Origin: Heterodontus francisci
Lineage: Eukaryota
Length of the DNA stretch: 64,000 bases
NCBI RefSeq assembly: GCF_036365525.1
Contig: NC_090397.1
Span: 56,832,091 to 56,896,090, forward strand
Direction: 5' to 3'
Made by a program: the position numbers and the translations under genes. Numbering within the stretch: position 1 is the stretch's first letter; every line of letters starts with the position of its first letter. The notes beneath the pieces were generated by a model, which did not search any database, was not told where the DNA came from, and worked only from the letters and a program-made list of their open reading frames with translations. This document shows, in pieces, positions 1-64,000 of the stretch.

Positions 1-416
1 ATCAGTCTACTTTCAAACATCAGAAAAGTGATGGAAAGTGCCATCAACAGTGCTATTAAGTTTAGAGATACAACACTGAAACAGGCCCTTCGGCCCACCG
101 AGTCTGTGCCAAACATCAACCACCCATATATACTAATCCTACACTAATCCCATATTCCTACCACATTTCTACTAGGGGCAATTTATATTGGCCAATTTAC
201 CTATCAACCTGCAAGTCTTTGGCATATGGGAGGAAACCGGAGCACCCGGAGGAAACCCACGCAGACACAGGGAGAACTTGCAAACTCCACACAGGCAGTA
301 CCCAGAATTGAACCCGGGTCGCTGGAGCTGTGAGGCTGCGGTGCTAACCACTGCGCCACTGTGCCGCCAAGTGCCATTTAAACCGCTATAACTTGTTCGC
401 TGATGCTCAGTTTGGG
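1..416 (+). mobile_element. Decayed LINE RT fragment (same family as 30770-33647), interrupted by a SINE at 59-368
   Basis: 1-60 and 369-416 align to 32283-32390 (atcagtctact...aaagtgatggaa..gccatcaacagtgc / ctgatgctcagtttgggt). Confidence 0.65.
59..368 (-). mobile_element. HE1-type V-SINE (tRNA head, V-domain, CR1-like tail)
   Basis: Minus strand reads GGCGGCACAGTGGCGCAGTGGTTAGCA (A box), GGTTCAATTC (B box), V-domain GTGTGGAGTTTGC..TTCTCCC..GCGTGGGTTTCCTCCGGGTGCTCCGGTTTCCTCCCA, tail GGGCCGAAGGGCCTGTTTC. Five copies occur in the window. Confidence 0.85.
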
Positions 417-840
417 TACGAAGAAAGATTGAGGGAGCTGGGGCTTTTCTCATTGGAGCGAAGAAGGATGAGAGGTGACTTGATAGAGGGGTACAAGATG
501 ATGAGAGGCATAGATAGAGTGGATAGCCAGAGACTTTTTCCCAGGGTGGAAAGGGCTATCACCAGAGGGCATAATTTTAAGGTGATTGGAGGAAGGTTTC
601 GGGGAGATGTCAGAGGTAGGTTCTTTACACAGAGAGTGGTGGGTGCGTGGAATGCGCTGCCAGCGGTGGTAGTAGAAGCAGATACATTAGGGACATTTAA
701 GCGACTCTTGGATAGGTACATGGATGATAGTAGAATGAAGGGTAGGTAGTTAGTTTGATCTTAGAGTAGGCTAAAGGTTCGGCACAACATGGTGGGTGTA
801 AGAGCCTGTACTGTGCTGTACTGTTCTATGTTCTATGTTT
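417..840 (+). mobile_element. CR1 LINE 3' end (ORF2 C-terminus and tail)
   Basis: YEERLRELGLFSLERRRMRGDLIE...RGHNFK...FFTQRVVGAWNALP is the CR1 ORF2 C-terminus; it ends in (TTCTATG)n. Confidence 0.9.
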
Positions 841-1894
841 AATAGGCTCGAGCGACAAACTGACTTCCCTAACATTCCGAATGTTCCGATGGTTAACTTT
901 GGACAACCACAGTCATCTACCTCTGTGTCATGTATGACCCCTGCCACTTGAGGGTTTATCTCAACCTCCATTGACCTCATTTTTCCAAGGGCTACTAGGT
1001 GACTTACATAGTCAAATTCTCCATGAGGTGCTTAATCTCACTTCTCCTCTGGTATTGGGCTCTTGCATCTGTAGCTGCATCAAGGCTGTGATGAGGTCTG
1101 GAGCTGAGAGCCCTGGCATTGAACTGAATGTTGATTAATGGGTTATTGGTGTTGCTTGCTGGCACTGTTGGGATGTCTGAGAACATGAAAGGCAATTTTA
1201 TTCTATTAACTATCCTTTACTATTCCCTTAAAGGCAAATAAGGGACTGAACACTTTTTTTTAACCAATTTTCCAATATAGGATGTTTTCTCTAGAGCCTT
1301 AAGATCCAATGTTCTTCAGTATTTTGTTTCATTTTTTTCGGTTACAGTTCATTTGCTGTTTGTTATTGGGAAAAAATAAAACAACAAACAAAATTGTATT
1401 TTCTGAAACATTTCTCAAATGCACTGGAGTTGAAGAAATACCTAATAATGAAGTGGGGGCTTCCAGCCTTGGTTTGTTTATGTGTGGTCCAGTCAGTGGG
1501 TGGGTTGGCCATAGTAACCTCATGTGTGGGTATTGGCCCAAGGCCAATGGTTGGGCTGTTCCTCAGTCGTAGGTAGGGTGGCTAGCATTGTAAGGAGGGA
1601 GGGGTGGCTTGGGGTTCAAAGGTGTGGCCTGGTGCTTGGGGTTGTGGCCTGGGGTGGATGAGTGAGGTTGTTGTCAGTCCAAGGGTTCTGGGGTAACTCG
1701 GGCAATTGTTGGAGGGGAAAGGCAGAGTTTGTGGCCTTGGGTCAGTTATGGGAGGTGTCCCAGGCACTTGGGGGTGGGCAGCTTCTGGGGGAGGCAGTCA
1801 GTGGGCACATCCCAGAGTCAGTGCAGGGGGAAGCCCAACGAGAGGTCGAGGTGTGTCCTGCGGCATGTGGGCGTGTCCCAGAGTCAGTGTTGAG

Positions 1895-1990
1895 GTCACG
1901 TGTTAAACATTTCGCGCGTCAGTTCAAAAAGTTTCGACTGACGTCAGGTATGTGACGTTGGTGAGCGGAAGTATGTCATTCTATTTCCGG
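1895..1990 (+). promoter_or_regulatory. TMEM209: TMEM209 CpG promoter with E-box, E2F, CHR-like, CRE and ETS motifs
   Basis: GTCACGTG 1895-1902, TTTCGCGC 1910-1917, TTCAAA 1923-1928, TGACGTCA 1939-1946, CGGAAGT 1966-1972 and TTCCGG 1985-1990 form a CpG-rich patch in CpG-depleted DNA, about 600 bp upstream of the first coding exon. Confidence 0.75.
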
Positions 1991-2007
1991 TGGCAGAAGA
2001 GCGGTGG
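1975..2007 (+). other. TMEM209: Probable non-coding first exon of TMEM209 (start approximate)
   Basis: It follows the promoter motifs and ends at a strong donor TGG|GTGAGT (2008-2013). Other donors near 2158-2168 are possible. Confidence 0.45.
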
Positions 2008-2039
2008 GTGAGTGAGTGAATGAGTGAATGAATAAGCCC

Positions 2040-2152
2040 GAGGAAGGAGGAGGAGGAGGAAGAAGAAGAGGGGAGCGGGGATAGCGGAAGACGCGAGGGA
2101 GGAGAGGAGAGGAGAGGAGAGGAGAGGAGGGGTTCGAGAGGAGAGGGGGATG
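2040..2152 (+). repeat. Purine-rich low-complexity tract (GAG/GAGAG repeats)
   Basis: gaggaggaggaggaagaagaagag...ggagaggagaggagaggagaggagagg. Confidence 0.85.
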
Positions 2153-2539
2153 GAAGGGTGAGGTGAGGGGCGAGAGCAGGGATCCCAGGGTAGGGATATT
2201 CGGTGCACAGCTGTGAGGTATTGGGTGTACAGGGAGTGTGGCCCTGTTCTGTGCTCTTTTTCCCACCCTGAGGGTCTAATGGAGAGTGGCTGTGTTCCAC
2301 TCCCTGTGTAGTTAAGTTGGGATTGATGACGAGCTGATCCCTTAGAAAGGGGTTGGGATGCAGCCTGTTCTAACAGGAGTGGATTAGGTTTCTGATTAAT
2401 AGCAATGAGCCTGTTCAGCGTGATTGTACCTTTAAACCCCATACCTTACCATGCACCTTCACGCTGCTTATCTTCGTATGGAAAACATTACGCCTCCAAT
2501 TTATTCTTTACTGAAAACAAAGTGACTGTAAACTATTAA

Positions 2540-2740
<201 letters not shown>

Positions 2741-2764
2741 TAAAATTTTATGCCTTGTGTTGGA

Positions 2765-3260
2765 AAAAAAATTTGCATTTCTATGACCCCTTTCATGGAC
2801 ATGGAATGGCCAAAGCGCTTTGCAGCCAACCAAGTACTTTTGAACTGTCGCCACTGTTGTAATGTGGGAAGCACGACAACCAATTTGCACACAGCCAACT
2901 CCCATAAACAGCAGCAGATCTGTTTTAGTAATGCACCTCCAACTCTGACCCCTTGTGCATCCCTGATTTCAATTGCTGCACAATTAGGGGCTATGCCTTC
3001 AGCTTCCAAGGTCCAAAGCTCAGGAATTCTCATCTTATACTTCTCTGCCTTTCTACCTCTCTCTTTACCCATTGAATCGCTCCTTAAAACCTACCTCTTT
3101 GATGAAGTTTTTGGTTACCTGCCCTAATATCCCCTTGGTATCAAATTTTATTTGATAAAGCTCCTGTGCCGGGGATGTTTAGGAGCTATATAAATACAAG
3201 TTGTTAATGGATAAATATTGGTCCAGGGCACTGGGGAAAACTCCCCTGATCTTCTCTGTT
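2765..3260 (-). mobile_element. Deu-type SINE 3' part interrupted by an L2 3' fragment (about 2930-3205, + strand)
   Basis: Shares caaagcgcttt..cagcca..aagtactttt..ctccca.aaacagc and taaatattgg.ccagg with the copies at 6565 and 7955. The insert has the L2 tail ctccttaaaacctacctctttga...gctatataaatacaagttgtt. Confidence 0.6.
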
Positions 3261-3907
3261 GCAGAAAGCAAGGGTTGTCTTCTTGTGGAAACAGTTGCAG
3301 GGTTTGCACCCAGTGAGTAGCTGAGCCATGCAGACCAGTTAGGTCCCAGGTTTGATTCCCCATTTGATGCCGAGTTAGCCCATCTTGGCCGGTGCAGCAT
3401 TCTGGGGTTAATATTAGCCTTGGTTCCCCTGAGTCAAGGCAGGGAAAAGTGGCCCGCCTTGGTGCTTGTGGTTGGTATTTAGTGTTGAGGACGTGACACT
3501 ATTGTGCTCAAACAACCTGCTGACTCTCACTGTGTTGGCAAATGTGGGAAAAATGACCTGTCGTTGAGGTGCTTCGAAGGCAATCAGTGACAGGCCACGC
3601 TGGGGAAGAGAACATTGGCAGGAAATGGAGGAGAAATAAGGAGCATTGTGAATCTGGATCAGTGTCTGTAACTGAGCTGGTGAGGAGGCCAGTCAGTCTT
3701 ACTCTGGGCCTGCTATTTCACTGAGTTACCGATTCAAAATCAAGAATCAGAAAGGTACATGCTAATGGGATAGGTGAGGGACCTCAGCATTTTAATTGTA
3801 AACCCTTGACTGAGTTCAAACATTTGATTTCCAGCTAATCATATAATTTGTTTTTATTTTTGAGTGAGGATGCATGTGTTTATCATTTTAAAAATCTAAT
3901 TCTGCAG

Positions 3908-3966
3908 GACAGGCAAGTTGTTGAGCAAATTCTACAACATCAGCTACTGGCCCCTGTGGTATATCG
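3908..3966 (+). CDS. TMEM209: TMEM209 coding exon 2 (TGKLLSKFYNISYWPLWYI)
   Basis: Homologous to [20 protein letters not shown]; tgcag acceptor, GTGAGT donor; phases 2/1. Confidence 0.95.
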
Positions 3967-4734
3967 GTGAGTAACTCCACCCTATCTAGCAATTGTGTCA
4001 TTTCCCACCTATTAGTTGAGAGAGCGTGGCTGCGCTGAGATGGTGCTGTTGGATGAAGAGCATGGTCATAGGTTATTAAGACAGAGCAGACGGGGTGCTG
4101 CCTGCATATTGCAGGCTGGTATCACTGCCAGCTCTCTGGGATGCTTGGGACATCCCACAGAACCTTCCAGTGCCCCAGGTGGTTGCTGCTGCAGTCTCGT
4201 TTCATTCCTTCCCTTCAGCCTTGTCTTTGTGCTGAGGCCAGTTGTATGTCTCTTCGAGTTGTGGAATTTAACACAGAAAGCAGCCTTTTGGCCCTTCGTG
4301 CCTATACCAGCTCTCTGAAAAAGCTACCCACATGGTCTCATTCCCCACTCTTTAAAAAAATCTTAATTTTCAAGTATTTGTTTACTTCCTTTTAAAAGTT
4401 ATTCTGGGTTGTGGTTCCCCACCATTTCTGCACAGATATTCCAAGTCCAAAGACCCGTTTCTAACCTCTCTTAAATAGGTGACCTCTGGTTACCAACTCA
4501 CCGAGTGCAGATACCTTTTTCCCTTACGCTGCTCTCAGATTCTTCTTTCCATGAGGCTAGCTGAGGCTGAGAGCATCCCTGTCCACACTGAACATATTTG
4601 GATTCTCCTGTTCTGTGTACTTCAGCTTAACAGAGTTTTAATATCTAAGGAACCAGCACTGTAACATGAATCTCACACAAGCACTGTCTGAATTTAGTTT
4701 GGTCTCTTCTGTTGCATATTATATAACTTTCTGA

Positions 4735-4971
<237 letters not shown>

Positions 4972-5649
4972 TAAAAGAAGACAACTGAGAAAATGGGATC
5001 TGTGAGCAGTCCTGCAGCGATGTCCTGCTTCACTGCGTGTTTCAGTGGGCAGAGACCTGCAATGCTGACCTCAGTGCTGGGGGAAGGTAGTGACCTTCAC
5101 CACCTTCCCTCCCAACTCCTGTGTATTCTATATTCTGATCGTTTAAACCCATTGCTGTTTAAACCCAGGAGAAGCAACCAAGCACGGTTCATCCAAATGA
5201 TCTTTCATTGTCTTGAAATAATCTATCAGCTCAATCCTCAACTGTCATTCCACTGGAATTTAAGCCCTCACTTCTCAAATCTCTAACTGTAACCTCTTTT
5301 CCCTGGTGACAACCTCGTGAATCTACATTGCACCTTCTCCATTGCTTTCCTGCTTTTATATCCATCCTGTAATGAGCTGGTCAAAACTATATACTACACT
5401 GCCACCTCACCAAGTCTTGTACCAGTCTAAAAATTATCTCCTTTTATATTCTCTGCTTCAAATATCAAACCAAGGAGGAAAGGAAGACTAATGCTAGGGG
5501 AGGGAGGGGGATGGTTCAAGAGGTGCTACAGTGTTGGTTTGTTTTAAGAGTAAGAGATAGGGGAATGAGTGAGGGTGCAGGGAAGAGGAAGAGCGTGTTG
5601 GTTGGGAAGGGGAAAGTTCAGAGCAACATTGATCGTAATATGGAGATGA

Positions 5650-6140
5650 GAAAAGTCTCAACAGGGAGACAACTACTTTCATTTATATAGTGCTTTTAAT
5701 GTAATAAAACGTCCTAAGACGCATCATAGGAGCAATTAGCAAACAAAATTTGGCACAAGGAGATATTAGGGCAACTGAGGTAGGTTTTAAGGAGCATCTT
5801 AGAGGAGGTAGAGATGTGGGGAGGAAATCCCAGTGTTTGAGGCCAGGCAACTGAAGGTATGGCTGCCAATGATGGAGCAATTAAAATCAGGGCTGTGTAA
5901 AAAGCCAGAGTTGGAGGAGTGCAGCAATTTTGACGCGTTGTAGGAAGTTACAGCGAGAGGCAAGACCACAGAGAAATTTGAAAAAGGGATGAGAATTTTA
6001 AAATTGAGGCATTGCCAGACTGGAGCCAGTGTAGGTCAGCAAGCATAGGGTGATGGGTGAACGGGACTTGGTGTAAAGATATGGGCAGCAAAGTTTTGTA
6101 TTAGCTCAAGTTTAGAGAGTGGAAGATGAAAGGCCGGCCA
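5650..6140 (-). mobile_element. L2 LINE 3' fragment
   Basis: Reverse-strand L2 tail (catttatatagtgcttttaatgta...gaggtaggttttaaggagcatctta), the same family as 56150-57390. Confidence 0.7.
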
Positions 6141-6202
6141 GGCAAAGACTTATTGCAGCCTGATGCTCGATAAGTAACCTGTTGAAGCTCTTCTGTCCTC
6201 AG

Positions 6203-6444
6203 CAATACTGACGACTCCGCAGCAGAAGCCGGCCACCACATCCACCCCCAAGAGCTCCTCGCCAGGCATCACCCAGGGACAGACCGTCCTGTCCTACAGT
6301 CCTCAACGCCCGCTCGGCTCCTGCACCAAGTTCAGCCCCAGCTGTATAACAGGATTTAGCCCAACCATGCAGACTCCTTCGCCACCGGGGAGTGGATCCT
6401 TCCCATCCTCTGTGATGTACTCGCCTAGCAGCAGCTTCAATACG
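6203..6444 (+). CDS. TMEM209: TMEM209 coding exon 4 (Ser/Pro-rich; QGQTVLSYSP...KFSPSCITGFSP)
   Basis: Homologous to QGQSVLSYSPSR..PKFTTSCMTGYSP; cctcag acceptor, GTACAT donor; phases 1/0. Confidence 0.93.
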
Positions 6445-6564
6445 GTACATGGGAGTGGGTGGATTCTAACCATTGGCATTGGCAGCAATATTAAACTTTC
6501 ACTGGTATCTCTAACATCCCTGTTATGGGATTGTAACTGTTTTTGTTTCCCCTCCTCTGCTGAA

Positions 6565-7000
6565 AGATCTGCATTTATGCAGCGTGTTTCACGACCTCAT
6601 AGCACCACAAAGCACTTTTACTGCCAGTGAAGTACTTTAGAAGTATAGTCACTGTTGTAATGTAGGAAACAGGGCAGCCAAATAGTGCAAAGCAAGCTCC
6701 CACAAACAGCCATAGGATGATCAGATAACCTGTTTTTATTCATGTTGATTGAGGGATTAAATATTGGCCAGGGCACCAGGGATAACGCCCCTGCTCCTTT
6801 TCAGATGATGCGATGGGATCCTTTAAAACCACTTGAGATCATAGATGGGGCATTGGTTTAACATGTCATTTGAAAGACTACACCTCCAACTGCAGCACTC
6901 CCTCACTATAGCGTTGGAGTGCATGCCTTGATTTTTGTGCCCAAGTCCTGGAGTGGGACTTGAACCCACAACCTTCTGACTGAGCCATGGCTGACACTGA
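6565..7000 (-). mobile_element. SacSINE1/AmnSINE1-like Deu-domain SINE
   Basis: Minus strand: tRNA-like head GGTTCAAGTCCCACTCC, then GAGGGAGTGCTGCA..GGAGGTG..GTCTTTC..ATGAC.TGTTAAACC (Deu-domain-like), then an L2-like tail. Confidence 0.7.
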
Positions 7001-7954
7001 GGAAGCCTTGTCTCTTTGAACTCCACCCATCCTCCTGAATTCTGCTCACTTTCACCAGATGACCTGGGAGCAATCCACCCCACCTGAGAGAAATACAGAT
7101 GAAGCATCTCTATAAATCCCTGGCGTTGTCTGTGAACCAGCAGGAGATTGCAACCAAAGCTATTGCAAAAGGTGTTTTCTTTCCAGTCTCAGGTCAGGCT
7201 GGCTGTGTTCAGGCAGCAGGTGAAAATGACAGTCCCTTTACCCTGACCTTCACTGCCATATGTTCCCTTCAGTCATTTTCCCACCATTCTCATTTTTCCT
7301 GTTGTTTCAATTCCATTAATTGCACTACCATCTGCTGCAGAGATTTCTGTTTCCCAGCATTTTCAAAGGGCGTCAGCCTTAGGTAGAATTTTTCGTACTG
7401 AATCAGTAAGTTTGTATCCGTATAGACTGGGATGGGGGTCCCAGGCTGCACTCCCGATCAGTGTAAATTTGCTGACCTTGTCTGGTGTGGCATTCAAGCT
7501 GCTGTGATCAGTGAGAGTCCTGGGTTAACAAGGGGACATGTGGCCAGGGCTCCTGGTTGCGATCCATTGGCCCTTGTTTTAAGTGTGCTCCAGGCACACA
7601 CTAGCCCTGTATGCCCCTCCTGACTGAATTCAGTTGTCTGCCTGTCTCTCAGTCATGGAACAGTGTATTGGAGGGATTTTTGTTTTCAACTGATATGAAA
7701 CCTGACAATTTAAAAAAAAGTTTTAAAAAAAAAGTTTTCTGCTTATAAAACCAACAGGAATAAGAAAGAGTGCTTTTTGAAGACAGCACTTTTTTTCCCT
7801 CTAGCACTGTATGTTCCTGTGGTTTTGTTTCTACAGTTTTATACTAAGGTCATATTAATAAATGGAAATTGTTTTGAGGAGTGTAAGTGGGGGATCCAGG
7901 CCTCCAGTGCAGGCCCACAAAGTTGAGAAGAACATGGCAGGTGATAAGGAAAGA

Positions 7955-8312
7955 TCTTGCATTTATATAGCGCCTTTCATGACCTCGGCGTCCCAAAGTG
8001 ATTTACAGCTAATCACTTTTTGAAGATTTATCACTGTTTTAATGTAGGTAATGCAGTAGGCAGTCCTGTACACAGCAGCTCCCACAAGCAGCAATGTGAT
8101 AACGACCGGATAATTTATTTTGGTTATTGCTTCATGGATAAGTATTGCTCATTGTCCAATAGTGCTATGAGGTCTTCTATGCCCACTTGAGAGGGCAGAC
8201 AGGGACTTGATTTAACATCTAATCCGCAAGATGGCACCTCCGATAGTGCAGCACTCTCTCAGTACTGCACTCGGAATGTCAGCCTAGATTATGTGCTGAA
8301 GTCTGGAGTGGG
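7955..8312 (-). mobile_element. SacSINE1/AmnSINE1-like Deu-domain SINE
   Basis: cttgcatttatatagcgcctttcatgacctc...gatggcacctccgatagtgcagcactc...gtcagcctagatt. Confidence 0.7.
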
Positions 8313-8667
8313 GCTAACTTAATTTGCATGGAGGTGAATCAAGATGTGTTTAGGTGACGTCAAGCTGAGATATTAAGAAGCTTGATTGTTGAAGGAAGGG
8401 GTAGACAGGGGGATTGTAGCATGTTCCTTGGCTTTAAAACCCTGGGAAAGAATGTTAGAGTAGTGATAGTCTTGGTTTCAACATGGAGGATGTGGGGTGG
8501 AGGTTGTTGGTGGGAGGAAGAGTGCATAGCGTGGTGTGTTTCAAACAAAGACTGTGACTGGGGTTGGGGTGGGGGGGGGGTTGAGTGGTTGCAATGTTGC
8601 AGGCCAGAAATGAGGGAATTTCATTAGCAGAACAGCTGGAGACTTTAATCTTTCCTGTTTGCTTTAG

Positions 8668-8872
8668 AGCTCTCCCTTCAGTCCTGGTCAGAATTCATGC
8701 TTGTACAGTAACAATGTCGGGAGTACAGAGTCCTCCAGCCTGAGAGCGCGTTACCGATCTGCCCCATCCGTGTACAGTGCGCCCCTCACACGAGACGAGT
8801 GCGTGACCGATATGAAATCGCTGGAGAACTTCCTCCGCTCTGAAGAGGAGAAGCATGGTCGCAGTCAGCTGG
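8668..8872 (+). CDS. TMEM209: TMEM209 coding exon 5 (ESSSLRARYRSAPSVY...FLRSEEEK)
   Basis: Homologous to ESSGLRSRYRSSPTVY..TFLRSEEEKQHR; tttag acceptor, GTTAGT donor; phases 0/1. Confidence 0.95.
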
Positions 8873-10052
8873 GTTAGTTGAGTTTTGAGCTGTTACCATG
8901 CTGTGATATAATCTGAACCGTGCAGAACATGGAGGGACCCAGATACAGGACCTGGTATGTATTAAGTTCACCAGGCTAGTTTGAACAGGGTTGCATTTCT
9001 TGATGTTTCTGGATTTTGGATGGGAGGGCAAAGGGATTTCCCTTCTCGATAACCATCTAGTGACCTCAATGTCTATGCATGGACATTGGGTGAACAAGAA
9101 CAATTAGAACATTTAGAAGGCTATGGGGAAAGAGCAGGGGGAATGGGACTATGACCCTTTCAAAGTACCGGCACAGACATGATGGACCAAATGGCCTCTT
9201 CAGGTTCAGGAAACAGGATTGGGCTCAGCTGCAATCTATTTTCTTTGCTCCTTTTCAAACAGTTGCGAGGTCTGTTAATAGTCAATGTCCAAGCTCTCTC
9301 ATGAAGGTACTGGAGAAAGGCTTGATTTGAATAAAGCCAATGCATGACAGATTTTTAAAAGGGAAGGAGAAAGCTGGGGAGGCTCCATTTTGAGAATGTC
9401 TTGCGCTTTATTTGCAGATTGTATTGAGGTGTGGAGTAGAGGACAAATGTTATTTGGAGTCTTACTTTTCTGAATAGCCTATGGTAATTTGGTAAACAGA
9501 ATTGTTGCCAAAAGCTCATTTGATCATTTCCCCAATGGATAAACTCACTTAAGCAGAGAGCAACTGAGCCCCTGGTCTGTGCTGTTGACCCCTCTCTGCC
9601 AGGATAGAAGTGATGGCACTTAGTTGGTCTCGGTACTTCTTGGATTGGGAGTTGGGGAAGCGGGATCATGAGGAATCTGCTGGAATTGTGTCGAACTAAG
9701 CATCTAGCTTAGCTGTGGTTAAATAGCTTACTGACGCTCTCACATGTAATGAATAATCACTTGAACGATGTATCAGGACACCCATAATCCTGTAAGGTGA
9801 GAGAAAGAAGGGGAAAAGACTTGTTTGATCAGGTTAGCGAGGAAGTGAAGAGGAACTCTGAACTTTGTACAGCCATTTTCATTCAACCTGCCAATTTAAG
9901 GTTGTAATGTTTTAAAAATGAAGGCAGTGCCGAGACTGTGAAAGTGGTGCTGGACCTCAACTCAAAATGGTCTGATTTCAATAGTTGGAGATTGAAGGTT
10001 TTGGGAGATCGGGTAATAAAGTGACTGTCTGGCTCTCTCTTTTAATTCCTGA

Positions 10053-10295
<243 letters not shown>

Positions 10296-11187
10296 TAACT
10301 TGAGGGAGACGTGGTGGAAGGTCTTCTATCGGTGACCTTCGGGCATTCTGGAGTAGTTGATAATTTTTTTCATAACTGGATTCCATTCCCAATGCCACTG
10401 TGGCTGCACCCAAAGTAGATGGCATTCAGGCCAGTTATTCTGGTCCATGAATAGCAGCATATGGTCAGTGACACGGCACAGTGTGTTCTGAATGGTGTAA
10501 TTTGGAGATTAAACCCGTTCAGTCACACTGCAGGGACACATTCTTCAGCATGCCGAGAGCATTAAGTACTTGGTCTGTTTTTAGGTCAGGTCTGTAGTAT
10601 GCTTCCAGAGCTGGTGCTCTGTTGTCAGTCTTTTGGCTCTTGGTGCCTGTCCAGTATTTTAATTGCCGCTTCTTATATTACATAGAAATTACAATGGGCA
10701 GACAGGCCGTTTGACCTGAGCAGTTAGAAAGAATGCTTGGAAATTGAGCTTCTGTTTTCTTCCCTAGAGATCCCAGTTTAACTAAAGCAATTGGTGGCTG
10801 ACGTTACACAGGAGGACTTGCATTCAGGACAGTGCTCCCTCTAGAATTAATGGGATAGCAATTCTCTCTCTCCCTCACCCAGCCGTTCCCCCACCAAGAT
10901 TCATTTAAAGGCCATTGTCCCCATTCCTATTTCATATTGGTCAGTTCCAAATATGTAAAATATGAATGCACTGCTCTGCCAGTGAATCAGTTGTTTGCTG
11001 ATCAGTTAGCTACAAGATACAAACATAGGAGCAGGAGGAGGCCATTCAGCTCTTTTGAGTCTTCTCCGCAATGTAATTAGATCATGGTTGATCTGTGCCT
11101 CCATTTACCTGTCCTAGCTCCATAACCCTTGATACCCTTGCCTAACAAAAATCTATCGATCTCAGTCTTGTTTAATAATGGTGGGGT

Positions 11188-11525
11188 GTTTAGTTTAGAG
11201 ATACAGCACTGAAACAGGCCCTTCGGCCCACCGAGTCTGTGCCGACCATCAACCACCCATTTATACTAATCCTACACTAGTCCCATATTCCTACCACATC
11301 CCCACTTGTCCCTATATTTCCCTACCACCTACCTATACTAGGGGCAATTTATAATGGCCAATTAACCTATCAACCAGCAAGTCTTTGGCTGTGGGAGGAA
11401 ACCGGAGCGCCCGGAGGAAACCCACGCAGACACAGGGAGAACTTGCAAACTCTACACAGGCAGTACCCAGAATTGAACCCGGGTCGCTGGAGCTGTGAGG
11501 CTGCGATGCTAACCACTGCGCCGCC
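11188..11525 (-). mobile_element. HE1-type V-SINE
   Basis: Highly similar to 59-368. Confidence 0.85.
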
Positions 11526-11526
11526 C

Positions 11527-11803
11527 CGATGCACTACAGCAATGCTCCAAGGCTCCTTAGACAGCACCTTCCAAACCTGCGACCTCTGACAACTAGAAGG
11601 GCAAGGGCAGCAGATACATGGGAACATCACCACCTGCAAGTTCCCCTCCAAGTCTCGCACCATCCTAACTTGGAACTATATTGCCGTTCCTTCACTGTCG
11701 CTGGGTCAAAATCCTGGAACTCCCTTCCTAACAGCACTGTGGGTGTACCTACCTCACACAGACTGCAGCAGTTCAAGAAGACAGCTCATCACCACCCTCT
11801 CAG
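11527..11803 (+). mobile_element. 3' fragment of the LINE family at 30770-33647
   Basis: Aligns to 33296-33570 (ccaaggctccttagacagcaccttccaaac...gctgggtcaaaatcctggaactcccttcct). Confidence 0.85.
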
Positions 11804-12303
11804 GTGTTGTTGGAAGTGGTGGCATGTGTGTAAGAGGAGAATGGAAAGTGAAATACAAGGGCACTGAATGGAGTAATGTGCTAAATGTGGGGTTTTATAG
11901 CTCTCCATCCAGCTGGTTAAGATAGCAAATGGCTGAACCATACAGGTAAAGGGGGCACCCCAGATTAGATCTCTGATCTGTGCTAACGGGTAGCAGAAGG
12001 CTGCAACAACTGGGGTCTGTGCCTCAGGCTACTTAGACAGCTGGATAGTATTCATGCACCTCATCGCTACTCAGCAACCCTCGTTAGAGACTGTGCTTGT
12101 CTGGGCACCTCATGGGATGGGACCTGGCTGTAATGACACCCAGCCCCCTGACAGGTACAGGCAGGATCGCCATTTGGCCTAAGCATTGGAGGGAGCTATG
12201 GAATTGTCATCCAGCAGGGTGCTTTCAGGAAGGAGAGGAGAAGTAGGGAATCAATGAGGAAGAGTGGGTAATGGACTTGAATGCTGCCCTTTGTCCCTTA
12301 CAG

Positions 12304-12375
12304 GTGTGGATCAGGCTGAATATGAGTCGACAACAGTTGGACCTTCTTGATTCCTGGACAGCCAACCTGAGGAAT
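12304..12375 (+). CDS. TMEM209: TMEM209 coding exon 7 (VWIRLNMSRQQLDLLDSWTANLRN)
   Basis: Homologous to [24 protein letters not shown]; tacag acceptor, GTAAGT donor; phases 0/0. Confidence 0.95.
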
Positions 12376-13550
12376 GTAAGTAACTGTTCAGAGAGCCCTG
12401 CTGCTCCGTGACTCAAATTCTTTGGGAACCTACAGTGTTTGTTCGCCCTTAGAGAGTGACTGGATCCCCAATCTAGTTTCGGCCAATTCATCCTGTCCCC
12501 CATCATGTTCCCAACATTGTATTGAGCTGCTTCTTGAAGTCTAGTTCAGGCATGCTGTGATGAGTTTGGTGGGGGAGTGAGCAAGTGCATTCCCTAGTAG
12601 TCTAATACAGTCCCCACCGGGGACTGGGTGTTAATGAGATTTGCTGATGTGCACAGCGGTGAAACCGAAAAGCAAAGTAGCCAGCTTCTGCTAATATTTA
12701 TAAAACAAAGAAAATCTCTGTAGCAGCAGCCTCTCCTATTGGTTGCCAGTTGTGCCCAGAATTCACATCACTACAGTAATTTCAGTTTTACCAGGTTGGA
12801 GAAGCTGGTTGAAACTGCTTGAGGAACCAGCTTTGCCTGAAATCAGCAGAGCCTTTTAAGTGGGTCAGAACTTTGCCTGAAATAGCTGGCAGGCTTAATA
12901 AGTTACAAGCGCCTTTCTGATTGCCCTAGACATGAAATGGTTAGTGCCATATGCCCAATGCAGGCAAGCCCATGATAAGCATAGGTGGTGGTGGTGGGGA
13001 TTGTAACTGGGTCTCCAGTACATGTGCTTCTTCTGGGGGGCAATCTCGGCCCCTCCTACTCCAGATAAAGGCTCCTCTTCCCATTTATTTCTCCTGTTTT
13101 GAGAGCCAAGAGGGAATTTAGAATGTCTCTACTTATACATTTCTTGATGCTTGAGTAGGCTGCATTCCTAATGGAATTAAAAGATTGTTGGCTTGGGGAA
13201 CAGTCAGCCTGGAAAAGGAACAAAAGCAGAGGGAAGTGTAGTCAGGTTCTTCTACAACCTCTCTCTGATTCCTGCAGAGGCTATAAGAAATAACTTGTGA
13301 TCTGATTCAGTATTCCCTCTGTCGGGTGCGCTGTGTGATGATTGCTGTCCTCTGTTCCCAATGTTTTAACAGTTCTGATTTCTGCTTCTCTTTATTTGGA
13401 ACATTACCCTCAATGATTTCATCCAAAAGGTAGTAATTTGCCAGATTTTCCTTATTAGCTACCTAATATTTAAATTGCATCTACATCCATCAATACATGC
13501 AGTAATTTATCAGAAGTACAGGGCTCCTGGCTGGTATTTCAGACCTGAAT

Positions 13551-14226
13551 CATCATCTTTGGCCTCCTTATCTCGAGAGACAATGGATAAGCGCCTGGGG
13601 GTGGTCAGTGGTTTGTGAAGCAGCGCCTGGAGTGGCTATAAAGGCCAATTCTAGAGTGACAGGCTCTTCCACAGGTGCTGCAGAGAAATTTGTTTGTCGG
13701 GGCTGTTACACAGTTGGCTCTCCCCTTGCGCCTCTTGTCTTTTTTCCCGCCAACTACTAAGTCTCTTCGACTCGCCACACTTTAGCCCCGTCTTTATGGC
13801 TGTCCGCCAGCTCTGGCGAACGCTGGCAACTGACTCCCACGACTTGTGATCAATGTCACAGGATTTCATGTCGCGTTTGCAGATGTCTTTAAAGCGGAGA
13901 CGTGGACGGCCGGTGGGTCTGATACCAGTGGCGAGCTCGCTGTACAATGTGTCTTTGGGGATCCTGCCATCTTCCATGCGGCTCACATGGCCAAGCCATC
14001 TCAAGTGCCGCTGACTCGGTAGTGTGTATAAGCTGGGGGTGTTGGCCGCCTCGAGGACTTCTGTGTTAGAGATACGGTCCTGCGCCCTGATGCCAAGTAT
14101 TCTCCTGAGGCAGCGAAGATGGAATGAATTGAGACGTCGCTCTTGGCTGACATACGTCGTCCAGGCCCCGCTGCCATAGAGCAAGGTACTGAGGACACAG
14201 GCCTGATACACTCGGACTTTTGTGTT
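13551..14226 (-). mobile_element. RTE-clade LINE, 5'-truncated 3' end
   Basis: ORF 13651-14211 has YQACVLSTLLYG..W...LNSFHLRCLRRILGI...LRWLGHVSRMEDGRIPKDTLY.EL..GRP, typical of the RTE RT C-terminus. It has a (GAT)n tail and a possible TSD CTGAAT (13545-13550 / 14227-14232). Confidence 0.88.
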
Positions 14227-14610
14227 CTGAATAGAATCAGTGAATTCATATGGAGTCTTTCTTCCCTGAATCCTGCACTCTGAAGCATTACAAGTGGTTC
14301 CTGGTGATGAAAATTAGTTTTTTGTGCAATTGTGTATAGCAATAGAAGAGGGCTACGTGCACAGATAATGGTGGGTTCGCTGTACTATTTTGTTGCCTTT
14401 GGCAGCTTGACCCCCTTTGATCCCAGTTCCCTGCCTTTTCTCCATATCTTGTATATATCTATGCTCGCTTTTCAGCGTTGCACCAATGGCTTTCTGGGGC
14501 AAGTTGTTCCACATTCGATCAACACTGTGCACAAAATCTACAGGATTTGCTTTTTCCTGATTTGGCTCAGACTCTAAGATTGTGTCCTCTTGTTTCTTAT
14601 CTATATGTAG

Positions 14611-14707
14611 TGGATCAACGAGACCATTTTGAATCGTTTGGTCAAAGAGATTGACAGTGTGAACACACAGCTAAGGAGACTGGGGTGTCCCGAGCTGCAA
14701 GTGGGTG
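14611..14707 (+). CDS. TMEM209: TMEM209 coding exon 8 (WINETILNRLVKEIDSVNTQLRRLGCPELQVG)
   Basis: WINETIL..GCPELQ motif; tgtag acceptor, GTATGT donor; phases 0/1. Confidence 0.96.
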
Positions 14708-15361
14708 GTATGTATGTTGTACAAGAACTTAAAGCCAGGGAGGGTTTAGCTATGCCCTTGGTTAGCCATCTTTAAGCAGTGAGCAGTTAGACCACACTAC
14801 ACTGGAAGATTCCAGGTTTGATTCCCGGTCTGTGCTGAGTTTGCTGATCCTGGCCAGGACAGTTGGAGGGGATGCTAAAATAGTCCACAGTGCCCTGTGG
14901 GTTTTGAGGGTGGTGGGGCGGGGGGCGGAGGATGGTGGTGGAGACATTACCTTCCTGTGTAGATTACTCCACATATTTGCCAGAATTTTGATGGTGTTTA
15001 ACTACATATTTCAGCATCAAGTATAACAGGACCAATAAATGCCTCCATGCAGCATCATGGTTTGGGACGGAGCGGGGTAAAGTATGTGTATCTGCGCTGG
15101 AGAGGGAAGCTGGTGGGGCCTCTTCTTCTTTTCCTTTTTTATCATCTTTCCCTACTCTTAGTATAATCAAAATGGGTACTTGAAGTGTAGAGCTTCGTAG
15201 CAGCGTGCAAGGTGCCTTGCTGCTCTCTGACGCACTTGGTGTAGGGATTGTTGGGTGTGTGCTGTATCTTACTGCTCGCTGACACACTTGATGTTACAGC
15301 AGTGATACAGGAGCTCTGGGTTTGTGAATGTAATTGTGTAGTGACCTAAGTAAACTCTTAA

Positions 15362-15610
<249 letters not shown>

Positions 15611-16169
15611 TGACTACATCAGATCATAATCATCAACCTTGACTGAGTCTTAAGTGGATGAGGTAGTGCAGTGGCTTAATGTGACTGAGATGTGGTGTTG
15701 AATGCAGGCCAAACCAATAAGATGAAAATTTACTTTTAATCTCTCTCTTCCCCACCCCAATGTAAGGGCCCATTAATGAGTTTGGGGATCTCTTCAGCTC
15801 CTTTATAGATGTGGATCCACAGCATTAAACTGACCATCTAACTCTGAGAAGCAATGGGATGGCTGGGGTGGGAAATGTCACAATTATGCAGTTGATGGGG
15901 TGGAATTTAGACCCATTGGACAGAATAAAAGATGTTTTATGATGCATCAGGCTGTTGTAGCTGCTCTGGGAATGCTTGTTTCTACCATTGGGTGCATGCA
16001 GTAGAAAATATTCCATTCCTCAGTGCTAACACCTATCTTGAGCTCAAATGTGGGAAAAAACTAATTGGTGTGGGCAGGAGTTCAAAATGCGTAAGGAGCG
16101 TCCAGCCATGCTACATTGGTGGTTAATAAGTTACTATCCGTCTCCATTGATATTCAGGGTTCCTATTAA

Positions 16170-16346
<177 letters not shown>

Positions 16347-16985
16347 TGAGTCTCCCTATGTGCGTATGTTAATTCCTAGAACCGGGCAACTAGTGGGTGC
16401 ACTTGAGCGAGAGCAGACACCTTATCTGACAGTTTCCCTCTCTTGTCTAATGATTAGCCTTTCCTCTGATGACTGAAATAGGAAACCTGCTGTTTTGGTG
16501 GGGGGTGGGATGGGTAGAGGGTATGACTTAATGAAGTCACCAGTTCATATACATCATCCCATTTACTGAGCCATCCCAATAATAAGATACAAGTGTAGCA
16601 ATGTCTTACATTTATATAGTGTCCTCAATATCTTGAGGTTCTTTACAAATAGCGATAGGGAAAATAGAACTGAGCGATGGTGGGTGGGTTTAGGAGGGGG
16701 TGCCTCAAAGGTTGATTGGAAAGGTGGCAAGAGAAGTGGAGAGGAGTAGGAATTTAGGGAAGGAGGCTGGAGAATTGAGCTGAGGGATCTGAAGACACTG
16801 CTACCAATGCTGGGGTGAAGGGAGGGCCAGAGTCAGAGGACTAAATGGGTATAAGACTGGAGGAGTTTGCAAAATGCATGAGGTAAGACTGTGGATGCTT
16901 TTTAATGAGGCTCACCGACTGCATACTTATGAACGCTATTTAAAGGCTCTTAGGGAGCATAAACTCTAGCGCAGACCAGTTAGGC

Positions 16986-17460
16986 CAGGGGTCTGCAACC
17001 TGCGGATCCGGATAATATCTCATTTGTGGTTCCCAACCTTTTCCAGTTGGATCGCATTAATATGGAAAAGCCTAAAAAAATTAAATCAAGAAAAGTAAGA
17101 GCTGTGTTTTTATTGTGGGGATAAAAAGCTACTCATTATGCTGCACTTTATGGTCTTAAATGATTGTTTTAACGAGAAACATCATTGTGCTCTAAATAAA
17201 CTTGTTCAAGTGGTATCGCCACACCCTGGTTATAGATCATGCCTTTGGTTCGAGGAACAGGTTTTATGGTTGCAATCATTATTGTTTCTAATATAGCTGA
17301 GACGCTAAATTATTCTGAATGTGCTATTTTTGTGTCACAGGAATCAATATCTGAAAAAGTTGTCTTCTACGCATCTGAAGTTAAAGTTTGTTTTAAAGAT
17401 GACTTTACTGATAAAATTATAGTAAATCAAAAAAGGCGATAATTAAGTTAGCTCTTTTAA
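16986..17460 (+). mobile_element. Left end of a hAT (Charlie-like) DNA transposon
   Basis: Begins CAGGGGTCTGCAACCT, a hAT/Charlie-type terminus, followed by an abrupt AT-rich interior. The matching right terminus was not found. Confidence 0.5.
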
Positions 17461-17462
17461 TT

Positions 17463-17655
17463 TACATAAGAACTCGGAGCAGGAGTAGGCAATTCAGCCC
17501 CTCGAGCCTGCTCCGCCATTCAATACGATCATGGCTGCTGATCTCATCTTGGCCTCAACTCCACTTTCCTGCCCGTTCTCCATAACCCTTCAACCATTTC
17601 TAATTAAAAATCTGTCTATTTCCTCAAATTTACCCAATGTCCCTGCTTCCACCGA
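17463..17655 (-). mobile_element. CR1 3' tail fragment
   Basis: cataagaact.ggagcaggagtaggc...cctcgagcctgctccgccattcaat matches 33990-34070. Confidence 0.8.
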
Positions 17656-17804
17656 ACAATATCAGCACGGGTCCCTGCTCCTGTTCACTGTTGGTGGAAT
17701 CCTACTGGAAGGATGTGGATATTTGATGACTCCATCACTGCGGTGGAGATTTACCAGAATCATGCTGGCATTCTTATCCAATTTATTTAATGGAGGTGTT
17801 CAAA

Positions 17805-18145
17805 CTTGAGGGGTTTTGATAGGAGTGAATAAGGAGAAACTGTTTCCACTGACTGGATTGGTAACCAAGGGACACAAATTTAAGATAATTGGGAAAAGAG
17901 CCCGGTGGTGGGGGGGAGTTTACAAGTTTACTCAGCGAGTGGCCTTTGGTCAGGGATGCAATGCCTGAAAGGCAGGTGGAAGCAGATTGAATAATTTTCA
18001 AAAGGGAATTGGACGAATACTTGAATAATTTGCAGGACTGTGTGGAAAAAGCATGGCAAGTTTGACAAAATCAGATAGTTCTTTCAAAGAGCCGGCACAA
18101 GTGTGACAGGCCGAGTGACCACCTTCTGTACTGTATAATTCTATC
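17805..18145 (+). mobile_element. Decayed CR1 3' fragment
   Basis: Contains gaagcagattgaataattttcaaaagggaattgg and a CR1-type tail. Confidence 0.65.
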
Positions 18146-18393
18146 TGACACGAGCACTTCCAGTTGGGGGGTCACTGAGGAACAATCAGCTGCACCCCTG
18201 ACTGATTTCCTCTTCCTTAATCATGGGACTGATCACTCAGCACAGACCCTACTGAAAACCCAAGACCTTCCTGGTGTCTGTAGTTCCCCTCCTGGCTGGA
18301 TAATCTCACAGCTATTGGAGGGGACCTTGTGCTGCCCTCCGTGTCTGCTTTACTGCCCTAGTCTAACTTGCGCATGTTTTCTGCACTGCGTAG

Positions 18394-18672
<279 letters not shown>

Positions 18673-18739
18673 TAGATGCTGAAACAGTCCGTTCGGCAAC
18701 TGCAAGTTCATCTAATGTGCAGCTGTTGTAACTGCTCCT

Positions 18740-19060
18740 ATGTAGACCCGCAGCAGCCATTTTGCACACAGTAAGATCCCACAAACAGCACCGGGTTGAA
18801 TGGTGAGTCAGTTTGTTTTTAAGGGAGGAATATAAGCCAGGATTTCAGGAGAACTCCCTGTTTTGATTTGGTGCAAAAGGATCTTTAACATCCACCTGAG
18901 CGTATAGAAAAGCTTTTAATTCAAAGTCTGATGTAAAAGATGGCACCTCCAACAGTGCGGCACTCCCTCAATACCGCAGTGAGGAGTCAGCCTGGATTAT
19001 GTGCTCGTACCCTACAGTGGGCTTGAATCCACAACTTTCACACTCTGAGGTGTGCATGAG
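18740..19060 (-). mobile_element. Deu-domain SINE
   Basis: ggatcttt.acatccacctgag...agatggcacctccaacagtgcggcactccctca...gtcagcctggatt. Confidence 0.7.
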
Positions 19061-19138
19061 TTCATCTGAACCACTGTGTGGTTAGCTATTAGCGATATTT
19101 CCCCATTGTACCTTAACTTGTGTTATTAAAAGACATAG

Positions 19139-19309
<171 letters not shown>

Positions 19310-19774
19310 TGATTTTTTAAAAAATTCCTTCCTTCTCTTGAACCCTGTCTAGGTGATGAATGAAAGAAACAAGGATTTGCATTTATATAGCAACTTTCCC
19401 ATCCTTACGTCTTCAAGCACTTCACAACCTTTATTTTAGAGAAGCATGGCTGTCAATGTATGCACAAGCAGCAGTGCAGTGAATGAACGATTGATTAATG
19501 TTGAGGTGGACACCAGGAGAACATGCTGCTCTTGGTGCCATCAGATCTTTTAGATCCATCTGTACAGGCAGACTAGGCCTTGGGTTAACAGCTCCCTCAG
19601 TATTACACAGAAGTGTTGACCTGTCTTATGTATTCAAGTTGTGGCACAAGACTTGAACCCACAATCTTCATAACTTGGCAGCATGCTGCTCCTGAGCCTT
19701 AAACCTCTGTGCAGCCTCAGTTTGTTTCTGATTGTTGGAGGAGTGAAACTGTTACCAAAGATTAGAAAGAGAGA

Positions 19775-20790
19775 CCGTCTAATTCCCTTTTGAATGCTTC
19801 AATTGAACCTGCCTCCACCACGTTCTCAGGCAGTGCATTCCAGACCTTAACCACACTCTGTGTGACACAGTTTTTCCTCATGTCACTTTTGCTTCTCATC
19901 AAATACTTTAAATCTGTGCCCTGTCATTCTCGATCCTTTCACGAGTTTCTGTCCATCTACTCTGTCCAGACCCCTCATAATTTTGAATACCTCTATCAAA
20001 TCACCTCTCAGCCTTCTCCAAGGAAAACAGTCTTAACTTTCCCCAATCTATCTGCATAACTGAAATTCCTCATTCTTGGAACCATTCTTGTGAATCTTTT
20101 CTGTACTCTCTCCAATGCCCTCACCTCTTTCCTTAAGTGCGGTGCCCAGAACTCTGGGGGAGGTGGTGGCGTACTGGTAATGTCACTGGACTAGTAACCC
20201 AGAGATTCAGGCTACTGCTCTGAGGACATGGGTACGAATCCCACCGTGGCAGATGGTGAAATTTGAATTCAATTAATCTGGGAATTAAAAAGCTAATCTA
20301 ATGGTGACCCTGAAACCATTGTTGATTGTTGTAAAAATGCATCTGGTTCACTTCTGCCGTCATTCCCTGATCTGGCCTACATGTTAATTCAGACCCACAG
20401 CAATATGGTTGACTCTTTTTTTTTTTATTAAACAAAAGCCCTCTGAAATGGCCTAGCAAGCAATTGGGGATGGGCAATAAATGCTGGCCTAGCCAGGGAC
20501 GCCCATATCCCACAAATGAATAAAAAAAAGAACTGGACGCAATACTCCAGCTGAGGCCAAACTAGTGTCTTATACAAGTTCAACAAAACTTCCTTGCTTT
20601 TGTACTCTATGCCCTTAATACTGTATGCTTTATTAACCACTCTCAACCTGTCCTGCCACCTTCAATGACATATGCACATATACACCCAGGTCCCTCTGCT
20701 CCTGCACCACCTTTAGAATTGTACCCTTTATTTTATATTCTTCCGTGTCCTTCCTACCAAAATCAATCATTTCACATTTCTCTGCATTGT
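19775..20790 (-). mobile_element. CR1 RT 3' fragment, split by the SINE at 20154-20528
   Basis: Minus-strand translation gives GIEYKSKEVLLNLYKTLVWPQLEYCVQF, and the sequence continues across the insertion. Confidence 0.8.
20154..20528 (+). mobile_element. tRNA-derived SINE sharing its 3' tail with the LINE at 30770-33647
   Basis: A box TGGCGTACTGG, B-box-like GGTACGAATCC, tail GGGATGGGCAATAAATGCTGGCCTAGCCAG..ACGCCCA.ATCCCA, then polyA. TSD AGAACT at 20148-20153 / 20529-20534. Confidence 0.8.
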
Positions 20791-20995
20791 GATAATGGCC
20801 AGATATAATCCATTTTAGGTATTGGTTGGGGGGGGATAAATATTGGCCAGGACCCTGGGAAGAACTGCCCTGCTGCTCTTCGAAATTGTGTGATGGGATC
20901 TTTTACATCCAACTGTGCGGACGTTCACGGTCTAAGTTTAATGTCTGACCAAATTAGATTTTATGTTCCACTTAGAATAATCTTTCATTTTGCAG

Positions 20996-21069
20996 GACAG
21001 GAGCAACATGTTCCACATCATCCTGATGTTTTTGTACATAATTAAAATGAAGGAGTCGGGAATGTTGGG
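20996..21069 (+). CDS. TMEM209: TMEM209 coding exon 13 (DRSNMFHIILMFLYIIKMKESGMLG)
   Basis: NMFH..LMFLYIIK.KESGMLG motif; tgcag acceptor, GTACGT donor; phases 0/2. Confidence 0.96.
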
Positions 21070-21714
21070 GTACGTGGTTATTTTCAGACTTTCCTAACTC
21101 TCTGCTGTTTGATTTCTCCTCAAATCATTAGCACATAAAGATTTGTATTTTTGGGGCTGATTTGTTATCTTGCCCATCGCATTCCAAATTTGTACATTCG
21201 CAATCCAGCAAAAAATAAAAATCTCCATCCAGACTTCCTAATTTGCCTATCAGCTCAACTAAAACTTCTGATCTCCCGCTGAAAGGGGAAAGTAAAGAGC
21301 TGTGTATCTGACTGCCTCAGCCCCTGACCCAAGTTCTCTCCAAAGACTGAAGACCAGCTCCCAGCAATTCCACGAGCAATGCTGGGGGAGATGTGCATGA
21401 CAGTGGCCTTGGGATCAGTGCGATTCCACAATGGAAAGTTCCTGTTCTCTTTTTTACCTCCCCCCCCCCCCCCCCCCTCAAACTCGAGGTCTCTGGGTAC
21501 ATCATGTTGATGGGCTGGATATAAAAGCCACATACAAAACTGCATTTCCACATAGTCCAGTGCTCCTTAATACTGAATTTACTAAAGGTTTTCTTAAACC
21601 CAATGAAGATGCTTGTTTCTCAGTACCTCAATGCGTGTGAGTCATTTGCTTGGGACTTAATCCCACAATTTTTCTTACATTTCTTCCTCCTGCAGGCTCT
21701 GATTTTTGTTCAGG

Positions 21715-22155
21715 GTTCAGAATGAAACTGACTAAAAAGGTTAAATTATGAGGGCAGCTTGCATAAACTTGGCTTGTATTCCCTTGAGTATAGAGGGTTG
21801 AGGTGATCTGATCGAGGTGTTTAAAATGATAAAAGGATTACACATGTTAGATACTCAGAAGCTATTACTTCTGATGGCAGAATCCTAAACAAGGGGCATA
21901 ATCTTAAAATTAGAGCTAAACCATTTAGGAGTGAAATCAGGAAGTACTTCTTTACAGAAAGGGTAGTGGAAATCTGAAATTCTCTCAAAAGGCCATGGGA
22001 TGTTGGGAGACAGTTGGAGTTTTCAAGACTGAAATCGGTAGGTTTTGTTAAGTACATCGAGGGATATGGGTAAATGGAGTTTAGGTACAGGTTCGCTATG
22101 ATCTAACAATGTTGGAACAGACCTGAGGGGCTGAATGGCTTCTGTTCCCATGTTC
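21715..22155 (+). mobile_element. Decayed CR1 3' end
   Basis: Degenerate ..GLYSLE.R.LRGDL..RGHNLK..FFTERVV pattern plus tail gaggggctgaatggc. Confidence 0.75.
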
Positions 22156-22513
22156 TCGGGCATAGTGCAATGGGTTTTAGCAGCGCAATCGAGTGGCTAT
22201 TTTGTGTGAGAGCTGGGCAGTATTTGTTTTTGGTAGTCAAATGGAGGGAGTCATCACAGGTAAACCTGAACCTGTCCTCCCCTGACACTAATACATATGG
22301 CCCTGCCAGGTTGGGGGGCTGCTGGGTGGGGATGGCAGGGTGAGGGGGTGGTCATTAGTAATGGGGATTGTTTCACCTCCCTAGCCCAGGCTGTTTTGCA
22401 CTACAGAGTCACCTGCTAAGATCAGCTCATTCAGCATAGGCCAGAGATAAAGCCTGGCATTTTCCTGTTTGTGTGGGACTCTGTACCACACTGAGGTGCA
22501 TTTACCCAGTTCA

Positions 22514-22527
22514 CCACCAGGGGGTGC
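22514..22527 (+). promoter_or_regulatory. Candidate CTCF site
   Basis: CCACCAGGGGGTGC closely matches the CTCF core CCASYAGRKGGCRS. Motif only. Confidence 0.4.
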
Positions 22528-23550
22528 TCTGGTGTCAGTTTAATTGGTTTGGAACCTGTCTTTCCATAAAATACTTCTGTGCAAATCAGATCATTGGAGG
22601 AAGAAGCAAAACTGTCATTCTGTTTAAATAAGTATTCTGTACAGTTAAGTTTGCCCCTTTTGTATAATTTGGCAGCTGCAAAGAGCTGTAATAAGACTGA
22701 TATTCATTTGTGCCCTTTATACCCTCTCTCTCAAAATGTTTCTCAGCCGATTAAGTACTTCACAGATGCAGTGGCCAGTTTGTGCACTGCAAGCTCTCAC
22801 AAACAGCAAATGAGATGAGTGACCAGATACTTTTGGCCTTTGGTAATGGTTCTGGGAGGCATATTGACCAGGATGCTGGCAGACCGCCTGAAAGACAGTA
22901 CCTCCTACAGTGCCGCACTCCCTCAGGACTGTATTGAAGTGTCAGCCTAGCTAAAGTCACAATGTAACTCGGTTGGTTCCCACAGCATAAATTATTGATT
23001 ATCTAACTGGCAGGGGTAGGTGTCAGTGAGTGGATCTTGGGAGTGCCCGATATCTTCAGCTTCCTCTTTTTTTTTTGAATTAATGTTATTGGTGTTTCTG
23101 ATGAACTAATGAAACACATTTTCTGCAGTGGTTTTTGACACTATCCTACAGAAGATGGGGCAGGGTGTCCTCATACATCAGGGGGTCCCTGGGCATTTGC
23201 CCTTATTGGCAGGGGGTGTCCAGCAGTGTGTTAATATTAGGACAAGATTTCCCTGTGCAGTAAAGTTTGAAACCCAATGTGTTCCAGCAACGCTGCTTTT
23301 GAAAGCTGTTTTCAGGAGCCTATGTGCTGCACTATGTCCCTTACCTAAGGGGGCAGCTGTTCCTGAGCCAGCTGGTGGGTAACTGTAACCTGGAGTCAAG
23401 TCTTTCTCCAGATACTGAAAAAAAAAAATTTTTTTAAAGGCCTCCTCACCTCACCATCAAATGGTGGTAAATGTCCTTTGGGAAAAAATTAGAATGCAGT
23501 CTGCATGACCAGTGTATATTTAATCTTAATTATTTATTTTCCTTTTACAG

Positions 23551-23605
23551 GAGGGTGAATCTGGGCTTGTCTGGAGTGAACGTTTTGTGGATTTTTGGAG
23601 ACTAA
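23551..23605 (+). CDS. TMEM209: TMEM209 last coding exon (RVNLGLSGVNVLWIFGD*)
   Basis: Matches the C-terminus RVNLGLSGVNILWIFGE; tacag acceptor; TAA at 23603-23605. The spliced CDS totals 1695 nt, in frame. Confidence 0.97.
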
Positions 23606-24064
23606 GGAACAGTTGCCAGGAGACATAACTCCCCAATATTTGTATTCAATTTGTGCAGAAACTGAACTGATGCAGCATCTGGCCCCTCACCTCACTCGTA
23701 CTCCCCCAGTTCTTTCTCCTTGACCTTTCTCATACTGTCACCTGACCAGGAAGTGCAGGACTCTGGAACAGAAGCTCTGAAGCCAACCTTGTGACTTCTC
23801 CCTGTGACTGTGACGTCACTCTGGTCACTGAGTATCTGGCTGTAGTGCAGCTACTTCAATACTGAGAGGCACCTTTTTTTTTCTTTTTTGAAACAAAAGC
23901 TTTCTCTGTCTCAAAGTTTTGAAGAAAATAACTTCTTTGTACTGACGAATGGAAGTGAGCGTGTACGTTTCATGATCTACAAAGCATTGGGAAAGGCAGC
24001 AAAATGCTGCTGTATTTGCTGTGAAAGAGCAGCATTAATTCCTGTCAGGATTATGATATTTCTG

Positions 24065-24297
24065 AAACAAAAACAAGAAATGTTGGATTCACTCAGCAGG
24101 TCTGGCAGCATCTGTGGAAAGAGAAGCAGAGTTAACGTTTCGGGTCAGTGACCCTTCTTCGGTTCCGAAGAAGGGTCACTGACCCGAAACGTTAACTCTG
24201 CTTCTCTTTCCACAGATGCTGCCAGACCTGCTGAGTGAATCCAGCATTTCTTGTTTTTGTTTCAGATTTCCAGCATCCGCAGTATTTTGCTTTTATT
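24065..24297. mobile_element. Penelope-tail insertion forming a 206-bp palindrome (24061-24266)
   Basis: Arms 24061-24162 and 24165-24266 differ at one position. The right arm matches the Penelope 3' end at 43497-43595. 15-bp TSD ATTATGATATTTCTG at 24050-24064 / 24298-24312. Confidence 0.92.
24161..24197 (+). ncRNA. Minimal type I hammerhead-ribozyme-like motif (mirror copy on the - strand)
   Basis: GGTT-CCGAAGA-A-GGGTC(ACT)GACCC-GAAA-CGT-T^AACT. The core differs from CUGANGA at U4; stem III is reduced to the palindrome ACGT, as in Penelope minimal hammerheads. Confidence 0.6.
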
Positions 24298-27014
24298 ATT
24301 ATGATATTTCTGCTTGGGGAGAAGGATCATTGTCTGGAGCTTCTGAGGGTGGAAGAAAGCGACCAAATTTGTTTTTTTTGTTGCTGATGTTTTGTGGACA
24401 CAGTCACTACTGATGCCTCGAACTGCTGGAATAATGGTGCACATAGTCCTGCTCTCTTCAACCCTCTAATCCTGCCCCTTTTTAAATTAGCAGTATCAAT
24501 GCAAACCAAGTTGAGCCTTTTATTTGAATTTTTAGATTCACTGAGCTGTCTGGTTGTAAGGTACTGCAGGAAGCACAATGATTTGGGCCATTAGGTTGTG
24601 TCTTTGACGGTCTGTCCTATCAGCAATAAGAATTGCCTGAGCATGAAATTAGGAAGTGAAAGGCCTAATGGGTTTCATTCGGAAGGGGAAGGCGGCAGGC
24701 AATGGCAAATAATTAATGTAAAATCACCTCTGATCAATTCAAACTGATGGGACGAGTGGGATTTTCTCTATTGTGCGTGTCCTGTGAATTTAATATGGGC
24801 TGATAGCACAGAACTCGTCCTCCCCTCCCTTCCCAATTCAGGGAAAAGTTGGTTTTGTAAGGAGTGGTCCAGCAGACAATGCTGATATCTGTGCTGGGAC
24901 CCGATGGAGCAAGCTTTATTCGGAAGCCAGCCTAGGAAGTGCTGGACCCCACTGTAGATGGCTGCATTGAAACTGTGATCTATTCTCTACCATGGTATCG
25001 CACCCTCTTCAGTGGTGAATGCACAATTTATTTTCAATACTGCTCTGAGCAAGTTCTGCTGATTCAGAATTAAAACAAAAACATATTCAGATCCAAGGTC
25101 CCAATCAGTTGCTGTAGGTTAGAGATTTGTACATATTTAACTTTTTTAATACTATGCCAAGCCATTGTCTCGAGATTCAATTCAAGGGATGTGCTAAAGC
25201 AAACGGCTCTGTTTAAAGACAGCAGCTTGTACCCTTCTCTCTCTATTTTGAGATCTGCTTCCCTGAATAACAGCCCTCCAGTACCTCACCTGTGACCATT
25301 CTTCAGGTGTGTATGTTGGTGAGCTATTTGACTGTGTGGGGCACTGTAGCAGGACTGCCTAAGTGAGGATCAGAAGCAAGAACCCATGACCTTATTTTAG
25401 CTTTCCTCTTTAGGCTCGTGGGGCTGAGGTCAGCCTTTTCAAGAGTTTGTCTCGAGTTCCCTAAGTAGCTCAGTTTGTTGGTTGACTGTAGCTGAGCTGT
25501 ACAGACCAGGAAGTTTCTTCCCCCTCCCCCTTCCATTCTATTCCCTGTCTCTGCTGACTTTGCCTGGACTGGCAGCACTTGGTTAGGGCCAGGAACCCCC
25601 TACTGGAATTGGGAGCAGGATTTGGACCTACTGCAATTGCTCTCCACTCACCAACACATGCTACCCAGTCTTGTGGGTGAATGGCCACTTGAACAAGTAT
25701 GAGAGAGCAACTGATGTCTGTGGAGCTTACTTCAGGAGTGGGTGCCCTCAGGGAAGCACATTGAATGGCACTTGATCTCATTCAGAGAGGGCACAGGAAT
25801 GGGCCAGTGTGGAATATGGAAAAGGGAAAAGTATCTCAAGTGTGATGGAGCACACTCTTCTGAGATTGGGACTGAGGAATGTCCCTGAGGTTTACACCTA
25901 TCTATGCAGTAGCTGATCGAGAAAAACCTGATGGGGCATCTAATCGAGAGCTTTACTGTACATCTAACTATGTAGTCGCTGAGCCCAGATACCATGATAT
26001 TTGATTTGGTAGCGATAAGCATTTGTCTAAGATTTCTGCCTCTGTGTTTTTATTAATTGAGATGCTAGTGATTACAGTTGGAGGTGTGGGAATGATTTTG
26101 ATTTGTGGGTCACTGCAGGTTTAGAGTTTGGAATTCTGTAATCTGGGATCTATCAATGACCCCACCCTACTCCTGTAACTGTGCAACAAATTTGTAATTT
26201 GTACATTTTCATACCCTCAGTTTCCTAGTTTTTTTTTGCTCATTGATTTCCCCTCTCATCCAGCATTTGATTCAAACCTGTCCTAAACCTTGCACAGCAA
26301 AGGGATATGTTCAGACAGCACTGGACAGAAGAGTAAACAAAAGCCAAACAGTACTGGCTAACAACTGCTCTCCAGCAATCAATGCTGCATTGTTAAACTG
26401 GCATGGGAGAAACCATCAGAGTGCTACTGTGGACGAAGACTGGCAATAGCCCTTCCTGGTTGGCTATGGGGTGCTGGATCTGGAACACCGACATTCCAGA
26501 AAGAGAATACTCTTATCAAAAAGGATTCTGGCCAATTATTTACAAATACAGTGTGGGATGTCCAGCTCTGGTACTTAAAATATAATTAGATCTTGGAACA
26601 TCGCCCTTCTTTGCAGTTCCAGCCCTGGCTCTCTCCCAATCACTGCATTCCAACCTTGCTCTTTAGCTACATTGGGTACAAGAGAAAGAACCTAATAACT
26701 GGATAAGGATGCACAGCCACTTACACAGTACTTCACTACATAATGTTTTGGGGCCATTGAGATGCCATTCTATACCTTAATCTTTGATAGTACAGTTCTG
26801 GGGGAGTAAGGCACCCTCATGTTGTAACCCGTCCACGTGGCTGCTGTTCATGTGCGAATCTTGATTGAGTGTTAGATGTGGACACAGGCTATCCTGATCC
26901 TATTCTCTTGTGAGGATTGCTGGATAATTGCGAACAGGAGATTTGGACGATTTTCCCCTTGGGCTAGCTGCAGCAGTGTCTTTGAACTGCAGGAGGTGAG
27001 AGTTCAATAGGGAT

Positions 27015-28115
27015 AGATTCATAAAATGGTTACAGCACAGAAGGAGGCCATTTGGCGTGTTGAGCCTGTGCTGGCTTTCCGCAATAGCAATTTAGTTAGT
27101 CCTGCAACCCCTGCTCTTTCCCTGTAACCATGTAAATTTTTGTTCCTTCATGTGTTTATCCAATTCCCTTTTGAAAGCCAGGATTGAAACTGCCTCCACC
27201 ACCTTTTTAGGCAGTGCGTTCTAGATTGTAACCACTTGTTGTGTAAAAATGTTTTTCCTCATGTTACCTCTGGTTCTTTTTGCCAGTCACTTCAAATCTG
27301 TGTCCTCTTGTTCTCGACCCTTCTGCCAATGAGAACAGTTTCTCTTTATCTACTCTGTCTAGACCCCTTGTGATTTTGAACACTTCTGTTAAATCTCCTC
27401 TCAACCTCCTCTTCTCTAAGAACAACCCCAATCTTCAATCTATCCATGTAACTGGAGTTCCTCATCCCTGGAACTATTCTCGTAAATTTTTTCTGCACCC
27501 TTTCTAAAACCTTCACATCATTCCTAAAGTGTGGTGCTCAGAATTGACACCATATTCCATTGAGGCTGAATCAGTCTTTTATAAACGATCATCATTTCTT
27601 TGCTTTATAAAGCCCAGGATCTCGTTTGCCTTTTTCATCACTTCCTCAACCTGCCTTGTACCCCCTATATTTTATATTGCTTCTCATTCTTCCTAACAAG
27701 ATATACCACTTCACACTTATTTTATTTATTTCATTTAGAGATACAGCACTGAAACAGGCCCTTCGGCCCACCGAGTCTGTGCCGACCAACAACCACCCAT
27801 TTATACTAACCCTACAGTAATCCCATATTCCCTATCACCTCCCTACACTAGGGACAATTTACAACGGCCAATTTACCTATCAACCTGCAAGTCTTTGGCT
27901 GTGGGAGGAAACTGGAGCAACCGGTGAAAACCCACACGGTCACAGGGAGAACTTGCAAGCTCCGCACAGACAGTACCCAGAATTGAACCTGGGTCCCTGG
28001 AGCTGTGAGGCTGCGGTGCTAACCACTGCCGCTTCTCTAAATTAAATTTCATTTGCCATTTGTCTGTTCATTCCACCAACCTGTCTGTGTCCTCTTGAGG
28101 TTTATTGCTATCCTC
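27015..28115 (-). mobile_element. CR1 3' fragment containing an HE1-type SINE (about 27730-28032)
   Basis: CR1 tail acagcacagaaggaggccatt..., body aattcccttttgaaagcc...aaatctgtgtcctcttgttctcg; the embedded SINE matches 59-368. Confidence 0.8.
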
Positions 28116-28585
28116 TGTTGGAAGGTAGTTGAATTCTGGAGTTTGCTTAATTACTTTTTGGGATTATGGTATCTATATAGAAATTCCCCTCCAGTGGTCG
28201 GCACAGAATGACAATGTACAGTGTCTGGACAATTTTCAATGGCTTGAATCATTTAATTTTAGTCTATTTCCACCAGTGCTGCACATCACCCAATGGCTGA
28301 AACATGGTTTTAAAAAAAACAGTCGCTTGTTATGATGTCCTGACATCGCAAAACACTTTACAATCAAAGGACTACTTTTGGAGTGTAGTCACTATCGTCA
28401 TGGTAGCTATTTTGTACACGGCATGGTCCAGTGGGCACCAAATCAACCATCAATCTGTTTTATATCTGGCTGAGTAGATATTTAACATCTTAACCAAAAG
28501 ATAATACCTGTTATTCTTTGGCATTCCCTCGCTACTGTATCAAAGTATACTAACGTTTTTTAGGCTGCATTTGCTGACGATGCAA

Positions 28586-28600
28586 CCACTAGGTGGTGCT
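28586..28600 (+). promoter_or_regulatory. Candidate CTCF site
   Basis: CCACTAGGTGGTGCT matches the CTCF core and lies between the two genes. Motif only. Confidence 0.45.
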
Positions 28601-29052
28601 GTACTGGCACATGTAGTCTGCGAAGGTAGACAGCTGCCAGGACTAAAGATGGTGCTGCTCGATAATCACAATGGCAAAGTAAACCTATGGCAGCACGCAA
28701 TGGAAATCGAAAGTACAGCACCTCTGACACTGCTGCACAATTCTAATTGTTTTCAGTGCCATTCCGCTCTGGCAGCTCGCTCCCTGCCCGCTGCCCCCGC
28801 TTCCTTCCTGCACTGCGCTGCCCAAAGAAACAAGGCGATGTAGGAGCATGTGGCAGAGAGGAGGGAGGGGGCGTGGCCTCGAGCTAGCGACTGGAGGGAT
28901 GGAGGAGAGAGCGGCGGGGTAGAGGATGGAGCAGGGGGGGCAGTGGAGCTGACCAGGTGCATTGCATGATGATGTACAGAAGCCCGTCTGCGCATGTGCG
29001 CATCTTGGCGCAGCCTGATGATGTCAACGGCCAGCTGTGTTGTCAGGAATCA

Positions 29053-29345
29053 CTTTTTTTAATCATTCATGGGATGTGGGCGTCGCTAGCCAGGCCAGCA
29101 TTTATTGCCCATCCCTAATTGCCCTTGAGAAGGTGGTGGTGAGCTGCCTTCTTGAACTGCTGCAGTCCATGTCGGGTAGGTATACCCACAGTGCTGTTAG
29201 GAAGAGAGTTCCAGGATTTTGACCCAGTGACAGTGAAGGAACGGCGATATAGTTCCAGATCTGGATGGTGTGTGACTTGGAGGGCAACTTGCAGGTGGTG
29301 TTCCCATGCATTTGCGGCCCTTGTCCTTCTAGTTGGTAGAGGATC
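29053..29345 (-). mobile_element. 3' end of the LINE family at 30770-33647
   Basis: Reverse complement of 33355-33630, including the tail and polyA. Confidence 0.85.
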
Positions 29346-30228
29346 GCGGTTGTGTTTCAGTCTAGTAGGGTTTGAGCCCACAAGCTACTGCCAGTGGGGC
29401 AGGAGTGCCACTAACAGCCAAGTTGGCACATCCTCAAGAGAGAGTGAGAAAATGGGGATAAGGGGATCTTAGCTGGAAAGAATAAAACTACCAGAATGAG
29501 GCTGGGAACCATCTGTACTAGAAATGGCCATTAAAAGACAAACCTGTGGGTAACAAATGACCACTCATTAAAGGTGCACAGCCAGTGTGAGGTGGCTATA
29601 GGGAAAGCCAGTAAGGCAACTGTGCCCCAATTAAATCCATTTGCACCATAACACAAAACAACAATATAAGGTTCAGGTAAATTTGAACTTGAGAGCAAAG
29701 CACCTGGTTTTGATCCCACCACATGGTAAAGGAAATCAAAAATATCTAGAGCTCGTTTTTTACAAGGAGACCTCTCTTGAGTGGTTTACAGGGCAGTCAA
29801 TCGTGAATGGCCACCAAGCAAGGGTGGAGAACGGAAAGGTGTCAACAGAAGGCAAAAACACGGTTAAAAAGGAAGCTCTTCAAGAGGTTTCTGAAGGCGG
29901 GGAGAAATCTAGGAAGGCAGAGCTGCTAAGGAGAGATTTCTGGGGGAGGGGCAAGTAAGACCTGCTGATGGGAGAGTGGGGACCAAGATGTGGGCTATTG
30001 GAGGGATATAGGGCTGCAGGAGATTGAGATTAGGAAGGGGTAAGGCCCTAGGGGAATATGGAAGTATGGACAGGAACCTTAAAGTCGACATTCTGAGGTT
30101 TATTTTGGTGATCTAATTGAAGTGTTTAAAACAATTTGATAACTGCAAGGATGCTATTGTCTCTGCTGGCAGCGAGTTCTTGTGATCTAGAATGCATGGC
30201 CTGAAAGGGCAATGGAAGCAGATTCAAT

Positions 30229-33200
30229 GGCACAGATTTTGTGATGGTAATGTCAGCATTTGCCATCATTATTCCACAAAACTTACAGCAACTTCAGGAG
30301 TCTGCACGTGCACAGAATAATGCAGAAATGAAGAAGTAGCTGTCAGTGATTCTACGCTTCTCCAGAGGGAGCACAGTTGAGGTCTCTTTCCCCTCTCCCA
30401 GACTGTAATCATTGGGAAATCTAGGAATTGAGGACTTCCACTCTTAGGCAGATAGTCTCACTGTAAAGACTCATGAAAAAGTTAACCCTTGTTGAATGAG
30501 GTATTATTTTTTAATGGTGTACTAACATTGAATTACTGCTAAACATCCTCAGTGGCCCTAATAAGATTTTATATTTGTGGAATGTCAAATTTACCCATTA
30601 TGATAAATTCCACATACTTTAAATAATTTTCTGGAACCGTTTGTTTATATTTTAGCTTATATCGTAACCTAATCATAGATTTCATTAACTGAAAATTTAT
30701 TTTAAAATTTAAGGATAAGGCACTTTTATGGTTATGCTGCCTATCTGAATACTTAAATGTGATTTAGCTGCTTACCCTGCCTTGCAAACCCAGCCCTGTC
30801 GACCCTGCAAAGTCCTCCTTACTAACATCTGGGGACTTGTGCCACAGTTGGGAGAGCTGTCCCACAGATTAGTCAAGCAACAGCCTGACATCGTGATACT
30901 CATGGAATCATACCTTACAGACAATGTCCCAGACACTGCCATCACTAAACCTAGGTATGTCCTGTCCCACTGGCAGGACAGACCCAGCAGAGGTGGCAGC
31001 ACAGTGGTGTACAGGAGGGAGGGAGTTGCCCTGGGAGTCCTGAACATCGACTCCGGACCCCATGAAGTCTCATGGCATCAGGTCAAACATGGGCAAAGAG
31101 ACCTCCCACTGATTACCACCTACCGCCCTCCTTCAGCTGATGAGTCAGTACTCCTCCATGTTGAACACCACTTGGAGGAAGCACTGAGGGTAGCAAGGGC
31201 GCAGAATGTACTCTTGGTGGGGGATTTCAATGTCCATCACCAAGAGTGGCTCGGTAGCACCACTGCTGGCCGAGTCCTAAAGGACATAGCTGCTAGACTG
31301 GGTCTGCGGCAGGTGGTGAGGGAATCAACAAGAGGGAAAAACATACTTGACCTAGTCCTCACCAATCTGCCTGCCGCAGATGCATCTGTCCATGACAGTA
31401 TTGGTAGGAGTGACCACCGCACAGTCCTTGTGGAGATGAAGTCCCGCCTTCACATTGAGGATACCGTCCATCGTGTTGTGTGGCACTGTCACCGTGCTAA
31501 ATGGGATAGATTTTGAACAGATCTAGCAATGCAAAACTGGGCATCCATGAGGTGCTGTGGGTCATCAGCAGGAGCAGAATTGTACTCAACCACAATCTGT
31601 AACCTCATGGCCTGGCGTATTCCCCCACGCTACCAATACCATCAAGCCAGGAGACCAACCTTGGTTCAATGAAGTGTCCAGGAGGGCATGCCAGAAGCAG
31701 CACCAGGCCTACCTCAAAATGAGGTGTCAACCTGGTGAAGCTACAACAGAGGACTACTTGCGTGCCAAAATGCGTAAGTAGCATGCAATAGAGAGAGCTA
31801 AGTGATCCCAGAACCAATGGGTCAGATCTAAGTTCTGCAGTCCTGCCACATCCAGCCGTGAATGGTGGTGGACAATTAAACAACTAATTGGAGGAGGAGG
31901 CTCCATAAATATCCCCATCCTCAATGATGGGGGAGCCCAGCACATCAGTGCGAAAGATAAGGCAGAAGCATTTGCAACAATCTTCAGCCAGGAGTGCTGA
32001 ATTGATGATCCATCTCAACCTCCTCCTGAAGTCTCCAGCATCACAGATGCCAGACTTCAGCCAATTCGATTCACTCCTGTGATATCAAGAAACGGCTGAA
32101 GGCACTGATACTGCAAAGGCTATGGCCCTGACGATATTCCGGCAATAGTACTGAAGACCTGTGCTTCAGAACTTGCTGCACCCCTAGCCAAGCTGTTCAT
32201 CTACCCAGCAATGTGGAAAATTGCCTAGGTATGTCCTGTGCACAAAAAGCAGGACAAATCCAACCCAGCCAATTATCACCCCATCAGTCTACTCTCAATC
32301 TCCAGTAAAGTGATGGAAGGTGCCATCAACAGTGCCATCAAGCAGCACTTGCTTAGCAATGACCTGCTCACTGATGCTCAGTTTGGGTTCCGCCAGGGCC
32401 ACTCAGCTCCTGACCTCATCACAGCCTCATCAAACATGGACAAAAGAGCTAAACTCGAGAGGTGGGGTGAGAGTGACTGCCCTTGACATCAAGGCAGCAT
32501 TTGACCGTGTATGGCATCAAGTAGCCCTCGCAAAATTGGAGTCAATGGGATTCAGGGGGGAAACTCTCTGCTGGTTAGAGTCATACCTAGCGCAAAGGAA
32601 GATGGTTGTGGTTGTTGGCGGTCAATCATCTCAGCTCCAGGACATTACTGCAGGAGTTCCTCAGGGTAGTGTCCTAGGCACAACCATCTTCAGCTGCTTC
32701 ATCAATGACCTTCCTTCAATCATAAGGTCAGAAGTGGGGATGTTTGCTGATGATTGCACAATGTTCAGCACCATTCGCGACTCCTCAGATACTGAAGCAG
32801 TCCGTGTAGAAATGCAGCAAGACCTGGACAATATCCAGGCTTGGGCTGATAGGTGGCAAGTAACATTCGCACCACACAAGTACCAGGCAATGACCATCTC
32901 CAACAAGAGAGAATATAACCATCTCCCCTTGACATTCAATGGCATTACCATCGCTGAATCCCCCACTATCAACGTCCTAGGGGCTACCATTGACCAGAAA
33001 CTGAACTGTAGTAGCCATATAAATACCATGGCTACAACAGCAGGTCAGAGGCTTGGAATCCTGCGGCGAGTAACTCATCTCCTGACTCCCCAAAGCCTGT
33101 CCACCATCTTTAAGGCACGGGTCAAGAGTGTGATGGAATACTCTCCACTTGCCTGGATGGGTGCAGCTCCAACAACACTCAAGAAGCTCGACACCATCCA

Positions 33201-33721
33201 GGACAAAGCAGCCCACTTGATTGGCACCCCATCCACAAACATTCACTCCCTCCACCACTGACGCACAGTGGCAGCAGTGTGTACCATCTACAAAAGATGC
33301 ACTGCAGCAACACACCAAGGCTCCTTAGACAGCACCTTCCAAACCCGCGACCTCTACCAACTGGAAGGACAAGGGCAGCAAATGCATGGGAACACCACCA
33401 CCTGCAAATTCCCCTCCAAGCCACACACCATCCTGATTTGCAACTATATCACCGTTCCTTCACTGTAGCTGGGTCAAAATCCTGGAACTCCCTTCCTCAT
33501 GCACCATGGGTGTACCTATCTCACATGGACTGCAGCGGTTCAAGAAGGCAGCTCACCACCACCTTCTCAAGGGCAAGTAGGGATGGGCAATAAATGCTGG
33601 CCTAGCCAGCGACGCCCACATCCCATGAATTTTTTGAATTAAAAAAAATCTATGTGGGCAGCATTCTTCAAGGTCAGTAGCAAGTGCAATTGCTTCACGA
33701 CTGACCTGGAAAATCTGGGTC
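30229..33721. mobile_element. Non-autonomous DNA transposon (PIF/Harbinger-like?) inserted in a CR1 fragment and itself interrupted by a LINE
   Basis: Imperfect terminal inverted repeats (TIRs) GGCACAGATTTT (30229-30240) / AAAATCTGGGTC (33710-33721), with AAT on both sides. Removing it restores the CR1 sequence gaagcagattcAATactaactttcaaaagggaattgg. Confidence 0.55.
30770..33647 (+). mobile_element. LINE (CR1/L2 supergroup) with APE endonuclease and RT, mildly decayed
   Basis: Endonuclease motifs TNIWGL, ESYL, YRPP, VGDFN.HH, LDL, SDH (30782-31516); RT motifs DIKAAFDRVWH, GVPQGSVLG, FADD (32320-33261). It has stops and frameshifts and ends in a 3' tail with polyA. Confidence 0.92.
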
Positions 33722-33981
33722 AATACTAACTTTCAAAAGGGAATTGGATATATAGTTGAAAAGGAAACATATGCAAGGCTGTGGCAATGAGCTGGAAAGT
33801 GGAACTTCTTGGATAGCTCTTTCAAGCAGCAGATACGATGGATTGAATTGGCTCCTGTGCTGTAGGATTCTATGATGTTTTCCATAGGCAATCCCATTCT
33901 AAATATGGACACAGGAATACATAATGAATAAATTAACAAGAAGTGCCTAGATATCTAAGATTGTTAAAATACAGGGTGTCA

Positions 33982-36900
33982 TAATAAGATCATAAGAACT
34001 AGGAGCAGGAGTAGGCCGTCCGGCCCCTCGAGCCTGCTCCGCCATTCAATAAGATCATGGCTGATCTTTTCGTGGACTCAGATCCACTTACCCGCGCTCT
34101 CACCGTATCCCTTAATTCCTTTATTGTTCAAAAAGATATCTACCTTAGCTTTAAAAACGTTTACTGAAGAAGCGTCAACTACTTCACTGGGCAAGGAATT
34201 CCATAGATTAACAACCCTCTGGGTGAAGAAGTTCCTTCTTAATTCAGTCTTAAATCTGCTCTCTCTAATCTTGAGGCTATGCCCTCTTGTCCTAGCTTCA
34301 CCTGCCAGTGGAAACATCCTCTCTACTTGTATCTTATCTATTCCCTTCATAATTTTATATGTTTCTATAAGATCCCCCCTCAATCTTCTGAATTCCAATG
34401 AATATAATCCCAATCTACTCAGTCTCTCCTCATAAGCCAACCCCCTCAACTCCGGAATCAACCTAGTGAACCTCCTCTGCACCCTCTCCAGTGCCAGTAC
34501 ATCCTTTCTCAAGTAAGGAGACCAAAACTGCAGACAGTACTCCAGGTGCGGCCTCACCAGTACCTCATACAGCTGCAACATAACCTCTCTGCTTTTAAAC
34601 TCAATCCCTTTAGCAATGAAGGACAAAATTCCATTTGCCTTCCTAATTACTTGCTGTACCTGCAGACCAACCTTCTGCGATTCATGCACAAGGACACCTA
34701 GGTCCCTCTGCATAGCAGCATGCTGCAACATTTTACCATTCAAGTAATAATCCTTTTTACTGTTACTCCTACCGAAATGAATGACTTCACATTTATTAAC
34801 ATTGTATTCCATCTGCCAGACCTTTGCCCACTCACTCAATGTATCTATGTTCCTCTGCAAAGTTTCACAGTCATCTGCACACTTTGCTCTGCCACTCATC
34901 TTAGTGTCATCTGCAAACTTTGACACCCTACACGTGGTCCCCAACTCCAAATCGTCTATATAAATTGTAAATAATTGCGGTCCCAACACCGATCCCTGAG
35001 GCACACCACTAGTGACTGATTGCCAACCAGAATAGCACTCATTTATCCCCACTCTCTGCTTCCTGTTTGTTAGTCAACCAATCCTCTATCCATGCTAATA
35101 CTTTCCCCCTAACACCATGCATCCTTATCTTATGCAGCAGCCTCTTGTGCGGCACCTTGTCGAAGGCCTTTTAGAAATCTAAGTACACCACATCCACTGG
35201 GTCCCCATTGTCCACCTTGCTCGTAATGTCATCATAGAATTCCAAAAGATTTGTCAAGCATGACCTGCCCTTCATGAACCCATGCTGCGTCTGCCCAACG
35301 GGACAATTTCTATCGAGATGCCCTGCTATTTCTTCCTTGATAATAGACTCAAGCATCTTCCTCACTACAGAGGTTAAGCTAATTCCCCATCTTTTGTCTA
35401 CCTCCCTTTTTAAACAGTGGCGTCACATCTACTGTTTTCCAATCTGCTGGGACTACCCCAGAGTCCAGCGAATTTTGGAAAATTACTGCCAGTGCACCTG
35501 CTATTTCTCCCGCCATCTCTTTTAGTACCCTGGGATGCATTCCATCAGGGCCAGGAGACTTATCAATCCTTAGCTCCATTAGCTTGCCCAACACTACCTC
35601 TTCTGTAATAATGATTGTTTCCAGGTCCTCACCTACGTTCGTCTCTTTGTCAATTACTGGCATGTTATTAATGTCCTCCACTGTGAAGACCGATACAAAA
35701 TACCTGTTCAATGCCTCGGCCATTTCATCATATCCCATAACTAAATTCCCCTTCTCATCCTCTAAAGGACCAACGTTTACTTTAGCCACTCTTTTTCGTT
35801 TTATATATTTATAGAAACTTTTGCTATCTGTCTTTATATTCTGTGCTAGTTTTTTCTCATGTTCTATCTTACTTTTCTTTATAGCTCTTTTTGTGGCTTT
35901 CTGTTGACCTTTAAAATTTTCCCAATCTTCTAGTTTCATGCTGTTTTTGGCCACTTTGTATGCGTTCTCTTTCAATTTGATAGCCTCCCTTATTTCCTTA
36001 GACACTCATGGCAGATTACCCCTTTTCTTCCAGTCCTTCCTTTTCACTGAATATACTTTTGCTGAGCACTTTGAAAAATTGCTTTGAAAGTCCTCCACTG
36101 CTCGTCAACTGTCCCACCACAAAATCTTTGTTTCCAGCCTACTTTAGCCAAGTCCTCCCTCATTCTATTGTAGTCCCCCTTGTTCAAGCGCAGGACCTTG
36201 GTATTGGATTTTATCTTCACACTCTCCATCTGTATTCTAAATTCAACCATACTGTGATCACTCCTTCCAAGAGGATCCCTAACTATGAGGTCATTAATTA
36301 TTCCTGTCTCATTACACAGGACTAGATCTAGGATAGCTTGCTCCCTCGTCGGTTCCAATACATACTGTTCAAGAAAACTATCACGGATACACTCAACGAA
36401 CTCCTCCTCAAGGCTACCGTGACTGAGCTGGTTCGACCAATCTACATGTAGATTAAAATCCCCCATGATAACTGCCGTACCATTTTTACAGGGATTAGTT
36501 ATTTCTTTGTTTATTGCCTGCCCCAATGTGATGTTATTATTTGGTGGCCTATAGACTACGCCTATCAATGACTTTTTCTTCTTAGAGTTTCTAATTTCCA
36601 CCCAAACGGATTCAACCTCATTCTCCATAGAACCTATATCATCTCTCAGCACCGCCCTGATGTTGTCCTTGAATATCAGAGTTACACCACCTCCCTTACC
36701 TACCTGTCTGTCCTTCCGAATAGTCTGGTACCCCTGGATATTTAACTCCCAGACGGTCGCCCACCTCCTCCTGGAATGTGTTTTTGCAAAGCAGGTGTGG
36801 AAAGAGATGCAGTGGTTTTTGTCGAGGTTCATCCCAAGCAGCTCGGTAACACAGGAGTCTGTGCTCTACGGGCTGTTCCCAGGGACGCACACCGAGAGAA

Positions 36901-37550
36901 ACATCAACTGCTGCTGGAGGACTATCAATTCGGTGAAAGACGCCCTTTGGTCTGCCCGAAACTTGCTGGTCTTCCAGCGCAAAGAGTTGTCCACCACCGA
37001 ATGTTGCAGACTGGCACATTCCAAGGTCCAGGACTACGTGCTGAGGGACGCACTAAAGCTTGGGGCAGCCGCAGCAAAGGCTCAATGGGGAAAGACCACA
37101 GTGTAAGGTCCCCGCACCAAGCTGAACTGAGGGGCTGCATCCATGGGAAACCCCTCGAACTGTATCGTTAATATTTTCATTTGCTGTAAATGTAAAACTG
37201 TAATTGGCATGACAATAGTGAAATGGAAGGGTTGTGAAGAAACTCATGATAGTATAGAAGGAAACTGATCTCCCTTGCAATGTTTGTATTTTTTGGTGCT
37301 GTTTGAAACTGTTTGGCAATGTAATTTTTACAGATTGTTATGAATAAAGTATATTTTGGAAATTTAAAAAAAATTTAACTCCCAGTCGTGACCAACCTGT
37401 CACCATGTCTCCGTAATGGCTACCAAATCATATTCACTCGCGATGATTTGTGCCGTTAACTCATCAACCTTGTTACGAATGCTACGAGCATTCCGGTAAA
37501 GTGCCTTTATGCTAGCTTTCTTACCCTCATGATTTCCAACATCTCTAATT
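33982..37550 (-). mobile_element. Near full-length CR1 ORF2 (endonuclease and RT), frameshifted and interrupted by a Tx1-like insert
   Basis: NARSIRNK..AITETW (37400-37510), YRPP/GDFN/LDL/SDH (36044-36750), KSPGPDGMHPRVLKE, QHGF..GRSCLTNLLEF..YLDF, SGVPQGSVLGP..KFADDTK..YEERLSRLGLYSLE (34078-35052), then the CR1 tail. Confidence 0.95.
36753..37372 (+). mobile_element. 5'-truncated Tx1/L1-clade LINE 3' end
   Basis: Open frame TVAHLLLEC...ALWSARNLLVF...WGKTTV* (end of a CCHC zf-RVT region), AATAAA 37343-37348, A tail, 13-bp TSD ATTTAACTCCCAG at 36740-36752 / 37373-37385. Confidence 0.85.
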
Positions 37551-37819
37551 ATTCTTTTCCGCTTGCATGCAATAAAATAAAGCATGCTCATTCGATTCTT
37601 CTCCTTTCGCCGAAAGAAAACACATCCTCCCAAGTCTGCTGCTGATCCACCTGCAGTGCCTTTCCCAGCACTTCATTTCAGATTTTCAGCTTTCCCAATT
37701 ATCTTTTTATTGATTGCAACAAAGAAAGTTTAGCCAAATACATTTTTTTCTTGTTTTTCGGGGTGTTTTAACAATTTCGAGGTGCAAAGGAGTCCTCCAA
37801 ATTGTAATCACAGCAACAA

Positions 37820-37980
37820 CAACTCCGGAAACATCCTGGGTCGGGAACTTGTAGTCTCTTTGACTCTCTCGGAAAGAGAGTTGGACGACTACAGCTCCCA
37901 GAAAGCACCGCGGGGGGTAGCAGTGGACTACAACTCCCAAAGGCCATTGAGAGGAGCGACACATGCGCAGTGCTGATAAA
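37820..37980 (+). promoter_or_regulatory. CAX-gene CpG promoter with ZNF143/THAP11-type ACTACA-TCCC motifs
   Basis: ACTACAGCTCCCAGAAAGCAC 37888-37908, ACTACAACTCCCAA 37927-37940, an inverted degenerate copy at 37841-37856, CCGGAA at about 37825 and an NRF1-like CATGCGCA at 37962-37969. Confidence 0.75.
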
Positions 37981-38104
37981 AGAGGAGGTGGGAGGGGAGA
38001 GCGGTTGAGTGATCAGCAGGTGTTGAGGGAGGTTGTCCTCTGAGCCGGGCTTACAGACCACTACCACTACCACCACCAGCACCAGCACCAGCTGCTGTCC
38101 AGTC

Positions 38105-38168
38105 ATGTCGGAAATCGAGCAGGAGCCGGAGGTGGGCATGCGGAGACGGAGTACCCAGGACGCATTGA
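38105..38168 (+). CDS. Type II CAX cation/H+ exchanger, probable coding exon 1 (MSEIEQEPEVGMRRRSTQDAL)
   Basis: ATG in the CpG island downstream of the promoter motifs. The donor GTAAGG is phase 1, compatible with the exon at 53084. Confidence 0.7.
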
Positions 38169-38335
38169 GTAAGGAGCCTCTTTAAAACATTGTGTCGCCG
38201 GCTTAACTCGTTCTCCTCAGCCGGCGCTTCCCATGGCGTCTGGGCGCTGACAGCAGTTCCTCAACCCCATTCAAAGCTGCTGGGGCCTTAGGGCGCTGTG
38301 AGAATGACAACCGCTTGTGTGCAGATTTTTCAAAC

Positions 38336-38357
38336 TATATATATATATATATATATA
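38336..38357. repeat. (TA)n microsatellite
   Basis: tatatatatatatatatatata. Confidence 0.95.
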
Positions 38358-38394
38358 ATTTTTTTTTAATTAAAAGATTGTAATTAACACATTT

Positions 38395-38920
38395 CACTGA
38401 GAGTTGTTGGGAGCTGGACCTGAAAAAGGTAGTGGAGGCTGGTTGCATGACTAACTTCCAAAGGGAATTGGACAGCTGCTTGAGGGTGAGGAACTCACAG
38501 GGTTATGGATAAAAAGCAAAGATGTGGGAGTAGGCACGACTGCATGTTCAAAGAGCCAGCGCAGGCAAGAAGGGCTGAATGGTCTCCTTTGCTGTAAGTT
38601 TCTATAGTTCTGTGAATAAAATTCTTAATTTAAGAACAGGGTCCATAAGCCAGAGCGGCTGCAGATTTTAAGAGAATTGGGTGGAGGAGGTGGAGAAAAA
38701 AATATCTTCATACGGTGATCTGGAATGTACTGCGTGAATGGCTGAAGGAAGCAGATTCAATAAGTAACTTTCAAAAAGGAATTGGATGAATATTGAAGGG
38801 GGAAATTTACAGCGCTGTAGGGAAAGAGCAGGGAAGTGGGACTAATTGTAGCTCTACCAGAGAGCTGGCACAACCATGATGTGCCAAATGACCACCCCCT
38901 GTGTTATATGATTCTGTAAT
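38395..38920 (+). mobile_element. Two decayed CR1 3' fragments
   Basis: Each contains ..ttc.aaa.ggaattgga.. and a CR1-type tail. Confidence 0.6.
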
Positions 38921-39069
38921 ATGCTCTTCATTGTAATTGTGTTTAATGTTAATCCCCATCCTTCCACTTGTTTTCTGTCCCTGACACAGTGAGTTATGTG
39001 ACCATATAACTAACTGCTTAATATGAAATTTAATATCTTTAAGCTGCTGCATGTGGTTTTATTTAGCTG

Positions 39070-39420
39070 GTTTAGATTTTAGATTAGATTAGAGATACAG
39101 CACTGAAACAGGCCCTTCGGCCCACCGAGTCTGTGCTGACCATCAACCACCCATTTATACTAATCCTACACTAATCCCATATTCCTACCACATCCCCACC
39201 TGTCCCTATATTTCCCTACCACCTACCTATACTAGGGGCAATTTATAATGGCCAATTTACCTATCAACCTGCAAGTCTTTTGGCTTGTGGGAGGAAACCG
39301 GAGCACCTGGAGGAAACCCACGCAGACACAGGGAGAACTTGCAAACTCCACACAGGCAGTACCCAGAATCGAACCCGGGTCCCTGGAGCTGTGAGGCTGT
39401 GGTGCTAACCACTGTGCTGC
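39070..39420 (-). mobile_element. HE1-type V-SINE with (TTAGA)n tail
   Basis: Highly similar to 59-368 and 11188-11525. Confidence 0.85.
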
Positions 39421-39959
39421 CCCAATACCAATAGGCTAATGAAACTGGGACAGACTGAGCAGTCTTGGCCTGTTTCATTCTGGCATTTCAATGCTTTTGG
39501 AGACAAAATGTGGATTTTTTTTTTGGTGGGGGAGGGTGGTTGTAAATACAATCATTCATTTTTTCTGGTTGATTTATCGGTTGTTGCTGTGTATGAATGC
39601 TGTTTGAGTCAATACTTTGTAATATGCACAATATGCAAATATGCTGCTGGTTTTTGGCTGATTTCAGTTGCTTCTATCACTACCACTTCATCCTGTGTTG
39701 CATAACTTGAATGCTTTTTTGCAGCCATGATGCAAGTTTAGGAGTTCTGAATATGTAAATGAACTCCCCGCCACCACTCTTGGGCAGATGTACCCTGAGT
39801 GCTTTGCTTACCTGCTGTTTGATTCCACTGAAATCTTAGTGATATTACTGCATTAATATCTGTTGCACTTTGATCCCTCCCTCCATATTAATCATAGTGT
39901 TGTTGATTGACAGTGTTTGGGCTGCATGTCTTGTGGAGTAGAAGTCACCCCTGTCGAAA

Positions 39960-40370
39960 CTCGGCCTGTATTCTCTGGAGTTTTGAAGAATGAGAGGTGA
40001 TCTCATTGAAACTTAAACATTTTTACAGGGTGGATGTGGATAGGATGTTTCCTCTGGTTGGTGAGTCTACAACCAGGGGATGCAGTCTCAGAATAAAGGG
40101 CAGGCCATTTAAGACTGAGATTAGGAGGAATTTCTTTACTCAGAGGGTGGTGAATCTTTGGAATTCTCTACCTCAGGGCTGTGGAGGCTCAATCATTGAG
40201 CATATTCGAGATAGAAATCGATTTATATTTCTGGGTGCTAATGACATCATGGGATATGGGGAAAGTGGGGGGAAAAATGGCTTAGAGGTAGATGATCAGC
40301 CATGATCTGTTTGAAAGGCGGAGCAGGCTCGATGGGTTGAATGGTCTACTCCTGTTTCCTATGTTCCTAA
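39960..40370 (+). mobile_element. CR1 3' end
   Basis: RVDVDRMFPLVGES.TRG.SLRIKGRPFKTEIRRNFFTQRVVNLWNSLP plus tail ttcctatgttccta. Confidence 0.85.
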
Positions 40371-41652
40371 CGGCGGTGTACATTGGCTCCTGGTCCACCA
40401 ACTCTTCAAATTTAAGTTTTCATTCCGATGTTCAAATCCCTCCATCCTTTGCACCCTCCCTTGCTTTGTAACCTTCTATAATCCTTTGACAATTCTGCAT
40501 TTTTTCCAGTTCTGACCTCTTGCAAATCCCTGGCTTCCTTCACCCCACTATTGGCGGCCATGCCTTCAACTGTCTAGGTCCTGAGGTCTGGAATTACCTT
40601 CCTCGTTTGAAGACACTCCTCAAAACTGACTACTTTGATCAACCTTATCTAATGTGTCCTCCTTCAGCTTGGTGTGAATTTTTTCTGATTATGCTCCCCT
40701 GAAGTACCTTGAAATGTTTTGCTACATTAAGGCATTATATGAATACAAATTGAGGAATGAGGTTCAGCTGTTGTCAGCCTGTTTATCTTGATATGAAGGG
40801 GCCCCATCACTGTCTCTGAAATAACTTTACAATTACAATTTGGGGAGAACTATTTTTGTTTATAAATTGACTTGTGTTAATGCATACTGTGAATAGGAGC
40901 AGCAAGTAGTGTCGCTAGTTGTAGTTTGGGAGATTTATTTGCTTAAATTTAATGTTTTATGCTTCTGCTTGAGAAATCTTTAAAATTCTTCCTGTAATAT
41001 ACAGGTGGAATAGAATCTATAAAGTTGTATCCAGGTGCCTAATACACAAGTACCTGTATTTTAAAAAGGTCTGAAAAGTAGTATGAGAAAGTGGCTAAGT
41101 GTTGCACTGGACTATATTCAGAACAAAATAGAATAAATTCACAGTGCAGTCACTTCAGTACAAAGGGTTTTCAAAAAAATAGATAAATTGGGAAGTAGAG
41201 TTTAGGTGGAACCAATTTTTAAATTAAAAAGCAGAAAGAGGTTTTTGAAGTCTTGTAGGTGAATGAGTTGGAAATTTTTTTTCATGAGGTTGTGGAATCT
41301 GGCAGGAGAGAGAATGAAAGAATGATGTGTTCAATGATAGAAGAAATGAGATTGTGTGGAGAACAGACAATTCTGTTGACAATAATATTTTCTTCTGTCT
41401 TGTCTGGGAGTTCACGTGGTGTAGAAAATGCCTGAATTTTATAATTTGGGTTTTAGAGGAATGCTCCCAACTATGAGTCAGATAGAGCTGGCGTGTGACT
41501 CACTGGAGGGGGTATGTAAGTCTAAGGTCAAATTCTATACCTTGATCTTTGGTAGCATAATGGATGAATGTTTTTAATGATGCTTTGGAGAAAATTTATC
41601 TGTCTATATGGTGCCCAAATCAGGTGGTTTTGATGCAACGTACAACCCAAAT

Positions 41653-43595
41653 CTATCTTTTCTCCGCTGGTCCAGTCTCTTCCCACCTACATCCGTGACT
41701 CTTCTGACGCCCTACATCATTTTGACAATTTCCAGTTTCCTGGTCCCAACCTCTTCACGATGAACGTCCAATCGCTCTACACCTCCATCCCCCACCAGGA
41801 CGGTCTGAGGGCTCTCCGCTTCTTCCTGGAACAGAGGCCCAACCAGTTCCCATCCACCACCACCCTCCTCCGCCTGGCTGAACTTGTTCTCACATTGAAC
41901 AACTTCTCCTTCAACTCCACACACTTCCTTCAAGTAAAAGGTGTTACTATGGGTACCCGCATGGGTCCTAGTTATGCCTGTCTTTTTGTGGGATGTGTCG
42001 AGCATTCTTTGTTCCAGTCCTACTCAGGCCCCCTCCCCCAACTCTTTTTCCGGTACATTGATGACTGTATCGGTGCCGTTTCCTGCTCTCACCCCGAACT
42101 AGAAAACTTTATCAACTTTGCTTCCAATTTCCACCCTTCTCTCACCTTTACATGGTCCATCTCTGACACTTCCCTTCCCTTCCTCGACTTCTCTGTCTCC
42201 ATCTCTGGGGATAGGTTGTCTACCAATATCCATTATAAGCCCACCGACTCCCACAGCTACCTCGTCTACACATCTTCACACCCTACCTCCTGTAAGGACT
42301 CCATTCCATTCTCCCAGTTTCTCCGTCTCCGACGCATCTGCTCTGATGATGCTACCTTCCATGACGGTGCTTCTGATATGACCTCCTTTTTCCTCAACCG
42401 AGGATTTCCCCCCACTGTGGTTGACAGGGCCCTCAACCGTGTCCGACCCATTCCCCGCACCTCTACCCTCACCTCTTCCCCTCCCTCCCAGAACCGTGAC
42501 AGAGTTCCCCTTGTCCTCATTTTTCATCCCACGAGCCTCCATATCCAAAGGATCATCCTCTGCCATTTTCGCCACCTCCAGCGTGATGCCACTACCAGTC
42601 GCATCTTCCCCTCCCTTCCCCTGTCAGCATTCCGAAGGGATCGTTCCCTCCGCGACACCCTGGTCCACTCCTCCATTACCCCCACCACCTCGTCCCCGTC
42701 CCAGGGCACCTTCTCCTGCAATCGCAGGAGGTGTAATACCTGCCCATTTACCTCCTCTCTCCTCACTATCCCAGGCCCCAAACACTCCTTTCAGGTGAAG
42801 CAGCGATTTACTTGTACTTCTTTCAATGTAATATACTGTATTCGCTGCTCACAGTGTGGTCTCCTCTACATTGGGGAGACCAAGCGCAGACTGACCGCTT
42901 TGCGGAACATCCCCGCTCAGTCTGCAAGCAGGACCCTGAGCTTCCGGTTGCTTGCCATTTCAACACTTCCCCCCCCCTCCCCTGCTCTCATGCTCACATC
43001 TCTGTCCTGGGACTGCTGCAGTGTTCCAGTGAACATCAACGCAAGCTTGAGGAACAGCATCTCATCTACCGATTAGGCACACTTCAGCCTGCCGGACTGA
43101 ACATTGAGTTCAATAATTTCAGAGCATGACAGCCCCCCATTTTTAGTTAGTTTTTCTTTTTTTTTTCTTTTTTTTACATTCTTTTTTACATTTTCTACAA
43201 TCCTTTTTTTTGACTTTATTTCATTTCATCTTAGTTTGTTCAGTTTGCTTAGCCACTATTTTTTTCAGGTTTTTTTTCAGGTTTGCACTTGCTGCTGTTC
43301 AATAATCAGTGTATTTACACCTAATCTGTACTAATGCTTTGTCTTTCAACACACCATTAATATATTGTTTGCCTTTGCTCCGTGACCTTTTGGTCAGCTA
43401 TGTGGCCTGGTCCAATCTGCACCTTCTCCTTTTGTTATCTCTTGCCCCACCCCCACCTCACTTGCTTATAATCTGTGACTTTTCTAATATTTGTCAGTTC
43501 CAAAGAAGGGTCACTGACCTGAAACGTTAACTCTGCTTCTCTTTCCACAGATGCTGCCAGACCTGCTGAGTGATTCCAGCATTTCTTGTTTTTGT
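41653..43595 (+). mobile_element. Penelope-like retroelement (RT and GIY-YIG endonuclease), 5'-truncated, in CAX intron 1
   Basis: ORF 41760-43076: VQSLYTSIP, Q.KG.TMGT.M.PSYACLF, RYIDD, LPFLD, YKPTDSHSYL..SSHP, CxRRRCxTC, VIYCIRC..CGLLYIGET. After a frameshift near 42893 it continues RFAEH..HFN..GLNIEF (stop 43129). 9-bp TSD AACCCAAAT at 41644-41652 / 43596-43604. Confidence 0.93.
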
Positions 43596-43875
43596 AACCC
43601 AAATAGCCTATTCCTTTATTCAAAGTCACTTATTTCAGATTGTTTGATACAATATTTTTGACACTAAATTTCTAGTTTGATGCTTATAATTCCAAGTTCT
43701 TCGATGTTTAAAAAAAATTTGCATGCAAGTACAATTTTGAATTGCCAGGTGTCGACTCTGCATTTCTCGACCTCTTCAATGTGCAACAGTGCTGCCTCAA
43801 ACTTGCATGGGCAACCCCGTTGCTGCTGGGGTATTTGGTCCTATTTTCCAAAAGACTGCAAGCTACCTGAAAGTT

Positions 43876-44015
43876 AGCACCTCCAACAGTGCAGACCTTT
43901 TATCAGTGCATTATTGGGGAACGTCAGCCTGAATTTTGTGCTCAACTCCCTGGAGTGGGACTTGAGCCCACAGTTTTCTGACTCTTGAGGTGAGTGTGCT
44001 ATCCACTGAGCCAAG
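43876..44015 (-). mobile_element. Deu-domain SINE 5' part
   Basis: gcacctccaacagtgcag...gtcagcctgaattttgtgctca..ctggagtgggacttgagcccaca. Confidence 0.65.
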
Positions 44016-46399
44016 GTTGAGTATCCAATGATCAACACTTGGGATGGGCTTGCAGAGTAGTGGGGGAAAATGTTAGGAGTCAGCAGTTGGATATTTGGAA
44101 AATTTTTAAATGAATGAACTGATGTGGGGGAAATAGACATCCTCCTCCATATTTCATAGCCTTGTGGTGAGGTCCATTTTTTTTTTATTACCCCATGGAT
44201 ATAATTTTAGTATTCTATTTGGTGTATACCCTTTGTGGTTAAACCCAACTGACAACATGGGATGTCAGAATAACTAGGGTACTGAGCTTGTTGCTTGGAG
44301 TGAGCAGGAATCCATCTCTGTTGCTGTTACTATGGGGCGCAAGTGGCAATTAAGGAATAAAATGGTTTTCCAAGGATTCCAGCAGCAGGTGCATTATCTG
44401 AGGAAGGAAATCACTGCTGCAACCTCTGAACAAATATGGAACTGCCCCTCATTTTTTTAGTTTTGTGCTTTTTGAATCTAGCCATGTGTGACCAAAGTGT
44501 GCTTATTTAAGCAGGTTATGGGTGGAGTTATTCAACTTCTGTTTTTTTTTGTTGAAGCAGCAGCAATTTTTTTTATGCCTTTCTAGAGTGGCTGTGTCCT
44601 TAGTACTTTTTAACCATATAAATGGACTCCTGGCTCTCTTGATGCCTGATCTGGTTGGAGGAGTGAATACTGGGCCAAACAGACTATGGAGAGTCCCGGT
44701 TTGGTCCCTCAACTATGGAAAAAGGGTTGATCTTGGGCGGTGTAACTTTACACAGTTATGAGGCTGTGGGATTTACTTTCAGGGTTACTGGCTGGGGCAG
44801 AAACTGTTGACATTCAGGATTAGATTCAATAGGTGGATGAAGGGAGAGTGTCATTAAAAGTGGCCATAAAGCTGATTGCTGTAAAAACTCATTTGGTTCA
44901 CTAATGTCCTTTTAGGGAAGGAAACTTGCAGTCCTTACCCACTCGAGCCAATGTGTGGCTCCAGTCCCACACCAGTGTTGACTCTTAACTGCCCTCTGAA
45001 GTGGCCTAGCAAGCCCCTCAATTGTATCAAAACTGCTACAAAGAATGAGATGTATTGTGGGAGCACCTTCACCACATGGACTGCAGCAGTTCAAAAGGTT
45101 TCATGGGGCAGCTAGGGAAGGACAATAAATACTGGCCTTACTGCATTCTTGGAATGAATAAGAACATTGAAGGATTTTTTTGTTATTGGAGACTGGCGAC
45201 TGTCACCAGTTGTTCCTTTGCCAACATTCTCTGTCTGTATGCAGCTTTGTCACAATTGTTTTAAAACCAACAAGCTGGGGTATTTTCGGTTGCTGGCAGT
45301 CTGCAGGGTTGCTATCAATTGGGAAGATTACTTGAAATGAGAGATGAAATTTGGTAGTGTACGTCTCTGAAGCAATAGTGACTGAGTTAGAGATGGCAAG
45401 AACTAGACGAGCTGACCTTGGGCTTAAGGTATTAGTCACTGCATCACATGACATTTCAACTGTTTTGAAATACTGTAAGCATGTGCAAAGGAAAAATAGG
45501 CCAAGGTTTTGGGTATTGATCCTTCAGCTAAATATTTTACACAAGTTTGTAGGAAAGGACTGATTCCTTTCTCAAAGAAAATAATGCTGTCTTTTTTGTT
45601 TTAAAAACCTGCTGCATTCCAATAACCAGGGCATTGAATGGGTTTAAAAATGAACTGCATTGTAGATTCCCTCTTTCCAATCTTAACTACTTGACTCTAG
45701 TGGAATCTCGAGAGCAAGTGGCGGATTGTCGTATCCAGCTATGGAGGTGCTATACAGTTAGCTGTGAATGGTAATAACAATTGAGGTAAGTGAGTAAGTA
45801 TTGAAATCCTCGGTGAAGCCTAAGCTGTTGAAGGATATGTTTAACATCCCTTCCTTCCATTGCAGATCCTCCTAGTACTGGAAGACAGACAATTACTTTT
45901 ATACATGATTGAAACTGTGAAGCCTCATCTTGCCTATAAATTCTAGTTCCCTTGTTTCATTCCATTAAAGTGTAGGGAATGAAACAATTGTATTAGTGGG
46001 AGCCCATGGCTTTGCTCAGTGAGTTGGGAGATATAGTAGAAGTTTGTGAGTTAATGGGTGACTTTTTTTAAAGTCACGTGGATACTGGCAGTCTGGTACA
46101 TGTACACCAAATTAAGATGCATACTTGGAAATCTCACATAACCTTGTTTTTCCAAAGTCACGTGTTTAAAGAGAGCACTTTGAGCTGTTTGACACTAGTG
46201 ATGGTATAATGGTTACAGGATGGAGTTTTTGCACAAGAAGGGTGTTGTACATTTGTGTACTGGCTTGGTTTTTCAACTATTGGTGTCAAAGCATGCAACA
46301 GTTTAGAAACTCCCAGGTAGCTTTCTGCTGAAGCAAACAGTCATCATACTGGAACATATCTTTTGCTTCTACAACTTCCAGTTTTAGGTTTTTTTTTTG

Positions 46400-46820
46400 T
46401 TTGAAGGAGGTAGGTGTCATTGGCAAAGCCAACATATATTGCTTATCCCTGATTGCCTTGAAGGTGATGGTGAACTGCCTTTTGAACCACTACACTCTGG
46501 AATTCAGCTCTTTTGTCCATGTTTGAGCCAAGGCTATGGTGAAGCCTGGAGCCCAATAGTCCTGGTGGAACTCCAACTGAGCATTGATTAAATGCTGCTT
46601 GATAGCATTGTTGATAATGCCTTCCATCACTTTGATGGAGAGTTGACTGTTGGGGTGGTAATTGGTTGGATTGGATTTGATTGGGCAATTTTCCACTTTG
46701 TTGGTAGATGCCTGTGTTACAGCTGATTTGGAACTTGGCTAGGGATGCAACTATTTCTGTAGCACAAGTCTTTGCAACAGTTGGGATGTTGTTGGGGCTC
46801 ATAGTTTTTGCTGTATTCAA
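46400..46820 (-). mobile_element. Old fragment of the 30770-type LINE
   Basis: Degenerate translations SNPTNYHP..KVMEGIINNAIKQHL..AQLEFHQ..QTWTKELNS. Confidence 0.7.
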
Positions 46821-47849
46821 TGAGCTCTGCTCTTAATATTCAATATCAAGAAGAGATACTGATGGTTTGAGGCTACTGTATGGTGTTAGATATAGCAGAG
46901 TACCAGAAACAGTTCAATTCAGTGCTGAGAACCCACATGTACAATCAAATGTGACTGCTTTGCTGTGTAATAGCCACAAGACCATCTGATTACAAGTGAA
47001 TATAGCGTAAGTTGAAAATATATAGCTAAATCTATAAAACTCAACAATTTAAAATGTTCACTTTCATCTTTGTGTAATATGGGAAGTGATAATGCAGAAT
47101 GCTATTGCAAACTTCTGTAGTATACGAGAACTATAAATGGATTTTAATCAGTGAACATTTTGGTTGCGCCAACAGGAAGTCTAGTTTTTTTTTTTTATCC
47201 CCCACCCCACTCTCCCAAACATTGGAGTGGAGAAAGCCAGGGCTGATAGTGAAAAAACACACCGTCACCTTTTGCACAAAGTGAAGTTTTACTTGGAGCT
47301 GATGAACTTTGATCACAGTCTTTGTTCTGACTCACTGTGCTTGGTTTCTCGGGGCAGTAATGGGCACAAGTCAGTCCAGATCTCCCAGGATCTGGTGGTG
47401 TGGTGCTTGTAACAGATAAGGTAGGGGAGCCCCACCCACCATGTGCTTGTAAATGTTGATCACAAAGGGGTTCATGATACTCATGGCCTTGAGGAGATGG
47501 CCACTGTCGGGTGAGAACCTCCTTCATTTCCTTGTAGTTTCATTTGAGTAACTCCTTCCTCTACCTTCTCCACTTCTTGCGTCCCTTCACTGGTGCTTTA
47601 TGCTTTTCTTGGCGCCCTTCTTGGGAGCTGCTTTATTCTCTTCCAGCATTTTCAAACTCAGTGTATCTCACCTGTCATCAAGACACTAACTTTCCACAGC
47701 AATGCTATGTGACAATCCCTGAAGAAACTGTTGATGGGTTACAGTGAAACTTGTCCACACATTATAATCCATCTGACTCCTGTTACATTAACATTTCAGG
47801 ACTGATACTATTGTGTTAATTTATTTTTTAACTATGCGCCTGCCTTAAA

Positions 47850-48190
47850 CTTGGCTTTTCATGTTTGTACTTTGGGACAGAACTGTTCGTTATTCTGTCA
47901 TTAACACACTCTCTGGATTAATGCTTTGTCTTTCACCACACTATTAGCACTCCCTTTGCCTCATGACATCTTTGTCATTTAATCTCTCCTGCCCTCTACC
48001 TATCCCACACCTTAGCTTTTGTTCTATTCCTTTCTCTCTTTTCCCCCCCCCCCACCCCCGCTTCATTTGCTTAAAACTTATTACATTTCCAACCTTTACC
48101 GGTTCTGATGAAAGGTCACAGACCTGAAACATAAACTCCTCCTCTCTCTCCTCAGATGCTGCCAGACCTGCTGAGTATTTTCAGCACTTT
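47850..48190 (+). mobile_element. Penelope 3' tail fragment with hammerhead motif (48101-48137)
   Basis: Similar to 43270-43595; contains GGTT-CTGATGA-A-AGGTC(ACA)GACCT-GAAA-CATA-AACT. Confidence 0.75.
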
Positions 48191-49061
48191 GTTACTATTG
48201 ACCCAATTGTTTAAAATGTGCTAATGTTGCTGCTGATTTAAAGGGCATTATCTTGCCTGGGGTGTAGTTTTGTTGACACAGCAGTACTTGCTGTAGGATG
48301 AGGAAAGTGAGACTGAAATCCTGCATTTCATTTTGTATATCGTGTGCAGTTTAAGTGAAAAAGGATTCAATGAATGCCTTGTGTTTGAATTGATGCTGAA
48401 CAGACTCAAGGCGTGGCCGTTATCTTCTCGAGCTTGCTGTTGTGTAGTCAGTATCTGAGGGAGGGTGGAGAAAGGAGCTGATGAAGTGCTGCACTTTGCA
48501 CTTGTCCTTCTGTTGGACAGTGCCCTCACTGGGCAATTTGGGTTTCAAACTGTTTCTATCCATTCCCCACTTCCTTCACCCTACCATTGGCTGCCATGCC
48601 TTGCTTGGGCCCTAATATCTGGAAACCTTTTGCCAAACCTCTGCCCCTTCATTCCCCTCCTCCTTTAAGTCCCCTTCAAACCTATCTTTGGCCATACTTT
48701 TGGTCACCTGACTTAATATCTCCTTTTTGGTTTGGTGTCGGTTTTTGTCGCCATGTGCTCCTGTGAAATGCCTTGCGATGCTTGAATATATTAAAGGTGC
48801 TATATAACTGCAAGATATTGTTGCCCTGACTCCGGAGTTAAATAAAATGTTTAATCTTCCTGATCCACCTACATTGGGTTAGCCCATTGTTTGATGGGGG
48901 GGTGGGGGGACATTGACAAATTTCATAAGATGTCCCTATTCCATCAAGTTTACAACAATGGGACAGTCCTCTTTCCAACAGTAGTGCCCACTTCTGGCTT
49001 TACTCACTGTGACCAGGCTGTCATTTGTTTCTATCTACAACTTTTTTTCCAGTTTAAAAAA

Positions 49062-49149
49062 AAAGTGCTGGAAATACTCAGCAGGTCTGGCAGCATCTGT
49101 GGAGAGAGCAGCAGAGTTAATGTTTCAGGTCCGTGACCTTTCATCGAAC
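49062..49149 (-). mobile_element. Short Penelope tail fragment with a degenerate hammerhead motif
   Basis: Minus strand: GTTC-GATGA-A-AGGTC(ACG)GACCT-GAAACATTAACTCTG...CAGATGCTGCCAGACCTGCTGAGT. Confidence 0.7.
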
Positions 49150-49399
49150 ACCAGTGTTTTCCAGTGTTGCTCAACCCCCCAGTCCCCACCCCCAATGTGC
49201 ATATTAAAGTTGATCTTTACTGGGCTGTGTTTAAGACATCCTGTTAGGGTGCCTAGCCAACTACAGGCAGTCGCACCTTGTGCTGCTGAGTTTGCACTAG
49301 TCATCACTTGTACTAGTTGCTCGCGAACATGGCTGAGATTGAAGATTCTGTGCACGGTGACTTTCCCCAGCACTGTGTATATCTGTATCTCTGAAATAA

Positions 49400-49750
49400 T
49401 GAACATATGAATTAGAAGCAGAAGTAGGCCATTCAGCCCCTCTAGCCTGCTCCACCATTCAGTAAGATCATGGCTGATCTGTTTGTGTCTCGCATGCCAT
49501 GCTCCCATCTACTGCTGATAATCATAGATTCTTGTTAGACAAGGGAATCAATCTACTTCTGCCTTAAAAATATTCAATGACCCTGCCTCTCCCACCTTGA
49601 GGGAGAATTCCAAAGTTGCACAACCCTCCAGGGGACAAAAAAAATTCTCCTTCTCTGTACTAAAAGGGCAACCCCTAATTTTAAAACCGTGCTCCCTAGT
49701 TCTGGACTCCCCAACAAGAGGAAACTCCCTTTCCACATCCAACTTGTCAA
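49400..49750 (-). mobile_element. CR1 3' end
   Basis: DVEREFPLVGESRTREHGFKIRG plus the CR1 tail. Confidence 0.75.
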
Positions 49751-50756
49751 GCTATAGGGTTTCAAGTGCCAGAATCATTGTGACCAGAATTGCCCAGTAG
49801 TGTACCTGGGAGATCGGCTATACATCTCAATATGTAATTTCAGTATTTTCCTGAAATTGACTCAACTCAAATGATCAGAGAGTAGAATGACACTAAGAAG
49901 CAAACTTCTGTATTGCACATAGCACCCATTGTGTCTTTGCTCACCTGTAACAGCCTTCCTTTAACTGAAGTAGCTTTGTCTACACTTGTCCAAAGTGTGC
50001 AACTTGACCTGGACTATGATTGTTACAGATTACAGATCCTGTAGATGTTGGTGCAGCTGATAAGCCCATGCCCCCTCCACCTCTTTTTTTTTTTTTTTTT
50101 TTGGTTCCCCCATGGAAAGCAGGGTGGACTATATTTACCAGTGCTTGCAAAGGGTGCCCACAGACAGAAGGCCAGAATGGGTTCACAACAAGCCACTTGG
50201 TGCTATGGCTATGAACAGAGATGCAGAGAGTCTGCAGCATTGGTGAGATTGAAACTACAGTCTCCCCTCTTCCTACACTTGGATAGCTCTTCCTGCACTG
50301 TTAAGGAAGACAGCATGGATATCTCCAGCAACAGAGGTTTCCCTATCGGGAGAATGCTGCAAGTACCTGGAATATACTATTTTGCTACATGTACACCGGA
50401 ATCTCATGCTCAAATCTGCTCCACTAAAATGGTTCCATGACCGTCCTGAAACTTTGAACTCAGCCTGAAATGTTGTTATTCTGCCCAATGGAATTGTATT
50501 CATCTTTCCATTTCTCTCCTGATCCATTCATTTCTCACAAGAATGCAGTTCCCCAGGGACCGTTGAAGTTTAATTCTGAGCTCTAGCTGTCGTATGGTAT
50601 AGACTTTTTTTTTTTTTATGGACTTGTTTGTGTGACCTTTTCTTGGCAGCGTTGCCCAGTTCATCATGATCTATTGCCAGTTTGTGCTGTGGAGTCTTGC
50701 TTCAATCTCATGGGACTGTTCATGATGGGAAAGTGTAAATGGTATTTGTGTCCCAG

Positions 50757-50855
50757 TGAGGGAAAATATTTCCTTTTCTGGTATTGACATCCCCAATGTA
50801 CACTCTGAGCACAATACTTACAAGCTGAGTGAGCCTGTGCATTCCATACACAGAG
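50757..50855 (+). CDS. Possible additional CAX exon (RENISFSGIDIPNVHSEHNTYKLSEPVHSIHR)
   Basis: 99 nt, open, phase 1/1 (fits between 38168 and 53084), cccag acceptor and a weak GTTCAA donor. No homology recognised. Confidence 0.3.
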
Positions 50856-50881
50856 GTTCAATGCACAATGTGTTTCTCTTC

Positions 50882-51798
50882 TGTTGTGACCAGGTGAGAA
50901 GGGGTTTAGGGGTTCCCTCTCAGCCTTTGCCTGGTTTAACCGTAACAGGGTTTAATTTTAGAAACCATGTTTTTAGCTCTCCCTTAGTGAACCCTTGTTC
51001 ACTGCTTTCCAATTGTAATGCACAGAAATCAGGCAGGTTTTCTTAAACTTCCACCTTTCTTGTTTAAATCTATTAATCTTCAACTCTAATCCGGTTAATG
51101 ACTACGAATACGCGATGTGACCATGCTGGCATGCATACGTGATAAATGCACATGCAGGTAGACAGAAAAAGTAGAAAAGAATAAAGGTGAAAAGTTTGAG
51201 GCAATAGATGAATTGTAGTTAGTCCTTTTGAGTTTGAGTTTTTGGTTGCTGGTATGTCTTGCTGTTCGTTGGGGCCCAGTGCACGCTTAAATTGTTTCGA
51301 TGTAGGAGTCTTTCCTCGAGGTTCTCATGTCTTCAGTGGGCTTGTGAGAAAGTGAGAGCCAGCCAGGAGAGAGGCCGTCTTGTTCCTGGTTCAGCTGCAA
51401 ACTGCAGTCTGACCCCAAACTGTCCTGCGAGCACAATCCAAACCTCCAGGTTAGTCATACGACTAAGTTTTTTTTTCGACAAACACTCTCGTTTGTGGAT
51501 TCCAAAGCTCTCGGATGGGGGGCAGGGGAGGGGAGTGGTTGGGGTGTAGTGCTGATTCCCACCCTGACAAGATGTGGATCACCATTGCCCAGCCTAATCT
51601 CTGTTAATTGAATTAGTGAGCAATTCTTTTGTGTCTCCAAGCACTGTATTTTAGTATGTCAATATCCTCCAGCCAAGTGTCTGGTGATCTCTTGTATAAA
51701 AAAAAAAGTCATTTCTTCACTCCAGCAACAGTTTAAAATTAATATTCATATGGCAAAATTAATGTGCCTCATTCTTGGCAGTGGGGGTCTTCATGACA
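50882..51798 (-). mobile_element. Solo LTR (Gypsy-like)
   Basis: Termini TGTTGTGA...TCATGACA (TG..CA, imperfect inverted repeat) and a 4-bp TSD CTTC at 50878-50881 / 51799-51802. Orientation is inferred from ATTAAA on the - strand near 50955. Confidence 0.75.
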
Positions 51799-53083
51799 CT
51801 TCTTTGGATTAACTAGCAATTGCCAAGCCTGTTCCTCAGGAAATATTTCTATTTGTACTCGCGCTAAACTGTAGTGAGTTCTGACTGTTGAACAAAACTC
51901 CACATAGTCATGACAAAGGCAAGCAGTTCACTATCATATTTACCTCACTATAACTTCTACTTGAACTTGGTAACTTGGAAGGTTGTGTTGTGACTTTTGT
52001 TGTGGGTATAGAGATTAACGTAGAATATTTCGCTAACTGCTTACTGAGGACTTTTTTTAAATCAATAGACTTTGGGAGGGAGTGTGAGCAAAGAGCAGAA
52101 GCACCTCCCTATTCTCTGACCCTCTGGGACAGGCACTGTGGGCTACATCTGCAGACTGACCTGATGGACACCCTTTCACCATTCACACCAAAATTATTCC
52201 CAGGTTAGTTCAGCAGATCTCAACATCTTCTGCCCCCACCCACTTGCCTCCCCCAACTAAATGTTTGAAGCTTGACTAGACCAAGGGATAGGTTTTATTA
52301 ATACATGGCTTTGCCTGTTGCATGGTTCTCTCCCCTTGCATCTAGTGAGGACCAACTGGTGTGAATGACTACTTTTTTAATGGTTTGACTTCCTTCTGAA
52401 GTTAGTCACTTGTTCATGAGTGAAGTAGCAGTATTATTTGGCACTGTTGAGGACCCTCTTTCCTACCCATATACTCAATGTTGCCTCCAATCACTAGCTT
52501 AAACTATTCTAATCCTTTCCAATGACCAGCATTATCAACAGTTAATCTTTAGGTTATCAGTAATGGGTTTTTGTGTCCATCTGAGAACAAGTTAATTCAG
52601 CAGATCGTTCGGTTACAGGAGCTACCATTACATGGAGATTGGCTCTCATCCCATGCACCACTAGAAGACCAGATTGTGTTAAATTTCTTGAGTGGCAGGA
52701 GTCTGGTGTGACTGAATATGGGTGTCTGATCAGTTTAAAAACATTTTTATGCATGTTATCTGCATAACTAGAGATATGTGTATATCAGCGGCTTAACATA
52801 TTTGCATTCCAGAAATTACAAGGGGACTAGGAGCAGTGTGTAATAGACTTTTCCTGCATATTGTATTCTTTCCCCTTCCCATTGGTTAATTATCCGTGAA
52901 TAATAGAATGATTGATTCAGTAAAATCGCTTTCATATTTCTGGACTGGTTAAAAATGGTGTATATCTCCCCATTCAGATGTTGGTCTTTGTCATGTTCAC
53001 ATGAGGTCGCACCACGTACGGTGGCAAGTTATAAAGGGTTGACTGTTCCCTCCTTTCTAAATCGTATTTTGGTTTTGTTGCAG

Positions 53084-53214
53084 TGACCTGTTCGACTCCA
53101 ACGCAGAATCATTCATGTGAAGGAATAACGTGTCCGCACTGTCTGATGACCACAAAGACTACGCTGCTAGCAGAAAATGAGGTCGAGGCACAGAAGCTGG
53201 CTAATAACTACAAG
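53084..53214 (+). CDS. Type II CAX exon (..TTKTTLLAENEVEAQKLANNYK)
   Basis: The KTT..AENEVEA..L.NNY motif is recalled from vertebrate CAX proteins; ttgcag acceptor, GTCAGT donor; phases 1/0. Confidence 0.85.
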
Positions 53215-54284
53215 GTCAGTGGGATGTTCATGGCTTATCAGTATCAGCGGATGGTGACATTCCAGCACTGTTAATTTGTACCTACATCCATAATTGAAGA
53301 CAAATTAAACTGCTTAAGTTGGGCAGTTGAAAGTTCATGGTTCCTAGTGAAAGCAATGGACATACCAGCAATTCACTGTTACTGTTAACTTGCAGCTTGG
53401 TCTGATTCATTTATTTTGAGGATGATCTCTGATCCAAATTTTTGACCAAGTCTATATGCTGCTGACCTCCCAGTTGTTGAGATTTTAAGCCAAAGTAGGT
53501 AGCATGCTACTTCCTCCTAGGTTTAAAAGTTCAGCTGGTTACTGATATGAGCTTGATGCAGTCTCTTATGGTGCCAGAGGCCCTTGGGGGTAAATGTGGG
53601 GAAAGGCTAAACTTGCCTAGCTTGAAGAAAATGTGCTGCTTTGAGTTTGGGGTTGAGCTGTGTTCGATGCATTATATTACTCCAACACCTTCCCTAACTT
53701 TGGCAGTGCATGTTAACAAAAGGCATACTTTTCCTCAGTGCTGATTGGGGAAGTTGTCAGGTTCATCCATCGATTTGTACTTGGGTCCCAATACATGCTA
53801 GTTCCCCCTCCTCCACCTATACCCAATTCAAGATAAATTTCTCATGCCAGTTAGTAATTTGTGTAAATGAATTTTGTAGAATTTGCAACATAGATTTGCA
53901 TCATTTTCGCCCAACTAGTCCATGCCATGTCTAGGCTCCACATGAGCCTCCTCTCGCCTTACTTCTCCCTACCCTATCAGTACATCTTTCTATTCCCCTC
54001 TCACTCGTGTTTTTCTAGTTTTTCCCCTTAAATGCGTTTCGAACTTAAACTCTTGATGAATTCATGCAGTCACTTTCTCAGCCAAAGAAAGTACCAAAAT
54101 TTAGTCATAACTGGAAGAGTTCAGCAGAAAATGACTGCACCCAAGGTATCTCAAACCTATAGTTTGAAAACCCACAAATGAAAGACATTGAAAAATATTG
54201 TGCAATTATCTCGCTCTCTATGCTTCAGGAGAGACTTTTTTTAAGGAGCACATTTCAAAATACTCTCCTTTATCGGATATGTTC

Positions 54285-54690
54285 TTTCGTGGCATGTTGG
54301 CATTATTGGCAAGGCCAGCATTTGTTGCCCATCCCTAACTGCCCTTGACAGTTGAGTGACTTGCTAGACCATTTCAGAGGGCAGTTAAGTCAACCACGCT
54401 GCTGTGGGTCTGGAGTCACATGTCGGCCAGACCAGGTAAGGTTGACTGATTTCATCCCTGAAGGACATTAGCGAACCAGGTGGGGTTTTACAACAATCGA
54501 TAGTCTCATGGCACCATTACTGAGACTAGCTTTCAATTCCAGATTTCTTATTAACTAATTGAATTTTATTAACTGAATTTAAATTCCACTAGCTGCCATG
54601 GTGAGTTTTGAACCAGTGTCCCCAGGGTATTAGCCTGGGCCTCTGGATTACTAGTCCAGTGACCTTGCCACTGCAACACCATCTCCCTAA
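54285..54690 (-). mobile_element. tRNA-derived SINE, same family as 20154-20528
   Basis: Reverse complement carries the head GGGAGATGGTG..GTCACTGGACTAGTAATCCAGAG and the tail GGGATGGGCAACAAATGCTGGCC. Confidence 0.8.
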
Positions 54691-55528
54691 TATCATGGAG
54701 GAATTGTACTTTCTGATCAAAAGATTTCTAAATTTGGCTGCATCATAGGACACCGTTCATATGCTTCCACAGTATTCCCAGTGCAATGGGGATTCCTGTA
54801 ATTTTTTGAAAGTTTGAATGAAATGTTAAGTTGTTTTGATGGACTTTCCATAGCATTAAACTGTTAAAACAGTTAAAATTCTCTCAGAAAATGTGATTGT
54901 TTCTTTTCTCCAAGGATCTTGGTAGCCACTTTGTTGAAGTATATGGGCTGAAGTAAAATGGACAGCTCACTTTTACACCAACTCTTGATGTTGTATTTTG
55001 GGTATTAGCCTTGTATCTGGCTTTCAAGGTAAAAGTTGTTCAGAGAAACTACTTCCTAAGAGTCTTAGGTAACCTGTAAATTGGAGAACTTCAGCTGCAG
55101 GTCATTCTCCTCTCCTAATCGACGATCTGGAAGACCCCAGAAGAATGCTATAGTTTGATTTCATCTGTATAGTAGCATGATTCCTTTTGGAGAAATCTGG
55201 ATCAAGTGGGCTAGACCCAGAGTGCAGGATCCAGATGTTGAGAAGAATCAAGTGAGAAACCATATTCAGCTTGGGCTTTAAAAATATGTAGATCATGGGA
55301 GAGAAGGCAGAGTTAAAATTCTACAGTTTTGAGAGCCAGGGTCCCAAACTGGGAGGATAGATATGGGACATTGTATTGGGGGATGGCAGCAAGGGTTGGC
55401 CTATATCCTATTCTATAGTATGGGACATCAGTGCTCTGTTCTGTAATCCTAGGGTAGAGAGAGGGAAGAGCTCATTACATGAGGTGTGGTTGGTACACTT
55501 GTTACAATCTGCATTTGTAACTTTGTAG

Positions 55529-55634
55529 TTCGGGTTCAAGAAATGGAAGAGTCATGTGACACAGAGACCCTTAGAAGACCGTTCTGCAATAGTGAAGGAG
55601 CTATATTCAGATCTAAATGTCATCAAACATTCAG
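55529..55634 (+). CDS. Type II CAX exon (FGFKKWKSHVTQRPLEDRSAIVKELYSDLNVIKHS)
   Basis: FGF.KWKSHVT.RP.EDRS.IVKELY motif; tgtag acceptor, GTAATG donor; phases 0/1. Confidence 0.88.
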
Positions 55635-56149
55635 GTAATGCATTGCATGAAGTTTTTCAATGTTCTTTCCTCTTGCATTACCTTTGCAACTGTAAGTGGA
55701 AGCTATGCAGATCTGTGTTGAACTGTTACTCAATTTATTTTAATATATTGCCTATCTCACTGACGTAAGCATGGTTTTTTTCTGGCGTATGGTGGGATTG
55801 GGAGTGATGTTTGGATATGGTGTTGGGTGATCTTTTGATATGAGGCAAACCAAACAAAACCAGTGCAAAAGGTCTTGTTGTGAAATTCATATTTGAAAAA
55901 TAAGGTTCACATGCCTGGGTTGAGAGCATTGTCCTCATGAGATTTTGAATAGAATGGGCCTGTATTCTCCAGAATTTAGAAAATTGAGATGATCTCCTTG
56001 AAAATATATAAAATCCTTGAGAGGGCTTGACAGCATAGATGCTGAGAAGCTATTCACCTGGCTGAAGCATGTAGTACAAGGGCTCAGTCTTTGTTAAGAG
56101 GTTGGCCATTTAGGACTGAGATGAAGACATTTCTACAACTTGTGTCTTT

Positions 56150-57390
56150 TATGAAATAAAGTGTCTTCAAACACCTCACGGGAACATTTCGAAACAAAAT
56201 GACACTGAGCCATGCAAGGAGATAGTAGGTCAGATGACTAAAAGCTTGGTCAAAGAGGTAGGTTTTAAGGAGCTTCTTAAAGGAGGGAAGAGAAGTGCAA
56301 GGAGGGAATTCCAGAGCTTAGGGCCTCAGCAACTGTAAGCATAGCCACTAATTGGGGATGCTCAAGAGGCCAGAATTAGATTAGTGTAGATATCCTGGAG
56401 GGTTGTGTGGCTGGAGGAGATTAGAATAGGGAGGGGGCAAGGCCATGGAGGGATGTGAAAATAAAGATGAGAATTTTACAATCAAGACATTAGTTGACCA
56501 GGAGCCAATGTAGGTTAGTGAACAGGACTTTGTGTGAGTTGGGCCCTGGGCAGCAGAGTTTTGGATCATCAGGTTTACAGAAGATGGAATGTGGGAGACC
56601 AGCCAGGCGTATATTGGAATAGTCAAGGCTAGGGTAACAAAGTCCTGAATGAGGGTTTCAACAGATGAGCTGAGGCAGGGGCAAAGTCGGGCAATGTTAT
56701 GGAGGTGGAAATATGCGGTCTTGGTGATGGCACAAGTGTATATAGTTGGAAGCTTATCTGAGTCAAATGACACCAAGGTTGCAAACCGACTGGTTTAATC
56801 TCTGACTGTTGCTAGGGAGAGGGATGGAGTCATTCACTAGGGAATGGAGTTTGGTGTGGGGACCATAAACAATGGCTTCAGTTATCCCAGTATTTTATTG
56901 GAGTAAATTTCTGCTCATCCAGTAATGATGTTGGTTCGGCAGTCTGATAACTTAGTAACCGTGAAGGAGTTGAGGGAGTTGGTGGTGAGGTAGAGCTGGG
57001 TGTTGTCCCTGTATGTGTGAAAGCTAATGCTGTACTTTTGGATGATGTTGCCGAGGGGCAGCATGTAGATGGGAAATAGAGGGCCAAGGATAGGTCCTTG
57101 GGGGACACCAGAGGTAATGGTGCGGGAGCAGGAAGAGAAGCCATTGCAAATGATATTCTACTCTGGCTACCACTAGATAAGAGTGGAAGCAGCTGAGAGC
57201 AATCCCACCCAGCTGGATGTCAGTTGAGAGGTGTTGAAGGAAGATGATGTAGTTAATTGTGTCAAAGGCTGTAGATCGGTTGAGAAGGGAGAGTTTACCT
57301 TTGTCAGTCACATAGGATGTCATTTGTGGCGAAGAGCTGTTCTGATACTGTAGCAAGGGCAGAAACCTGATTGGAGGGATTCAAACACTC
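56150..57390 (-). mobile_element. L2 LINE RT and 3' region, decayed
   Basis: STAFDTINY..GIALSCFHSYL, TKTAYFHLHNIARLCPCLS..ETLIQDFVT..IQNSAA, then the L2 tail. Confidence 0.85.
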
Positions 57391-58566
57391 AGTTCTTCAA
57401 AGGGGTGTAAATCTTTGCAGTTCAGTACCCGAGAGGGCTATGGTGTTCAAAAGGTTGAGTATAATCAAGAGAAATAAATAGATTTTTGGACACTGAGAAT
57501 TGAGGAATCGGGCAGGAAAGTGAAGTTGAAGTAGGTGATCTTGGTGAATGGTGGAGCAGGCTCGAAGGGGTGTGTGCACCTATTTCTTGTGTCTAAGGAC
57601 CAATTAAGTGTTGCTAGTCTGTCACTACTATTCACTATATCCCAGAGAATTTTTTTTTTTTTTTGGAGTCCAACTAATTTTATTTCACTAGTTGAATTGC
57701 ACAATTGTCTAGAGCTCTGGACTAACCTGCATTGTTTTTGTGTTCTATCAAGTGATCTAAGGCACACTTTGAAAAGAGGGGTCCCAATTTATTTAAAAGA
57801 AAATAGAAATTTGCCCACACCTCTTCCACTGTTTGGGAATTCATGGTGGGACCAGTTTTAAAGACTGATTATTGGAACTGTTCATACTGAGCAAAGAAAT
57901 AGTGGTCACCAGATGAAATGAGGCACTGAATGTAAATCTGCACTTGGCTTACCAAGATTATATTTACATGTACAGGACCTAGAGCTGGTGAATCGTAGTA
58001 CATTACTCGGTTCACTAACTTCTGCTCTTTCAAGCACAAGTCACTGGATTGCTGTAGGGAGCAAGTACAGCAGGCTCTGTGACCTGGCCACCTTTTGCTC
58101 TGTACAGGTGGTGATTGCTGTGCACTTCCACCACTGTTTAATTTTAGACTCCCGGCTGTTTCACTAGCTGAGCTTGGCTAATTCTGCAAACCAGGAATCA
58201 AACCTGGCATCTTCTGGCTTGCGTGCCCTGGTGCTCTCAGCAGATCCTGACTTTATCCCCAAAGCTATCGTAACAGTTAGGTTTTTGATTTTTTTAGAAC
58301 TGCTGCCAGTACCTGTGACCTCTCCACTTTACCAGCTTTTTGAGCTGTTTTCTTAATATACTGGACACGCCTAAACAAATTCCATTCAGTTCAGTAAACT
58401 GCATCATTGTTGGCTTAAGGCTGGAGTGTATGCACTTGAGCTGTTGGTGTGTTCACGATGCCCTTCTTTGGGTGTTTGTGGAACATACTCTAGCTTTTAA
58501 ATTCTATAAAATCATACCTCTTGTGCTGCTGCAGTTGACTCATCTGAATTTCTTTATCTCTTTCAG

Positions 58567-58683
58567 GATCTTTGTTTACCTTTGGCAACCTGTTGTATGT
58601 TCTGCTGTTTGGATGGTGGGTTGCTCTGCTGTACCTTCTAATTGCTGTAATTATGTTTGTTACAGTTGTGGGAGTGCCTTACG
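58567..58683 (+). CDS. Type II CAX exon, YccF/DUF307 domain (GSLFTFGNLLYVLLFGWWVALLYLLIAVIMFVTVVGVPY)
   Basis: The GN..Y..LFGWW....Y......M..T..G.PYG pattern is the YccF (DUF307) signature; tttcag acceptor, GTAAGT donor; phases 1/1. Confidence 0.9.
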
Positions 58684-58869
58684 GTAAGTTCTGCTTGGGC
58701 TCTTGAACTTGAAATATGAACAGATTAAATGAATCCCAGTCCTAGTTCTGTGTTTAGGGCATTGTGATACATGGTTACAAACCATTGCATACTCTTTGTC
58801 TTGACCAAATGAGGTTCTTGTTCTTTACGTTCCTGCTTGTTCTGGTGGGAGAGAAGGTTTAGTATCAAA

Positions 58870-59740
58870 ATCACAGAATTGTTATAGTACAGAAGGAGGC
58901 CGTTTGGCCCATGTCTGCACTGGCTCTCTGAGCAATTCACCTAATGCCATTCCCCTGCCTTCTCCCTGTAACCCTACACATTCTTCCTTTTTCAGATAAG
59001 TCTAATTCCCTTTTGAAGGCCTCGACTGAATATGCCTCCACTACACTCAGACAGTGGGTTCCAGATCCTAACCACTCGCTGTGTGAAGTTTTTCCTCATG
59101 TCGCTTTTGCTTCTTTTGCCAATCACTTTAAATCTGTGCCCTCTTGTTCTCGATCCTTTCACAAGTGGCAACAGTTTTCCCCTATCGACTCTGTCCAGGC
59201 CCCTCTTGATTTTGAATACTCCTATCAAATCTCCCCTCGGCCTTCCGCTCTCCAAGGAAAACCGTCCCAACTTTATTTATTTAGAGATACGGCACTGAAA
59301 CAGGCCCTTCGGCCCACCGAGTCTGTGCTGGCCATCAACCACCCATTTATACTAATCCTACATTAATCCCATTACCCCCTCTCATCCCCACCTTCCCTCA
59401 ATTCCCCTACCGCCTACCTATACTAGGGACAATTTATAATGGCCAATTTACCTATCAACCTGCAAGTCTTTGGCTGTGGGAGGAAACTGGAGCACCCGGC
59501 GAAAACCCACGTGGTCATAGGGAGAACTTGCAAACTCCACGCAGGCAGTACTCCGAATCGAACCAGAGTCGCTGGAGCTGTGAGGCTGCGGTGCTAACCA
59601 CTGTGCCACCCCTTCTCCAACTTCTCCAATCTATCTTCATACCAGAGGTTCCTCTTCCCTGGGACTATTCTTGTAAATCCTTTCTGTACTCTCTCCAGTG
59701 TCTTCACATCTTTCCTAAAGTGCGGTGCCCAGAACTGAAT
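58870..59740 (-). mobile_element. CR1 3' fragment split by an HE1-type SINE (59274-59610)
   Basis: FSLESGRPRGDLIGVFKI.RGLDRVD..RTRGHRFKV; the SINE is flanked by CCAACTT at 59267-59273 / 59617-59623. Confidence 0.85.
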
Positions 59741-60976
59741 GGTCTATATAGCGTTTTGCCACATTAACTCCAGGTTGTCACTGACATTCTCTTCACCTTA
59801 CTCTTCCCTCTTTACTTGGTTTGGTTACTGCCTGTTGGCACCCAGCTCTCTGCCAGGTTTCCCTTTGGAACATCCATTATTTTAATTAGGTCACAACTGA
59901 TCGGTGCCTCAACTCCATTTATCTGACTTTGCTCATTATTCTGTGATGCACCTTGCCCAACAAAAATTGATCCATTTCTGCCTTTAAAGCTCCAATTCTC
60001 CTAGCATCCACAGCCTTTCATCTGGCTTGGTGGGGGTGGTGCGATGGGGAGAGTGTTCCAGATTTCCACTGCCCTTTGTGTGGAAAAGGTGCTTCCTGAT
60101 TTCCCTTTTTAAATAGTCTGGTTTATATTCCAAATTACCTGAAGACTGGTTTGCATAACAACCTATTCTGCATCGCATTTATAGAGATTTAATCCCCTTT
60201 TTTCTTTGTGTTTGCTACTTTATGCTCACGTTAGCTTGAGTAATTAGATGCAACAAAAAGGCTCTGTTCCCCTTTTGTGGGTGCTTGGGGAGACTGCAGT
60301 GTTTAGCTTTACTTCCTTTTTGTGGTCACTGGTTCTGTTCCTAATTGTGGTGAATAATCCTCTCTGTTCCTTTTAATGGATTTCCCCTTACATTCTTCCT
60401 GAGGGCGAATTTATATTCCATAATTGTACCCTGCTCTAGTAGACATTGCCCATGCTATAAGCTGGATGTCAGTCAGCTAGAAATGGTAATACGTACAACT
60501 TCTGATCTCCTAACTGACCTGCTTTCAGACTTTAAATCAACCATATTTACCCTTTCAAGGGTTGGCAGAAGTTTACCCAAAAGGCAGCTGTGGATGACTC
60601 TCATTTTGGAACATCCTGGCTCATTCTTCTCAGGGGAAAACCTACAATTCCTGTGTCTCCCTTTCTTTCTCTGTTCCTTACTTTCATATCCAGCATCTTC
60701 ATCCTTGATTCCAAAGATTTGCCTACATTCCCTATGCTGAAATCATTCCATATTTCAGATTTAAACTGGTAAAGACAAGTTTAAGACTGTGCGCGTCCTT
60801 GTCCTAGTGAAGTTTAGTAGTGTTTCGTATCTATTTTTATGTTCAGTTATCTTCATCCTCTGTTGGATGCTTTATTTTTAAACTGTTTAGGGAGAGGGGG
60901 TGGAGTGTGGGGAGGAAAAGACATCAATTTAAAAAAAAAAACACACAAAATGCAGTTCTGCTTTTTGTTCCCCCAG

Positions 60977-61038
60977 GGAAGCTGTGCTGCAGTCTTGCTG
61001 GATATTACTTCTGGCCATTTGGGAAGGTAATTCAAAAG
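60977..61038 (+). CDS. Type II CAX exon, end of YccF domain (GKLCCSLAGYYFWPFGKVIQK)
   Basis: WPFGK closes the YccF domain; ccccag acceptor, GTAAGT donor; phases 1/0. The gene continues beyond the window. Confidence 0.9.
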
Positions 61039-61789
61039 GTAAGTGCAGTAACTATTCTATATGACTTTATTGGCAAGTTGCTTGACTTGCTTTAGAGTCT
61101 AAATATCGCAGTCTTGGGTTACTAGATTTTTGGAACAAGTTCTATTTTGAGAAGGCTTATGTTGACCAGAATGTGGTGAGTTGATCCTTAATTATTCAGT
61201 ACTCTGTCTTAGGCCCCTATCTTGACAGGTCATTTTTATTCAACATTGTTTGTAAATAAGCTCTCTAGTAGATGCAGAATGTGGTAACTAGATGTCAATG
61301 GTCCCCTCCTTGGGTTTTACTCTTCGGACCATGGGCTGAGAATAGGTGGATGGCACAGTCCTGAACTACTGCAATGCTGCTCTAGCCACTTGCTGGGTGA
61401 CGTTTGCCTTGCTCTCACTCTGCTGACTAGTTGTTGGGACCCTTTCCCCAGTGGAATGTGAGATTGTTGTTTTGAGTTAGCCTCATGCACATTGAATCAG
61501 TAAATTACCAGAATGTGAGGAGGAGACAGAATTGTGTTGCATCAAGTACTAGCTTGGCACTATTCACCCTTGATGGTTGTTAACCCAGGGAGTAGTTGTC
61601 ACTTAAATAATTGGGGCTCATTGATACTTGGAGTCCAGTATCTTGATGCTGGATTCTAACATTCTTGACATCAGCTAAATATGTGGGGCAGTCTCCAGAC
61701 CACCAAGTGCAGTGCATTTTTATTCCAGTAAACTATGGCTGTTCTGTAATCTACCCTTGCAGAGATTCACTAAGACTAGCAATGATTAA

Positions 61790-64000
61790 CAATGGGGCCA
61801 GTATTCTGGTGAGTCATATAACTAGGGCAGTAGAGAGGGCTTTAAACTAAATAGTCGGGGTGAGGAAAGATGCGATAGTTTAGAGAGAGAAGGCAAGAGT
61901 GCAAAATAGCAATAAGGATGATGATCGGGGTGTGACAGGAAGGGACAGTGCATACAAACTGAAGAGTGAGCCAGCAGATAAGACTAGAGGATGTGAACGA
62001 AGACCAGCAGAATGGACAGGAAGGGACGGAGTTTAACACAAATTGTACATCAAATAAGGGAACTTTTTTTTTAAAGGTTCTATATCTGAATGCGTGAAGC
62101 ATCTGTAATAAGATAGATGAACTAGTGGCACAAATGGAGGTACATGATTTAGATCTAATCACCATCAACGATACGTGGTTACATGGTGATCAAGGTTGGG
62201 AAATGAATATTCTAGGGTACACTATTTCGGAAAGACAGAATTGCAAAGGAGGAGGGGTAACACTGGTAAAGGATGACATGAGGGCATTAGTGAGAAAGGA
62301 TCTGGTCTTAGAAGATGAAGTACAATCAGTATGGGTGGAAATTAGGAATAGCAAGAATCAGAAAACACTGGTGGGAGTAGTTTGTAGGCCCCCTAAGGGT
62401 AGTTATACCATTGGACAGAGCATTAAAAAATAAATTATTGGAGCTTGTAACAAAGGCAATGTAATAATTGTGGGGGATTTTAATCTTATAGACTGGGACA
62501 ATGAAATTGGCAGGAGTGGTCTAGAAGATGAGCTTGTAGAAGGTTTTTGGGACAGTTTCTTGGAGCAACATGTGAAACTAACTAGGGATAAAGCTATCTT
62601 GGATCTAGTATTGTAAAATGAAGCAGGGTTAATCAGTGTCACAGGAAAAGATCAACTGGGAAACAGTGATCATAATACCATGAATTCCATGTTCAGTTTG
62701 AAAGTGACATGCTCTAATCACAAGAATCTTAAAGCTAATTACTTAAGCATGAGGGGAGAACTGGCTAAGATAAATAGACTAAAAGGTATTTTGGTAAATG
62801 AACAGTGGGAAACCTTTAAAGAAACAATTCAAAATGTTCAACAAAAATACATTAATTTGAAAAACAAAAACTCAGCCAGAATGACCCATCCGTGGCTCAC
62901 TTTCGGAAGTTGAGGATAGTATTAGATTGAAAGAAATAGCTTACAATGTTGCAAAAGAGAGTAGCAAGTCTGAGGATTGGGAATGTTTTAGAAACTAGCA
63001 AAGGGCCACCAAAAGTTGAAGGAAAAAATTAGAATGAGAGTAAACTAGCCAGTAATACAAAGAGTTTGAAAGAGCTTTTATAGGTATATCCAAAGGAAGA
63101 GTAGCTGAAGTAAATGTTGGTCCCTTGGAAGCAGAGACAGGAGAAATTATCATGGGTAATAAGGAAATGGCAGGGGCATTGAACAAATATTTTGTCTGTC
63201 TTCACAGTAGAAGACACTAGTTCAATCCAGAAATAGGCAGTAAACTAGGAGCTAAAAAGAGTGAGGAAATTAATAGAGAAAAAATATTGAAGAAACATAA
63301 GGGACTAAAATCTGACATCTCCAGGACCTGATGTTCTAAGATAGCTGCAGATACAGTGGTTGCGCTAGTTATGATTTTCCAAAATGCCTTTAAATTCTGG
63401 AATGGTCCCATCAGATTGGAAGTTGGCAAATGTTAACACTGCTTTTCAAGAAAGGAGGGAAAGAGAAAATGGGGAGCTACAGGCCAGTTAACCCAACATC
63501 AGTCATTGGGAAGATGTTGCAGTCTATTAAGGAACTCTTAACAAACTTAGAAAAGCACAATATGATTAGAAAAGTCTACATGGTTTTCCTCGAGGGAAAT
63601 TCTGCTTGACAGATTTATTAGAGCAGTCAGGTAGATAACGGTAATCTGTAAATTTTAGTACACCTGGATTTCCAAAAGGCATTTGATAAAATGCCACACA
63701 AGGTTAATTGGCAAGATATGGGCTCATGGAGTTGGGGGTAATCAGCATGGATAGATTGCTTCTTGTCTGTTAACCAATGAGCAGGCATAAACGGGGCGTT
63801 TTCAAGTTTGCAGGCAGTAAATAGTGGAGTGCTGCAAGAATCAGTGCTTTGGCCTCAGCTATTTACAATCTATGTTAATGACTTGGATGAAGAGACAGTA
63901 GTATATCTATTTGCTGATACAATGGTAGGTGGAAAAGTAAGCTGTGGGTAGGACACAGGCTGCAAAGAGATATACACCAGTTAAGTGAGTGGGCAACAAG
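61790..64000 (+). mobile_element. Old CR1 LINE (end of ORF1, endonuclease, RT), heavily decayed, runs off the window
   Basis: ITRAVERALN*, DLITINDTWL, GGGVTL, SVWVEIRN..GVVCRPP, GDFN, and remnants of the RT motifs (DFQKAFDK, FAD) with many stops. Confidence 0.85.

Follow-up and report, generated by a model that had tools for sequence, protein, structure and literature searches.

Complex insertions of EN+ Penelope-like elements (PLEs) have been described in which an inverted pLTR, a 31-bp tail at one end, a target-site duplication (TSD) and palindromes at junctions occur together (PMC3846280; PMC8557442, Figure 2), and Penelope of D. virilis has inverted termini (PMC2377424). A CX2-5CxxC linker between the reverse transcriptase (RT) and endonuclease (EN) is common to Neptune and Nematis (PMC8557442). 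For an anole element, in vitro work has established that cleavage occurs at ATT, that both strands are extended, and that RT starts at two sites, which delimit the tail (PMC11167929). Metazoan PLEs also carry minimal type I hammerheads; in Schistosoma, opposite-strand pairs of hammerheads lie 100-700 bp apart, and no cleavage was seen with single minimal hammerheads (PMC4209133). Hyper-editing has been reported at 200,171 sites in elephant shark and at over 40,000 sites in lizard Penelope (PMC5625713). A search of the literature, with most subscription journals outside it, found no report on shark PLE hairpins.

We analyzed a window of 64,000 nucleotides from Heterodontus francisci (the whole stretch of DNA, in whose coordinates all positions are given) that contains an inverted insertion in the 3' UTR of TMEM209. 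With a probability of roughly 0.8, we read it as a recent insertion of a stump of a Neptune/Nematis-type PLE that is transcribed, forms a predicted duplex of 102 bp, is likely edited and is probably a passenger lacking a function. The parts of the insertion are as follows.

24050 to 24064, plus strand: left TSD of 15 bp, beginning ATT; its last 4 nt also belong to the left arm, as its outer end (microhomology), and the site is single-copy in a related species.
24061 to 24162, minus strand: inverted (antisense), 5'-truncated and tailless pLTR end, with the private change T24083 and a hammerhead core without helix I; contigs of two RNA runs (X5 and X6) enter it and end at 24113, which is 24083 plus 30.
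24159 to 24168, no strand: palindrome centre, a self-complementary 10-mer (4+4 bp) around the spacer TT.
24163 to 24266, plus strand: sense, 5'-truncated pLTR end (right arm plus spacer), assigned by sequence comparison.
24267 to 24297, plus strand: PLE tail of 31 nt, present at this end only; family contigs of a DNA run (X1) exit the window at 24294, 24297 and 24299 in 525, 391 and 166 cases, respectively.
24298 to 24312, plus strand: right TSD of 15 bp.

The original prediction described two inverted arms around a 2-nt spacer and a perfect 15-bp TSD, and our analysis reproduces these features. Each arm (24061-24162 and 24165-24266) has 102 nt; the two differ at a single position (T24083 opposite G24244) and are separated by TT at 24163-24164. 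The perfect 15-mer is the sole flanking direct repeat of at least 8 nt; among 600 random placements in the window, only 2 gave a repeat of at least 11 nt, and the single 15-nt case was the locus itself. One correction is that the left arm and the left TSD have 4 nt (TCTG) in common, which places the insert proper at 24065-24297; with its TSDs, it can be read within 263 bp. Among the pieces of sequencing data listed (68,308 others exist), none bridges the exact centre without differences, and the assembly is therefore the sole source for the 2-nt spacer.

The arms had been matched to a Penelope tail at 43497-43595. The match holds, with 93 of 96 nt identical between the right arm and 43500-43595 of a longer copy. 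The matching segment is the pLTR end, however, and not the tail, which is the extra 31 nt at 24267-24297 on the right side. Just left of the spacer, the insert and the longer copy agree in 3 of 4 letters, which leaves the breakpoint ambiguous by 1-4 nt. By sequence comparison, then, the insert consists of two pLTR ends of a Neptune/Nematis-type PLE, both 5'-truncated and placed head to head.

An inverted pLTR with a one-sided tail, TSD and palindromic junction is thus an architecture already described for PLEs, and the locus shares with EN+ complex insertions a head-to-head 5'-truncated copy, a TSD, a junction palindrome, a pLTR hammerhead and an AT-rich target (PMC3846280, PMC8557442). The one-sided tail is 31 nt here and 31 bp in rotifer Pen2a, the range for the PLE class being 30-40 bp (PMC3846280). 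Unlike those insertions, the insert is only 233 bp, nearly all of it inverted repeat, has no ORF and lies in a host 3' UTR, and its TSD of 15 bp compares with 8-10 bp in rotifer examples.

A relative of the source element is present elsewhere in the window.

41653 to 43595, plus strand: longer, 5'-truncated PLE copy outside the insert, with RT, a CX4CxxC linker and a GIY-YIG ORF frameshifted near 42920, followed by the pLTR and without a tail.

This copy is flanked by a 9-bp TSD (41644-41652 and 43596-43604), and its hammerhead core has two changes. A Pfam scan of three window ORFs gave no family at E<=0.001, and identity was established instead by homologue searches: homologues of the ORF are labelled RVT_1, GIY-YIG and PF26215, and tblastn covers 41655-43102. 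The linker (C-x4-C-x2-C) is at residue 362, upstream of the GIY-YIG motif, and of the 105 fetched homologues with this motif, 101 also have a CX4CxxC linker. Neptune is likelier than Nematis as the parent clade, because the vertebrate PLE groups found are Neptune and Poseidon. A frame that is open for 27 codons, from an ATG at 24216 in the insert through the tail, is the start of none of the fetched homologues.

The family to which the insert belongs is very abundant. From a DNA run of the species, 50,771 contigs aligned to a stretch of 4 kb, and their depth was concentrated over the element, although summed contig depth is not copy number, and each RNA run holds thousands of family contigs. 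Family 3' ends cluster at 24294-24299. Head-to-head joints, leading from the antisense arm to the centre or the sense arm, make up 13 of the 15 joints listed (184 others exist), and 5 of them occur in at least two runs; these joints have short sides (18-30 nt), and some could be library fold-backs. The offsets of the 13 range from -80 to +55 nt, and their centres lie at many places. A palindromic MITE-like family with a fixed consensus hairpin was rejected on this variation of centres and offsets and on the asymmetric ends, of which one carries the tail. Metagenome contigs gave no matches to a 26-nt family pattern. Inverted joints are thus many, and the TMEM209 locus is not special; because it is one of very many PLE stumps with a described architecture, it matters little as it stands. 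It is a clean example, however, in which the TSD, the one-sided tail, the microhomology at one end, the palindrome at the centre and the empty site are all legible.

Identity as a non-LTR retrozyme was also rejected. Like those elements, the insert is noncoding, derived from a pLTR and hammerhead-bearing, and the few exon-overlapping copies in Xenopus tend toward 3' UTRs (10.64898/2026.07.22.740005). Retrozymes, in contrast, are head-to-tail tandem units with complete hammerheads, whereas the insert is a single head-to-head pair, and no tandem arrays occur in 20000-30000.

The host gene is TMEM209. All five matches in an exon search are to chondrichthyan TMEM209, and tblastn gives 14 colinear blocks over 2552-23602, followed by a TAA stop codon at 23603-23605. 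The relevant parts of the gene are as follows.

23551 to 23605, plus strand: last coding exon of TMEM209, with 17 of 17 residues identical to the C-terminus of P0001 by tblastn; an AG acceptor precedes 23551, and RNA contigs begin at 23550.
23606 to 26019, plus strand: 3' UTR of TMEM209, spanning no less than about 2.4 kb; the last positions reached by RNA contigs are 26019 (X5), 25977 (X6) and 26090 (X9, the related species).

We treated X5, X6 and X9 as spliced RNA on the basis of exon-bounded cover and long unaligned remainders, the run records having listed none of them as RNA. Contigs of X5 and X6 start at the exon acceptor, have zero depth in the intron bins at 23034-23435, and cross both outer junctions of the insert in opposite element orientation. 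These contigs place the insert, which starts about 455 nt 3' of the stop codon, within the spliced UTR, in agreement with its predicted location. The contig ends (25977-26090) do not mark the polyadenylation site, as contigs cannot show RNA ends; the site is predicted at about 26020-26090 or further downstream. As first noted, neither AATAAA nor ATTAAA occurs between the stop codon and 25069; the ATTAAA at 25069 is read through by RNA contigs, and one letter of it is changed in the related species. Neither motif occurs in 25300-26700.

The insertion is recent, as had been proposed, and a related species (X9; species B) has the empty site. In its contig, only 3 letters separate 24056 from 24308; the 248 nt missing correspond to the insert plus one TSD. 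This species differs at 50 of 2233 nt (2.2%) and expresses an equally long TMEM209 UTR without the insert. The DNA run of H. francisci probably holds an empty allele too: an X1 contig seems to take the empty path, in that 19 unaligned letters lead to an exact 30-nt overlap with the next contig, although slippage of the polymerase from one TSD to the other could imitate an empty allele. The insertion may therefore be polymorphic, with an edited hairpin allele segregating within the species.

In both runs the RNA contigs carry the filled allele alone, and at five SNPs their letters are those of species B, not those of the window or of the DNA contigs that share their sample label; C25101T occurs only in X6. 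The filled-only RNA and the five SNP letters are unexplained by a neutral passenger alone.

We propose the following origin. The GIY-YIG endonuclease would have nicked the two strands of an AT-rich site, which starts with ATT, at staggered positions 15 bp apart, and reverse transcription would have been primed at the end of the tail by one nicked strand. The other strand could have used the 4-nt microhomology (TCTG/CAGA) to prime at a nearer start site, about 31-35 nt inside. The short cDNAs would then have been joined through the self-complementary 10-mer just 5' of the hammerhead. For this joining, we give twin priming about an even chance, and fold-back of one cDNA a chance that is substantial but short of even. 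The features of the insert fit the two-start-site, both-strand chemistry of the anole element in vitro, the later steps of which are unvalidated there, and the two RT starts with both-strand extension would give the asymmetry of the insert; the ATT at the start of the target is a further likeness (PMC11167929). This anole element (PAc) is a Poseidon and thus from a different clade than the parent of the insert, whose CX2-5CxxC linker is that of Neptune and Nematis. In addition, initiation by PAc in vitro was reported to be non-homologous to the cut DNA, which fits priming at the 4-nt left-end microhomology less well (PMC11167929).

In the TMEM209 mRNA, the antisense arm would be made first and would pair with the emerging sense arm, and the already weak hammerhead would therefore not fold. 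The near-perfect duplex anticipated for the plus transcript is recovered as a computed fold of 102 pairs. The predicted free energy of the insert RNA is -213 kcal/mol (z = -29), and none of 200 shuffled sequences is as stable. ADAR would be expected to handle this stem like other repeat-derived duplexes. For example, inverted Alu pairs in 3' UTRs are repeat-derived ADAR substrates with 3' UTR effects. Like the palindromic Xenopus Harbinger and lizard Penelope (PMC5625713), the insert is a transcribed, self-folding repeat with a short loop; unlike them, its palindrome was built at insertion and is not in the consensus, and its editing is deduced from contig differences.

The left-side RNA contigs, which enter the arm, have 5 and 11 other letters, of which one each is listed, leaving 4 and 10 unlisted differences in RNA whose donor is of uncertain identity. 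The right-side RNA contigs, which start in the unpaired tail, have 4 and 5 differences, all listed and SNP-like. The segment 24061-24082 holds 13 A nucleotides, all 31-mers that cover it have an anchor in the flank or in T24083, and the unlisted differences probably sit in this A-rich base of the stem. By elimination, this pattern suggests A-to-I editing of the stem by ADAR, which supports the predicted ADAR substrate indirectly. The shares of 205 words found in the RNA-like runs (0.83-0.85, vs 0.854 expected if edited and 0.878 if unedited) are too close to count. Places with A>G changes number 5 in X6, 2 in X5 and 2 in the DNA run; the extra ones could be family-wide and not local.

One alternative to a functionless passenger is that the hairpin allele alters TMEM209 mRNA output (stability, localization or translation) through ADAR, Staufen or nuclear retention, and so is a young, possibly segregating cis-regulatory variant. 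The position of the hairpin inside the spliced UTR and its likely editing agree with this proposal, and RNA that is filled-only and carries five species-B-like SNP letters, set against the empty-path DNA contig, fits a heterozygote expressing mainly the hairpin allele. However, RNA from other animals under one sample label gives the same pattern, and C25101T in X6 alone points there. Contigs also give no allele ratios, and the same-length UTR of the related species lacks the insert, so the gene does not need it. We therefore consider such an effect unlikely. Similarly improbable is a broader proposal, in which PLE stumps of cartilaginous fish are ready-made Alu-like ADAR hairpins that need no second copy, and the one in TMEM209 segregates as filled and empty alleles, undergoes hyper-editing in the A-rich part at the foot of the stem and shifts expression toward the hairpin allele. 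If it were true, the locus would be a natural two-allele experiment on a new 100-bp duplex in a vertebrate mRNA. Polymorphism and editing together would already provide an allele-matched test of the tolerance for a new long 3' UTR duplex, and would point to PLE palindromes as a main endogenous source of double-stranded RNA in sharks.

The original prediction also raised the possibility that the stem is a Dicer substrate, from which endogenous siRNAs would restrain the Penelope family in trans. A 102-bp near-perfect duplex in a transcribed gene, 97% identical to a related copy and with the pLTR end in both strands, would favour such a source. Still, one locus would add little to the numerous other head-to-head joints of the family and to the thousands of its contigs in each RNA run, and the Rfam microRNA matches are all below the gathering score (0 of 21 reach it) and reflect pairing alone. 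Editing would loosen the stem, which also counts against this role, and we regard it as very improbable.

A hammerhead on each strand had been predicted as well, with the ribozyme locked by its own antisense arm.

24161 to 24197, plus strand: candidate minimal type I hammerhead variant found by a descriptor scan, with features compared to PMC4209133; helix I of 4 bp (one G-U), core CCGAAGA (U4C), an extra A, helix II of 5 bp, GAAA, palindromic ACGU and U17.

The core does occur on both strands, but it is noncanonical (CCGAAGA in place of CUGANGA ... GAAA), and helix I, of 4-5 bp in the PLE type, could form 4 bp on the plus copy and 0 bp on the minus copy. An older copy has the canonical core at 48105. 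As in other metazoan PLE hammerheads (PMC4209133), the possible helix I is short, and the plus copy has one extra nucleotide after A9, helix II with G10.1-C11.1, and a palindromic helix III stub (ACGU at 15.2-16.2). Unlike them, it is enclosed in a 102-bp duplex and has the U4C core, no tandem partner and a minus copy without helix I. The U4C change "considerably decreases activity in vitro" (PMC3088659). A descriptor scan of the UTR found no same-strand hammerhead partner, and Rfam returned no hammerhead family, its 21 matches being to the hairpin. In the hairpin context, helices I and II have a pair probability of 0.0, and the ribozyme is predicted to be unable to fold.

The motif is thus buried, as proposed, yet neither a meaningful lock nor a working hammerhead on each strand finds support, given U4C, the absence of a same-strand dimer partner and the lack of helix I in the minus copy. 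A locked switch would operate if editing or a helicase opened the stem and so freed the ribozyme to cleave TMEM209 mRNA, either by itself or in trans together with transcripts of the family. It would draw on the helix I, helix II, GAAA and palindromic ACGU retained by the plus copy, on the formation of helix II, with a probability above 0.98, in a 61-nt fragment that lacks the left arm, and on the precedent of a protein-assisted PLE hammerhead in anole (PMC11167929). Against it, in addition to U4C, U at 17 and the missing nearby partner, forcing the fold would cost 52.7 kcal/mol; helix I would rarely form (probability at most 0.05) even if the left arm were absent, the core adenosines would also be exposed to editing, and the downstream UTR is well represented in RNA contigs, though contigs cannot show ends. 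We consider the switch extremely unlikely.

An artefact of assembly or of library fold-back as the source of the palindrome is scarcely credible. The DNA runs contain 0.96 of the words, near the 0.945 expected if junction and private words were missing, and the apparent empty path of the X1 contig and the centre not exactly bridged by the pieces listed also agree with an artefact. However, X5 and X6 independently give contigs that pass from the left flank 49 nt into the antisense arm, stopping at the very point beyond which T24083 no longer renders words unique, and contigs that run out of the sense tail into the right flank. An inversion must therefore lie between these outer junctions, and the perfect TSD, the one-sided tail and the empty site in a relative are biological signatures. 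The artefact that the original prediction allowed for is thereby largely refuted.

Finally, the longer copy has a pyrimidine tract and CAG exactly at the position of the palindrome centre, and the intron of D. virilis Penelope ends at helix I (PMC4209133). We dropped this lead to a splice acceptor: 300 of the 4276 AGs in the window score equally, and the older copy has CGG there.

The Penelope-like element (PLE) insert is real, recent and transcribed; it is likely edited and probably polymorphic. Its two inverted arms of 102 nt, separated by the spacer TT, were recovered at exactly the coordinates of the original prediction, and the perfect 15-bp target-site duplication (TSD) claimed for it was found as a direct repeat around them.

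24050-24064, left TSD, starting with ATT
24061-24162, left (antisense) arm
24165-24266, right (sense) arm
24267-24297, tail, 31 extra nt on the right copy, absent from the left copy
24298-24312, right TSD

A direct repeat of 15 nt was reached by the insert locus only, the next best in the same search being 11 (600 random placements). The left arm shares 4 nt with the left TSD, which leaves 233 bp of inserted DNA (24065-24297). The sole mismatch between the arms (T24083 versus G24244) is a G-U pair in the + transcript, whose hairpin fold is predicted at -213 kcal/mol (equally stable shuffles, 0 of 200).

Exon 6202-6444 matches 5 of 140 candidate proteins, all five being chondrichthyan TMEM209 (67-80% identity); the best match aligns in 14 blocks, colinear between 2552 and 23602, with the stop codon directly after (23603-23605). 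Together with the matches of the PLE ORF described below, these hits point to a cartilaginous fish, most likely a shark, as host. The C-terminal end of one TMEM209-like protein, P0003, runs on into the last intron, in agreement with the window's intron translation at 21070-21091, and P0003 is apparently an annotation that lacks the last exon.

Independent sequence was provided by contigs from 4 of 20 listed runs, including a DNA run (X1) and two RNA-like runs (X5, X6) from this species, and an RNA-like run (X9) from a relative, species B. X5, X6 and X9 have the features of spliced RNA: the exon acceptor (23550) is where their long contigs begin, X5 and X6 depth over 23034-23435 is zero, and each record has 1.7-2.0 kb beyond the 4-kb stretch used for alignment, on the exon-acceptor side. 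The contigs continue beyond the ATTAAA at 25069 and end at 26019 (X5), 25977 (X6) and 26090 (X9), which is 1665-1778 nt beyond the right TSD; therefore, the hairpin lies inside the 3' UTR, as had been proposed. Contigs of X5 and X6 run from the left flank into the antisense arm, ending at 24113 (the last 31-mer containing T24083), and from the sense tail, starting at 24274, into the right flank. This entry and exit confirm both outer junctions, the intervening inversion and, indirectly, the T24083 mismatch. Among the pieces listed from the four runs, none bridges the exact palindrome centre.

The insertion was predicted to be young, and the relative bears this out. X9 joins 24056 to 24308 with three letters between, which is an empty site with a single target copy, so the insertion is younger than the split from a species that shows 50 differences in 2233 aligned nt. 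Elsewhere in the UTR (24796-24802), that species has 24 additional letters with a 7-nt stretch repeated on either side, reflecting either a small insertion with duplication in the relative or a microhomology deletion in the window species.

In X1, a DNA contig aligns through 24064 and then continues with 19 letters unlike the arm. If these belong to the right flank, its end would fall at 24331, giving an overlap of exactly 30 nt with the next contig (start 24302), the length by which the following two X1 contigs also overlap; the DNA sample therefore probably contains an empty allele. A rival explanation is that slippage occurred at the hairpin in library preparation. The RNA contigs contain the filled allele only, and, under the same sample label as X1, they carry species B letters, not those of the window or X1, at 23738, 24560, 25883, 25885 and 25886. 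Either the RNA came from donors other than the DNA donor, toward which a change at 25101 present in X6 alone leans, or a single heterozygous animal is involved, with the window being a mosaic of haplotypes and most of the RNA coming from the hairpin allele. That an edited hairpin allele biases TMEM209 expression is improbable.

Long duplexes are associated with Staufen, Dicer and cruciform behaviour, as well as with editing. In the left RNA contigs, 5 (X5) and 11 (X6) letters differ, and only the one at 23738 is tabulated; the right RNA contigs begin within the unpaired tail and show 4 and 5 such letters, every one tabulated. For comparison, one untabulated letter occurs in the left X1 contig and one (of 11) in the hairpin-free X9. 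By counts, the untabulated kinds of difference above threshold in X6 are confined to A>G (5), A>T (2) and G>A (2); the A>T pair recurs in all four runs and probably reflects variation within the family. Most simply, the extra RNA differences would lie in 24061-24082, beneath the pile of family contigs; this stretch has 13 A, of which 11 lack a 5' G, and each of its 31-mers is anchored by flank or T24083. Their differing numbers in X5 and X6 fit editing better than alleles. By elimination, we infer that the hairpin is A-to-I edited (probability about 0.65). This would be unsurprising, given that the consulted portion of one survey (PMC5625713) describes abundant hyper-editing in elephant shark, heavy editing of lizard Penelope, and frog palindromic repeats as prime targets.

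A descriptor scan of both strands found the hammerhead motif at +24165 and -24162 (core CCGAAGA with U4C, 5-bp helix II, GAAA, ACGU and U17). Of the predicted hammerhead on each strand, the core thus stands on both, and helix I has 4 bp in the + copy and 0 in the - copy. The motifs match minimal PLE hammerheads, single examples of which were uncleaved and dimers of which cleave only weakly, as far as the available text of PMC4209133 goes; U4C considerably lowers activity in vitro and is tolerated in a viroid, according to an excerpt of PMC3088659. The ribozyme is indeed locked by its antisense arm, as suggested: both hammerhead helices have pair probability 0.0 in the hairpin context, and the fold can be forced only at a cost of 52.7 kcal/mol. 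Locking is probably a by-product of insertion geometry.

The right arm is identical at 93 of 96 positions to 43500-43595, the terminal part of a 5'-truncated element (41653-43595) that has its own 9-bp TSD and lacks both a tail and an inverted partner. Its ORF has 957 relatives in 5207 candidates, with RVT_1, GIY-YIG and PF26215 labels among the 120 matches listed, and is frameshifted (near 42920), because one relative aligns over 41655-43102 in two frames. Upstream of the GIY-YIG motif is a C-x4-C-x2-C linker, found in 101 of 105 homologues with that motif among the matches listed. According to PMC8557442, such a linker characterises Neptune and Nematis, two PLE clades, and by this feature the long copy classifies as a Neptune/Nematis-type PLE. 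Its hammerhead core carries two changes (CCAAAGA). A splice-acceptor-like pyrimidine tract plus CAG (43475-43499) ends exactly at the helix I 5' strand, where the D. virilis Penelope intron is likewise reported to end; it is only in the top 7% of window AGs and is missing in an older copy. Two pLTR copies of an older subfamily, at 47883-48189 (+) and 49056-49147 (-), lie tail-to-tail, 865 nt apart; in the + copy the hammerhead core is still the canonical CUGAUGA, and helix I has 4 bp.

Within the family, the TMEM209 locus is not special. At >=90% identity, 50,771 contigs align in X1 and 4,777-6,460 per run in X5, X6 and X9, with contig depth, which is no copy number, concentrated on the element. 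Hundreds of family contigs exit at the tail end into dissimilar flanks. Among the joints listed, 13 of 15 connect the antisense arm with the centre or the sense arm, with offsets of -80 to +55 nt, and 5 of these 13 recur in at least two runs. The joints have short sides of 18-30 nt, and artefacts may be among them.

The insert follows a described PLE pattern. The consulted parts of PMC8557442 report that the 5' end is often adjoined by an inverted 5'-truncated copy and that the 30-40-bp tail is often at only one end; those of PMC3846280 show an inverted pLTR, 31-bp tail and 8-10-bp TSDs. In the literature searched, no report of PLE hairpins in shark UTRs was found; supplementary data may bear on novelty, namely those on elephant shark edited families (PMC5625713) and fish hammerhead variants (PMC4209133) and a retrozyme preprint's 3' UTR table.

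Regarding origin, we give roughly even odds to our favoured route, in which both nicked strands would prime reverse transcription and the two cDNAs would then be joined via the self-complementary 10-mer (4+4 bp) at the palindrome centre. In the available part of PMC11167929, an anole protein in vitro cleaves at ATT, both strands are extended, and reverse transcription begins at two sites bounding the tail. Similarly, the insert TSD starts with ATT, and the right copy extends to the distal site. The end of the left copy, at 24262-24266 in right-arm coordinates, falls within 2-6 nt of the long-copy end (24260). Fold-back of a single cDNA ranks slightly lower, as the 10-mer is weak as a DNA hairpin (-0.1 kcal/mol) versus an intermolecular duplex (-8.7). 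Palindromes at inverted junctions were interpreted as self-priming in PMC3846280. In the long copy the corresponding 10-mer is imperfect (-1.2), so joining through the 10-mer would need a G-bearing source variant; an older copy has G at that place (48095-48110).

Another short interspersed repeat family (D1/D2) has five copies in the window, some up to 97% alike:

57-362, short interspersed repeat copy
11190-11527, short interspersed repeat copy
27730-28037, short interspersed repeat copy
39084-39423, short interspersed repeat copy
59276-59612, short interspersed repeat copy

Long ORFs at 30749-33261, 34078-36865 and 13651-14313 (all -) resemble endonuclease/RT fragments, presumably of other LINE families.
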